Part shown: in pieces, positions 1 to 64,000 of the stretch
Numbering within the stretch: position 1 is the stretch's first letter
Layout: each line of letters opens with the position of its first letter
Assembly (NCBI RefSeq): GCF_029227855.1
Contig: NZ_CP074356.1
Source of the DNA: Escherichia coli
GTDB taxonomy: Bacteria; Pseudomonadota; Gammaproteobacteria; Enterobacterales; Enterobacteriaceae
Length of the DNA stretch: 64,000 bases
Reading direction: 5' to 3' (one strand)
The notes under the pieces: model-generated
Told to the model about the DNA's origin: nothing
Seen by the model: the letters and a program-made list of their open reading frames with translations, nothing else
Databases searched by the model: none
Made by a program: the position numbers and the translations under genes

Positions 1-1151
1 TTCGCCAGCGCGCCCACTATGTCGATATTATTTTTGGGCCGCAAACGCTGCACCGTCTGCCGGAGATGATCAACTCCGTGCGCGGCGACCGCAGCCCGGT
101 TGTAGATATCAGCTTCCCGGAAATCGAGAAGTTTGACCGTCTGCCGGAACCGCGTGCCGAAGGGCCGACCGCGTTTGTCTCCATCATGGAAGGCTGCAAT
201 AAATATTGCACCTACTGCGTAGTGCCTTACACCCGTGGTGAAGAGGTAAGCCGTCCGTCCGACGATATTCTGTTTGAGATCGCCCAGCTTGCGGCTCAGG
301 GCGTGCGTGAAGTCAACCTGCTCGGTCAGAACGTGAACGCCTGGCGTGGTGAAAACTACGACGGCACCACCGGATCGTTTGCCGATCTGCTGCGTCTGGT
401 TGCTGCGATCGACGGGATCGATCGTATTCGCTTTACCACCAGCCATCCGATCGAATTCACCGACGATATCATCGAAGTGTACCGCGACACGCCGGAGCTG
501 GTGAGCTTCCTGCATCTGCCGGTACAGAGCGGTTCCGATCGCATTCTGAACCTGATGGGACGTACCCATACAGCGCTGGAGTACAAAGCGATCATCCGTA
601 AACTGCGTGCGGCGCGTCCGGATATTCAGATCAGTTCTGACTTCATCGTTGGCTTCCCTGGCGAAACCACCGAAGACTTCGAGAAAACGATGAAGCTGAT
701 TGCCGACGTCAATTTCGACATGAGCTACAGCTTTATCTTCTCTGCACGTCCGGGTACGCCAGCCGCCGATATGGTTGATGATGTTCCGGAAGAAGAGAAG
801 AAGCAGCGTCTGTATATTCTACAAGAACGTATTAATCAGCAAGCGATGGCATGGAGCCGCCGGATGCTCGGCACCACCCAGCGTATTCTGGTAGAAGGTA
901 CATCGCGTAAGAGCATCATGGAGCTTTCCGGTCGCACTGAAAATAACCGCGTGGTCAACTTCGAGGGCACACCGGATATGATCGGTAAATTCGTCGATGT
1001 AGAAATTACCGACGTCTACCCGAACTCTCTGCGCGGTAAAGTGGTGCGAACTGAAGATGAAATGGGTCTGCGCGTGGCAGAAACACCGGAATCGGTCATT
1101 GCCCGTACCCGCAAAGAAAACGACCTTGGCGTGGGTTATTATCAGCCATAA
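1..1151 (+). CDS. miaB: tRNA-i6A37 methylthiotransferase MiaB, 3' portion (5' end lies outside the window)
   Basis: ORF 66..1151 continues upstream in frame; radical-SAM CxxxCxxC motif (CNKYCTYC) and TRAM-like C-terminus; stop at 1151. Confidence 0.93.
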
Positions 1152-1155
1152 TTCT

Positions 1156-1188
1156 CAGGCCCGCCGTTCCGGTGGGCCTTGTTTTTTC
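1156..1188 (+). terminator. Intrinsic terminator after miaB
   Basis: GC-rich hairpin ggcccgcc/ggtgggcc (1158..1178) followed by ttgttttttctc. Confidence 0.6.
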
Positions 1189-1303
1189 TCTCTTTATCCC
1201 CATCTTTATCGCAATGCTTGCGCCTTTTTCCTGTGGCGTGAATAATTTCCTTATAGGCCGGTGAATGTTCAGCTTCCGGCGGCATACAGATAAGAGGAAC
1301 GGT

Positions 1304-2344
1304 TTGAACATAGACACTCGCGAAATCACCCTGGAGCCAGCAGACAATGCGCGTCTGTTGAGCCTGTGCGGCCCGTTTGATGACAACATCAAACAGCTCG
1401 AACGCCGTCTCGGCATCGAGATCAATCGCCGCGATAACCACTTTAAACTGACCGGCCGTCCGATTTGCGTCACCGCTGCGGCAGACATTCTGCGTAGCCT
1501 GTATGTCGATACAGCCCCGATGCGCGGTCAGATTCAGGATATCGAACCGGAACAGATCCACCTTGCGATTAAAGAAGCGCGGGTACTGGAGCAAAGCGCG
1601 GAGAGCGTGCCGGAGTACGGCAAAGCGGTCAATATCAAAACCAAACGCGGCGTAATCAAGCCGCGCACGCCAAACCAGGCGCAGTACATTGCCAATATTC
1701 TCGACCATGACATCACCTTCGGCGTTGGCCCGGCGGGTACGGGTAAAACCTACCTGGCAGTGGCTGCGGCAGTTGATGCCCTGGAGCGTCAGGAAATTCG
1801 CCGTATTCTGCTGACTCGTCCGGCGGTCGAAGCCGGTGAGAAACTGGGCTTCCTGCCTGGCGATTTAAGCCAGAAAGTAGACCCGTATCTGCGCCCACTG
1901 TACGACGCGCTGTTTGAAATGCTGGGCTTTGAGAAAGTCGAGAAACTGATTGAGCGCAACGTTATTGAAGTCGCGCCGCTGGCCTATATGCGTGGTCGTA
2001 CGCTGAACGACGCGTTTATCATTCTCGATGAGAGCCAGAACACCACCATCGAACAGATGAAGATGTTCCTGACCCGTATCGGTTTTAACTCAAAAGCGGT
2101 TATCACCGGCGACGTCACACAGATCGACCTGCCGCGTAATACCAAGTCAGGCTTGCGTCACGCCATCGAAGTGCTGGCTGACGTCGAAGAGATCAGCTTT
2201 AACTTCTTCCACAGCGAAGACGTGGTTCGTCACCCGGTGGTGGCGCGTATCGTTAACGCTTATGAAGCCTGGGAAGAAGCAGAACAAAAACGTAAAGCGG
2301 CGCTGGCAGCAGAACGCAAGCGCGAAGAACAGGAACAAAAATGA
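1304..2344 (+). CDS. ybeZ: PhoH-like ATPase YbeZ
   Basis: Walker A GPAGTGKT; TTG at 1304 preceded by aagagga RBS; alternative upstream ATG at 1265 gives 359 aa. Confidence 0.9.
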
Positions 2345-2808
2345 GTCAGGTGATCCTCGATTTACAACTGGCATGTGAAGATAATTCCGGGTTACCGGAA
2401 GAGAGCCAGTTTCAAACATGGCTGAATGCGGTGATCCCGCAGTTTCAGGAAGAGTCGGAAGTGACTATTCGCGTGGTCGATACCGCCGAAAGCCACAGTC
2501 TGAATCTGACCTATCGCGGTAAGGATAAGCCGACCAACGTGCTCTCCTTCCCGTTTGAAGTGCCGCCTGGAATGGAGATGTCGCTACTGGGCGATCTGGT
2601 TATCTGCCGTCAGGTGGTTGAGAAGGAAGCACAGGAGCAAGGCAAACCACTGGAGGCGCACTGGGCGCATATGGTGGTGCACGGCAGTCTGCATTTGTTA
2701 GGTTACGATCACATCGAAGATGACGAAGCAGAAGAAATGGAAGCCCTCGAAACAGAGATTATGCTTGCTCTGGGCTATGAGGATCCGTACATTGCCGAGA
2801 AAGAATAA
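2341..2808 (+). CDS. ybeY: Endoribonuclease YbeY (16S rRNA 3' maturation)
   Basis: 155 aa; HxxxH metal motif ([11 protein letters not shown]); ATGA overlap with ybeZ stop. Confidence 0.95.
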
Positions 2809-2897
2809 TTTGCCAGGCATTTGACTGGCAGATGTCCCCGCCGTTGGTGATTAACGACGGCGTTTTGATTAACTAACATGAGAACCCATACGACGCC

Positions 2898-3776
2898 ATG
2901 AGCGACGACAATTCACACAGTAGTGACACGATAAGCAACAAGAAGGGATTTTTCTCCCTGTTACTCAGCCAACTTTTCCACGGTGAACCGAAAAACCGTG
3001 ACGAACTGCTGGCGCTGATCCGTGATTCCGGGCAGAACGACCTTATCGACGAAGATACGCGCGATATGCTCGAAGGGGTGATGGACATCGCAGACCAACG
3101 CGTTCGCGACATCATGATCCCCCGCTCCCAGATGATTACCCTGAAACGCAACCAGACGCTGGACGAATGCCTTGATGTCATCATCGAGTCCGCCCACTCA
3201 CGTTTCCCGGTGATTAGCGAAGACAAAGATCACATTGAAGGGATTCTGATGGCGAAAGACTTGCTGCCGTTTATGCGCAGCGATGCTGAAGCCTTCAGCA
3301 TGGACAAAGTGTTACGTCAGGCGGTTGTCGTTCCTGAAAGTAAGCGCGTAGACCGGATGCTGAAAGAGTTTCGCTCTCAGCGTTACCACATGGCGATCGT
3401 CATTGACGAATTCGGTGGGGTTTCCGGTCTGGTGACCATTGAAGACATCCTGGAACTGATTGTTGGTGAGATTGAAGACGAGTATGACGAAGAAGATGAT
3501 ATCGACTTCCGTCAGCTGAGTCGTCATACCTGGACCGTGCGCGCACTGGCTTCCATTGAAGACTTCAACGAAGCGTTCGGCACCCACTTTAGCGATGAAG
3601 AGGTTGACACTATCGGTGGTCTGGTGATGCAGGCATTTGGGCATCTTCCGGCGCGTGGCGAAACCATCGACATCGACGGTTACCAGTTCAAAGTGGCGAT
3701 GGCTGACAGTCGGCGTATTATTCAGGTTCATGTCAAAATCCCGGATGACTCACCCCAGCCGAAGCTGGATGAATAA
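2898..3776 (+). CDS. corC: CorC/YbeX CBS-domain magnesium/cobalt efflux protein
   Basis: 292 aa ORF with CBS-pair and CorC_HlyC-like C-terminus, conserved position after ybeY. Confidence 0.93.
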
Positions 3777-3800
3777 AACCGAAACTGGATAGATAACTAC

Positions 3801-5339
3801 ATGGCTTTTGCCTCATTAATTGAACGCCAGCGCATTCGCCTGCTGCTGGCGTTATTATTCGGTGCCTGCGGAACGCTGGCCTTCTCTCCTTACGACGTCT
3901 GGTCTGCGGCGATTATTTCGCTGATGGGGCTTCAGGCGCTGACCTTTAACCGCCGTCCACTCCAGTCTGCCGCTATTGGCTTTTGCTGGGGATTTGGCCT
4001 CTTTGGCAGCGGTATTAACTGGGTCTATGTCAGCATCGCGACTTTTGGCGGAATGCCTGGCCCGGTTAACATCTTCCTGGTGGTACTGCTGGCGGCGTAT
4101 TTGTCGCTGTATACCGGATTATTTGCTGGCGTGCTGTCGCGTCTGTGGCCGAAAACCACCTGGCTGCGCGTGGCTATTGCCGCCCCTGCTCTCTGGCAAG
4201 TGACCGAGTTTCTGCGCGGTTGGGTGCTGACTGGTTTCCCGTGGTTACAGTTCGGCTATAGCCAGATTGATGGCCCGTTAAAAGGGCTGGCACCGATAAT
4301 GGGCGTGGAAGCCATTAACTTCCTGCTAATGATGGTTAGCGGCCTGCTGGCACTGGCGTTGGTCAAACGCAACTGGCGTCCGATGGTGGTGGCCGTCGTG
4401 CTGTTCGCCCTTCCCTTCCCGCTGCGTTACATCCAGTGGTTTACCCCGCAACCGGAGAAAACCATTCAGGTTTCGATGGTTCAGGGCGATATTCCGCAAT
4501 CGCTGAAGTGGGACGAAAGCCAGCTTCTTAATACGCTGAAAATTTATTACAACGCGACGGCACCGCTGATGGGCAAATCGTCGCTGATTATCTGGCCGGA
4601 GTCGGCGATAACCGATCTGGAAATTAATCAGCAACCGTTCCTCAAAGCACTGGACGGTGAGTTGCGCGATAAAGGTAGCTCGCTGGTCACCGGGATTGTC
4701 GACGCGCGTCTCAATAAGCAGAACCGCTACGATACCTACAACACCATCATCACGCTGGGGAAAGGTGCGCCGTACAGCTACGAATCAGCCGATCGCTATA
4801 ACAAAAACCATCTGGTGCCGTTTGGCGAGTTTGTCCCGCTGGAGTCGATTCTGCGTCCGTTAGCGCCGTTCTTTGATCTGCCGATGTCGTCGTTCAGCCG
4901 TGGGCCATATATCCAGCCGCTGCTGTCGGTAAACGGTATTGAGCTTACTGCGGCTATTTGCTACGAGATCATTCTTGGCGAGCAAGTGCGTGATAACTTC
5001 CGCCCGGATACCGACTACCTGCTGACTATCTCCAACGATGCGTGGTTTGGTAAATCTATTGGTCCATGGCAACACTTCCAGATGGCGCGAATGCGTGCGC
5101 TGGAGTTGGCGCGCCCGCTACTGCGCAGCACCAATAACGGCATTACGGCGGTGATTGGCCCGCAGGGTGAGATTCAGGCGATGATCCCGCAATTCACCCG
5201 CGAAGTATTAACCACTAACGTGACGCCGACTACCGGACTCACACCGTACGCACGTACCGGCAACTGGCCGCTGTGGGTACTGACGGCATTGTTTGGTTTT
5301 GCTGCTGTGCTGATGAGCCTGCGTCAACGACGTAAATAA
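3801..5339 (+). CDS. lnt: Apolipoprotein N-acyltransferase Lnt
   Basis: 512 aa, N-terminal multi-TM region plus C-terminal CN-hydrolase domain (catalytic Cys in AICYEI). Confidence 0.95.
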
Positions 5340-5382
5340 TCCCTTCTTATCGTGCCGGAATACATCCCGTATTTCGGCACGC

Positions 5383-5418
5383 TCACCGGATGCGGCATCA
5401 GTGCGTTATCCGGATAAC
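5383..5418. repeat. REP-like palindromic element downstream of lnt
   Basis: ccggatgcggc...gcgttatccgg resembles REP consensus (gccggatgcggcg...ttatccggc); preceded by hairpin 5352..5380. Confidence 0.4.
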
Positions 5419-5735
5419 AAAATTCCCCTATCCAACTTTGGCACATCTATTGCTTTGTTATACAAGGCAAAGCTTGAACCAGCATCAGTACAACCCGGTT
5501 GCACCACAGCAATCCACGGGTAGCACCAAAAGAGTGCATTTTAAGAATTTTGCTTCGGAATGGTGCGGCGCATCTCGCAAAAACAAACAATAAAACAGCA
5601 ATATCTTTACATTTAACCAAACTAAATGTTACCTAACAGGCACAACACTGCACAATAAAGTTGCAGACGATAACAACACAAACACTCACAACAGGTATCC
5701 ATGCGTTCTTAACGCAGAAGATAAAGGAGTTGGAT

Positions 5736-6644
5736 ATGCAATTACGTAAACCTGCCACAGCAATCCTCGCCCTGGCGCTTTCCGCAGGACTGGCACAGGC
5801 AGATGACGCCGTCCCGGCAGCAGGCAGTACGCTGGACAAAATCGCCAAAAACGGCGTGATTGTCGTCGGTCACCGTGAATCTTCAGTACCTTTCTCTTAT
5901 TACGACAATCAGCAAAAAGTGGTGGGTTACTCGCAGGATTACTCCAACGCCATTGTTGAAGCAGTGAAAAAGAAACTCAACAAACCGGACTTGCAGGTAA
6001 AACTGATTCCGATTACCTCACAAAACCGTATTCCACTGCTGCAAAACGGCACTTTCGATTTTGAATGTGGTTCTACCACCAACAACGTCGAACGCCAAAA
6101 ACAGGCGGCTTTCTCTGACACTATTTTCGTGGTCGGTACGCGCCTGCTGACCAAAAAGGGCGGCGATATCAAAGATTTCGCCGATCTGAAAGGTAAAGCC
6201 GTAGTCGTCACTTCCGGCACTACCTCTGAAGTTTTGCTCAACAAACTGAATGAAGAGCAAAAAATGAATATGCGAATTATCAGCGCCAAAGATCACGGTG
6301 ACTCTTTCCGCACCCTGGAAAGCGGTCGTGCCGTTGCCTTTATGATGGATGATGCTCTGCTGGCTGGTGAACGTGCGAAAGCGAAGAAACCAGACAACTG
6401 GGAAATCGTCGGCAAGCCGCAGTCTCAGGAAGCCTACGGTTGCATGTTGCGTAAAGACGATCCGCAGTTCAAAAAGCTGATGGATGACACTATCGCTCAG
6501 GTGCAGACCTCCGGTGAAGCGGAAAAATGGTTTGATAAATGGTTCAAAAACCCAATTCCGCCGAAAAACCTGAACATGAATTTCGAACTGTCAGACGAAA
6601 TGAAAGCACTGTTCAAAGAACCGAATGACAAGGCACTGAACTAA
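5736..6644 (+). CDS. gltI: Glutamate/aspartate periplasmic binding protein GltI
   Basis: ATG at 5736 with aaggag RBS and signal peptide MQLRKPATAILALALSAGLAQA; ORF track extends to 5661 in frame. Confidence 0.93.
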   Translation: MQLRKPATAILALALSAGLAQADDAVPAAGSTLDKIAKNGVIVVGHRESSVPFSYYDNQQKVVGYSQDYSNAIVEAVKKKLNKPDLQVKLIPITSQNRIPLLQNGTFDFECGSTTNNVERQKQAAFSDTIFVVGTRLLTKKGGDIKDFADLKGKAVVVTSGTTSEVLLNKLNEEQKMNMRIISAKDHGDSFRTLESGRAVAFMMDDALLAGERAKAKKPDNWEIVGKPQSQEAYGCMLRKDDPQFKKLMDDTIAQVQTSGEAEKWFDKWFKNPIPPKNLNMNFELSDEMKALFKEPNDKALN

Positions 6645-6800
6645 TTACAAGAACCAGGGGCGGAAATTCCAGCCCTCTCGATTGTTACGTAGCACGGACA
6701 GACTATACGCCTGATGGTCGTTCCCCATCGGGCCTGAAAACCGCAATACGCTGGGTAACAATCTTCGAGGGTAGCAGTTAACGCTGCTACCCTCTTTTTT
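6640..6800 (+). ncRNA. sroC: SroC-like sRNA processed from the gltI-gltJ spacer (GcvB sponge)
   Basis: Position at gltI 3' end/gltI-gltJ spacer ending at a strong intrinsic terminator matches the known location of SroC; 5' boundary approximate. Confidence 0.5.
6767..6800 (+). terminator. Intra-operon intrinsic terminator between gltI and gltJ
   Basis: Perfect 11-bp stem gagggtagcag/ctgctaccctc with loop ttaacg followed by tttttt. Confidence 0.8.
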
Positions 6801-6813
6801 CTGGAGTAGATTT

Positions 6814-7554
6814 ATGTCTATAGACTGGAACTGGGGTATTTTTTTACAACAAGCCCCGTTCGGCAACACCACCTATCTTGGTTGGATCTGGAGTGGTTTT
6901 CAGGTGACGATCGCTTTGTCGATCTGCGCCTGGATTATCGCTTTCCTCGTCGGTTCATTTTTCGGCATTTTACGTACCGTTCCAAACCGTTTTCTCTCCG
7001 GTCTGGGTACGTTGTATGTCGAACTGTTCCGCAACGTGCCGTTGATTGTGCAATTCTTTACCTGGTATCTGGTGATCCCGGAGCTGTTGCCGGAGAAAAT
7101 CGGCATGTGGTTTAAGGCCGAGCTGGATCCCAATATTCAGTTTTTCCTTTCATCCATGCTTTGCCTGGGGCTGTTTACCGCCGCCCGTGTTTGCGAACAG
7201 GTACGCGCCGCGATCCAGTCGCTGCCGCGTGGGCAGAAGAATGCCGCGCTGGCGATGGGTCTGACGCTGCCGCAGGCTTACCGCTATGTACTGTTGCCTA
7301 ATGCTTATCGCGTTATCGTCCCGCCGATGACCTCCGAGATGATGAACCTGGTGAAAAACTCCGCCATCGCCTCGACCATCGGTCTGGTGGATATGGCAGC
7401 GCAGGCCGGTAAATTGCTTGATTACTCAGCCCACGCCTGGGAGTCGTTTACCGCCATTACGCTTGCGTATGTGTTGATTAACGCTTTTATCATGCTGGTG
7501 ATGACGCTGGTTGAACGTAAAGTTCGCCTGCCCGGCAACATGGGGGGCAAATAA
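6814..7554 (+). CDS. gltJ: Glutamate/aspartate ABC transporter permease GltJ
   Basis: 246 aa polar amino-acid ABC permease; follows gltI. Confidence 0.94.
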
Positions 7555-8228
7555 TGTACGAGTTTGACTGGAGTTCCATTGTCCCTTCCCTGCCATATCT
7601 GCTGGATGGGCTGGTGATCACCCTGAAAATCACCGTCACGGCAGTCGTGATTGGTATTTTGTGGGGCACCATGCTGGCGGTGATGCGCTTGTCCAGCTTT
7701 GCGCCCGTAGCGTGGTTTGCCAAAGCCTACGTTAACGTATTCCGCTCGATTCCTTTAGTTATGGTTTTGCTGTGGTTTTACCTGATTGTGCCGGGTTTTC
7801 TGCAAAACGTGCTGGGATTATCGCCAAAAAATGATATCCGTTTAATTTCGGCAATGGTGGCGTTTTCGATGTTTGAAGCGGCCTACTATTCAGAGATTAT
7901 CCGTGCCGGTATTCAAAGTATTTCCCGTGGTCAGTCGAGCGCCGCGCTGGCGTTGGGAATGACTCACTGGCAGTCGATGAAACTGATTATTCTGCCGCAG
8001 GCTTTCCGCGCGATGGTGCCGCTGCTGCTCACTCAGGGCATCGTACTGTTCCAGGATACCTCGCTGGTGTATGTGTTATCTCTGGCCGATTTCTTCCGTA
8101 CCGCCTCAACCATTGGTGAGCGTGATGGTACGCAGGTTGAGATGATCCTGTTTGCCGGATTTGTTTATTTCGTTATTAGCCTTAGCGCGTCGTTGTTGGT
8201 CAGCTACTTGAAAAGAAGGACAGCATAA
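7554..8228 (+). CDS. gltK: Glutamate/aspartate ABC transporter permease GltK
   Basis: 224 aa permease; TAATG overlap with gltJ. Confidence 0.94.
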
Positions 8229-8953
8229 TGATTACCCTGAAAAATGTTTCAAAATGGTATGGTCACTTTCAGGTGCTGACCGACTGCTCAACCGAAGTGA
8301 AAAAAGGCGAAGTGGTGGTGGTTTGCGGCCCGTCTGGTTCCGGTAAATCAACGCTGATTAAAACCGTCAACGGCCTCGAACCGGTGCAGCAAGGTGAAAT
8401 CACCGTCGATGGTATCGTGGTTAACGATAAGAAAACCGATCTGGCAAAGCTGCGTTCCCGCGTCGGGATGGTGTTCCAGCATTTCGAGTTGTTCCCCCAT
8501 TTGTCGATTATTGAAAACCTGACCCTGGCGCAGGTGAAAGTGCTAAAACGCGATAAAGCACCCGCTCGTGAAAAAGCATTGAAATTGCTGGAGCGCGTCG
8601 GGCTTTCCGCTCATGCCAATAAGTTTCCGGCGCAGCTTTCCGGCGGTCAGCAGCAGCGTGTGGCGATCGCTCGCGCATTGTGCATGGATCCTATTGCCAT
8701 GCTGTTCGACGAACCGACATCGGCGCTGGATCCGGAGATGATCAACGAAGTGCTGGACGTAATGGTCGAACTGGCGAATGAAGGAATGACCATGATGGTG
8801 GTGACCCACGAAATGGGCTTTGCCCGTAAAGTGGCGAATCGGGTGATCTTTATGGACGAGGGTAAAATTGTCGAAGACTCGCCGAAAGACGCTTTCTTCG
8901 ATGATCCGAAATCGGACCGCGCAAAAGACTTCCTCGCGAAAATCCTGCATTAA
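8228..8953 (+). CDS. gltL: Glutamate/aspartate ABC transporter ATP-binding protein GltL
   Basis: Walker [13 protein letters not shown] signature LSGGQQQR, Walker [12 protein letters not shown]. Confidence 0.95.
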
Positions 8954-9070
8954 TCACTCTGGCGCGCATACCCAATTGCGCGCCATCTCACGCTTTATCG
9001 TTTCGCCCCTCGTATCTGTTACATCCTGGCGTTACCCTTGTCGCAAAGAAGCACACAACAAGGAGCAACA

Positions 9071-10006
9071 ATGGCACTGCCAATTCTGTTAGATTGCGAC
9101 CCAGGTCATGACGACGCTATCGCAATAGTTCTTGCCCTCGCCTCACCAGAGCTTGATATCAAAGCAATTACGTCTTCCGCCGGAAACCAGACTCCAGAAA
9201 AAACCTTACGCAATGTTCTGCGTATGCTGACCTTGCTTAATCGCACCGATATTCCGGTGGCAGGCGGCGCGGTAAAACCGTTAATGCGTGAGTTGATTAT
9301 CGCGGACAATGTGCACGGTGAAAGCGGTCTCGACGGCCCGGCATTACCGGAACCGACGTTCGCACCGCAAAACTGTACGGCGGTAGAGCTGATGGCGAAA
9401 ACGCTGCGTGAAAGTGCGGAACCTGTCACGATTGTTTCTACCGGGCCGCAAACTAACGTTGCCTTGCTGCTCAATAGCCATCCGGAACTGCATAGCAAAA
9501 TTGCCCGTATCGTGATTATGGGCGGCGCAATGGGGCTTGGTAACTGGACGCCTGCGGCTGAATTTAATATTTACGTTGACCCGGAAGCGGCAGAAATTGT
9601 CTTCCAGTCAAGGATCCCGGTGGTGATGGCCGGTCTGGATGTTACTCATAAAGCGCAAATCCACGTTGAAGACACCGAGCGTTTCCGCGCGATTGGCAAC
9701 CCTGTTTCAACCATTGTTGCCGAACTGCTGGATTTCTTCCTCGAATATCATAAAGACGAAAAATGGGGCTTTGTCGGCGCACCGCTGCATGACCCATGCA
9801 CCATCGCCTGGCTGTTAAAACCGGAGTTGTTTACCACTGTTGAGCGCTGGGTTGGCGTGGAAACACAAGGGAAATATACCCAGGGTATGACGGTTGTTGA
9901 TTATTATTATCTGACCGGCAATAAACCGAATGCCTCTGTAATGGTCGATGTTGATCGTCAGGGCTTTGTTGATTTACTGGCTGATCGTCTGAAATTTTAC
10001 GCTTAA
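9071..10006 (+). CDS. rihA: Pyrimidine-specific ribonucleoside hydrolase RihA
   Basis: N-terminal DCDPGHDD nucleoside hydrolase motif; aaggag RBS before ATG 9071. Confidence 0.93.
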
Positions 10007-10011
10007 TCACT

Positions 10012-10036
10012 CGCCGGATGACATCACGCCATCCGG
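10012..10036. terminator. Hairpin between convergent rihA and ybeL (REP-like, possibly bidirectional terminator)
   Basis: gccggatg / catccggc 8-bp stem with 9-nt loop in the 44-bp gap. Confidence 0.45.
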
Positions 10037-10050
10037 CACCACTCATTTCA

Positions 10051-10533
10051 TTAAGGCTCGAACGGGCGTCTCTGGAACTGGTCATGACCACATTTCGGGC
10101 ATAGCGTCAGCACTTCCGGTGTATAGATCGGGAGATGGAAATGACATTTCTCGCAGACCAGATTACCCAGCCCTACCACTTCTCCGCTGTGATAAACCCC
10201 GTGATGATTGAGGTCCTGGAAAACTTCGCGCCATTCAAGCTGCGTTTTATCGGTGATGTCTGCCAGTTCCTGCCACAAGCTTTCTTTAATCACCCGCATA
10301 AAGACGCTGTCAGACTCTTCTTTCAGGCTCTCTTCATAGCTCATGGCGAACTCTTCCAGGTCACGTCTGACAGCTCGCGTCAGCTCATCGACTTCGGTTC
10401 GCGTTAACTCCCCTGTTTTTATTACGCGCTCGCGCGCCTGTTCCACCAGTGCGTCGATATCACGTTCGCCATTGCGCAGGCGTTCGCTCAGTGACGCGAC
10501 CAGTTCACGGTAATATTGAGCAACCTTGTTCAT
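10051..10533 (-). CDS. ybeL: DUF1451 zinc-ribbon protein YbeL
   Basis: 160 aa ORF, C-terminal CxxC...CxxC zinc ribbon (CEKCHF...CPKCGH). Confidence 0.88.
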   Translation of the reverse strand: MNKVAQYYRELVASLSERLRNGERDIDALVEQARERVIKTGELTRTEVDELTRAVRRDLEEFAMSYEESLKEESDSVFMRVIKESLWQELADITDKTQLEWREVFQDLNHHGVYHSGEVVGLGNLVCEKCHFHLPIYTPEVLTLCPKCGHDQFQRRPFEP

Positions 10534-10767
10534 CGTTTCATCTCCCGGGTCGTTAACTGACTATAATAATAGACGTTCTTTGTTCCTTGCTTTGCTAATA
10601 CGCCCACAAACTCTGTAAATTAATGTATGAATAATCCGGGCATCATTTCAACGTCGAATGCGCGAAAGGCTGTTTTGACGCGGACGTTTGGGCTATGCTA
10701 TGCGGATCTGAAAAACCACCTCAACGCTACATTTGTAGCCGTATTGAAAACAGGACCACTGGCTGCC

Positions 10768-13350
10768 ATGCAAGAGCAATACCGCCCGGAAGAGATAGAA
10801 TCCAAAGTACAGCTTCATTGGGATGAGAAGCGCACATTTGAAGTAACCGAAGACGAGAGCAAAGAGAAGTATTACTGCCTGTCTATGCTTCCCTATCCTT
10901 CTGGTCGACTACACATGGGCCACGTACGTAACTACACCATTGGTGACGTGATCGCCCGCTACCAGCGTATGCTGGGCAAAAACGTCCTGCAGCCGATCGG
11001 CTGGGACGCGTTTGGTCTGCCTGCGGAAGGCGCGGCGGTGAAAAACAACACCGCACCGGCACCGTGGACGTACGACAACATCGCGTACATGAAAAACCAG
11101 CTCAAAATGCTGGGCTTTGGTTATGACTGGAGCCGCGAGCTGGCAACCTGTACACCGGAATACTACCGTTGGGAACAGAAATTCTTCACCGAGCTGTATA
11201 AAAAAGGCCTGGTATATAAGAAGACTTCTGCAGTCAACTGGTGCCCGAACGACCAGACCGTACTGGCGAACGAACAAGTTATCGACGGCTGCTGCTGGCG
11301 CTGCGATACCAAAGTTGAGCGTAAAGAGATCCCGCAATGGTTTATCAAAATCACCGCTTACGCTGACGAGCTGCTCAACGATCTGGATAAACTGGATCAC
11401 TGGCCAGACACCGTTAAAACCATGCAGCGTAACTGGATCGGTCGTTCCGAAGGCGTGGAAATCACCTTCAACGTTAACGACTATGACAACACGCTGACCG
11501 TTTACACTACCCGCCCGGACACCTTTATGGGTTGTACCTACCTGGCGGTAGCGGCGGGTCATCCGCTGGCGCAGAAAGCGGCGGAAAATAATCCTGAACT
11601 GGCGGCCTTTATTGACGAATGCCGTAACACCAAAGTTGCCGAAGCTGAAATGGCAACGATGGAGAAAAAAGGCGTCGATACTGGCTTTAAAGCGGTTCAC
11701 CCATTAACGGGCGAAGAAATTCCCGTTTGGGCAGCAAACTTCGTATTGATGGAGTACGGCACGGGCGCAGTTATGGCGGTTCCGGGTCACGACCAGCGCG
11801 ACTACGAGTTTGCCTCTAAATACGGCCTGAACATCAAACCGGTTATCCTGGCAGCTGACGGCTCTGAGCCAGATCTTTCTCAGCAAGCCCTGACTGAAAA
11901 AGGCGTTCTGTTCAACTCTGGCGAGTTCAACGGTCTTGACCATGAAGCGGCCTTCAACGCTATCGCCGATAAACTGACTGCGATGGGCGTTGGCGAGCGT
12001 AAAGTGAACTACCGTCTGCGCGACTGGGGTGTTTCCCGTCAACGTTACTGGGGCGCGCCGATTCCGATGGTGACGCTGGAAGACGGTACCGTAATGCCGA
12101 CCCCGGACGACCAGCTGCCGGTGATCCTGCCGGAAGATGTGGTGATGGACGGCATTACCAGCCCGATTAAAGCAGATCCGGAGTGGGCAAAAACTACCGT
12201 TAACGGTATGCCAGCACTGCGTGAAACCGACACTTTCGACACCTTTATGGAGTCCTCCTGGTACTATGCGCGCTACACTTGCCCGGAGTACAAAGAAGGT
12301 ATGCTGGATTCCAAAGCGGCTAACTACTGGCTGCCGGTGGATATCTACATTGGTGGTATCGAACACGCCATTATGCACCTGCTCTACTTCCGCTTCTTCC
12401 ACAAACTGATGCGTGATGCAGGTATGGTGAACTCTGACGAACCAGCGAAACAGTTGCTGTGTCAGGGTATGGTGCTGGCAGATGCCTTCTACTATGTTGG
12501 CGAAAACGGCGAACGTAACTGGGTTTCCCCGGTTGATGCTATCGTTGAACGTGACGAGAAAGGCCGTATCGTGAAAGCGAAAGATGCGGCTGGCCATGAA
12601 CTGGTTTATACCGGCATGAGCAAAATGTCCAAGTCGAAGAACAACGGTATCGACCCGCAGGTGATGGTTGAACGTTACGGCGCGGACACCGTTCGTCTGT
12701 TTATGATGTTTGCTTCTCCGGCTGATATGACTCTCGAATGGCAGGAATCCGGCGTGGAAGGGGCTAACCGCTTCCTGAAACGTGTCTGGAAACTGGTTTA
12801 CGAGCACACAGCGAAAGGTGATGTTGCGGCACTGAACGTTGATGCGCTGACTGAAGATCAGAAAGCGCTGCGTCGCGATGTGCATAAAACGATCGCTAAA
12901 GTGACCGATGATATCGGCCGTCGTCAGACCTTCAACACCGCAATTGCGGCGATTATGGAGCTGATGAACAAACTGGCGAAAGCACCGACCGATGGCGAGC
13001 AGGACCGCGCCCTGATGCAGGAAGCGCTGCTGGCGGTAGTCCGTATGCTTAACCCGTTCACCCCGCACATCTGCTTCACGCTGTGGCAGGAACTGAAAGG
13101 CGAAGGCGATATCGACAACGCACCGTGGCCGGTTGCTGACGAAAAAGCGATGGTGGAAGACTCCACGCTGGTCGTGGTGCAGGTTAACGGTAAAGTCCGT
13201 GCAAAAATCACCGTTCCGGTGGACGCAACGGAAGAACAGGTTCGCGAACGTGCTGGCCAGGAACATCTGGTAGCAAAATATCTTGATGGCGTTACCGTGC
13301 GTAAAGTGATTTACGTACCCGGTAAACTCCTCAATCTGGTCGTTGGCTAA
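10768..13350 (+). CDS. leuS: Leucyl-tRNA synthetase
   Basis: 860 aa from [11 protein letters not shown]; class I HMGH and KMSKS motifs present; ORF track extends upstream in frame to 10627. Confidence 0.96.
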
Positions 13351-13364
13351 GCGCGGGAGGAAGC

Positions 13365-13946
13365 GTGCGATATCTGGCAACATTGTTGTTATCTCTGGCG
13401 GTGTTAATCACCGCCGGGTGTGGCTGGCATCTGCGTGATACCACGCAGGTTCCTTCCACTATGAAGGTCATGATCCTGGACTCAGGCGATCCGAACGGGC
13501 CATTAAGCCGTGCGGTGCGTAACCAGTTACGTCTGAATGGTGTCGAGTTGCTTGATAAAGAAACCACGCGTAAGGACGTTCCATCCCTGCGTTTGGGTAA
13601 AGTGAGCATCGCGAAAGATACCGCATCGGTATTCCGTAACGGTCAAACAGCAGAGTATCAGATGATCATGACGGTCAATGCGACCGTGTTGATCCCCGGC
13701 CGTGACATCTACCCGATTAGCGCCAAAGTCTTCCGTTCGTTCTTCGATAACCCGCAAATGGCGTTAGCGAAAGATAACGAACAAGACATGATCGTAAAAG
13801 AGATGTACGACCGTGCTGCCGAACAGCTGATTCGTAAGCTGCCAAGCATCCGTGCTGCGGATATTCGTTCCGACGAAGAACAGACGTCGACCACAACGGA
13901 TACTCCGGCAACGCCTGCACGCGTCTCTACCACGCTGGGTAACTGA
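13365..13946 (+). CDS. lptE: LPS assembly lipoprotein LptE (RlpB)
   Basis: GTG start with gggagga RBS; lipobox LITAGC; 193 aa. Confidence 0.93.
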
Positions 13947-14977
13947 TGATTCGGTTGTACCCGGAACAACTCCGCGCGCAGCTCAATGAAGGGCTGCGCG
14001 CGGCGTATCTTTTACTTGGTAACGATCCTCTGTTATTGCAGGAAAGCCAGGACGCTATTCGTCAGGTCGCTGCGGCGCAAGGGTTCGAAGAACACCACAC
14101 TTTTTCCATTGATCCCAACACTGACTGGAATGCGATCTTTTCGTTATGCCAGGCCATGAGTCTGTTTGCCAGTCGACAAACGCTATTGCTGTTGTTACCC
14201 GAAAACGGACCGAATGCGGCGATCAATGAACAACTTCTCACACTCACCGGACTTCTGCATGACGACCTGCTGTTGATCGTCCGCGGTAATAAATTAAGCA
14301 AAGCGCAAGAAAATGCCGCCTGGTTTACTGCTCTTGCGAATCGCAGCGTGCAGGTGACCTGTCAGACACCGGAGCAGGCTCAGCTTCCCCGCTGGGTTGC
14401 TGCGCGTGCAAAACAGCTCAACTTAGAACTGGATGACGCTGCAAACCAAGTGCTCTGCTACTGTTATGAAGGTAACCTGCTGGCGCTGGCCCAGGCACTG
14501 GAGCGTTTATCGCTGCTCTGGCCAGACGGCAAACTGACATTACCGCGCGTTGAACAGGCGGTGAATGATGCCGCGCATTTCACCCCTTTTCATTGGGTTG
14601 ATGCTTTGTTGATGGGAAAAAGTAAGCGCGCGTTGCATATTCTTCAGCAACTTCGTCTGGAAGGCAGCGAACCGGTTATTTTGTTGCGCACATTACAACG
14701 TGAACTGTTGTTACTGGTTAACCTGAAACGCCAGTCTGCCCATACGCCACTGCGTGCATTGTTTGATAAGCATCGGGTATGGCAGAACCGCCGGGGCATG
14801 ATGGGCGAGGCGTTAAATCGCTTAAGCCAGCCGCAGTTACGTCAGGCCGTGCAACTCCTGACACGAACGGAACTCACCCTCAAACAAGATTACGGTCAGT
14901 CAGTGTGGGCAGAGCTGGAAGGGTTATCTCTTCTGTTGTGCCATAAACCTCTGGCGGACGTATTTATCGACGGTTGA
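13946..14977 (+). CDS. holA: DNA polymerase III delta subunit
   Basis: 343 aa; TGATG overlap with lptE; conserved lptE-holA-nadD order. Confidence 0.93.
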
Positions 14978-14978
14978 T

Positions 14979-15620
14979 ATGAAATCTTTACAGGCTCTGT
15001 TTGGCGGCACCTTTGATCCGGTGCACTATGGACATCTTAAACCCGTGGAAACGCTGGCGAATTTGATTGGTCTGACGCGGGTCACAATCATCCCTAATAA
15101 TGTTCCTCCGCATCGTCCCCAGCCGGAAGCGAACAGCGTGCAGCGTAAACACATGCTTGAACTGGCGATTGCCGACAAGCCATTATTTACTCTTGATGAA
15201 CGCGAGCTAAAGCGCAATGCCCCCTCTTACACTGCGCAAACACTGAAAGAGTGGCGGCAGGAACAAGGGCCAGACGTGCCGCTGGCGTTTATTATTGGTC
15301 AGGATTCACTGCTGACCTTTCCGACCTGGTACGAATACGAAACGATACTCGACAATGCACATTTGATCGTCTGTCGGCGTCCAGGTTACCCACTTGAAAT
15401 GGCGCAACCGCAATACCAGCAATGGCTGGAAGATCATTTGACACATAACCCGGAAGATCTTCACCTTCAGCCTGCCGGTAAAATTTATCTGGCTGAAACG
15501 CCGTGGTTTAACATCTCGGCGACCATCATCCGCGAACGTTTGCAAAACGGTGAATCGTGTGAGGATTTATTGCCGGAACCGGTACTGACTTACATTAACC
15601 AACAAGGCTTGTATCGCTGA
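14979..15620 (+). CDS. nadD: Nicotinate-mononucleotide adenylyltransferase NadD
   Basis: [11 protein letters not shown] nucleotidyltransferase motif; 213 aa. Confidence 0.95.
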
Positions 15621-15643
15621 TACCTGTCGTTACGGAGGGCATG

Positions 15644-16255
15644 ATGCGACTGTGGTTAATTCGTCATGGCGAAACGCAAGCGAATATCGATGGTCTGTAC
15701 AGCGGTCATGCTCCCACACCCCTGACTGCGCGCGGTATTGAGCAAGCGCAAAATCTGCATACGCTGCTACATGGTGTTTCCTTTGACCTGGTTTTATGCA
15801 GTGAACTGGAACGGGCACAGCATACCGCGCGACGGGTTCTCAGTGATCGCCAGCTTCCCGTGCAAATCATCCCTGAACTCAACGAAATGTTTTTTGGCGA
15901 CTGGGAGATGCGACATCATCGCGACCTCATGCAAGAAGATGCCGAAAACTATAGCGCGTGGTGCAATGACTGGCAGCATGCTATCCCCACGAACGGTGAA
16001 GGATTTCAGGCATTTTCACAACGAGTGGAACGGTTTATCGCAAGGCTTAGTGAATTTCAGCACTATCAGAATATTTTAGTCGTCAGCCATCAGGGTGTAC
16101 TGAGTCTGTTAATCGCCCGTTTAATTGGTATGCCTGCCGAAGCTATGTGGCATTTTCGCGTTGACCAGGGGTGTTGGAGCGCCATTGATATCAACCAAAA
16201 ATTCGCGACGCTACGCGTCCTCAATAGCCGTGCCATCGGGGTCGAGAATGCATGA
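15644..16255 (+). CDS. cobC: Histidine phosphatase family protein (alpha-ribazole phosphatase CobC/PhpB)
   Basis: RHGET catalytic motif; 203 aa from second Met. Confidence 0.9.
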   Translation: MRLWLIRHGETQANIDGLYSGHAPTPLTARGIEQAQNLHTLLHGVSFDLVLCSELERAQHTARRVLSDRQLPVQIIPELNEMFFGDWEMRHHRDLMQEDAENYSAWCNDWQHAIPTNGEGFQAFSQRVERFIARLSEFQHYQNILVVSHQGVLSLLIARLIGMPAEAMWHFRVDQGCWSAIDINQKFATLRVLNSRAIGVENA

Positions 16256-16496
16256 CTTTTCTGTTTTTTTACGGGTAAGCCGCAACGACCATTGACAGCC
16301 CCGGGCAGGCTGATATTCTCCGCAGCCAGACTTTTTTCGCCAGACACGACTTTGTAGAAATTGTTTTACAAAAATGGCGATGCAATCTGCGGCGCGGGGT
16401 GGGATGATAGCCCACTTTCGAAAGCCGATTCGGCGACAATTGTCCCGAAATCGCCTCTGGTTCAGGTATACTGACAGACCATTTTTATCTATTTGA

Positions 16497-16832
<336 letters not shown>

Positions 16833-16835
16833 TGC

Positions 16836-17303
16836 GTGAAGCTGCAACTTGTCGCCGTGGGAACGAAAATGCCGGACTGGGTACAAACCGGTTTTACCGA
16901 GTACCTGCGTCGTTTTCCGAAAGATATGCCCTTCGAGCTGATTGAAATTCCGGCCGGAAAACGCGGCAAGAATGCGGACATCAAGCGCATACTCGACAAA
17001 GAGGGTGAGCAGATGTTGGCGGCCGCAGGCAAAAACCGCATTGTCACCCTCGATATTCCAGGCAAGCCCTGGGATACGCCGCAGTTAGCCGCTGAGCTGG
17101 AACGCTGGAAGCTGGATGGTCGCGACGTCAGTCTACTGATTGGCGGGCCTGAAGGGTTGTCGCCTGCCTGTAAAGCGGCGGCGGAGCAGAGCTGGTCGCT
17201 GTCGGCGCTTACCCTCCCCCATCCGTTGGTTCGCGTGCTGGTCGCAGAGAGTCTGTACCGGGCGTGGAGCATCACCACCAACCATCCTTATCACCGTGAG
17301 TGA
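16836..17303 (+). CDS. rlmH: 23S rRNA m3Psi1915 methyltransferase RlmH
   Basis: 155 aa SPOUT-family ORF, GTG start, immediately after rsfS. Confidence 0.93.
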
Positions 17304-17333
17304 TAAGGGAGCTTTGAGTAGAAAACGCAGCGG

Positions 17334-19235
17334 ATGAAACTACAGAACTCTTTTCGCGACTATACGGCAGAGTCCGCGCTGTTTGTGCGCCGGGCGCTGG
17401 TCGCCTTTTTGGGGATTTTGCTGCTGACCGGCGTGCTTATCGCCAACCTGTATAATCTGCAAATTGTTCGCTATACCGATTACCAGACCCGCTCTAATGA
17501 AAACCGCATTAAGCTGGTGCCTATCGCGCCCAGCCGCGGCATTATCTACGACCGTAACGGTATCCCTCTGGCCCTCAACCGCACTATCTACCAGATAGAA
17601 ATGATGCCGGAGAAAGTCGATAACGTGCAGCAAACGCTGGACGCTTTGCGCAGCGTGGTTGATCTGACCGATGACGATATTGCTGCATTCCGAAAAGAGC
17701 GCGCACGTTCACACCGTTTCACCTCCATTCCGGTGAAAACTAACCTGACCGAAGTACAAGTAGCTCGCTTTGCCGTCAATCAGTACCGTTTTCCGGGTGT
17801 TGAAGTTAAAGGCTATAAACGTCGTTACTATCCTTACGGTTCGGCGTTGACCCACGTCATCGGCTATGTGTCGAAAATCAACGATAAAGACGTCGAACGC
17901 CTGAATAATGACGGCAAACTGGCCAACTATGCGGCAACGCATGATATCGGTAAGCTGGGCATTGAGCGTTACTATGAAGACGTGCTGCACGGTCAGACCG
18001 GTTATGAAGAGGTTGAAGTTAACAACCGTGGGCGTGTTATCCGCCAGTTAAAAGAAGTGCCACCGCAAGCCGGACACGATATTTACCTGACGCTGGATCT
18101 CAAACTCCAGCAATATATTGAAACGCTGCTGGCGGGTAGCCGCGCAGCGGTGGTAGTCACCGATCCGCGTACAGGTGGGGTGCTGGCGCTGGTTTCCACG
18201 CCTAGTTATGACCCAAACCTATTTGTTGACGGTATCTCCAGCAAAGATTATTCCGCCTTGCTGAACGACCCGAATACACCGCTGGTGAACCGCGCCACAC
18301 AGGGGGTTTATCCTCCCGCGTCTACAGTTAAACCCTATGTGGCGGTTTCGGCATTGAGCGCCGGAGTGATCACGCGCAATACGACGCTGTTTGACCCAGG
18401 CTGGTGGCAACTGCCAGGTTCGGAAAAACGTTATCGTGACTGGAAAAAATGGGGCCACGGGCGTCTGAATGTCACAAGATCGCTGGAAGAATCTGCGGAT
18501 ACCTTCTTCTATCAGGTGGCCTACGATATGGGAATCGATCGCCTCTCCGAATGGATGGGTAAATTCGGTTATGGTCATTACACCGGTATCGACCTGGCGG
18601 AAGAACGTTCCGGCAACATGCCTACCCGCGAATGGAAACAGAAACGCTTTAAAAAACCGTGGTATCAGGGTGACACCATTCCGGTTGGTATCGGTCAGGG
18701 TTACTGGACAGCGACCCCAATCCAGATGAGTAAGGCACTGATGATCCTGATTAATGACGGTATCGTGAAGGTTCCGCATTTGCTGATGAGCACCGCCGAA
18801 GACGGCAAACAGGTGCCATGGGTACAACCGCATGAACCGCCCGTCGGCGATATTCATTCCGGTTACTGGGAGCTGGCAAAAGACGGTATGTACGGTGTTG
18901 CTAACCGCCCTAACGGTACGGCGCATAAATACTTTGCCAGCGCACCGTACAAAATTGCGGCGAAATCTGGTACAGCTCAGGTCTTCGGTCTGAAAGCGAA
19001 CGAAACCTATAATGCGCACAAAATTGCCGAGCGTTTACGTGACCACAAACTGATGACTGCCTTTGCGCCATACAACAATCCGCAAGTGGCTGTCGCCATG
19101 ATTCTGGAGAACGGTGGCGCGGGTCCAGCGGTTGGTACGCTGATGCGCCAGATCCTCGACCACATTATGCTGGGTGATAACAACACCGATCTGCCTGCGG
19201 AAAATCCAGCGGTTGCCGCAGCGGAGGACCATTAA
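17334..19235 (+). CDS. mrdA: Penicillin-binding protein 2 (elongasome transpeptidase)
   Basis: 633 aa; N-terminal TM, SxxK active site (STVK), KSG motif. Confidence 0.96.
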
Positions 19236-19237
19236 TC

Positions 19238-20350
19238 ATGACGGATAATCCGAATAAAAAAACATTCTGGGATAAAGTCCATCTCGATCCCACAATGCTG
19301 CTGATCTTACTGGCATTGCTGGTTTACAGCGCCCTGGTTATCTGGAGCGCCAGCGGTCAGGATATTGGCATGATGGAGCGTAAAATCGGCCAAATCGCGA
19401 TGGGTCTGGTCATCATGGTGGTGATGGCGCAAATTCCTCCACGCGTTTATGAAGGCTGGGCCCCCTATCTCTATATCATCTGTATTATTTTGCTGGTGGC
19501 AGTAGATGCTTTTGGTGCCATCTCTAAAGGCGCTCAACGCTGGCTGGACCTCGGTATCGTTCGTTTTCAGCCGTCGGAAATTGCCAAAATAGCCGTACCA
19601 CTGATGGTAGCGCGCTTTATCAACCGCGACGTTTGCCCGCCATCGTTGAAGAACACTGGCATCGCGCTGGTGCTGATATTTATGCCCACGCTGCTGGTGG
19701 CTGCACAGCCTGACCTGGGAACATCAATCCTCGTTGCGCTTTCCGGTCTGTTTGTACTGTTCCTCTCTGGCCTTAGCTGGCGTCTGATTGGCGTCGCAGT
19801 AGTGCTGGTAGCGGCGTTCATTCCGATTCTGTGGTTCTTCCTGATGCATGATTACCAGCGCCAGCGCGTAATGATGCTCCTGGACCCGGAATCAGACCCA
19901 CTCGGCGCGGGCTATCACATTATTCAGTCTAAAATTGCTATTGGCTCCGGCGGATTACGCGGCAAAGGCTGGCTGCACGGCACTCAGTCACAACTTGAAT
20001 TTCTCCCCGAACGCCATACCGACTTTATCTTCGCGGTACTGGCGGAAGAGCTGGGATTAGTGGGCATTTTGATTCTGCTCGCTCTCTACATTCTGCTGAT
20101 CATGCGCGGGCTGTGGATAGCCGCCAGAGCGCAAACCACCTTTGGTCGCGTCATGGCTGGCGGCTTAATGCTGATATTATTCGTTTATGTCTTCGTAAAT
20201 ATTGGTATGGTAAGCGGTATTCTGCCGGTTGTAGGGGTTCCGCTCCCACTGGTCAGTTATGGAGGATCGGCGCTAATTGTGCTGATGGCTGGGTTCGGGA
20301 TTGTAATGTCAATCCACACCCACAGGAAAATGTTGTCGAAAAGCGTGTAA
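19238..20350 (+). CDS. mrdB: Peptidoglycan glycosyltransferase RodA (SEDS family)
   Basis: 370 aa polytopic membrane protein directly after mrdA. Confidence 0.96.
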
Positions 20351-20360
20351 GAGGTGCGCA

Positions 20361-21449
20361 ATGCGTAAGCAGTGGCTCGGGATCTGCATCGCGGCAGGAA
20401 TGCTCGCGGCATGTACAAGCGATGATGGTCAGCAACAGACGGTAAGTGTACCGCAGCCTGCGGTATGTAACGGCCCCATAGTTGAAATTAGCGGGGCGGA
20501 CCCGCGTTTCGAACCACTGAACGCGACGGCAAATCAGGATTACCAGCGCGACGGTAAAAGCTACAAAATCGTGCAGGATCCGTCTCGATTTAGCCAGGCG
20601 GGACTGGCGGCAATCTATGATGCCGAACCCGGCAGTAACCTGACGGCCTCTGGCGAAGCATTCGATCCGACACAGTTGACGGCGGCCCATCCAACGCTTC
20701 CGATCCCCAGCTACGCCAGAATCACTAACCTGGCTAACGGGCGAATGATCGTGGTGCGCATTAATGATCGCGGTCCTTACGGCAACGACCGCGTTATTTC
20801 GCTTTCTCGCGCGGCAGCTGACCGTCTTAACACGTCAAACAACACCAAAGTTCGTATCGATCCGATTATTGTCGCCCAGGATGGTTCGCTTTCTGGTCCT
20901 GGTATGGCTTGTACCACAGTTGCCAAACAGACTTACGCCCTGCCTGCACCTCCCGATTTAAGCGGTGGCGCGGGAACAAGTTCAGTGTCTGGCCCGCAGG
21001 GTGACATTCTTCCGGTCAGTAATTCGACGCTAAAAAGCGAAGATCCGACCGGCGCGCCGGTAACCAGCAGCGGTTTCCTCGGTGCACCAACGACGTTAGC
21101 GCCTGGTGTGCTGGAAGGCAGCGAACCAACACCTGCGCCACAGCCCGTTGTTACAGCCCCCTCGACAACGCCTGCAACCTCGCCTGCAATGGTGACACCG
21201 CAAGCCGACTCACAAAGCGCCAGCGGCAACTTTATGGTGCAAGTCGGGGCCGTTAGCGATCAGGCTCGTGCGCAACAGTACCAACAGCAACTGGGACAGA
21301 AGTTCGGCGTCCCCGGTCGCGTAACTCAAAATGGCGCGGTCTGGCGGATCCAGCTTGGCCCATTCGCCAGCAAAGCCGAAGCCAGTACCTTGCAGCAACG
21401 TTTGCAAACCGAAGCCCAATTACAGTCATTTATTACCACCGCGCAGTAG
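20361..21449 (+). CDS. rlpA: Septal ring lytic transglycosylase RlpA (rare lipoprotein A)
   Basis: Lipobox LAAC, Pro/Ser/Thr-rich linker, C-terminal SPOR domain; 362 aa. Confidence 0.94.
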   Translation: MRKQWLGICIAAGMLAACTSDDGQQQTVSVPQPAVCNGPIVEISGADPRFEPLNATANQDYQRDGKSYKIVQDPSRFSQAGLAAIYDAEPGSNLTASGEAFDPTQLTAAHPTLPIPSYARITNLANGRMIVVRINDRGPYGNDRVISLSRAAADRLNTSNNTKVRIDPIIVAQDGSLSGPGMACTTVAKQTYALPAPPDLSGGAGTSSVSGPQGDILPVSNSTLKSEDPTGAPVTSSGFLGAPTTLAPGVLEGSEPTPAPQPVVTAPSTTPATSPAMVTPQADSQSASGNFMVQVGAVSDQARAQQYQQQLGQKFGVPGRVTQNGAVWRIQLGPFASKAEASTLQQRLQTEAQLQSFITTAQ

Positions 21450-21588
21450 CGTAAAGCAGGCATCTGATGTGTCAATTTCTGTAAATGACGTTAACAAAGT
21501 CACGCGGAAAGTCAGATGCCTGCCGGTAGTGCATTTGCTATAGTAGGGCACTTTTTTTAATTCCATCACGGATGTCGTAGTTCAGACC

Positions 21589-22800
21589 ATGAATACCATT
21601 TTTTCCGCTCGTATCATGAAGCGCCTGGCGCTCACCACGGCTCTTTGCACAGCCTTTATCTCTGCTGCACATGCCGATGACCTGAATATCAAAACTATGA
21701 TCCCGGGTGTACCGCAGATCGATGCGGAGTCCTACATCCTGATTGACTATAACTCCGGCAAAGTGCTCGCCGAACAGAACGCAGATGTCCGCCGCGATCC
21801 TGCCAGCCTGACCAAAATGATGACCAGTTACGTTATCGGCCAGGCAATGAAAGCCGGTAAATTTAAAGAAACTGATTTAGTCACTATCGGCAACGACGCA
21901 TGGGCCACCGGTAACCCGGTGTTTAAAGGCTCTTCACTGATGTTCCTCAAACCGGGCATGCAGGTTCCGGTTTCTCAGCTGATCCGCGGTATTAACCTGC
22001 AATCGGGTAACGATGCTTGTGTCGCCATGGCCGATTTTGCCGCTGGTAGCCAGGACGCTTTTGTTGGCTTGATGAACAGCTACGTTAACGCCCTGGGCCT
22101 GAAAAATACCCACTTCCAGACGGTACATGGTCTGGATGCTGATGGTCAGTACAGCTCCGCGCGAGATATGGCGCTGATCGGCCAGGCGTTGATCCGTGAC
22201 GTACCGAATGAATACTCGATCTATAAAGAAAAAGAATTTACGTTTAACGGTATTCGCCAGCTGAACCGTAACGGTCTGTTATGGGATAACAGCCTGAATG
22301 TCGACGGCATCAAAACCGGACACACTGACAAAGCAGGTTACAACCTTGTTGCTTCTGCGACTGAAGGCCAGATGCGCTTGATCTCTGCGGTGATGGGCGG
22401 ACGTACTTTTAAAGGCCGTGAAGCCGAAAGTAAAAAACTGCTGACCTGGGGCTTCCGTTTCTTCGAAACCGTTAACCCACTGAAAGTAGGTAAAGAGTTC
22501 GCCTCTGAACCGGTTTGGTTTGGTGATTCTGATCGCGCTTCGTTAGGTGTTGATAAAGACGTGTATCTGACCATTCCGCGTGGCCGCATGAAAGATCTGA
22601 AAGCCAGCTATGTGCTGAACAGCAGTGAATTGCATGCGCCGCTGCAAAAGAATCAGGTCGTCGGTACTATCAACTTCCAGCTTGATGGCAAAACGATCGA
22701 ACAACGCCCGCTGGTTGTGCTGCAAGAAATCCCGGAAGGCAACTTCTTCGGCAAAGTCATTGATTACATTAAATTAATGTTCCATCACTGGTTTGGTTAA
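21589..22800 (+). CDS. dacA: D-alanyl-D-alanine carboxypeptidase PBP5
   Basis: 403 aa; signal peptide; SLTK (SxxK), SGN and KTG motifs. Confidence 0.96.
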
Positions 22801-22851
22801 AAATCGAACACTTGAAAGTGTAATTTCCGTCCCCATATACTAAGCATCAGT

Positions 22852-22885
22852 AAAAAACTCCCGCCTTCTGGCGGGAGTTGCTATT
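22852..22885 (+). terminator. Intrinsic terminator after dacA
   Basis: ctcccgcc-ttct-ggcgggag hairpin then ttgctattt. Confidence 0.6.
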
Positions 22886-22909
22886 TAATTACGTTACGCC
22901 GGAGCTGAC

Positions 22910-23173
22910 ATGAAAACCAAACTTAACGAACTGCTTGAATTCCCTACTCCTTTTACTTACAAAGTTATGGGGCAGGCGTTACCTGAGCTGGTTGATCAGG
23001 TGGTTGAAGTGGTACAGCGCCATGCGCCAGGTGACTACACCCCAACGGTAAAACCAAGCAGCAAAGGCAACTACCACTCGGTATCTATCACTATCAACGC
23101 TACTCATATCGAGCAGGTTGAAACACTGTATGAAGAACTGGGCAAAATCGATATTGTCCGCATGGTTCTGTAA
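22910..23173 (+). CDS. ybeD: UPF0250 protein YbeD
   Basis: 87 aa conserved ORF between dacA and lipB. Confidence 0.9.
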
Positions 23174-23273
23174 CTCGCTTCTCCGTTACCCGGCTCCTGG
23201 TCGGGTAACTCCCCTCTCCTCGCTGTGATATACTTTTCCCCCACTTTTACTCATTCTCCACGGAGATGCCGTT

Positions 23274-23915
23274 TTGTATCAGGATAAAATTCTTGTCCGC
23301 CAGCTCGGTCTTCAGCCTTACGAGCCAATTTCCCAGGCTATGCATGAATTCACCGATACCCGCGATGATAGTACCCTTGATGAAATCTGGCTGGTCGAGC
23401 ACTATCCGGTATTCACCCAAGGGCAGGCAGGAAAAGCGGAGCACATTTTAATGCCGGGTGATATTCCGGTGATTCAGAGCGATCGCGGTGGGCAGGTGAC
23501 TTATCACGGGCCGGGGCAACAGGTGATGTATGTGTTGCTTAACCTGAAACGCCGTAAACTCGGTGTGCGTGAACTGGTGACCTTGCTTGAGCAAACAGTG
23601 GTGAATACCCTGGCTGAACTGGGTATAGAAGCGCATCCTCGGGCTGACGCGCCTGGTGTCTATGTCGGGGAAAAGAAAATTTGCTCACTGGGTTTACGTA
23701 TTCGACGCGGTTGTTCATTCCACGGTCTGGCATTAAACGTCAATATGGATCTTTCACCATTTTTACGTATTAATCCTTGTGGGTATGCCGGAATGGAAAT
23801 GGCTAAAATATCACAATGGAAACCCGAAGCGACGACTAATAATATTGCACCGCGTTTACTGGAAAATATTTTAGCGCTACTAAACAATCCTGACTTCGAA
23901 TATATTACCGCTTAA
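23274..23915 (+). CDS. lipB: Octanoyltransferase LipB
   Basis: 213 aa, TTG start, N-terminus [12 protein letters not shown]. Confidence 0.93.
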
Positions 23916-24174
23916 TTGCATACCTCAATGGCCCAATTTACACTGGGTCATTACTCATAATACCTGCTAATGCTTTACATCTCCTTCGCGTTTGTATATT
24001 TTCTTTATCACTTGCAGAAATGCGATGCTACGCCTTGCTCCGTAACTCACCCCATTGATTAACTTATTGAAATAGTTGATTATGGTGAGCAAAAGCGTTC
24101 CGTTCCAATTAGACATAAGATTATTGTAATTTTTTTAAATATTATTTTTCCATGAATAAAATTGGAGTAAGTGC

Positions 24175-25128
24175 GTGGATAGTAATAATCAAATTGAAAC
24201 CTGTTTAAGCAGAAAGTCGTCAGAAGGTAAACCACAAATATTTACAACCTTACGAAATATTGATCTTAACCTTCTGACTATTTTTGAAGCTGTATATGTA
24301 CATAAAGGGATCGTTAATGCAGCGAAAGTGCTTAATCTGACACCCTCGGCAATCAGTCAGTCTATTCAGAAACTGCGCGTTATATTCCCTGACCCATTGT
24401 TTATTCGCAAAGGCCAGGGTGTCACTCCTACCGCATTTGCGATGCATCTACATGAGTATATCAGTCAGGGCCTTGAGTCCATTCTTGGCGCGCTGGATAT
24501 CGAAGGAAGCTATGATAAGCAACGAACGATAACTATTGCGACCACCCCCTCGGTCGGAGCCCTGGTCCTTCCTGTCATCTATCGGGCGATTAAATCTCAC
24601 TATCCGCAGCTTTTACTGCGCAACCCCCCCATCAGCGACGCGGAAAACCAACTCAGTCAGTTTCAAACCGATCTCATCATCGATAACATGTTTTGCACCA
24701 ATCGTACGGTGCAACATCATGTTCTGTTCACCGACAATATGGTGTTAATTTTCCGCGAGGGAAATCCACTACTCTCTTTAGAAGATGACAGGGAGACTAT
24801 CGACAACGCTGCGCATATACTCCTGTTACCGGAAGGGCAAAATTTCAGCGGTCTGCGGCAGAGAGTTCAAGAGATGTTTCCGGACCGGCAAATCAGTTTC
24901 ACCAGCTACAACATTTTGACAATCGCTGCACTGGTTGCCAACAGTGACATGTTAGCGATTATTCCCAGCCGTTTTTATAACCTGTTTAGCCGTTGCTGGC
25001 CGCTGGAAAAACTGCCTTTTCCGTCCTTAAATGATGAGCAAATAGATTTCTCTATCCACTACAACAAATTCAGCCTGCGTGATCCCATCCTGCACGGGGT
25101 AATAGATGTTATCCGTAATGCATTTTGA
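24175..25128 (+). CDS. ybeF: LysR-family transcriptional regulator YbeF
   Basis: 317 aa; N-terminal LysR HTH; GTG start; AT-rich gene with AT-rich flanks. Confidence 0.88.
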   Translation: MDSNNQIETCLSRKSSEGKPQIFTTLRNIDLNLLTIFEAVYVHKGIVNAAKVLNLTPSAISQSIQKLRVIFPDPLFIRKGQGVTPTAFAMHLHEYISQGLESILGALDIEGSYDKQRTITIATTPSVGALVLPVIYRAIKSHYPQLLLRNPPISDAENQLSQFQTDLIIDNMFCTNRTVQHHVLFTDNMVLIFREGNPLLSLEDDRETIDNAAHILLLPEGQNFSGLRQRVQEMFPDRQISFTSYNILTIAALVANSDMLAIIPSRFYNLFSRCWPLEKLPFPSLNDEQIDFSIHYNKFSLRDPILHGVIDVIRNAF

Positions 25129-25336
25129 AAAAGTATTGTTACAGCCAGATCACAGCGAAGAACGAAAAAATGGCACAATCCAACAACAATTTTACATTTT
25201 CGCGACCGCTTTGGCTGCTTTCAGGTCCGTTTCAATGATATACTGCCAGTCGTTAATTCAAAAATAGTTGATAATTACAACAATCTATTGAATTGAAACG
25301 CTTTCCTTCGTAATTCGCAACTGGAACACGCACGCT

Positions 25337-26302
25337 ATGAGTAAACCCATTGTGATGGAACGCGGTGTTAAATACCGCGATGCCGATAAGATGGCCCTTA
25401 TCCCGGTTAAAAACGTGGCAACAGAGCGCGAAGCCCTGCTGCGCAAGCCGGAATGGATGAAAATCAAGCTTCCAGCGGACTCTACACGTATCCAGGGCAT
25501 CAAAGCGGCAATGCGCAAAAATGGCCTGCATTCTGTCTGCGAGGAAGCCTCCTGCCCTAACCTGGCGGAATGCTTCAACCACGGCACAGCAACGTTTATG
25601 ATCCTCGGCGCTATTTGTACCCGCCGTTGTCCGTTCTGTGACGTTGCCCACGGTCGCCCGGTAGCTCCGGATGCCAATGAACCAGTGAAACTGGCGCAGA
25701 CCATTGCCGATATGGCGCTGCGTTATGTGGTTATCACCTCCGTTGACCGTGATGACCTGCGCGATGGCGGTGCCCAGCACTTTGCGGATTGCATTACTGC
25801 CATTCGGGAAAAAAGCCCGCAAATCAAAATTGAAACTCTGGTGCCGGATTTCCGCGGTCGTATGGATCGTGCTCTGGATATTCTAACCGCCACACCACCA
25901 GATGTGTTCAACCATAACCTGGAAAACGTACCGCGTATTTACCGTCAGGTACGGCCTGGTGCAGATTACAACTGGTCGCTGAAGCTGCTGGAACGCTTTA
26001 AAGAAGCGCATCCGGAAATCCCGACCAAGTCTGGTCTGATGGTGGGTCTGGGTGAAACCAATGAAGAAATTATTGAGGTAATGCGCGACCTGCGCCGTCA
26101 TGGTGTGACGATGTTAACGCTGGGGCAATATTTGCAGCCAAGCCGCCATCACCTGCCGGTTCAACGTTACGTTAGCCCGGATGAGTTCGACGAAATGAAA
26201 GCCGAAGCGCTGGCGATGGGCTTTACCCATGCTGCATGCGGTCCGTTTGTCCGCTCGTCTTACCACGCCGATTTGCAGGCGAAAGGGATGGAAGTTAAGT
26301 AA
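25337..26302 (+). CDS. lipA: Lipoyl synthase LipA
   Basis: 321 aa; radical-SAM CxxxCxxC (CTRRCPFC) plus N-terminal auxiliary-cluster cysteines. Confidence 0.96.
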
Positions 26303-26332
26303 TCCTGTAATAATTACTTACATCTGTCTGAT

Positions 26333-26363
26333 AAAAAACCCGCTTTTTGAAGCGGGTTTTTTT
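26333..26363. terminator. Bidirectional intrinsic terminator between convergent lipA and tatE
   Basis: aaaaaacccgct-ttttga-agcgggtttttt, symmetric A/T tracts. Confidence 0.8.
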
Positions 26364-26403
26364 GTATCGAACAAGATATTGAGGGAGCGTCCTGCTCGCC
26401 ACG

Positions 26404-26607
26404 TCACTCTTTATGAGAGAGCTTTTCAGCCTGAAGATCAACGTCTGCGCCTTTTTTCGCCGCAGCATCGTCATCATTCATCGCCTTCTTGAACCCTTTA
26501 ATGGCCGCTCCAAGGTCTCCGCCCAGCGTACGTAACTTCTTAGTCCCAAACAGCAGAACGACCAGCGCCGCAACTACCAGCAGTTTGGTAATACTAATCT
26601 CACCCAT
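26404..26607 (-). CDS. tatE: Twin-arginine translocase subunit TatE
   Basis: 67 aa TatA/E family ([26 protein letters not shown]). Confidence 0.94.
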
Positions 26608-26735
26608 AGATACCTTCTTGACATATAACCGGCAACAGAACGCGCCTTAAAAACCAGAGAATATTAACGGTCATTCGACGCGCGCACACAATAGCAATCT
26701 GTAACAAGGTGAATCAAGCGCCGAGTAAAAAAACA

Positions 26736-27530
26736 TCATAATAATTGCGGCGGCGCAAAGCGACGGTTGTTTAAGACGGGCAGTTGCGCGCGCACCTGAC
26801 GCACACGTTCGGGCGTCACTTCCGCCATAATGAGTGCAGGCATTTCTGACGCTGCCGCAATGGTGACGCCAAAGGGATCTATAATCCGGCTTTGCCCGAT
26901 ATTTTTGTTCCCGCACTCCCCCGCCGCCACCATATAACAGGTGGTATCCAGCGCACGAGCGGCAAGCAACGTTGACCAGTGATGCTCTTTGAGCGGCCCA
27001 CGAACCCAGGCGGCAGGAAGTACCAGGATTTCAGCTCCCTGTAATGCCTGTGCCAGCGCCAGCTCTGGAAAGCGTAAGTCATAACAGGTCATCAGACCGA
27101 CCTTCATCCCTTCCACCTCCAGTAACGGAGCTATTTCATTACCAGCATCAACATGGCGTGATTCCTGAATGGCAAATGCATCATAGAGATGCAGTTTGGC
27201 ATAACGGGCGACGATGTTTCCTGCCTGTAGCGCCACCAGCATATTCCATGCGCGCCCCGGCGTTGAAGGAACATGAATCGTCAGAATTGTCGTCATCATG
27301 TTACGTTTACTTTCTCGCCGTAAACGTCCGAGGAATTCGCCTTCCAGCAGCTGTGCTGATTTAACCGATAGATCTGCATCATGATCATCACGCGCCAACA
27401 ATGCTTCCGGCAGGACAAACAGCGAAACGTCGTTTTCCGCCGCCTGCGCCATCAACGAGGCACAAATCTCAGCGTTCTTTTCCCACACAGATGTAACAGC
27501 AAACTGTCCTGCAGCAACCAGCATTGCCAC
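26736..27530 (-). CDS. ybeM: Nit-family CN-hydrolase YbeM (deaminated glutathione amidase-like), intact
   Basis: 264 aa uninterrupted ORF with conserved Cys (CYDLRFPE) and Glu/Lys of the nitrilase triad. Confidence 0.85.
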
Positions 27531-27616
27531 CTCCTGTCAGAGTCGTAAAATTCGCCAACGACGATTATTCGGCGTTACACTTATCACTCATACAAATCAA
27601 ATAGCAGGATTTTGCA

Positions 27617-28000
27617 GTGTTACAACTTCTTTTAGCAGTTTTTATTGGCGGTGGTACGGGAAGCGTGGCGAGATGGCTGTTAAGTATGCGATTTAACCCG
27701 CTGCATCAGGCGATTCCGTTGGGGACGCTGGCTGCAAACCTGATTGGGGCATTCATCATAGGAATGGGATTCGCCTGGTTTAGCAGGATGACGAACATTG
27801 ATCCAGTGTGGAAAGTATTAATCACCACCGGATTTTGTGGCGGTCTAACAACCTTCTCAACATTTTCGGCAGAAGTAGTGTTTTTGTTACAAGAGGGCCG
27901 CTTAGGCTGGGCGTTACTGAACGTTTTCGTCAACCTTTTGGGGTCTTTTGCCATGACCGCACTGGCTTTCTGGCTGTTTTCCGCCTCAACCGCACACTAA
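27617..28000 (+). CDS. crcB: Fluoride channel CrcB/FluC
   Basis: 127 aa, four TM helices, GTG start. Confidence 0.92.
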
Positions 28001-28005
28001 AGACC

Positions 28006-28036
28006 AAAAAAAACCCGCTGATTAAGCGGGTTTTGA
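28006..28036. terminator. Bidirectional intrinsic terminator between crcB and cspE
   Basis: aaaaaaacccgct-gatta-agcgggtttt. Confidence 0.8.
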
Positions 28037-28053
28037 ATTCTTGCTGACGTATC

Positions 28054-28263
28054 TTACAGAGCGATTACGTTTGCAGCAGAAGGGCCTTTGGCACCGTTAG
28101 TGATTTCGAACTCTACGCGCTGACCTTCAGCAAGAGTTTTAAAACCATTAGTCTGGATTGCAGAGAAGTGTACAAACACGTCTTTGCTGCCGTCTTCCGG
28201 AGTAATGAAACCGAATCCTTTGGACTCATTAAACCACTTAACGTTACCTTTAATCTTAGACAT
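28054..28263 (-). CDS. cspE: Cold-shock-domain protein CspE
   Basis: 69 aa from [20 protein letters not shown]; RNP1/RNP2 motifs. Confidence 0.95.
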
Positions 28264-28437
28264 CAAAATTACCTTTACATGAAAAATAGACACAAATGCT
28301 GTGTCGGTTACCAGTACACCAATTGTGGTACGCTTTGTCCAGTGCAACTTTACTAAAAAGTGATAAAAGTCGCGTTATTTTTGATGTTAATTATTTTACC
28401 CATTGATTTTAAAGAGTTTACTAAAATTTCATTTGTC

Positions 28438-28998
28438 TCAAAACTGAAAGCGCATCCAGGCAAAGTACACATTGCCATTGTTATAGGTACCCGGAATGTA
28501 GGTCATCTGAAAAGTCACTGGACCATAACCCACAGAGGCCAATGGCAGTAGAACCGGGAGAGGGATGTAATTCCAGTTATCGCGTGCCGTTACGCCAGCG
28601 GTGAATCCCAGTCCTAAATGAAAATTTTCATCCGCCAGCGGTCGCCAGGTACTTTCCCATCCGTATCCGGCAATCGGTTCCCATTTGTTCCACGAGTCCT
28701 TAAATGCCATGGCATACAGGCCATGCCAGTTTCCTTTTTCATCCCAACGCGACTGACCAAAACCGCCACCCCACAGTCGCTCGTTATAGCGATCGGTTTT
28801 TTCTTTGTCGTAAGCGAAACGAGCATGCCAGGTGATGGCAGGAATATATAAATCATAATGTTCAGGCTGTTGCCAGGTTTGTGTAATATTTTCTCCAAAC
28901 GTTGTCATCCACTCATCTGCGTTAGCAAAAACTTTACCAACGCTGATTAACTGAATAAAAACAAAGGAAAAGATAGCGACATATTTACTCACGTTCAT
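28438..28998 (-). CDS. pagP: Lipid A palmitoyltransferase PagP
   Basis: 186 aa outer-membrane beta-barrel with signal peptide [14 protein letters not shown]. Confidence 0.93.
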
Positions 28999-29483
28999 TT
29001 GTGACCATAAAACATTTATCAAAAATCTACTACTAGCATAGCAAAGCTACAATTAACATAACCTTAATAGCCCCAACATAAAGAACAATCTGAATAGCTG
29101 CTCTATTTATTTCCGCTTGTTTAAGTTAAATATTTCCGCGCATCGATTAAAGATGATGTATCGTTTTCTGCGATGGGAATAGTCAAAAAAGAAAAACCAA
29201 GTATTTTTTGATGACAAAATGCAACCAAGGAAAAATTTCTTTATTTTTTAATTGGATACAAAAATCACCTTAACGAAGAATATAATATATATCGTCAACC
29301 CATGCTCATGGCAGATTATTTTCTGAGCACGCAACCGCAGCTAACACCATTGCTATTAACAAATTTGCATCAATCCGCCATCAATTTACACACATTATTA
29401 TGTGGTAATTGCCAAACGCTAAATATGCGTTTTGTTATCTATGTATAAAAACAGCAACTTCAATGTCTTAATGGCAGTTTTTC

Positions 29484-29497
29484 TTGATTTTAATCAG
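29484..29497 (+). promoter_or_regulatory. Candidate FNR site upstream of dcuC
   Basis: TTGAT-TTTA-ATCAG, 9/10 match to TTGAT-N4-ATCAA, about 96 bp upstream of dcuC ATG. Confidence 0.5.
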
Positions 29498-29586
29498 CAT
29501 TCACCGCCAATTTATTGGGCATATTTTTTCCTTAAGTTTTAGGAATTTTTTATTATTTACTTTGGGGCCTGGAGACAGGAAAAATT

Positions 29587-30972
29587 ATGCTGACATTCAT
29601 TGAACTCCTTATTGGGGTTGTGGTTATTGTGGGTGTGGCTCGCTACATCATTAAAGGGTATTCCGCCACTGGCGTGTTATTTGTCGGTGGCCTGTTATTG
29701 CTGATTATCAGTGCCATTATGGGGCACAAAGTGTTACCGTCCAGCCAGGCTTCAACAGGCTACAGCGCCACGGATATCGTTGAATACGTTAAAATATTGC
29801 TAATGAGCCGCGGCGGCGACCTCGGCATGATGATTATGATGCTGTGTGGCTTTGCCGCTTACATGACCCATATCGGCGCGAATGATATGGTGGTCAAGCT
29901 GGCGTCAAAACCATTGCAGTATATTAACTCCCCTTACCTGCTGATGATTGCCGCCTATTTTGTCGCCTGTCTGATGTCTCTGGCCGTCTCTTCCGCGACC
30001 GGTCTGGGTGTTTTGCTGATGGCAACCCTGTTTCCGGTGATGGTAAACGTTGGTATCAGCCGTGGTGCAGCTGCTGCTATTTGTGCCTCCCCGGCGGCGA
30101 TTATTCTCGCACCGACTTCAGGGGATGTGGTGCTGGCGGCGCAGGCTTCCGAAATGTCGCTGATTGACTTCGCCTTCAAAACGACGCTGCCTATCTCAAT
30201 TGCTGCAATTATCGGCATGGCGATCGCCCACTTCTTCTGGCAACGTTATCTGGATAAAAAAGAGCACATCTCTCATGAAATGTTAGATGTCAGTGAAATC
30301 ACCACCACTGCTCCTGCGTTTTATGCCATTTTGCCGTTCACGCCGATCATCGGAGTGCTGATTTTTGACGGCAAATGGGGTCCGCAATTACACATCATCA
30401 CTATTCTGGTGATTTGTATGCTGATTGCCTCCATTCTGGAGTTCATCCGCAGCTTTAATACCCAGAAAGTTTTCTCTGGTCTGGAAGTGGCTTATCGCGG
30501 GATGGCAGATGCGTTTGCTAACGTGGTGATGCTGCTGGTTGCCGCTGGGGTATTCGCTCAGGGGCTTAGCACCATCGGCTTTATTCAAAGTCTGATTTCT
30601 ATCGCCACCTCGTTTGGTTCGGCGAGTATCATCCTGATGCTGGTATTAGTGATCCTGACAATGCTGGCGGCAGTCACGACCGGTTCAGGCAATGCGCCGT
30701 TTTATGCGTTTGTTGAGATGATCCCGAAACTGGCGCACTCTTCCGGCATTAACCCGGCGTATTTGACTATCCCAATGCTGCAGGCGTCAAACCTCGGTCG
30801 TACCCTGTCACCCGTTTCTGGCGTAGTCGTTGCGGTTGCCGGGATGGCGAAAATCTCACCATTTGAAGTCGTAAAACGCACCTCGGTGCCGGTGCTTGTT
30901 GGTTTGGTGATTGTTATCGTTGCTACAGAGCTGATGGTGCCAGGAACGGCAGCCGCGGTCACAGGCAAGTAA
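29587..30972 (+). CDS. dcuC: Anaerobic C4-dicarboxylate transporter DcuC
   Basis: 461 aa polytopic membrane protein. Confidence 0.95.
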   Translation: MLTFIELLIGVVVIVGVARYIIKGYSATGVLFVGGLLLLIISAIMGHKVLPSSQASTGYSATDIVEYVKILLMSRGGDLGMMIMMLCGFAAYMTHIGANDMVVKLASKPLQYINSPYLLMIAAYFVACLMSLAVSSATGLGVLLMATLFPVMVNVGISRGAAAAICASPAAIILAPTSGDVVLAAQASEMSLIDFAFKTTLPISIAAIIGMAIAHFFWQRYLDKKEHISHEMLDVSEITTTAPAFYAILPFTPIIGVLIFDGKWGPQLHIITILVICMLIASILEFIRSFNTQKVFSGLEVAYRGMADAFANVVMLLVAAGVFAQGLSTIGFIQSLISIATSFGSASIILMLVLVILTMLAAVTTGSGNAPFYAFVEMIPKLAHSSGINPAYLTIPMLQASNLGRTLSPVSGVVVAVAGMAKISPFEVVKRTSVPVLVGLVIVIVATELMVPGTAAAVTGK

Positions 30973-30980
30973 ATAGTCAT

Positions 30981-31010
30981 GCCGGAGGCAAGTTTCCTCC
31001 GGCTTTATCA
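30981..31010. terminator. Terminator hairpin between dcuC and dpiA
   Basis: gccggagg-caagttt-cctccggc followed by tttatcat. Confidence 0.7.
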
Positions 31011-31012
31011 TG

Positions 31013-31693
31013 TCACCCACTGTGGTATATGCGTTGCGGTCTGCCAACTTTGCCGTGAACAATTTCAGCAATAATCAGATGGCGGCTGGCGCAATATTCA
31101 AGATAACGTCTGGCAGTGGTGCGGCTGATAGTCAGTGCCTGCGCCACCGTTTCTGCCGTATGTTGCACACCAGGCTCTTTAAACAGTTTTCGCACTGCGT
31201 TTAGCGTCAAGGGGTCAATGCCGGTCGGCAGTTCGTCTTTGGGTTCACCGCGAGCATAGGCATTAAACATCTCATCAATTTGCTTCTGGCTGGCGCTATC
31301 AATACTTTCCAGCATATGTTTACGCTGGCGGAAACGGGTTAGCGTTTGCCCCAGACGTTCATAGGCAATTGGCTTAATGAGATAATCAAATACACCACAA
31401 CGTACGGCTTCAGACACCGTTTCCATATCACTGGCTGCAGTGGTAAACACCACGTCGCCGGGATAATGCGCCTGCACCAGTTCATGCAGTAAATTAATCC
31501 CTCTACCGTCAGGAAGATAGTTATCGAGCAAGATTAGCCCCGGCTTAAAACGCTCGATCATCATTCGGGCCTGCGCCAGGTTTCCCGCCAGTAATATCTG
31601 ACTGAATCCGGGAATGTGACGAATATATTCCGCATGCATCTCTGCCAGCGGCGTTTCGTCCTCAACGATCAATAGGGTTAATGGAGCTGTCAT
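31013..31693 (-). CDS. dpiA: Response regulator DpiA (CitB)
   Basis: 226 aa; receiver domain with phospho-acceptor Asp context (LILLDNYLPDG). Confidence 0.94.
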   Translation of the reverse strand: MTAPLTLLIVEDETPLAEMHAEYIRHIPGFSQILLAGNLAQARMMIERFKPGLILLDNYLPDGRGINLLHELVQAHYPGDVVFTTAASDMETVSEAVRCGVFDYLIKPIAYERLGQTLTRFRQRKHMLESIDSASQKQIDEMFNAYARGEPKDELPTGIDPLTLNAVRKLFKEPGVQHTAETVAQALTISRTTARRYLEYCASRHLIIAEIVHGKVGRPQRIYHSG

Positions 31694-33320
31694 TAGGTTT
31701 CACTTTCGGAATATAGATTGAAAATAAGGTACCGCAGGGATCATTATCTTCGAGAGTGATAACACCACCGCAGCGCGTTACGTAGCTGGCAATCAAGTAC
31801 AACCCAATGCCATGTTCACCGGGCTCGTCAGCACGCGTACTGACACCCTGCTCAAATATTTTGTCTCGTAGAGACTCTGGAACGCCGCAGCCCTGATCGG
31901 CGACTTCAATCACCACATCATCGCCTTCATCGCTGAGGAATAATTCAACGATCTTGTTTCCTTCATCGCTACGTAGGCTGGCTTCGAAGGCGTTATCAAG
32001 TAAATTGCCAACAATGGCTGCAAACTCGGTGCTGTCCAGTCCTGGCGGCAGTTGCGAAAGCTGACTTCCGGGGACGATGACCATTTTTAGCCCCAGTTCG
32101 CGGGCGCGCTGCACTTTACCAAAAAGCAGCCCCGCCACCTGGCGATCGGCAAACGCCTCGCGCAGGCTATCAATAAGCTGTTGCTGGGCCTGAGACTCCC
32201 CCTGCACCATCGCCAACACGCGATCATACTCTTTCATCTGCAACAGACCATTGAGCGTCGACATCCAATTGAGATGCTCGTGTCGCAATGTGCGCAGGCT
32301 CTCGACGTATTGTTTAATTTGCGTCAGTTGCGCATTGAGGGTGGATATTTCGTCTTTACTACGAAAGCTGATAATGGCCCCCAGCAAATCATCACCAGAA
32401 CGAATAGCTTCCCGGTTGGCAATAACGCTCAGACCGTTAAAGTTCGCCACCACATCCTGTCGTTTTTCATCAATCTGTTCGGTAAAGAAATCGGCGGGCC
32501 TGACCACTTCAGCAATGGGTTTACCCAACCATTGCCGTCCGGGGGAGCTCAGCCCCAGCATCTTTCTTGCGTTACGATTGATGGCGGTAATGTAACCGTG
32601 CGGATCCACCGCAATGAGCCCTTCATAAACCGAACTAAACAGCGCCTCTTGCTGACGGACCACGCGTGCGATTTGCTTTGGCTCCATGCCCATCATCTGC
32701 CGACGGATATGCGCGGCCAGGAACCACGACAGCAACATCAGAATCCCTAACAGCACGACAAACACGCCAGCCATCGGTAATAAAAACTCAGCCCGCCAGC
32801 TATCGATTTTACTCACCAGGTAGCCAATCGACACCACGCCGATGACTTTTCCATCGTCATCAAAGATTGGCGTTTTGGCACGCATCGCCATGCCAATTGA
32901 CCCTTTCCCGGTGATGAAGTAGCTCTCCCCTTTCTCCAGCGCGCCCGGTTTGGTGAACTGCATAGGATAACCAATTTTCTCCGGATTAGGATGGTAAAGA
33001 CGAATCGAGTGCCGATCGCCAATCACCACATAATCGAAATCAGTATCTCTTTGTAATTTATCAGCGATGGTCGCCAGCCTCTTGTAGTCACGCGTTTTCA
33101 CTGCGCTGATGATACTGTCATTAGAAGCAATAATTTTTGCCTGATTCATTGCCATATCGCGCACATGAAGCGTTAAATAGTCCTCAAAACTGGCCGTAAA
33201 ATATTGCGCCAGGGCTGCAATGACAAATATTGAGAACACCAGAATCAGCAAAAAGATACGCAGCGGAAATGCCAGTCTTTGGAAAAATGCAAACTGTTTA
33301 TTCTCGTTAAGCTGCAACAT
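31662..33320 (-). CDS. dpiB: Citrate-sensing histidine kinase DpiB (CitA)
   Basis: 552 aa from MLQLNENKQF; two TMs flanking a periplasmic domain, H-box and HATPase; 32-nt overlap with dpiA. Confidence 0.93.
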   Translation of the reverse strand: MLQLNENKQFAFFQRLAFPLRIFLLILVFSIFVIAALAQYFTASFEDYLTLHVRDMAMNQAKIIASNDSIISAVKTRDYKRLATIADKLQRDTDFDYVVIGDRHSIRLYHPNPEKIGYPMQFTKPGALEKGESYFITGKGSIGMAMRAKTPIFDDDGKVIGVVSIGYLVSKIDSWRAEFLLPMAGVFVVLLGILMLLSWFLAAHIRRQMMGMEPKQIARVVRQQEALFSSVYEGLIAVDPHGYITAINRNARKMLGLSSPGRQWLGKPIAEVVRPADFFTEQIDEKRQDVVANFNGLSVIANREAIRSGDDLLGAIISFRSKDEISTLNAQLTQIKQYVESLRTLRHEHLNWMSTLNGLLQMKEYDRVLAMVQGESQAQQQLIDSLREAFADRQVAGLLFGKVQRARELGLKMVIVPGSQLSQLPPGLDSTEFAAIVGNLLDNAFEASLRSDEGNKIVELFLSDEGDDVVIEVADQGCGVPESLRDKIFEQGVSTRADEPGEHGIGLYLIASYVTRCGGVITLEDNDPCGTLFSIYIPKVKPNDSSINPIDR

Positions 33321-33699
33321 TGTTTTCCTTGCGGGTTGTCCCGAGCCTCTTTGACGAATGTAATTAAAATGTTGAATCAAAATACATAGATATTAAATAT
33401 AATCGTGGCAAATTTTATTCATTAAATCAATTAAATCACTTAAACCTGCGGGTCATTTCGTAATTACATTAATTAAAAAACTTAAAACCATTAAATAAAT
33501 AAAAAACCACTAACTCTATGTGAAATAAATCAAAATTTCACGCTGCAATACTCCTTAGGATGTATAGCGAAAGGAGAAAAAGATATACCTCGATCGCCCC
33601 CCTTTCTCCCAAGTGAAAATAAAAGGTTATCAGTTTGCAACATCGAACAACATTTGTTGCAAATCGATAACAACATGCACCTTCAGGATACTATTTATT

Positions 33700-34758
33700 A
33701 TGTTCGGCAATGATATTTTCACCCGTGTAAAACGTTCAGAAAATAAAAAAATGGCGGAAATCGCCCAATTCCTGCATGAAAATGATTTGAGCGTTGACAC
33801 CACAGTCGAAGTATTTATTACCGTAACCCGCGATGAAAAGCTTATCGCGTGCGGTGGAATTGCCGGAAATATTATTAAATGCGTTGCTATCAGTGAATCC
33901 GTTCGCGGTGAAGGACTGGCGCTGACATTAGCCACCGAGCTAATTAACCTCGCCTATGAGCGGCACAGCACGCATCTGTTTATTTATACCAAAACCGAAT
34001 ACGAGGCGCTGTTCCGCCAGTGCGGTTTTTCCACGCTGACCAGTGTACCCGGCGTGATGGTGCTGATGGAAAACAGCGCCACGCGACTGAAACGCTATGC
34101 CGAATCGCTGAAAAAATTTCGTCATCCAGGGAACAAGATTGGCTGCATTGTGATGAACGCCAATCCCTTTACGAATGGTCACCGTTATCTGATTCAACAG
34201 GCTGCAGCACAGTGCGACTGGTTGCATCTGTTTTTAGTTAAAGAAGATTCTTCACGCTTTCCCTATGAAGACCGGCTGGATCTGGTGTTAAAAGGCACCG
34301 CCGATATTCCACGCCTGACTGTGCATCGCGGCTCCGAATACATCATCTCCCGCGCTACGTTCCCTTGCTACTTCATTAAAGAACAGAGCGTCATTAACCA
34401 TTGTTACACCGAAATTGATCTGAAGATTTTCCGTCAGTACCTCGCTCCCGCGCTGGGTGTAACTCACCGCTTTGTCGGTACTGAACCCTTTTGTCGCGTT
34501 ACCGCCCAGTACAACCAGGATATGCGCTACTGGCTGGAAACGCCGACTATCTCCGCACCGCCCATCGAACTGGTTGAAATTGAGCGGCTGCGTTACCAGG
34601 AGATGCCGATATCCGCTTCCCGGGTACGTCAACTGCTGGCGAAAAACGATCTCACGGCTATCGCGCCGCTGGTCCCTGCAGTCACGCTGCATTATTTGCA
34701 GAACCTGCTTGAGCACTCCCGCCAGGACGCGGCAGCTCGTCAAAAGACCCCCGCATGA
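33700..34758 (+). CDS. citC: [Citrate lyase] ligase CitC
   Basis: 352 aa from MFGNDIF; start choice uncertain, ORF open from 33613. Confidence 0.88.
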   Translation: MFGNDIFTRVKRSENKKMAEIAQFLHENDLSVDTTVEVFITVTRDEKLIACGGIAGNIIKCVAISESVRGEGLALTLATELINLAYERHSTHLFIYTKTEYEALFRQCGFSTLTSVPGVMVLMENSATRLKRYAESLKKFRHPGNKIGCIVMNANPFTNGHRYLIQQAAAQCDWLHLFLVKEDSSRFPYEDRLDLVLKGTADIPRLTVHRGSEYIISRATFPCYFIKEQSVINHCYTEIDLKIFRQYLAPALGVTHRFVGTEPFCRVTAQYNQDMRYWLETPTISAPPIELVEIERLRYQEMPISASRVRQLLAKNDLTAIAPLVPAVTLHYLQNLLEHSRQDAAARQKTPA

Positions 34759-34772
34759 GAAACAGGTGAAAA

Positions 34773-35069
34773 ATGAAAATAAACCAGCCCGCCGTTGCAG
34801 GCACCCTTGAGTCTGGGGATGTGATGATACGCATCGCCCCACTCGATACGCAGGATATCGACCTGCAAATCAACAGCAGCGTTGAGAAACAGTTTGGCGA
34901 TGCAATTCGCACCACCATTCTGGACGTTCTCGCCCGCTACAACGTGCGCGGCGTACAGCTGAATGTCGATGATAAAGGCGCACTGGACTGCATTTTACGT
35001 GCACGACTGGAAGCCCTGCTGGCACGCGCCAGCGGTATCCCGGCTCTGCCATGGGAGGATTGCCAATGA
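34773..35069 (+). CDS. citD: Citrate lyase acyl carrier protein (gamma subunit)
   Basis: 98 aa ORF. Confidence 0.93.
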
Positions 35070-35974
35070 TTTCCGCTTCGCTGCAACAACGTAAAACTCG
35101 CACCCGCCGCAGCATGTTGTTTGTGCCTGGTGCCAATGCCGCGATGGTCAGCAACTCCTTCATCTACCCGGCTGATGCCCTGATGTTTGACCTCGAAGAC
35201 TCCGTGGCATTGCGTGAAAAAGATACCGCCCGCCGCATGGTTTACCACGCGCTGCAACATCCGCTGTATCGCGATATTGAAACCATTGTGCGTGTAAACG
35301 CGCTGGATTCCGAATGGGGTGTTAACGACCTGGAAGCCGTCGTTCGCGGTGGTGCGGACGTTGTGCGTCTGCCGAAAACCGATACCGCTCAGGATGTTCT
35401 GGATATCGAAAAAGAGATCCTGCGTATCGAAAAAGCCTGTGGTCGTGAACCCGGCAGCACCGGCCTGCTGGCGGCGATTGAATCTCCGCTGGGGATTACC
35501 CGCGCAGTGGAAATCGCTCACGCTTCCGAGCGTTTGATCGGTATCGCCCTCGGTGCAGAAGACTATGTGCGCAACCTGCGTACAGAACGCTCCCCGGAAG
35601 GAACTGAACTGCTGTTCGCACGCTGTTCCATTTTGCAGGCCGCGCGCTCTGCGGGTATTCAGGCGTTCGATACCGTCTATTCCGACGCTAACAACGAAGC
35701 CGGATTCCTGCAAGAAGCCGCCCACATCAAACAGCTGGGCTTTGACGGCAAATCGCTGATCAACCCGCGTCAGATTGATCTGCTGCATAACCTCTACGCA
35801 CCGACCCAGAAAGAAGTGGATCACGCCCGCCGCGTCGTAGAAGCCGCTGAAGCCGCCGCTCGCGAAGGCCTCGGCGTGGTTTCCCTGAATGGCAAGATGG
35901 TGGACGGTCCGGTTATCGATCGCGCCCGTCTGGTGCTCTCCCGCGCAGAACTTTCCGGCATCCGCGAAGAATAA
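35066..35974 (+). CDS. citE: Citrate lyase beta subunit (citryl-CoA lyase)
   Basis: 302 aa HpcH/HpaI aldolase-type fold; overlaps citD stop. Confidence 0.93.
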
Positions 35975-35984
35975 GGCAATCAAA

Positions 35985-37517
35985 ATGACGCAGAAAATTG
36001 AACAATCTCAACGACAAGAACGGGTAGCGGCCTGGAATCGTCGCGCTGAATGCGATCTTGCCGCTTTCCAGAACTCGCCAAAGCAAACCTACCAGGCTGA
36101 AAAAGCGCGCGATCGCAAACTGTGCGCCAACCTGGAAGAAGCGATTCGTCGCTCGGGTTTACAGGACGGTATGACGGTTTCCTTCCATCACGCTTTCCGT
36201 GGCGGTGACCTGACCGTCAATATGGTGATGGACGTCATCGCGAAGATGGGCTTTAAAAACCTGACTCTGGCCTCCAGCTCCCTGAGTGATTGCCATGCGC
36301 CGCTGGTAGAACACATTCGCCAGGGCGTGGTTACCCGCATTTATACCTCTGGCCTGCGCGGTCCACTGGCGGAAGAAATCTCCCGTGGTCTGCTGGCGGA
36401 ACCGGTGCAAATCCACTCTCACGGCGGACGTGTGCATCTGGTACAGAGCGGCGAACTGAATATTGATGTGGCTTTCCTCGGCGTCCCGTCCTGTGATGAA
36501 TTCGGTAATGCCAACGGCTACACCGGTAAAGCCTGCTGCGGCTCCCTCGGCTATGCAATGGTTGATGCCGACAACGCGAAACAGGTTGTGATGCTCACTG
36601 AAGAACTGCTGCCTTATCCGCATAATCCGGCAAGCATTGAGCAAGATCAGGTTGATCTGATCGTCAAAGTTGATCGCGTTGGCGATGCCGCGAAAATCGG
36701 CGCTGGCGCGACCCGTATGACCACTAACCCGCGCGAACTGCTTATTGCCCGTAGCGCTGCGGATGTGATTGTCAACTCAGGCTACTTTAAAGAAGGTTTC
36801 TCCATGCAGACCGGCACCGGCGGCGCATCGCTGGCGGTAACCCGTTTCCTGGAAGACAAAATGCGTAGCCGCGATATTCGCGCCGACTTCGCCCTTGGCG
36901 GTATTACCGCAACGATGGTTGATCTGCACGAAAAAGGGCTGATCCGCAAACTGCTGGATGTACAGAGCTTTGACAGCCACGCTGCACAATCGCTGGCCCG
37001 TAACCCCAATCACATCGAAATCAGCGCCAACCAGTACGCTAACTGGGGTTCAAAAGGCGCATCGGTTGATCGTCTCGACGTGGTGGTACTGAGCGCGCTG
37101 GAAATTGACACCCAGTTCAACGTTAACGTGCTGACCGGCTCTGACGGCGTACTGCGTGGTGCTTCCGGTGGTCACTGCGATACCGCGATTGCCTCTGCGC
37201 TTTCCATCATCGTCGCGCCGCTGGTACGCGGTCGTATTCCGACTCTGGTGGATAACGTGCTGACCTGCATCACCCCGGGCTCCAGTGTCGATATTCTGGT
37301 CACTGACCACGGTATCGCAGTTAACCCGGCACGTCCGGAGCTGGCAGAACGTCTGCAGGAAGCGGGCATTAAAGTGGTTTCCATTGAGTGGCTGCGTGAA
37401 CGTGCGCGTCTGCTGACCGGTGAACCACAGCCGATTGAATTCACCGACCGCGTCGTTGCCGTTGTGCGTTACCGCGATGGCTCGGTGATCGATGTTGTGC
37501 ATCAGGTGAAGGAATAA
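35985..37517 (+). CDS. citF: Citrate lyase alpha subunit
   Basis: 510 aa from MTQKIEQSQ. Confidence 0.94.
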   Translation: MTQKIEQSQRQERVAAWNRRAECDLAAFQNSPKQTYQAEKARDRKLCANLEEAIRRSGLQDGMTVSFHHAFRGGDLTVNMVMDVIAKMGFKNLTLASSSLSDCHAPLVEHIRQGVVTRIYTSGLRGPLAEEISRGLLAEPVQIHSHGGRVHLVQSGELNIDVAFLGVPSCDEFGNANGYTGKACCGSLGYAMVDADNAKQVVMLTEELLPYPHNPASIEQDQVDLIVKVDRVGDAAKIGAGATRMTTNPRELLIARSAADVIVNSGYFKEGFSMQTGTGGASLAVTRFLEDKMRSRDIRADFALGGITATMVDLHEKGLIRKLLDVQSFDSHAAQSLARNPNHIEISANQYANWGSKGASVDRLDVVVLSALEIDTQFNVNVLTGSDGVLRGASGGHCDTAIASALSIIVAPLVRGRIPTLVDNVLTCITPGSSVDILVTDHGIAVNPARPELAERLQEAGIKVVSIEWLRERARLLTGEPQPIEFTDRVVAVVRYRDGSVIDVVHQVKE

Positions 37518-37520
37518 GCC

Positions 37521-38925
<1,405 letters not shown>

Positions 38926-38974
38926 TAATTTAAGCACTTGATAAAATTGGAATATTAATTGTCGGAGAACCCGT

Positions 38975-40438
38975 ATGTCTTTAGCAAAAGATAATATATG
39001 GAAATTATTGGCGCCCCTGGTGGTGATGGGTGTCATGTTTCTTATCCCTGTACCTGACGGTATGCCGCCGCAGGCGTGGCATTACTTTGCAGTGTTTGTG
39101 GCAATGATTGTCGGCATGATCCTCGAGCCAATTCCGGCAACGGCGATCAGTTTTATTGCGGTTACTATTTGCGTTATTGGCAGTAATTACCTGCTCTTTG
39201 ATGCCAAAGAATTAGCTGACCCAGCGTTTAATGCGCAAAAACAGGCGCTGAAATGGGGTCTGGCTGGTTTTTCCAGCACCACGGTATGGCTGGTATTTGG
39301 CGCATTTATTTTTGCATTAGGGTATGAAGTTTCCGGGTTAGGCCGTCGTATTGCCCTTTTCCTGGTGAAATTCATGGGCAAACGCACGCTGACGTTGGGT
39401 TATGCGATTGTCATTATCGACATTCTGCTGGCACCGTTTACACCGTCCAACACCGCGCGTACCGGGGGTACGGTTTTTCCGGTCATTAAAAACCTGCCGC
39501 CGCTGTTTAAATCATTCCCGAACGATCCGTCCGCGCGTCGTATTGGCGGCTATTTGATGTGGATGATGGTCATTAGTACCAGTCTGAGTTCGTCCATGTT
39601 TGTCACCGGTGCGGCACCAAACGTACTGGGTCTGGAGTTCGTCAGCAAAATTGCCGGTATCCAGATTAGCTGGTTGCAGTGGTTCCTCTGCTTCCTGCCG
39701 GTTGGGGTTATCTTGCTTATCATTGCGCCGTGGCTTTCCTACGTGCTGTACAAACCGGAAATCACACACAGTGAAGAAGTGGCAACCTGGGCGGGTGATG
39801 AACTAAAAACCATGGGTGCGCTGACACGCAGAGAGTGGACGCTGATTGGTCTTGTATTGCTCAGCTTAGGTTTGTGGGTATTTGGCAGTGAAGTCATTAA
39901 TGCTACTGCGGTAGGTCTGCTGGCAGTTTCGCTAATGTTGGCCCTGCACGTTGTGCCGTGGAAAGACATTACCCGCTATAACAGCGCATGGAACACACTG
40001 GTCAACCTGGCAACTCTGGTTGTGATGGCTAATGGCCTGACTCGTTCTGGTTTTATTGACTGGTTCGCCGGTACCATGAGTACGCACCTGGAAGGCTTCT
40101 CACCAAACGCAACGGTGATTGTACTGGTTCTGGTGTTCTACTTTGCGCACTACCTGTTTGCCAGCCTGTCTGCGCACACCGCAACCATGCTGCCGGTTAT
40201 TCTGGCCGTCGGTAAAGGTATTCCGGGCGTACCAATGGAACAACTGTGTATCCTGCTGGTGCTGTCTATCGGTATCATGGGCTGTCTGACGCCGTATGCA
40301 ACCGGTCCTGGGGTGATTATTTACGGCTGTGGCTATGTGAAATCAAAAGATTACTGGCGACTTGGTGCAATCTTCGGGGTGATTTACATCTCTATGCTGC
40401 TGTTGGTTGGCTGGCCGATTCTCGCCATGTGGAACTAA
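38975..40438 (+). CDS. citT: Citrate:succinate antiporter CitT
   Basis: 487 aa DASS-family transporter. Confidence 0.95.
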   Translation: MSLAKDNIWKLLAPLVVMGVMFLIPVPDGMPPQAWHYFAVFVAMIVGMILEPIPATAISFIAVTICVIGSNYLLFDAKELADPAFNAQKQALKWGLAGFSSTTVWLVFGAFIFALGYEVSGLGRRIALFLVKFMGKRTLTLGYAIVIIDILLAPFTPSNTARTGGTVFPVIKNLPPLFKSFPNDPSARRIGGYLMWMMVISTSLSSSMFVTGAAPNVLGLEFVSKIAGIQISWLQWFLCFLPVGVILLIIAPWLSYVLYKPEITHSEEVATWAGDELKTMGALTRREWTLIGLVLLSLGLWVFGSEVINATAVGLLAVSLMLALHVVPWKDITRYNSAWNTLVNLATLVVMANGLTRSGFIDWFAGTMSTHLEGFSPNATVIVLVLVFYFAHYLFASLSAHTATMLPVILAVGKGIPGVPMEQLCILLVLSIGIMGCLTPYATGPGVIIYGCGYVKSKDYWRLGAIFGVIYISMLLLVGWPILAMWN

Positions 40439-40469
40439 TACGTTCGCCAAACGCTGAATAAATCATCAC

Positions 40470-40503
40470 GCCCGCCAGGTAAGCCCACCTGGCGGGCTTT
40501 TTT
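40470..40503 (+). terminator. Intrinsic terminator after citT
   Basis: gcccgccaggt-aagccc-acctggcgggc then tttttt. Confidence 0.8.
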
Positions 40504-40551
40504 ATGATTTAATAGATAGTATTCAGTGTATGTATGAGTTCCACACCCATT

Positions 40552-41358
40552 ATGAAAGCATTCTGGCGTAACGCCGCGTTGCTCGCGGTTTCTCTGCTTC
40601 CCTTCTCTTCTGCCAACGCCGTGGCGTTGCAGGCAAAACAGTATGGCGATTTTGATCGCTATGTCCTGGCCCTCTCCTGGCAAACCGGATTTTGCCAGAG
40701 TCAACACGATCGAAATCGTAACGAACGAGATGAATGTCGCCTGCAAACCGAAACGACCAACAAAGCTGATTTTCTGACCGTACATGGTCTATGGCCAGGA
40801 TTGCCTAAATCGGTTGCTGCCCGTGGTGTTGATGAACGCCGCTGGATGCGCTTCGGTTGCGCTACTCGCCCAATCCCGAATCTACCAGAAGCGCGCGCCA
40901 GCCGAATGTGTTCATCGCCGGAAACCGGGTTATCGCTGGAAACGGCCGCTAAACTAAGTGAAGTCATGCCAGGAGCTGGCGGACGTTCCTGCCTGGAACG
41001 CTACGAATATGCCAAACACGGTGCCTGCTTTGGTTTTGATCCAGACGCATACTTCGGCACGATGGTACGCCTGAATCAAGAAGTTAAAGAGAGCGAAGCC
41101 GGAAAATTCCTTGCGGATAACTACGGTAACACAGTGAGCCGCCGTGACTTTGATGCCGCCTTTGCCAAAAGCTGGGGAAAAGAGAACGTGAAAGCAGTTA
41201 AGCTAACGTGCCAGGGTAACCCTGCGTATTTGACTGAAATTCAGATCTCGATCAAAGCTGACGCCATCAACGCTCCGCTTTCTGCCAACTCATTCTTGCC
41301 ACAACCACACCCAGGCAACTGTGGCAAAACCTTTGTGATTGATAAAGCAGGTTATTAA
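40552..41358 (+). CDS. rna: Periplasmic ribonuclease I (RNase T2 family)
   Basis: 268 aa from MKAFWRNAALLAVSLLPFSSANA (signal peptide); conserved His-containing motif TVHGLWPG. Confidence 0.93.
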   Translation: MKAFWRNAALLAVSLLPFSSANAVALQAKQYGDFDRYVLALSWQTGFCQSQHDRNRNERDECRLQTETTNKADFLTVHGLWPGLPKSVAARGVDERRWMRFGCATRPIPNLPEARASRMCSSPETGLSLETAAKLSEVMPGAGGRSCLERYEYAKHGACFGFDPDAYFGTMVRLNQEVKESEAGKFLADNYGNTVSRRDFDAAFAKSWGKENVKAVKLTCQGNPAYLTEIQISIKADAINAPLSANSFLPQPHPGNCGKTFVIDKAGY

Positions 41359-41504
41359 TCCTCTGATTTACAAAACACGCTAATTCGTCTTCCATAAACC
41401 ATGACGATTAAGATTTATACATAATGCGCTACATTGAGGAATTCCCTGAATGTGACGCAAATCACTTCAAAGAGTGAGCAACAGTCAGTATCATCATGTG
41501 AGTT

Positions 41505-41537
41505 AAACCCTCGCCGCCTGACGGTGAGGGTTTTCTT
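41505..41537 (+). terminator. Probable native rna terminator just upstream of the IS200 left end
   Basis: aaaccctcgccg-cctga-cggtgagggttt followed by tcttg. Confidence 0.55.
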
Positions 41538-42246
41538 GTGCACAGAAAACCCCCAGCTAGGCTGGGGGTTCCGGAAAGCTTTCAGCTTTGAGCCTGTTAT
41601 TAAAACCCCTTTTGATTTGTTAAAACACCTTGCGGTCTGGCAACTGCAAGTGTCAAACAAGAAATCAAAAGGGGGTCCCAATGGGGAACGAAAAGAGCTT
41701 AGCGCACACCCGATGGAACTGTAAATATCACATAGTTTTTGCGCCAAAATACCGAAGACAGGTGTTCTACAGAGAGAAGCGTAGAGCAATAGGCAGTATT
41801 TTGAGAAAGCTGTGTGAGTGGAAAAGCGTACGGATTCTGGAAGCTGAATGCTGTGCAGATCATATCCATATGCTTGTGGAGATCCCGCCTAAAATGAGCG
41901 TATCCGGGTTTATGGGATATCTGAAAGGGAAAAGCAGTCTGATGCTTTACGAGCAGTTTGGTGATTTGAAATTCAAATACAGGAACAGGGAGTTCTGGTG
42001 CAGAGGGTACTACGTCGATACAGTGGGTAAGAACACGGCGAAGATACAGGATTACACAAAGCACCAGCTTGAAGAGGATAAAATGGGAGAGCAGTTATCG
42101 ATTCCCTATCCGGGCAGCCCGTTTACGGGCCGTAAGTAACGAAGTTGGATGCAAATGTCAGATCGTGTGCGCCTGTTAGGGCGCGGCTGGTAAGAGAGCC
42201 TTATAGGCGCATTTGAAAAACCTCCGGCTATGCCGGAGGATATTTA
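41538..42246 (+). mobile_element. IS200-family insertion sequence (IS200/IS605 family), boundaries approximate
   Basis: Single Y1 HUH transposase ORF with left-end hairpin (41549..41569), 69-nt stem sequestering the tnpA RBS (41606..41674) and right-end hairpin (42221..42239); about 709 bp, no terminal inverted repeats. Confidence 0.6.
41681..42139 (+). CDS. tnpA: IS200 transposase TnpA (HUH single-strand transposase)
   Basis: 152 aa; HuH motif (DHIHMLV) and C-terminal Tyr region; aaaggggg RBS. Confidence 0.93.
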   Translation: MGNEKSLAHTRWNCKYHIVFAPKYRRQVFYREKRRAIGSILRKLCEWKSVRILEAECCADHIHMLVEIPPKMSVSGFMGYLKGKSSLMLYEQFGDLKFKYRNREFWCRGYYVDTVGKNTAKIQDYTKHQLEEDKMGEQLSIPYPGSPFTGRK

Positions 42247-42299
42247 TTTTTGGGTATGTTTATCTGCGACACTCGCAGTACCGACGACATGGAGTAAAA

Positions 42300-42710
42300 A
42301 TGTCCAGACCAACTATCATCATTAACGACCTGGATGCCGAACGCATCGATATTCTGCTGGAGCAACCCGCCTATGCTGGTTTGCCAATCGCCGACGCGTT
42401 AAACGCAGAGTTGGATCGCGCCCAAATGTGTTCGCCAGAAGAGATGCCACACGACGTGGTGACAATGAACAGCCGGGTTAAATTCCGCAATCTTAGCGAT
42501 GGCGAAGTGCGTGTGCGCACGCTGGTGTATCCGGCAAAAATGACCGACAGCAATACTCAGCTTTCCGTTATGGCTCCGGTAGGTGCCGCACTGCTGGGGC
42601 TGCGCGTTGGCGATTCCATTCACTGGGAACTTCCGGGCGGCGTTGCAACCCACCTTGAAGTGCTGGAACTCGAATACCAGCCAGAAGCTGCTGGCGACTA
42701 CCTGCTTTAA
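42300..42710 (+). CDS. rnk: Regulator of nucleoside diphosphate kinase Rnk (GreA/GreB-like)
   Basis: 136 aa from [12 protein letters not shown]; ggag RBS. Confidence 0.93.
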
Positions 42711-42743
42711 TCCCATCTGCACAAGCGATAACTCGCTTTGCCC

Positions 42744-42770
42744 AGAGGATGCACTCGCATCCTCTTTTCG
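42744..42770 (+). terminator. Intrinsic terminator after rnk
   Basis: agaggatgc-actc-gcatcctct followed by tttcgc. Confidence 0.7.
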
Positions 42771-42852
42771 CTCAAATATCAACCAGATTTATCATTTTGC
42801 TCTTAAGCGCAGCATTCTAATCTGAACTGGTTATTCATCTGCGGAACCTCAT

Positions 42853-42942
42853 ATGAGCGAAGCTCTCGGTATCACTGCATTTTATATATTCATAGCCGCG
42901 ATTATTGTTGCTGCAGTGCTATACCTTGAACAACGCTGGTAG
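42853..42942 (+). CDS. Candidate 29-aa hydrophobic small ORF (MSEALGITAFYIFIAAIIVAAVLYLEQRW)
   Basis: ATG-to-TAG ORF below the 60-aa track threshold; single predicted TM helix; weak RBS; no independent support. Confidence 0.25.
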   Translation: MSEALGITAFYIFIAAIIVAAVLYLEQRW

Positions 42943-43065
42943 CGCCTGGTTTTATTTATTTTCCAGCTCAATAGCAAATTCAGATCAAATCAGCCTCGCA
43001 AATCATAGATTCATAACCAATAATGTGCTGTTATGTATACATGCAAAAACAAGGAGAGAATGCTT

Positions 43066-43494
43066 ATGTACAAGACAATCATCATGCCAGTGGATGTTTT
43101 CGAAATGGAATTGAGCGACAAAGCTGTTCGCCACGCTGAATTCCTCGCCCAGGATGACGGAGTTATTCATCTACTTCACGTACTACCCGGGTCAGCCAGC
43201 CTGAGCCTGCACCGTTTTGCCGCTGATGTGCGTCGTTTTGAAGAGCATCTGCAACATGAAGCAGAAGAACGTCTGCAAACGATGGTCAGCCACTTCACCA
43301 TCGATCCTTCCCGCATTAAGCAACATGTCCGTTTTGGTAGCGTGCGGGATGAAGTCAATGAGTTGGCAGAAGAACTGGGGGCTGATGTTGTAGTTATCGG
43401 TTCGCGCAACCCTTCGATTTCGACCCATCTGTTAGGTTCTAACGCCTCGAGCGTGATCCGCCACGCCAATCTGCCGGTGCTGGTTGTGCGTTAA
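43066..43494 (+). CDS. uspG: Universal stress protein UspG
   Basis: 142 aa from [10 protein letters not shown]; aaggagag RBS. Confidence 0.93.
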
Positions 43495-43509
43495 TTGCCA
43501 GAATAAATA

Positions 43510-43548
43510 TCCCGCCCTGCCCGGAGCCATCCCGGCGGGGCTTTTTAT
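43510..43548 (+). terminator. Intrinsic terminator after uspG
   Basis: cccgcc...ggcgggg hairpin followed by cttttt. Confidence 0.55.
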
Positions 43549-43553
43549 TGCCA

Positions 43554-43590
43554 TAAAAAAGCCGCCAGGTTTGACCCCGGCGGCTAAGCA
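43554..43590 (-). terminator. Intrinsic terminator after ahpF
   Basis: Minus-strand hairpin agccgccgggg...cctggcggct followed by tttttt. Confidence 0.6.
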
Positions 43591-43614
43591 ATTGCAGGTG
43601 AATCTTACTTCTTC

Positions 43615-45180
43615 TTATGCTGTTTTGGTGCGAATCAGGTAGTCAAAAGCACTCAGAGAGGCTTTGGCACCTTCGCCAGTGGCGATGATGATCTGCTTGT
43701 ACGGAACCGTTGTACAGTCACCCGCTGCGAACACGCCTTTCACGTTGGTTTCGCATTTCGCATCAATGATAATCTCGCCCATGCGGTTACGTTCGACTGC
43801 GCCTTCGAGCCAGTTGGTGTTCGGCAGCAGACCAATCTGCACGAAAATACCGGCCAGTTCGATGTTGTGAATATCGCCGCTGACACGATCGCGATATTCC
43901 AGACCAACGACTTTGCTGCCGTCGCCTTTCACTTCCGTGGTTTGCGCATTCAGAATAATGTCGACGTTTTTCAGGCTGCGCAGTTTGTCCTGCAGAACCT
44001 GGTCGGCTTTCATTTCTGGCGCAAATTCCAGCAGAGTTACGTGCTCAACGATACCCGCCAGGTCGATTGCTGCTTCCACGCCGGAGTTACCGCCGCCGAT
44101 AACCGCTACGCGTTTACCTTTAAACAGCGGGCCGTCGCAGTGCGGGCAGTAGGTCACGCCTTTGGTGCGATACTGATCTTCGCCCGGAACGTTCATGTTG
44201 CGCCATTTTGCACCGGTCGCCACGATAATGCTGCGCGCTTTCAGTACCGCGCCGGAAGCTGTTTCAATCTGATGCAGGCCACCTTCAACCGCTGCCGGGA
44301 TCAGTTTGCTGGCGCTCTGGCTGTCGATCACATCAACATCGTATTCATCAACGTGAACTTTCAGTGCCCCTGCCAGCTTCTGCCCTTCGGTCTTCGGTAC
44401 AGAAATGTAGTTTTCGATATCAACGGTATCGAGGATCTGACCACCAAAACGTTCGCCCATCAAACCAGTACGGATACCTTTACGTGCGGAGTAAATTGCT
44501 GCCGCTGCACCCGCCGGGCCGGAACCGACGATTAATACGTCATAAGCATCACGCTTGTTCAGCTCTTCTGCCGCACGTTTTTCCGCGCCAGTATCAATTT
44601 TGGCGACGATTTCAGTCAACGTCATGCGACCCTGACCAAACTCTTTCCCGTTTACGAACACTGCCGGAACGCCCATCACGTTGCGATCGGTGATTTCGTT
44701 CTGGAAGGTGCCGCCGTCAATTGCAGTGTGCTTGATGCGCGGGTTCAGTACGCTCATCAGGTTCAGCGCCTGCACCACGTCCGGGCAGTTGTGGCAAGAG
44801 AGCGAGTAATAGGTTTCGAATTCAAAATCACCGTCAATATGGCGAATCTGCTCCAGCAGAGACTGCGCTTCTTTCGACGGATGACCACCGGTCCACAACA
44901 ACGCCAGTACCAGCGAGGTAAACTCGTGGCCCAGCGGGGAACCTGCAAAACGTGGCCCCTGGTTAGAACCTGGGTTAGTGATCAGGAAAGACGGCTTACG
45001 CACCGGCAAGCTGTTATCTTCTTTAAAGGTGACTTTGTCTGACAGTTCTGCGATTTCAGCCAACAGTTCCTTGATTTCTGCCGATTTAGCGCTGTCATCC
45101 AGCGTGGCAATTAACTCAACAGGCTTGGTCAATTTCTCAAGGTAAGCCTTGAGTTGAGTTTTCATATTTGTGTCGAGCAT
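43615..45180 (-). CDS. ahpF: Alkyl hydroperoxide reductase subunit F
   Basis: 521 aa from [10 protein letters not shown]; two redox CxxC centres (CHNCP, CPHCDGP) and FAD/NAD-binding GxGxxG. Confidence 0.95.
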
Positions 45181-45350
45181 GTTTATCTCCTGGGCTTTAA
45201 ACATCATCATGCAAGCGGCCTCTGCGGCTACCTGGATGCAGCTTGCATCATGGTGCGGGGAAGAAAATCGGGTGCCGCAGCACCCGAAGAATTAGGTGAA
45301 TTTCCGAAGTATTTCGCGCCGGAGTTGGTAGCGCGAAAGACGAAGGAAAT

Positions 45351-45914
45351 TTAGATTTTACCAACCAGGTCCAGAGACGGAGCCAGAGTTGCTTCACCTT
45401 CTTTCCATTTAGCCGGGCAAACTTCACCTGGGTGAGAAGCTACGTACTGTGCTGCTTTGATTTTACGCAGCAGGTCAGACGCGTCACGGCCAATGCCTTC
45501 AGCGGTAACTTCGATTGCCTGGATGATACCCTGCGGGTCAACAACGAAGGTCGCACGGTCAGCCAGACCTTCATCTTCACGCATGTTGTCGAAGTTACGG
45601 GTCAGGGCGCCAGTCGGGTCGCCGATCATCGCATATTTGATTTTAGCGATGGTTTCAGAGCTGCTGTGCCATGCTTTGTGGGTGAAGTGAGTATCGGTAG
45701 ATACTGCGTATACGTCTACGCCCAGTTTCTGCAGTTCTTCGTAGTGGTCAGCAACGTCACCCAGTTCGGTCGGGCATACGAAAGTAAAGTCAGCCGGGTA
45801 GAAGAAGAAGACGCTCCAGCGGCCTTCGGTATCTTTTTCGGTGATTTCGATGAATTCGCCGTTTTTGAATGCCTGGTTTTTAAAAGGTTTAATTTTGGTG
45901 TTAATCAAGGACAT
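45351..45914 (-). CDS. ahpC: Alkyl hydroperoxide reductase subunit C (2-Cys peroxiredoxin)
   Basis: 187 aa; peroxidatic Cys in FTFVCPTE and resolving Cys near C-terminus. Confidence 0.96.
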
Positions 45915-46285
45915 CTATACTTCCTCCGTGTTTTCGATGAGATGTAAGGTAACCAATTTTTGCCGATTCGGCTAATGCGTTTCCATTATCAAATCGATAA
46001 GTTTTACCTTACAACCTTCGTAAGACAACTTTGTGAACTTTGCACCGCCAGCGGCGATAAAAAGTAAAATGGCCCCCTTTCCAGGTGACCGTGTAATCTG
46101 AACTACCCTTTGGTATCTTCAGCGCCTGCCTGCAGGCTGAGGTGTTGCCCTTACAAATGCAACAACGACATGGATTACAACACCCTCATAAACAAAGGGC
46201 AATCACCTGATCTAAGCTCTTACCTATGACAGTGATAGGTTATGCCTTTTACCCGACTTTTGCACTGACTGAAAAGGACAAATTA

Positions 46286-47032
46286 ATGTTAAAAAAGATA
46301 CTTTTACTGGCTCTGCTTCCTGCAATCGCCTTCGCAGAGGAACTTCCTGATCCAGTAAAAGCGATTGAAAAACAGGGTATTACGATCATCAAAACATTCG
46401 ATGCTCCCGGAGGAATGAAAGGTTATCTCGGAAAGTATCAGGATATGGGCGTCACCATCTACCTGACTCCAGATGGTAAGCACGCTATCTCCGGTTACAT
46501 GTACAACGAGAAAGGTGAAAACCTGAGTAACACACTTATCGAAAAAGAAATTTACGCACCAGCCGGACGCGAAATGTGGCAACGGATGGAACAATCCCAC
46601 TGGCTCCTCGACGGTAAAAAAGATGCGCCGGTCATTGTCTACGTCTTCGCCGATCCTTTCTGCCCATATTGTAAACAGTTCTGGCAGCAGGCTCGTCCGT
46701 GGGTAGATTCTGGCAAAGTGCAATTAAGAACATTGTTGGTTGGCGTTATCAAGCCAGAAAGCCCGGCGACAGCAGCGGCAATTCTTGCCGCCAAAGATCC
46801 CGCAAAAACCTGGCAAGAATATGAAGCCTCTGGTGGCAAGCTTAAGCTAAACGTGCCTGCAAACGTAAGTACAGAGCAAATGAAAGTGTTAAGCGATAAC
46901 GAGAAACTGATGGACGATCTGGGGGCAAATGTCACGCCAGCTATCTATTACATGAGTAAGGAAAATACACTGCAACAGGCCGTGGGGTTGCCCGATCAGA
47001 AAACGCTTAATATCATTATGGGGAATAAATAA
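46286..47032 (+). CDS. dsbG: Periplasmic thiol:disulfide oxidoreductase DsbG
   Basis: 248 aa from [17 protein letters not shown]; CPYC active site; in-frame upstream ATG at 46226. Confidence 0.92.
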
Positions 47033-47240
47033 AAGATAATTCATGGATGGTTGAACTATATCCCTGCTTTTCAACCATCCTAAAAAAGCATGAATTGCTC
47101 GCTCTGCCCTAAGTGGCTGTGCTATTTTAGTAAAACTTAATCCTGAGTTAAGCAAAAAAACATAATCAATAAAAATATATACGCAAAAAACATTGATTAA
47201 GTGAATATACCATGGAAGAAAAATATAACCGGAGTAGTGT

Positions 47241-48143
47241 ATGGCCAATCTCTACGACTTGAAAAAGTTCGACTTAAATCTTCTTGTCATATTTGAGTGT
47301 ATTTATCAGCATTTAAGCATTAGCAAGGCTGCTGAATCACTATATATCACCCCGTCAGCCGTGAGCCAGTCGTTACAACGCTTACGTGCGCAATTTAATG
47401 ACCCTTTATTCATTCGCTCAGGAAAAGGTATCGCGCCGACGACGACAGGGTTAAATCTGCATCACCATCTTGAGAAAAACCTCAGAGGCCTTGAACAAAC
47501 AATTAATATAGTCAATAAGTCCGAACTAAAGAAAAACTTTATTATCTACGGCCCTCAGCTCATTTCTTGCTCTAATAATAGTATGCTGATCCGCTGCCTA
47601 CGGCAAGATGCCTCTGTCGAGATTGAGTGCCATGATATCCTCATGTCAGCAGAGAATGCTGAAGAACTGTTGGTTCACCGCAAAGCCGATCTGGTGATCA
47701 CCCAAATGCCAGTGATCAGCCGTTCCGTCATTTGCATGCCATTGCATACAATTCGCAATACTCTAATTTGTAGTAATAAGCATCCGCGAATTACTGACAA
47801 TAGCACTTATGAACAAATTATGACAGAAGAGTTCACCCAATTAATATCCAAATCAGCAGGAGTTGATGATATTCAAATGGAAATAGACGAGAAGTTTATG
47901 AATCGCAAAATTTCATTTCGTGGTTCCTCTTTGCTGACAATCATTAATAGCATTGCAGTTACAGATTTACTGGGAATAGTCCCCTATGAACTTTATAACT
48001 CCCACCGTGACTTTCTTAATTTAAAAGAGATAAAACTAGAACATCCGTTACCTTCAATAAAGCTTTACATTTCCTATAATAAATCTTCTTTAAATAATTT
48101 GGTGTTCTCCCGATTTATTGATCGTCTAAATGAGAGTTTTTGA
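47241..48143 (+). CDS. ybdO: LysR-family transcriptional regulator YbdO
   Basis: 300 aa; N-terminal LysR HTH; strongly AT-rich coding sequence. Confidence 0.9.
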   Translation: MANLYDLKKFDLNLLVIFECIYQHLSISKAAESLYITPSAVSQSLQRLRAQFNDPLFIRSGKGIAPTTTGLNLHHHLEKNLRGLEQTINIVNKSELKKNFIIYGPQLISCSNNSMLIRCLRQDASVEIECHDILMSAENAEELLVHRKADLVITQMPVISRSVICMPLHTIRNTLICSNKHPRITDNSTYEQIMTEEFTQLISKSAGVDDIQMEIDEKFMNRKISFRGSSLLTIINSIAVTDLLGIVPYELYNSHRDFLNLKEIKLEHPLPSIKLYISYNKSSLNNLVFSRFIDRLNESF

Positions 48144-48289
48144 TATATAACCTCAGACAGCTATTATAACTTTCACCTATTTATTCACAGCACGAATGAA
48201 AAATAAAACACTCTGCTTTTCAGTGTTTACTTTATAATTAACAGTCTTATCTCACTGATCACCCCGTAACGTTCAGAGAGCGTTTTCAG

Positions 48290-49510
48290 ATGTCTATTTA
48301 TAAAATCCCGCTTCCACTGAATATTCTGGAAGCTGCAAAAGAACGTATTACCTGGACACTTAACACCCTACCCCGTGTCTGCGTTTCTTTTTCGGGTGGT
48401 AAAGATTCCGGATTAATGCTGCATCTGACCGCCGAACTTGCCCGACAAATGGGCAAAAAAATTTGTGTTTTATTTATCGACTGGGAAGCTCAGTTCTCTT
48501 GCACCATTAACTATGTTCAGTCCCTGCGCGAGTTGTACACCGATGTCATCGAAGAGTTTTACTGGGTTGCGCTCCCGCTTACAACGCAAAATTCCCTATC
48601 ACAATACCAACCCGAATGGCAGTGCTGGGAACCTGATGTCGAATGGGTACGTCAGCCCCCGCAAGATGCGATAACCGATCCTGACTTTTTCTCCTTTTAC
48701 CAGCCTGGCATGACCTTCGAACAATTTGTGCGTGAGTTTGCCGAATGGTTTTCGCAAAAACGTCCGGCGGCGATGATGATCGGCATCCGTGCGGATGAGT
48801 CCTACAACCGTTTTGTCGCCATCGCCAGTTTAAATAAACAACGTTTTGCCGATGATAAGCCCTGGACTACTGCCGCACCAGGCGGTCATAGCTGGTACAT
48901 ATACCCCATCTACGACTGGAAAGTCGCTGATATCTGGACCTGGTATGCTAGCCATCAACGCCTCTGTAACCCACTGTATAATATAATGTATCAGGCAGGC
49001 GTTCCTCTACGTCATATGCGAATTTGCGAACCTTTTGGTCCGGAACAACGGCAAGGATTATGGCTCTATCACGTTATCGAACCGGATCGCTGGGCTGCTA
49101 TGTGCGCACGAGTCAGCGGGGTAAAAAGTGGCGGCATTTACGCCGGACATGACAACCATTTTTATGGTCATCGGAAAATCCTCAAGCCCGAACATTTAGA
49201 CTGGCAGGAGTATGCATTATTGCTACTCAACAGCATGCCGGAGAAAACAGCTGAGCATTATCGCAATAAAATCGCCATTTATTTGCACTGGTATCAGAAA
49301 AAAGGCATCGAGGTTCCACAAACCCAGCAAGGGGACATTGGCGCGAAAGATATCCCCTCCTGGCGGCGAATATGCAAAGTTTTACTCAATAACGATTACT
49401 GGTGTCGGGCATTATCATTTAGCCCGACCAAAGCGAAGAACTATCAGCGTTATAACGAACGAATAAAAGGAAAACGTCAGGAATGGGGGATACTATGCAA
49501 CAACGATTAA
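48290..49510 (+). CDS. ybdN: PP-loop ATP pyrophosphatase of the PAPS-reductase superfamily, YbdN
   Basis: 406 aa; PP-loop SGGKDS (in VSFSGGKDSGLM) near N-terminus; 3' end overlaps ybdM. Confidence 0.9.
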   Translation: MSIYKIPLPLNILEAAKERITWTLNTLPRVCVSFSGGKDSGLMLHLTAELARQMGKKICVLFIDWEAQFSCTINYVQSLRELYTDVIEEFYWVALPLTTQNSLSQYQPEWQCWEPDVEWVRQPPQDAITDPDFFSFYQPGMTFEQFVREFAEWFSQKRPAAMMIGIRADESYNRFVAIASLNKQRFADDKPWTTAAPGGHSWYIYPIYDWKVADIWTWYASHQRLCNPLYNIMYQAGVPLRHMRICEPFGPEQRQGLWLYHVIEPDRWAAMCARVSGVKSGGIYAGHDNHFYGHRKILKPEHLDWQEYALLLLNSMPEKTAEHYRNKIAIYLHWYQKKGIEVPQTQQGDIGAKDIPSWRRICKVLLNNDYWCRALSFSPTKAKNYQRYNERIKGKRQEWGILCNND

Positions 49511-50112
49511 CGCAGGATTTAACCCAATTTCTCGCCAGCTTGCCGGAAGACGATCGCATCAAAGCGATTAATGAAATCCGCATGGCGATCCATCAGGTTA
49601 GCCCCTTTCGAGAAGAGCCAGTGGATTGCGTTCTGTGGGTTAAAAACAGCCAACTTATGCCTAATGATTACAACCCAAACAACGTGGCACCACCCGAAAA
49701 AAAACTGCTGAAAAAATCCATTGAAATAGATGGTTTTACCCAACCCATTGTGGTCACGCATACGGATAAAAATGCCCTGGAAATCGTGGATGGTTTTCAC
49801 CGCCATGAAATTGGTAAAGGCTCATCATCGTTAAAATTACGCTTAAAAGGTTATTTGCCGGTGACCTGTCTGGAAGGTACGCGTAATCAACGCATCGCCG
49901 CGACTATTCGTCATAATCGCGCCCGTGGACGTCACCAAATCACTGCCATGTCAGAAATCGTCCGTGAACTCAGCCAGTTGGGATGGGACGATCATAAAAT
50001 CGGCAAAGAGCTGGGAATGGACAGCGACGAAGTGCTACGCCTGAAGCAAATTAACGGCCTGCAAGAGTTGTTTGCCGACCGTCAATATTCCCGCGCCTGG
50101 ACGGTTAAATAG
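49483..50112 (+). CDS. ybdM: ParB/sulfiredoxin-like domain protein YbdM
   Basis: 209 aa; ParB N-domain-like signature (PIVV...ALEIVDGFHRH); alternative ATG at 49495 has a better-spaced ggggga RBS. Confidence 0.88.
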   Translation: MGDTMQQRLTQDLTQFLASLPEDDRIKAINEIRMAIHQVSPFREEPVDCVLWVKNSQLMPNDYNPNNVAPPEKKLLKKSIEIDGFTQPIVVTHTDKNALEIVDGFHRHEIGKGSSSLKLRLKGYLPVTCLEGTRNQRIAATIRHNRARGRHQITAMSEIVRELSQLGWDDHKIGKELGMDSDEVLRLKQINGLQELFADRQYSRAWTVK

Positions 50113-51273
50113 CTAAAGCTGGCGCAGGCGTTCAGCTGCTGCCAGCAACGTCGATTCCTTCTTGGCAAAACAGAGACGAATCAGTTTATGTGGGAAGGGA
50201 TCGGCGCAAAACACCGATAGCGGAATCGCCGCTACGCCGTGCTCCTGCGTCAGCCACTGGCAAAACTCAACGTCATCCAGCGTAGACACGGCGCTGTAAT
50301 CCACCAGCAAAAAGTATGTACCTTCGCACGGTAAAATCTCCAGCCGACTCTCACTTAAGGCATTCACCAGAATATCGCGTTTCTGGCGATAAAAGTCCGG
50401 TAACGCAAGATAATGCTCAGGTTCTGCACGTAGCATATCCGCAAGTGCCAGCTGTGCCGGGGTATTCACCGAAAAGGTCAGATACTGATGTACCTTGCGA
50501 ATTTCGGCACTGATGGGCGCTGGCGCAACGCAATAACCCACTTTCCAGCCGGTCATATGATAGGTCTTGCCAAACGATGACACCGCCACCGCCCGCTCAC
50601 GCAGCTGCGGATGCGCCAGCACGCTGGCATGGCCCTGTTGTGAAAAGTTGATGTGCTCGTAAACTTCATCGCTAATGACAAAAATCTCGTGCCCGGCAAT
50701 TGCCTGCCACAAAGCGGCGAAATCAGCCTGCTGCCAGACAGTTGCACTGGGGTTATGCGGGGTGTTGAGGATCACCAGTCGGGTGCGCTCGCTTAACAAT
50801 GCGGCAAATTCCTGCCAGTCCACGCGAAAATGCGGTGGTTGCAGTGCAATACGTTTCACTATTCCCCCCGAAAGCGCGATGGCGGGCGCGTAACTGTCAT
50901 AGCTGGGATCAAAGCAGATCACTTCATCACCATTGCGCACCAATGCGGTAATCGCTGCATATAACGCTTCCGTCGCCCCTGCCGTTACGGTGATATCACT
51001 ATCGGCATCCGGTTGATAGCCATACAGACGTTCCGTTTTCTGAGCAATCGCCTCGCGCAAGGCCTGCACGCCAGTCATAGGCGCGTATTGGTTTGCCCCC
51101 TGGTCAACATGGTACGCCAGCCGCTCCTGCAAATAGCGCGGACCATCAAAATCAGGAAAGCCTTGCGACAGGTTAATCGCCTGGTGTTGCTGCGCCAGCG
51201 CGCTCATCTGGGTGAAAATAGTGGTGCCAAGTTGTGGAAGTTTGCTTTGTGGAATCAGAGGGTTATTTGTCAT
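50113..51273 (-). CDS. ybdL: PLP-dependent methionine aminotransferase YbdL
   Basis: 386 aa class I/II aminotransferase; stop codon abuts ybdM stop. Confidence 0.93.
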   Translation of the reverse strand: MTNNPLIPQSKLPQLGTTIFTQMSALAQQHQAINLSQGFPDFDGPRYLQERLAYHVDQGANQYAPMTGVQALREAIAQKTERLYGYQPDADSDITVTAGATEALYAAITALVRNGDEVICFDPSYDSYAPAIALSGGIVKRIALQPPHFRVDWQEFAALLSERTRLVILNTPHNPSATVWQQADFAALWQAIAGHEIFVISDEVYEHINFSQQGHASVLAHPQLRERAVAVSSFGKTYHMTGWKVGYCVAPAPISAEIRKVHQYLTFSVNTPAQLALADMLRAEPEHYLALPDFYRQKRDILVNALSESRLEILPCEGTYFLLVDYSAVSTLDDVEFCQWLTQEHGVAAIPLSVFCADPFPHKLIRLCFAKKESTLLAAAERLRQL

Positions 51274-51382
51274 TTTTTATTGTGCCTGACGAAGTTGCGT
51301 GTTGAAGGCACTATAACACGATGCTAGTATTTGGCAATCAAGACGTTTAGATGTCTAAATAAAACAATAGGGACAACACAAC

Positions 51383-52471
51383 ATGCCTCACAATCCTATC
51401 CGCGTGGTCGTCGGCCCGGCTAACTACTTTTCACATCCAGGAAGTTTCAATCACCTGCACGATTTTTTCACTGATGAACAACTTTCTCGCGCGGTGTGGA
51501 TCTACGGCGAACGCGCCATTGCTGCGGCGCAAACAAAACTTCCGCCAGCGTTTGAACTGCCAGGGGCAAAGCATATTTTGTTTCGCGGCCATTGCAGCGA
51601 AAGCGATGTACAACAACTGGCGGCTGAGTCCGGTGACGATCGCAGCGTGGTGATTGGCGTCGGCGGCGGCGCACTGCTCGACACCGCGAAAGCCCTCGCC
51701 CGCCGTCTCGGTCTGCCGTTTGTTGCCGTTCCGACGATCGCCGCCACCTGCGCCGCCTGGACACCGCTCTCCGTCTGGTATAACGATGCCGGACAGGCGC
51801 TGCATTATGAGATTTTCGACGACGCCAATTTTATGGTGCTGGTGGAACCGGAGATTATCCTCAATGCGCCGCAAGAATATCTGCTGGCGGGGATCGGTGA
51901 CACGCTGGCGAAATGGTATGAAGCGGTGGTGCTGGCTCCGCAACCAGAAACGTTGCCGCTAACCGTGCGGCTAGGGATCAATAATGCGCAGGCTATTCGC
52001 GACGTCTTGTTAAACAGTAGCGAACAGGCGCTGAGCGATCAGCAAAATCACCAGTTAACGCAATCATTTTGCGATGTGGTGGATGCGATTATCGCCGGAG
52101 GTGGAATGGTCGGTGGTCTGGGCGATCGTTTTACGCGTGTGGCGGCGGCCCATGCCGTGCATAACGGTCTAACCGTGCTGCCGCAAACCGAGAAGTTTCT
52201 TCACGGCACCAAAGTCGCCTACGGAATTCTGGTGCAAAGCGCCTTGCTGGGTCAGGATGATGTGCTGGCGCAATTAACTGGAGCGTATCAGCGTTTTCAT
52301 CTGCCGACTACGCTGGCGGAGCTGGAAGTGGATATCAATAATCAGGCGGAGATCGACAAAGTGATTGCCCACACCTTGCGTCCGGTGGAATCCATTCATT
52401 ACCTGCCGGTCACGCTGACACCGGATACGTTGCGTGCAGCGTTCGAAAAAGTGGAATCGTTTAAAGCCTGA
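51383..52471 (+). CDS. ybdH: Iron-containing (glycerol dehydrogenase-like) hydroxycarboxylate dehydrogenase YbdH
   Basis: 362 aa; GGGxxxD nucleotide-binding motif (GVGGGALLDTAK). Confidence 0.92.
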   Translation: MPHNPIRVVVGPANYFSHPGSFNHLHDFFTDEQLSRAVWIYGERAIAAAQTKLPPAFELPGAKHILFRGHCSESDVQQLAAESGDDRSVVIGVGGGALLDTAKALARRLGLPFVAVPTIAATCAAWTPLSVWYNDAGQALHYEIFDDANFMVLVEPEIILNAPQEYLLAGIGDTLAKWYEAVVLAPQPETLPLTVRLGINNAQAIRDVLLNSSEQALSDQQNHQLTQSFCDVVDAIIAGGGMVGGLGDRFTRVAAAHAVHNGLTVLPQTEKFLHGTKVAYGILVQSALLGQDDVLAQLTGAYQRFHLPTTLAELEVDINNQAEIDKVIAHTLRPVESIHYLPVTLTPDTLRAAFEKVESFKA

Positions 52472-52480
52472 CGTACATAT

Positions 52481-52678
52481 TTAGCAGCAGCGCGCGCCGC
52501 CTTTTCCACCGTAGCGCGCGTCCTGCCGCTCACGGAAAAACTCCTCGTAGGTCATCGGCGTTTGATCGGGATGGTTAACCCGCATATGTTCGACATAGTT
52601 GTCGTAATCAGGCATACCAATCATCAGTTTCGCCGCCTGACCTAAATATTTTCCGGCTTTTGCCAGTGAATCAAACAT
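52481..52678 (-). CDS. ybdD: DUF466 small protein YbdD
   Basis: 65 aa ORF directly downstream of cstA on the same strand. Confidence 0.85.
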
Positions 52679-52790
52679 CTAAACCTCCGGTAATACAAAT
52701 GCCCTCCTGAATTAAGAGGGCTTAATTGCTATCAACACGCTCGGGCTGAGAGTAAGGGGAACGCTCAGCACATCCCCCCTCACTCTGACT

Positions 52791-54896
52791 TTAGTGCGCG
52801 CCTTTCGCCTGCGCCACGATCTCCTCGACATTTTCCGGCATTGGCTCATACGGCGTTTCTTTCGCCGTTGGCTTCGGCTCTTTCAATGCCGCCAGTGCCG
52901 TCTTAATCGAGAACAGCGCCAGAACCACCACGACCACCATAAAGAAGATGGTTAACCCGGCATCCAGACGGTTGTTGAACACCAGTTGCGCCAGCTGTGA
53001 CTCAGTATACTGCGACGGAATATTGCCGCTGTCGATCATTGCCTGGAACTTATTAGCAATGGCCAGGAAGCCGACTTTCGCATCCGGGCTAAACGCTTTC
53101 TGCCAGCCTGCGGTCAGGGTACAAATCAGCAGCCAGGCCGTTGGTACCAGCGCCACCCAGGCGTAACGTTGACGTTTCATTTTGAACAGCACCACAGCAC
53201 AGAGCATCAGCGCCATCCCTGCCAGCATCTGGTTGGCAATACCAAACAGCGGCCACAAGGTGTTAATACCGCCCAGCGGATCGACCACACCCTGATGGAG
53301 GAAATAGCCCCACGCCAGTACGCACAGCGCCGTTGCCAGCAGGTTAGCAGGCAGTGAATCGGTCCGTTTCAGGCCCGGAGACACCACGCCCAGCAGATCC
53401 TGCAACATAAAGCGCGCAGCACGCGTACCTGCATCCACCGCCGTCAGAATAAACAGTGCTTCAAACAAAATGGCGAAGTGATACCAGAACGCCACATCCA
53501 TCATGCCGCCCAGCGCGCCGTGCAGAATGTAGGCCATCCCCACCGCCAGCGTCGGCGCACCGCCCGCACGGGAAATGATCGACTGTTCACCCACTTCGCT
53601 GGCAATCTGGTTGAGCGTATCTGGTGTAATGCTAAAGCCCCAGCTACTCACCACCTGCGCGGCAGAAGCGACTACATCCGCCGTCCCTGCAGGAGCCAGC
53701 ACCGCCATCGGGCTGTTCATGGCGAAGTACACACCTGGATCGATGATACAGGCGGAAACCAGCGCCATAATCGCCACGAAGGATTCCATCAACATCCCAC
53801 CGTAGCCGATAAAGCACGCCTGCCCTTCGTTCGCCAGCATCTTCGGCGTGGTGCCGGAAGAGATCAGCGCATGGAAGCCAGACACCGCGCCACAGGCGAT
53901 GGTGATAAACAGGAACGGGAACAGGTTACCGGTCCATACCGGGCCAGTGCCATCGACAAATTTAGTTAGCGCAGGCATGGTCAGCGTCGGGCGCATAATC
54001 AAAATGCCCACCGCCAGACCGACGATAGTCCCGATTTTCAGGAAGGTAGAGAGGTAGTCACGCGGAGCCAGCAGCAACCACACCGGCAGCACCGCCGCCA
54101 CAAAACCGTAACCCACCAGCATCCAGGTCAGCTGCACGCCGGTAAAGTCAAAGTACGGTGCCCAGGTCGGACTTTCTGCCACCCAGCCGCCAGAGATAAT
54201 GGCGAAAATCAGGAACACCAGACCAATCACCGACACTTCGCCAATACGCCCCGGACGCAAATAGCGCAGGTAGATCCCCATGAACAGCGCCAGCGGAATG
54301 GTGAACGCAACGGTATACGTTCCCCACGGGCTATGAGTCAGGGCTTTCACCACGATCATCGCCAGCACGGCAAGGATAATGACCATGATCATAAAGCAGG
54401 CCACCAGCGCAATCACCCCGGCGGTTGGCCCCATCTCTTCTTTGACCAACTCACCCAGCGAGCGACCATCGCGGCGCGTAGAAACAAACAGCACCATGAA
54501 ATCTTGCACCGCACCGGCGAGAACCACCCCAGCGAGCAGCCAGATCATCCCCGGCAGGTAGCCCATTTGCGCTGCCAGCACCGGCCCCACCAATGGACCT
54601 GCTCCGGCGATGGCCGCAAAATGGTGACCGAACAGCACTTTCTTGTCCGTCGGCACATAGTCCAGCCCGTCGTTATGGCGCACCGCGGGCGTCATACGCG
54701 TCGGGTCAACCGCCAGCACATTTTTGGCGATATACAGACCATAAAAACGGTAAGCGATCAGATAGATACAGACCGACGCCACCACAATCCACAGCGCATT
54801 GATCTGTTCCCCACGATTTAAAGCAATATATCCCAGAGCAAATGCTCCCATTACAGAGAGCACTGTCCAGACGAGGTATTTCCCTGATTTGTTCAT
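52791..54896 (-). CDS. cstA: Carbon starvation protein A (peptide/pyruvate transporter family)
   Basis: 701 aa polytopic membrane protein. Confidence 0.95.
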   Translation of the reverse strand: MNKSGKYLVWTVLSVMGAFALGYIALNRGEQINALWIVVASVCIYLIAYRFYGLYIAKNVLAVDPTRMTPAVRHNDGLDYVPTDKKVLFGHHFAAIAGAGPLVGPVLAAQMGYLPGMIWLLAGVVLAGAVQDFMVLFVSTRRDGRSLGELVKEEMGPTAGVIALVACFMIMVIILAVLAMIVVKALTHSPWGTYTVAFTIPLALFMGIYLRYLRPGRIGEVSVIGLVFLIFAIISGGWVAESPTWAPYFDFTGVQLTWMLVGYGFVAAVLPVWLLLAPRDYLSTFLKIGTIVGLAVGILIMRPTLTMPALTKFVDGTGPVWTGNLFPFLFITIACGAVSGFHALISSGTTPKMLANEGQACFIGYGGMLMESFVAIMALVSACIIDPGVYFAMNSPMAVLAPAGTADVVASAAQVVSSWGFSITPDTLNQIASEVGEQSIISRAGGAPTLAVGMAYILHGALGGMMDVAFWYHFAILFEALFILTAVDAGTRAARFMLQDLLGVVSPGLKRTDSLPANLLATALCVLAWGYFLHQGVVDPLGGINTLWPLFGIANQMLAGMALMLCAVVLFKMKRQRYAWVALVPTAWLLICTLTAGWQKAFSPDAKVGFLAIANKFQAMIDSGNIPSQYTESQLAQLVFNNRLDAGLTIFFMVVVVVLALFSIKTALAALKEPKPTAKETPYEPMPENVEEIVAQAKGAH

Positions 54897-55016
54897 AGTT
54901 GTTATCCGTGTGCGTGTCCATAGAGATGTTACATTTTGTTTCTATAACATCTTTGTGCAATTTAACAACACAGCAACCATGTAAATCGGAGTTGAAACCA
55001 ATATTTAACTTAACAA

Positions 55017-55032
55017 TGTTAACTCGATCACT
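55017..55032. promoter_or_regulatory. Candidate CRP site upstream of cstA
   Basis: TGTTA-N6-TCACT, 8/10 match to TGTGA-N6-TCACA, about 120 bp upstream of cstA ATG. Confidence 0.3.
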
Positions 55033-55076
55033 CCGTTAACCGAGTTTTCCTGCAATCTCATTTAATTCTGTCGGGC

Positions 55077-56238
<1,162 letters not shown>

Positions 56239-56239
<1 letters not shown>

Positions 56240-57096
56240 TATTTCACCTCGCGGGAAAGTAGCTTCCACCAGGCGTCGATGGTCGGGTTTTTCGCCAGCA
56301 TGACAAAGTCGATATCGCCATGCACTTTGCGCCAGCGCGCCGCCAGCGCCATCATCCGCACCGAATCCAGACCGTAGTCGATCAGGTTGTCGTCATCGAA
56401 CGGTTCATCGGACTCGTCCAGCAACGGCAGGATCACCTCACGCAGCGCCGCTTTGCTGGCGGGGACAGGTGCTGGCAGCAATTCTTCGGTCATCACCACC
56501 CGGCCAGAACGTCCGGCCACATATTTCAGCGACATCAAATGCTCGTCACGGCTGAAATCAGCCAGCGCATCCGCCACCATAAACGGTTTAATATCGCGCA
56601 TAAATGCGTCCGTTGCGGTGGTCATACAGCCAATGTGGGCATATACCCCGGTAATAATCAGCTGGTTACGTCCACTCTCTTTCAGCATTTGCTCCAGCGG
56701 GGAACGATGAAACGCGCTGTAGCGCCACTTCACCAGCACCGTGTCGTCGGCATCTGGCGTCAGGCGATCCACCACCTTTTGCTGTTCCGGCGAACGGGTC
56801 AGGCCAGGCCCCCACATATCATTCAACAGCGCCCGATCTTCATCGCTCTGCTCTTTCGGCTGGGCGGTGTAATAAACCGGGATATTGTGCTGTTTGCAGT
56901 AGTCGCGTAGTGCCGCAATATTCGCGATCACCTGCTCCATCATCGGGCAGTTCTCGCCCCAGAAGCTGACAAAATAGTCCTGCATATCATGGATTAACAA
57001 CGCGGCACGTTGCGGTTCAAAGGCCCAGTCAACTTTATTCTGCGGAATATCGTGAGACTCCGGCAGTGCGTAAGCCTGTAATTTTGGAATAGCCAT
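56239..57096 (-). CDS. entB: Isochorismatase / aryl carrier protein EntB
   Basis: 285 aa; N-terminal isochorismatase, C-terminal ArCP domain. Confidence 0.95.
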
Positions 57097-57109
57097 CGTG
57101 TTCTCTCCT

Positions 57110-58720
57110 TCAGGCTGATGCGCGTGACGCCAGCCACTGACGTAATTGTTTTTTATCGACTTTCCCGACCGCCGTCAGCGGAAGTGAATCCACACACTCC
57201 ACGCGATCCGGTAATTTAAATTCGGCAATACCCTGTTCACGCAGGAAACGACGCACCTGCACCGCGCGTAGAGGCTCTTTTACCACCAGATAAGCACAGC
57301 TTTTTTCGCCCATCAGCTCATCTTCCATACTCACCAGTGCGGCGTAGATCACCGCCGGATGGCGCAGCAGCAGGTTTTCGATCTCTTCGGCAGCGATCTT
57401 CTCGCCGCCACGGTTGATCTGATCTTTCTCGCGCCCCTGCACGGTGATGTACCCCTCTGGATCAATAGAGATCAGATCACCAGAACAGTAAAAACCGTTG
57501 GCATCAAAGGCGCTGGCATTGTGCTGCGGGCTTTTGTAATAGCCGCGGAAGGTGTACGGACCGCGCGTCATCAGGCGTCCGACTTCCCCTTGCGGCAGTG
57601 GATTTCCTTCGGCATCGGCAACCCACACTTCATCGTCCGGACACATTGGATAGCCCTGGGTATGGATTATTTTCTCCGCGCTATCATCAAGTCGGGTGTA
57701 GTTCACCAGTCCTTCCGCCATGCCGAATACCTGCTGTAACTGGCAGCCAATCTCTGCGGGAATACGCGCCGCAAGCGTGGCAGAAAGACGTGCACCACCG
57801 ACCTGTAACAGTTTCAGCGAGGCAAGCTGCGCCCGGCTTTCGCCTTCGGTCAGCGCCTGTAACCACAGGCTGACTGCGGGTGGCACCAGCGCGGTGACGT
57901 TCACCTGATGTTTTTCAATCAATGGGAAGCAGAGCGTGGCGCTGGGGTCGGCAGCCAGAACGACAGTGCCGCCAGCGAGAAATACGCCCAGCGATCCTGG
58001 CGAACTCATGGCGTAGTTATGAGCCGCCGGGATCGCGCACAGGTAGCGTGTCTGTTGTGTGAACTGACAAATCTCGACGCTACGACGCACGCTGTAGTAA
58101 TAGTCGTTATGAGTGCGCGGGATCAGTTTCGGTGTGCCGGTGGTGCCGCCGGAAAGCTGGAAATAGGCCACTTCATCAGCAGGTGACGGCGTGGCAGTAA
58201 AATCCTCAGCCGGATGGTTAATCGCATCCTGCAAATTATGCTCACCGCTGTCGTTGTGCAGTTGCACCACGCGAATGGAGGAATGCTCTGCAACAAATGT
58301 ATTGAGGAAATCATCTCCGCTAAACAGCGCATGCTGGCGATCGGCAATCAGTAACGCCGGTTCAATCTGGCTGGCATAGGCGTTCAGTTCACTACGCTGA
58401 TGGCTGAACAGCGCCAGCACCGGCGAAACGCCCAGTTTCAGCAGCGCGAAAAAAGTAATGTAAAGTTCAGCGACGTTACCCAGTTGTACCAGCGCAGTTT
58501 CACCAGGTTTAATGCCCTGACGGCGCAAACTACACGCGAGGTTATCCGCCGCCTGATTCAGCTCCCGGTAACTCAACTGCCGCTCGCCGTCGATGACCGC
58601 GATGCTGTCGCTTGCGGCATGACGGGTCAGAATGTCGGTCAGCGGCAAATCCTGCCAGTAGCCTTTTTCCCGATAGCGACGGGCAAACTCTTCCGGCCAG
58701 CGGGTGAATGGAATGCTCAT
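57110..58720 (-). CDS. entE: 2,3-dihydroxybenzoate-AMP ligase EntE
   Basis: 536 aa; AMP-binding motif SGGTTGTPK. Confidence 0.95.
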
Positions 58721-58729
58721 CCTCACTCC

Positions 58730-59905
<1,176 letters not shown>

Positions 59906-59934
59906 ATCATCCTCCACAAAATGATAAAGGCTTT

Positions 59935-59954
59935 AATAATGATTATCATTTATA
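59935..59954. promoter_or_regulatory. Fur box in the entC-fepB divergent promoter region
   Basis: taataatgattatcatttat closely matches the 19-bp Fur consensus GATAATGATAATCATTATC. Confidence 0.7.
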
Positions 59955-60093
59955 TTTTCGGTCGCTAACCTAAAAGCAAACGCGCACTATGTCAACTCTT
60001 GAGGTAACGCAATCTGCAACTCGGGGTTGCATCTGGTTGTGGTTACAATGAAAATGAGAAGCATTAACTTCATTAATAACAGGAAGCTGATTT

Positions 60094-61050
60094 GTGAGAC
60101 TCGCCTCGCTCTACCGCAACGCCCTTCTATTAACAGGACTTTTGCTTTCAGGAATAGTCGCAGTTCAGGCCGCCGACTGGCCGCGTCAGATTACTGACAG
60201 CCGGGGCACTCATACCCTGGAAAGCCAGCCGCAGCGTATTGTTTCCACCAGCGTCACCCTGACTGGCTCACTGCTGGCGATTGATGCTCCGGTGATTGCC
60301 AGCGGCGCGACCACGCCGAATAACCGCGTCGCGGATGACCAGGGCTTTTTACGCCAGTGGAGCAAGGTGGCGAAAGAACGCAAACTGCAACGGCTCTATA
60401 TCGGCGAACCGAGCGCCGAAGCCGTTGCCGCGCAAATGCCGGATTTGATTTTAATTAGCGCAACCGGCGGGGATTCGGCGCTGGCGCTGTATGATCAGCT
60501 TTCCACCATCGCCCCGACATTAATCATCAATTACGACGACAAAAGCTGGCAGTCGCTGTTAACGCAACTTGGCGAAATTACCGGGCATGAGAAACAAGCG
60601 GCAGAGCGGATTGCACAGTTTGATAAGCAACTGGCAGCGGCGAAAGAGCAAATCAAATTACCGCCGCAGCCGGTCACTGCCATTGTCTATACCGCCGCTG
60701 CACACAGTGCCAATCTCTGGACGCCGGAATCAGCACAAGGGCAGATGCTGGAACAACTCGGCTTTACGTTGGCGAAATTGCCCGCAGGGTTAAACGCCAG
60801 CCAAAGCCAGGGCAAACGCCATGACATCATTCAGCTTGGTGGTGAAAATCTGGCTGCAGGGTTAAATGGCGAGTCACTATTCCTGTTCGCCGGTGATCAG
60901 AAAGATGCCGATGCTATTTATGCCAATCCACTGCTCGCGCACCTGCCCGCAGTACAAAACAAGCAGGTTTATGCGCTGGGAACCGAGACGTTCCGACTGG
61001 ATTACTACAGCGCCATGCAAGTGCTGGAACGACTTAAGGCGCTGTTTTAA
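60094..61050 (+). CDS. fepB: Ferric enterobactin periplasmic binding protein FepB
   Basis: 318 aa, GTG start, signal peptide. Confidence 0.94.
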
Positions 61051-61053
61051 GCA

Positions 61054-62304
61054 TTAACTGTCGGACGCTGCCACCTGCGGCGGCGTCTGGCGAAAACGTC
61101 GCAACTCCACCAGCACCAGCAACAACAACACGCCGATAATCAACAAACCAAAACCGCTCGCGCTTGCGGAAGCAACCGGTGTCATCATCGCGCCCAAACC
61201 GCCCAGCAGCGCCGCGCCTATGGCATCGCCCGTCACGTTTTGCGCCGTCCACAAACCGTTAATCCGCCCTAACATCGCTTCCGGGGTTTGCGTTTGCAGC
61301 ATTGTGTATTGCAGCAACGAACTAACCGCGCTCAGCCAGCCGAACAGCGCCAGACAAACCACGCCTAAAATCCACATCGGCATCAGGCCAAACAGACCAA
61401 TGGCGAGGAACGATCCCAGCGTGGAAAGCAGCATCAATAACCCTGGTCGCGCGCTATGTGCCAGCTTACCGCTGGTTAACGCGCCAATAGCCGCGCCGAG
61501 CGGGATCGCCGCATAGAGAAAACCAATCTGTGCCGCCGACATCTGCCAGTTGTCAGCCAGCGCCGGATACAGTACCCGCACCGCGCTCGCCATCGTCAAT
61601 AAACCACCCAGCAGCGCAATCCCTCCCACCAGCGGGCTGGCGAGCAGAAAACGAAATCCTGCCAGTAATGATTTCAACGGATGCTCACGCGGCTGCGGTG
61701 GCGGTGGCAACGCCGGAAGGCTTAACAACGGTAGCAAGGTAATAAACGTGCCCGCCGCCGCCAGCCCGTAGTTCCAGGCCACACCGCCGGTCGCCAGCAA
61801 TAAACCGCCAATCATAGGCGAAATCACCGACCCCAGACGCACGGTCAACATGGTGATCGCCCCGGCCTGCATTAAGTTTTCACGCCCTACCAGTGCAGGT
61901 GTCGCCGCCAGTAGCGCCGTAACGCCAAGCGATGCGAAAAAACCATCCCATAATCCGAGTAAATAGATTGCCAGCAAAGATGGCTCCGGCAGCAACGCGT
62001 TCAGGCACAGTCCAATGAAGCCAATGCCACAGGTGCCGCGCGCCAGCAAAATCACTTTTTTGCGCTCATACCGATCCGCCAGCACACCGCCGACCATCAG
62101 GCCAACAAACATCGCCCCGCCGGTCAGCGTTACCGAAAGCCCCACCTGCCAGGTAGAATGCGTCATCATCTGGATCTGCACCGGCACCGCGACGCCGAGC
62201 AAACCCAGAGACACAATTGAGATAAAACGAGCGAGGAATACTGCGCGAAACGCCGGGTGCGTTTTCAACAGGCTGAGGTTAAGCAGCCAGGATTGTTTAT
62301 TCAT
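61054..62304 (-). CDS. entS: Enterobactin exporter EntS (MFS)
   Basis: 416 aa 12-TM MFS transporter. Confidence 0.95.
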
Positions 62305-62377
62305 TACAATGCCTTGCCATCAAATATTTTAAATACCTATTCTTAGGCTGCACATGCTAACATATCCAAATAAGATC

Positions 62378-62402
62378 GATAACGATAATTAATTTCATTA
62401 TC
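62378..62402. promoter_or_regulatory. Fur box(es) in the entS-fepD divergent promoter region
   Basis: gataacgataattaatttcattatc contains overlapping GATAAT-type hexamers matching Fur consensus. Confidence 0.65.
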
Positions 62403-62414
62403 ATGGAAGTTCGT

Positions 62415-63419
62415 ATGTCTGGTTCTGTTGCCGTGACACGCGCCATTGCCGTGCCCGGATTGCTGTTATTACTGATTATCGCGACGGCATTAAGCCTGCT
62501 CATTGGGGCAAAATCACTCCCCGCTTCCGTAGTGCTGGAGGCGCTCTCCGGCACCTGCCAGAGCGCCGACTGCACCATTGTGCTCGACGCCCGTCTGCCG
62601 CGCACCCTTGCCGGTTTACTGGCAGGCGGTGCGCTTGGGCTTGCCGGGGCGCTGATGCAAACCCTCACCCGAAACCCACTTGCCGACCCCGGCTTGCTTG
62701 GCGTGAACGCCGGAGCCAGCTTTGCCATTGTGCTGGGTGCGGCGCTGTTTGGTTACTCTTCCGCACAGGAACAACTGGCGATGGCCTTCGCCGGGGCGCT
62801 GGTGGCCTCATTGATTGTTGCCTTTACCGGCAGCCAGGGCGGCGGGCAGTTAAGTCCGGTGCGTTTAACCCTGGCGGGCGTGGCACTGGCGGCGGTGCTG
62901 GAAGGGCTGACCAGCGGCATCGCCCTGCTTAATCCTGACGTCTACGATCAGTTGCGTTTCTGGCAAGCCGGTTCGCTGGATATTCGCAATCTACATACCT
63001 TAAAAGTGGTGCTGATCCCGGTGCTGATCGCCGGAGCAACCGCGCTATTACTGAGCCGCGCGCTGAACAGTTTAAGCCTCGGCAGTGACACCGCGACGGC
63101 GCTGGGTAGTCGCGTGGCGCGCACACAGTTGATTGGTCTGCTGGCGATTACCGTGCTTTGTGGTAGTGCGACGGCGGTAGTTGGCCCGATTGCCTTTATT
63201 GGCCTGATGATGCCGCATATGGCACGTTGGTTGGTGGGTGCCGATCATCGCTGGTCGCTGCCCGTCACGCTGCTTGCTACCCCTGCCCTGCTGCTGTTTG
63301 CCGATATCATCGGGCGGGTGATTGTGCCCGGCGAACTGCGCGTTTCTGTAGTCAGTGCCTTTATTGGCGCACCGGTGCTGATCTTCCTCGTGCGACGTAA
63401 AACGCGAGGTGGCGCATGA
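62415..63419 (+). CDS. fepD: Ferric enterobactin ABC transporter permease FepD
   Basis: 334 aa from MSGSVAVTRAI (in-frame ATG also at 62403); FecCD-family permease. Confidence 0.93.
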   Translation: MSGSVAVTRAIAVPGLLLLLIIATALSLLIGAKSLPASVVLEALSGTCQSADCTIVLDARLPRTLAGLLAGGALGLAGALMQTLTRNPLADPGLLGVNAGASFAIVLGAALFGYSSAQEQLAMAFAGALVASLIVAFTGSQGGGQLSPVRLTLAGVALAAVLEGLTSGIALLNPDVYDQLRFWQAGSLDIRNLHTLKVVLIPVLIAGATALLLSRALNSLSLGSDTATALGSRVARTQLIGLLAITVLCGSATAVVGPIAFIGLMMPHMARWLVGADHRWSLPVTLLATPALLLFADIIGRVIVPGELRVSVVSAFIGAPVLIFLVRRKTRGGA

Positions 63420-64000
63420 TTTACGTCTCTCGCCGATTAATCATCACCTGTTTGCTGCTAATTACCGCCTGTGTGGTTGCAGGTATCTGGGGATTACGCA
63501 GCGGTGCCGTCACGCTGGAAACCTCGCAGATATTCGCCGCGCTGATGGGCGATGCGCCGCGCAGTATGACGATGGTGGTCACCGAATGGCGTTTACCACG
63601 CGTGCTGATGGCGCTGTTAATTGGCGCGGCTCTGGGCGTCAGCGGCGCGATTTTTCAGTCGCTGATGCGTAACCCGCTCGGCAGCCCTGACGTAATGGGC
63701 TTTAACACCGGGGCGTGGAGCGGCGTGCTGGTGGCGATGGTGCTGTTTGGTCAGGACCTGACGGCTATCGCCCTGGCAGCAATGGTGGGCGGCATTGTCA
63801 CCTCGCTGCTGGTCTGGCTGCTTGCCTGGCGTAACGGTATCGACACCTTTCGGTTAATTATTATCGGTATCGGTGTTCGCGCCATGCTGGTGGCCTTTAA
63901 TACCTGGTTGTTGCTGAAAGCGTCTTTAGAAACGGCGCTAACAGCGGGTTTGTGGAATGCCGGATCGCTCAACGGCCTGACGTGGGCAAAAACCTCGCCT
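63416..64000 (+). CDS. fepG: Ferric enterobactin ABC transporter permease FepG, 5' portion (3' end lies outside the window)
   Basis: ATG at 63416 overlapping fepD stop (ATGA); open frame to window end; absent from ORF track because no stop is reached. Confidence 0.9.
   Translation, partial: MIYVSRRLIITCLLLITACVVAGIWGLRSGAVTLETSQIFAALMGDAPRSMTMVVTEWRLPRVLMALLIGAALGVSGAIFQSLMRNPLGSPDVMGFNTGAWSGVLVAMVLFGQDLTAIALAAMVGGIVTSLLVWLLAWRNGIDTFRLIIIGIGVRAMLVAFNTWLLLKASLETALTAGLWNAGSLNGLTWAKTSP

Follow-up and report, generated by a model that had tools for sequence, protein, structure and literature searches.

In E. coli K-12, Fur controls three divergent regions of the enterobactin cluster. For the fepB-entC operator region (Brickman, Ozenberger and McIntosh 1990, cited in Chen 2007), "two distinctly protected regions" are described (Chen 2007, PMC2189734). 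The fepDGC-entS (ybdA) region is a bidirectional promoter (Christoffersen 2001; Lavrrar 2002, cited in Chen 2007). According to the table in which Chen 2007 (PMC2189734) gives the data of Lavrrar and McIntosh, two Fur dimers bind the fepB oligonucleotide and three bind the entS oligonucleotide. The third region is the bidirectional fepA-fes Fur operator (Hunt 1994; Escolar 1998). In nine E. coli strains, including CFT073, the fep and ent genes were assigned to the core Fur regulon by ChIP-exo and fur-deletion RNA-seq (Gao et al. 2023, PMC10164565). The stretch of E. coli DNA that we analysed (64,000 nucleotides, hereafter the window) contains the first two regions. The fepA-fes operator resembles them in having a Fur array in a divergent promoter region of the ent cluster; it differs in that it lies outside the window, beyond fepG, fepC, fepE and entF, and it served as a training site for our matrix.

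The right-hand part of the enterobactin cluster occupies positions 52000-64000 of the window, in the orientation opposite to that of K-12 (Table 1). The order of the divergent pairs, with entC and entS on the minus strand and fepB and fepD on the plus strand, agrees with how RefSeq annotates near-identical E. coli records. After fepD, the window also takes in the start of fepG. Between positions 40000 and 64000, a single base distinguishes the window from E. coli JNEC-KY178 (NZ_AP045174.1). An 801-bp query spanning the entC-fepB region had matches of 95-100% identity in 5,417 of the 5,426 complete E. coli genomes. In strain Z1323HEC0462, the entC-fepB query (59600-60400) is 100% identical and positions 1-41537 of the window are about 99% identical, but the ahpF-ybdN segment (43543-50001) is only about 95% identical. 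This mosaic pattern of sequence identity suggests recombination.

Table 1. Genes, Fur operators, footprinted sequences and predicted promoters of the enterobactin control regions in the window
Feature	Position	Strand	Details
cstA, entH, entA, entB, entE	within 52000-64000		ORF list and RefSeq annotation of matching records
entC, first gene of entCEBAH	58730..59905	-	391 aa, ATG at 59905; ORF list and RefSeq NZ_AP045174.1
entC-fepB intergenic region	59906..60093		188 bp (374 bp in K-12)
K-12 entC Fur DNase I footprint sequence	59911..59959		49 bp, exact match (coordinates from Chen 2007, Table 3)
entC Fur box	59935..59953		19.1 bits; PWM scan and consensus search; AATAATGATTATCATTTAT
Predicted entC promoter	59967..59995	-	-35 TTGACA 59995-59990, 17-bp spacer, -10 TAGGTT 59972-59967
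Predicted fepB promoter	60027..60055	+	-35 TTGCAT 60027-60032, 17-bp spacer, -10 GAAAAT 60050-60055
fepB Fur box	60050..60068		17.8 bits, fourth PWM score of the window; GAAAATGAGAAGCATTAAC
Empty site	60066..60067		K-12 has here a 186-bp hairpin repeat flanked by TTA, absent from the window
fepB	60094..61050	+	318 aa, GTG start; ORF list and RefSeq annotation
entS (ybdA)	61054..62304	-	416 aa; ORF list and RefSeq annotation
entS-fepD intergenic region	62305..62414		110 bp, identical to K-12
K-12 fepD-entS Fur footprint sequence	62365..62433		69 bp, exact match; reaches the first 19 nt of fepD
Shared fepD/entS operator	62378..62402		boxes 62378-62396 (18.1 bits) and 62384-62402 (22.1 bits); GATAACGATAATTAATTTCATTATC
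fepD	62415..63419	+	334 aa from the annotated, conserved ATG

In order to compare these regions with the described operators, the footprint coordinates of Chen 2007 were converted to NC_000913.3, and the extracted strings were matched exactly against the window. This is the comparison with K-12 footprints that the initial annotation had proposed. The entC and fepD-entS footprints are present base for base, and the fepB footprint is present over 23 of its 31 bp. Published Fur footprints and gel shifts cover sequences identical to these sites (Chen 2007, PMC2189734). In the fepDGC-entS region, the whole intergenic DNA and the footprinted stretch are the same as in K-12, the overlapping sites have the same offset of 6 bp, and no difference was detected. 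The fepB-entC region shares with K-12 the two separate regions that Fur protects there, the sequence of the entC footprint, and the fepB box core and promoter blocks up to position 60066. It differs in the last 8 bp of the fepB footprint and in two further bases just downstream, and K-12 has a 186-bp repeat after the fepB box, which accounts for its longer intergenic region.

To score the sites, we built a symmetric 19-bp Fur matrix from nine DNase I-footprinted K-12 sites (fepA-fes, fur, tonB, cir, sodA, fecA, fecI, fhuF1 and fhuF2; coordinates from Table 3 of Chen et al. 2007, PMC2189734). All of them lie outside the window, so the sites under study did not validate themselves. With this small basis of nine sites, the resulting consensus is GATAATGATAATCATTATC, and the training sites score 10.8-23.5 bits, or 7.1-21.5 bits when each is left out in turn. 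It turned out that the four highest scores of the 64-kb window belong to 62384-62402 (22.1 bits), 59935-59953 (19.1), 62378-62396 (18.1) and 60050-60068 (17.8), all in the two divergent enterobactin control regions. A PWM scan was the other check put forward by the initial annotation; its boxes head the whole window, and none of them fell below the threshold that would have counted against them. All four sites score above the weakest training site and agree with the consensus at 15-16 of 19 positions. The fifth-best match has 14.1 bits, which is about the mean maximum of 200 dinucleotide-preserving shuffles (14.13 bits). Two matches at this level lie in coding sequences, at 63853-63871 in fepG (14.1 bits) and at 60441-60459 in fepB (12.8 bits). 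They are probably due to chance, since their scores are those of the best matches in shuffled windows.

The intergenic DNA is AT-rich, the palindromes contain promoter-like hexamers according to a sigma-70 scan, and in the rest of the window weak matches (8-14 bits) are about twice as frequent as in shuffles. It could be supposed from this that the sites are chance AT-rich sequence of the promoter type with no specific repressor function. However, we observed four matches of at least 15 bits against 0.35 expected per dinucleotide-shuffled window, and all four are concentrated in the two ent control regions. The position 62384-62402 is the only one in the window within three mismatches of GATAATGATAATCATTATC, and 100 shuffles gave no such match. 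The 15-bp Fur core AATGATAATCATTAT is matched perfectly once in the window, at 59936-59950 on the reverse strand; 100 shuffles contained no copy of it, also when one mismatch was tolerated. Moreover, the sequences are those of footprinted DNA, and the boxes are kept between genera while the adjacent bases drift. The probability of a chance origin is negligible, and this reading is effectively already refuted.

AT-rich arrays can attract nucleoid proteins in general. No result of our analysis favours H-NS, Fis, IHF or Zur as the main proteins bound to these sites instead of Fur. The matrix trained on Fur sites only scores them as high as its best training sites, and it is Fur that gave the published footprints and gel shifts on identical sequences, so binding mainly by other proteins is very improbable. 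We are highly confident that the sites are the classical Fe2+-Fur operators of the enterobactin cluster. Fur binding and the iron- and fur-dependent regulation are described in the literature for the identical K-12 DNA and, by analogy, should apply to the window. The initial annotation called the boxes expected biology, and this is a fair description: it is the textbook Fur regulation of the ent cluster, with the boxes within K-12-footprinted sequence.

We also compared the regions between genera. Species-representative genomes were scanned with the 17-mer AATGAAAATGAGAAGCA of the fepB box. The pattern is short, and most of its 120 matches were chance matches in unrelated phyla. Only 14 enterobacterial loci were used: E. 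albertii, a second E. coli, about 11 Citrobacter and Siccibacter colletis. As the loci were picked by the fepB 17-mer, conservation of the fepB box in them is not independent evidence. In the alignment, the entC box shows little or no variation in E. albertii, Citrobacter and Siccibacter. The fepD-entS array CGATAACGATAATTA.T.TCATTATCA does not vary among Escherichia, Citrobacter and Siccibacter, and its flanks do; this operator reaches 22-24 bits in all loci that extend far enough to contain it and had no role in choosing the loci. Compared with the non-coding DNA around them, the entC box and the fepD-entS array are thus more strongly conserved. The conserved blocks of the entC-fepB region are the entC Shine-Dalgarno sequence, the entC Fur box, TTGACA-17-TAGGTT, TTGCAT and the fepB box, and the spacers between the blocks vary freely.

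Each operator consists of overlapping sites offset by 6 bp, which start at 59929/59935/59941, 60044/60050 and 62372/62378/62384 in the PWM scan. These clusters agree with those described by Chen 2007 (PMC2189734) and leave room for several Fur dimers. At entC, the main box is accompanied by two weaker shifted sites, at 59929-59947 (10.7 bits) and 59941-59959 (9.9 bits). The box reported at 59935 between entC and fepB was borne out by its score, its perfect core and its footprint-identical DNA. The TTGACA and TAGGTT hexamers are kept across genera, and the spacer between them varies. From these hexamers, we predict the entC start near 59960. With such a start, the Fur box would lie at about +8 to +26, and the footprint would extend from +1 onward. 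Within the Fur palindrome of entC, the sigma-70 scan had picked ATGATA-17-TATCAT on either strand; this candidate was not adopted because the blocks conserved across genera give TTGACA-17-TAGGTT.

A second operator of this region lies at the fepB promoter, about 115 bp from the entC operator, centre to centre. The initial annotation listed only one box between entC and fepB; that box is real, and leaving out the one at 60050-60068 was an omission and not an error. Of the 31 bp in the K-12 fepB footprint, the first 23 match the window at 60044-60066, and the last 8 (TTGATGGA) are replaced in the window by ACTTCATT. The 19-mer scores 17.8 bits here and 18.6 bits in K-12; judged by its sequence, the change of the operator relative to K-12 has a small effect on the box score. 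The hexamer TTGCAT is invariant in 14 aligned sequences, the spacer after it varies, and the GTG and the AGGAAG Shine-Dalgarno sequence of fepB are kept across genera. The hexamers of the sigma-70 scan that lie inside the Fur palindrome were not used for fepB, since the conserved blocks give TTGCAT-17-GAAAAT. The fepB start is predicted near 60062, and the fepB Fur box would then cover the -10 element through about +7. The predicted entC and fepB starts (59960 and 60062) are about 102 bp apart. Brickman et al. reportedly placed the two start sites about 103 bp apart in 1990, and the predicted positions fit this distance. A perfect 6-bp inverted repeat, TGCAAC-N5-GTTGCA, is present at 60015-60031 and overlaps the fepB -35 hexamer TTGCAT. 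It is probably incidental because its left arm is unconserved in Citrobacter and E. albertii.

The operator between entS and fepD is made of two overlapping 19-mers offset by 6 bp, with a weak third site at 62372-62390 (7.4 bits). Near-consensus Fur boxes had been claimed at 62378..62402, and the scores of both boxes together with the footprint-identical DNA support this. No strong sigma-70 match overlaps the fepD-entS cluster (Chen 2007, PMC2189734). The candidate TCGATA-17-TATCAT, given for fepD by the sigma-70 scan, was not adopted, since TATCAT is TATCAG in Citrobacter. An in-frame ATG is present at 62403-62405, 12 nt upstream of the annotated fepD start, and the longest ORF would then have 338 aa. 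In Citrobacter this ATG is not kept (ATCAGG), but the ATG at 62415 and the GGAAG Shine-Dalgarno sequence are. Since it is the ATG at 62415 and not that at 62403 that is conserved, the 3' end of the operator lies 12 nt ahead of the real fepD start. The operator was also said to abut the fepD start region. This holds for the upstream ATG, which it adjoins; it does not hold for the annotated start 12 nt away.

The main difference from K-12 is in the fepB leader. The K-12-type 186-bp repeat between the fepB operator and the Shine-Dalgarno sequence is absent from the alignment of the window, which has the 188-bp empty-site form. The K-12 insertion follows directly after GCATTA (position 60066 of the window) with duplicated TTA flanks (positions 4042-4227 of the K-12 locus L001), and the rest of the region is the same except for the two bases just past the junction. 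As a result of the insertion, the predicted fepB leader is about 218 nt long in K-12 versus about 32 nt here. The K-12 insert has imperfect terminal inverted repeats of 24 nt and G-rich/C-rich internal palindromes, and the K-12 leader folds into a hairpin of -94.4 kcal/mol (z = -5.8). The short leader of the window is unstructured (z = +0.8). With Rfam, the K-12 region yielded only miRNA-like matches below threshold on the insert, which reflect the long hairpin, and no match was found in the ent region of the window.

The K-12 insert belongs to the dispersed BoxC/PIT/HPG1 family of G-rich hairpin repeats; the window is without the element and has only the empty site. BoxC/PIT elements were described by Holder et al. 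2015 (PMC4666352), and a copy of the "HPG1" motif between fepB and entC was listed at 624603 by Kaplan et al. 2016 (PMC5100583). Sequences similar to the insert occur at a median of six places per genome, and its core aligns to four other K-12 copies at 72-93%. We also asked whether the insert, over its full 186 bp, forms a MITE that has ends of its own; these four copies share only the core, at most positions 38-179. The MITE status of the insert is thus unproven, despite the TTA flanks and the terminal inverted repeats.

Both forms of the leader are common in E. coli. Of the 5,426 complete genomes, 2,721 have a match over at least 80% of the insert. Among 59 genomes sampled at even spacing, 29 had the short form, 28 the 186-bp insert and 2 a 180-bp version. 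The 180-bp version is found in some O157-like genomes, and STEC313 (locus L003) has a version of 111 bp. The short form is shared by E. albertii, nearly all Citrobacter loci and Siccibacter, in which the distance to the fepB GTG is also unchanged. Since these outgroups carry the short form, it is ancestral and the K-12 form is derived. In Citrobacter amalonaticus (locus L070), an unrelated insert of about 85 bp is located at the same point of the leader, just after AATGAAAATGAGAAGCATTAA, with the Fur box on one side and the Shine-Dalgarno sequence on the other. Insertions thus seem to be tolerated or attracted at this spot of the fepB leader.

The junction falls at position 17/18 of the 19-bp fepB box, inside the K-12 footprint, and the very stable hairpin of K-12 has no counterpart in the leader of the window. 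We assessed whether the fepB operator may be functionally altered here, so that fepB would be repressed or translated unlike in K-12, with entC, entS and fepD regulated as in K-12. We consider this unlikely. The PWM score barely moves, and the short form is not only ancestral but also occurs in about half of the complete E. coli genomes. The entC-fepB region of CFT073 is also 188 bp long and has one mismatch to the window, outside the operators. The regulon data for CFT073 give in vivo support for the short 188-bp form, since this strain keeps the fep genes in the core Fur regulon; if anything, it is K-12 that is derived. It is conceivable, though rather doubtful, that the insert at about +5 of the fepB transcript is a lineage-specific modifier of fepB expression, which would act through Fur flank contacts, mRNA stability or translation.

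Several other elements were noted in the window. An IS200C-family element (41531-42248; context 41434-42710) separates the coding sequence of rnk from its leader (Rfam RF01771, 41434-41542). The tnpA ORF of the element is at about 41681-42139, and an Rfam match to STnc490 (41548-41671) also falls inside the element. The exact junction of the rnk leader with IS200C was found in one of the 5,426 complete E. coli genomes, that of JNEC-KY178, where 24 places match the junction query, which consists mostly of IS200C. This insertion may uncouple rnk from its leader. The Rfam matches above the gathering threshold also include the sRNA sroC at 6640-6802, adjoining gltI; a cspA-type thermoregulator 5'UTR on cspE at 28006-28364 (minus strand); and STnc70 at 46059-46152 (minus strand), between ahpC and dsbG. 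These three are expected RNAs of the core genome.

These Fur operators lie in the two divergent ent/fep intergenic regions and overlap conserved candidate promoter blocks, whose exact hexamers and start sites are predicted from the sequence. When iron is plentiful, Fe2+-Fur dimers would bind the overlapping 19-bp arrays and block RNA polymerase; when iron falls, Fur would leave, and the four transcription units would be expressed. In the entC-fepB region, two independent operators would serve back-to-back promoters: that of entC is placed just downstream of the predicted -10 element and start, and that of fepB covers the predicted -10 element and start. In the 110 bp between entS and fepD, one array of two strong sites and one weak site would lie between and over both opposing promoter candidates. 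A single array serving both promoters would mean that both transcripts are repressed together.

The Fur operators described here are already known biology, and they add nothing new for the biology of Fur. The initial annotation concluded that the iron-regulated architecture is intact. This is fair for the operators that it named, which lie in sequence identical to footprinted K-12 DNA; the fepB leader, without the 186-bp repeat, is not that of K-12 base for base. Judged by its operators, this clinical-type strain would have retained the usual regulation of enterobactin by Fur, at the levels of synthesis (entCEBAH), export (entS) and uptake (fepB, fepDGC). The K-12 fepB-entC region used for the classic footprinting carries a derived repeat insertion, and therefore K-12 coordinates and leader features are not directly transferable to the approximately 50% of E. 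coli with the short form, among them CFT073 and the strain of the window. If the insert does modify fepB expression, the strain of the window would show the ancestral unmodified state, and the textbook architecture of K-12 would be the derived one.
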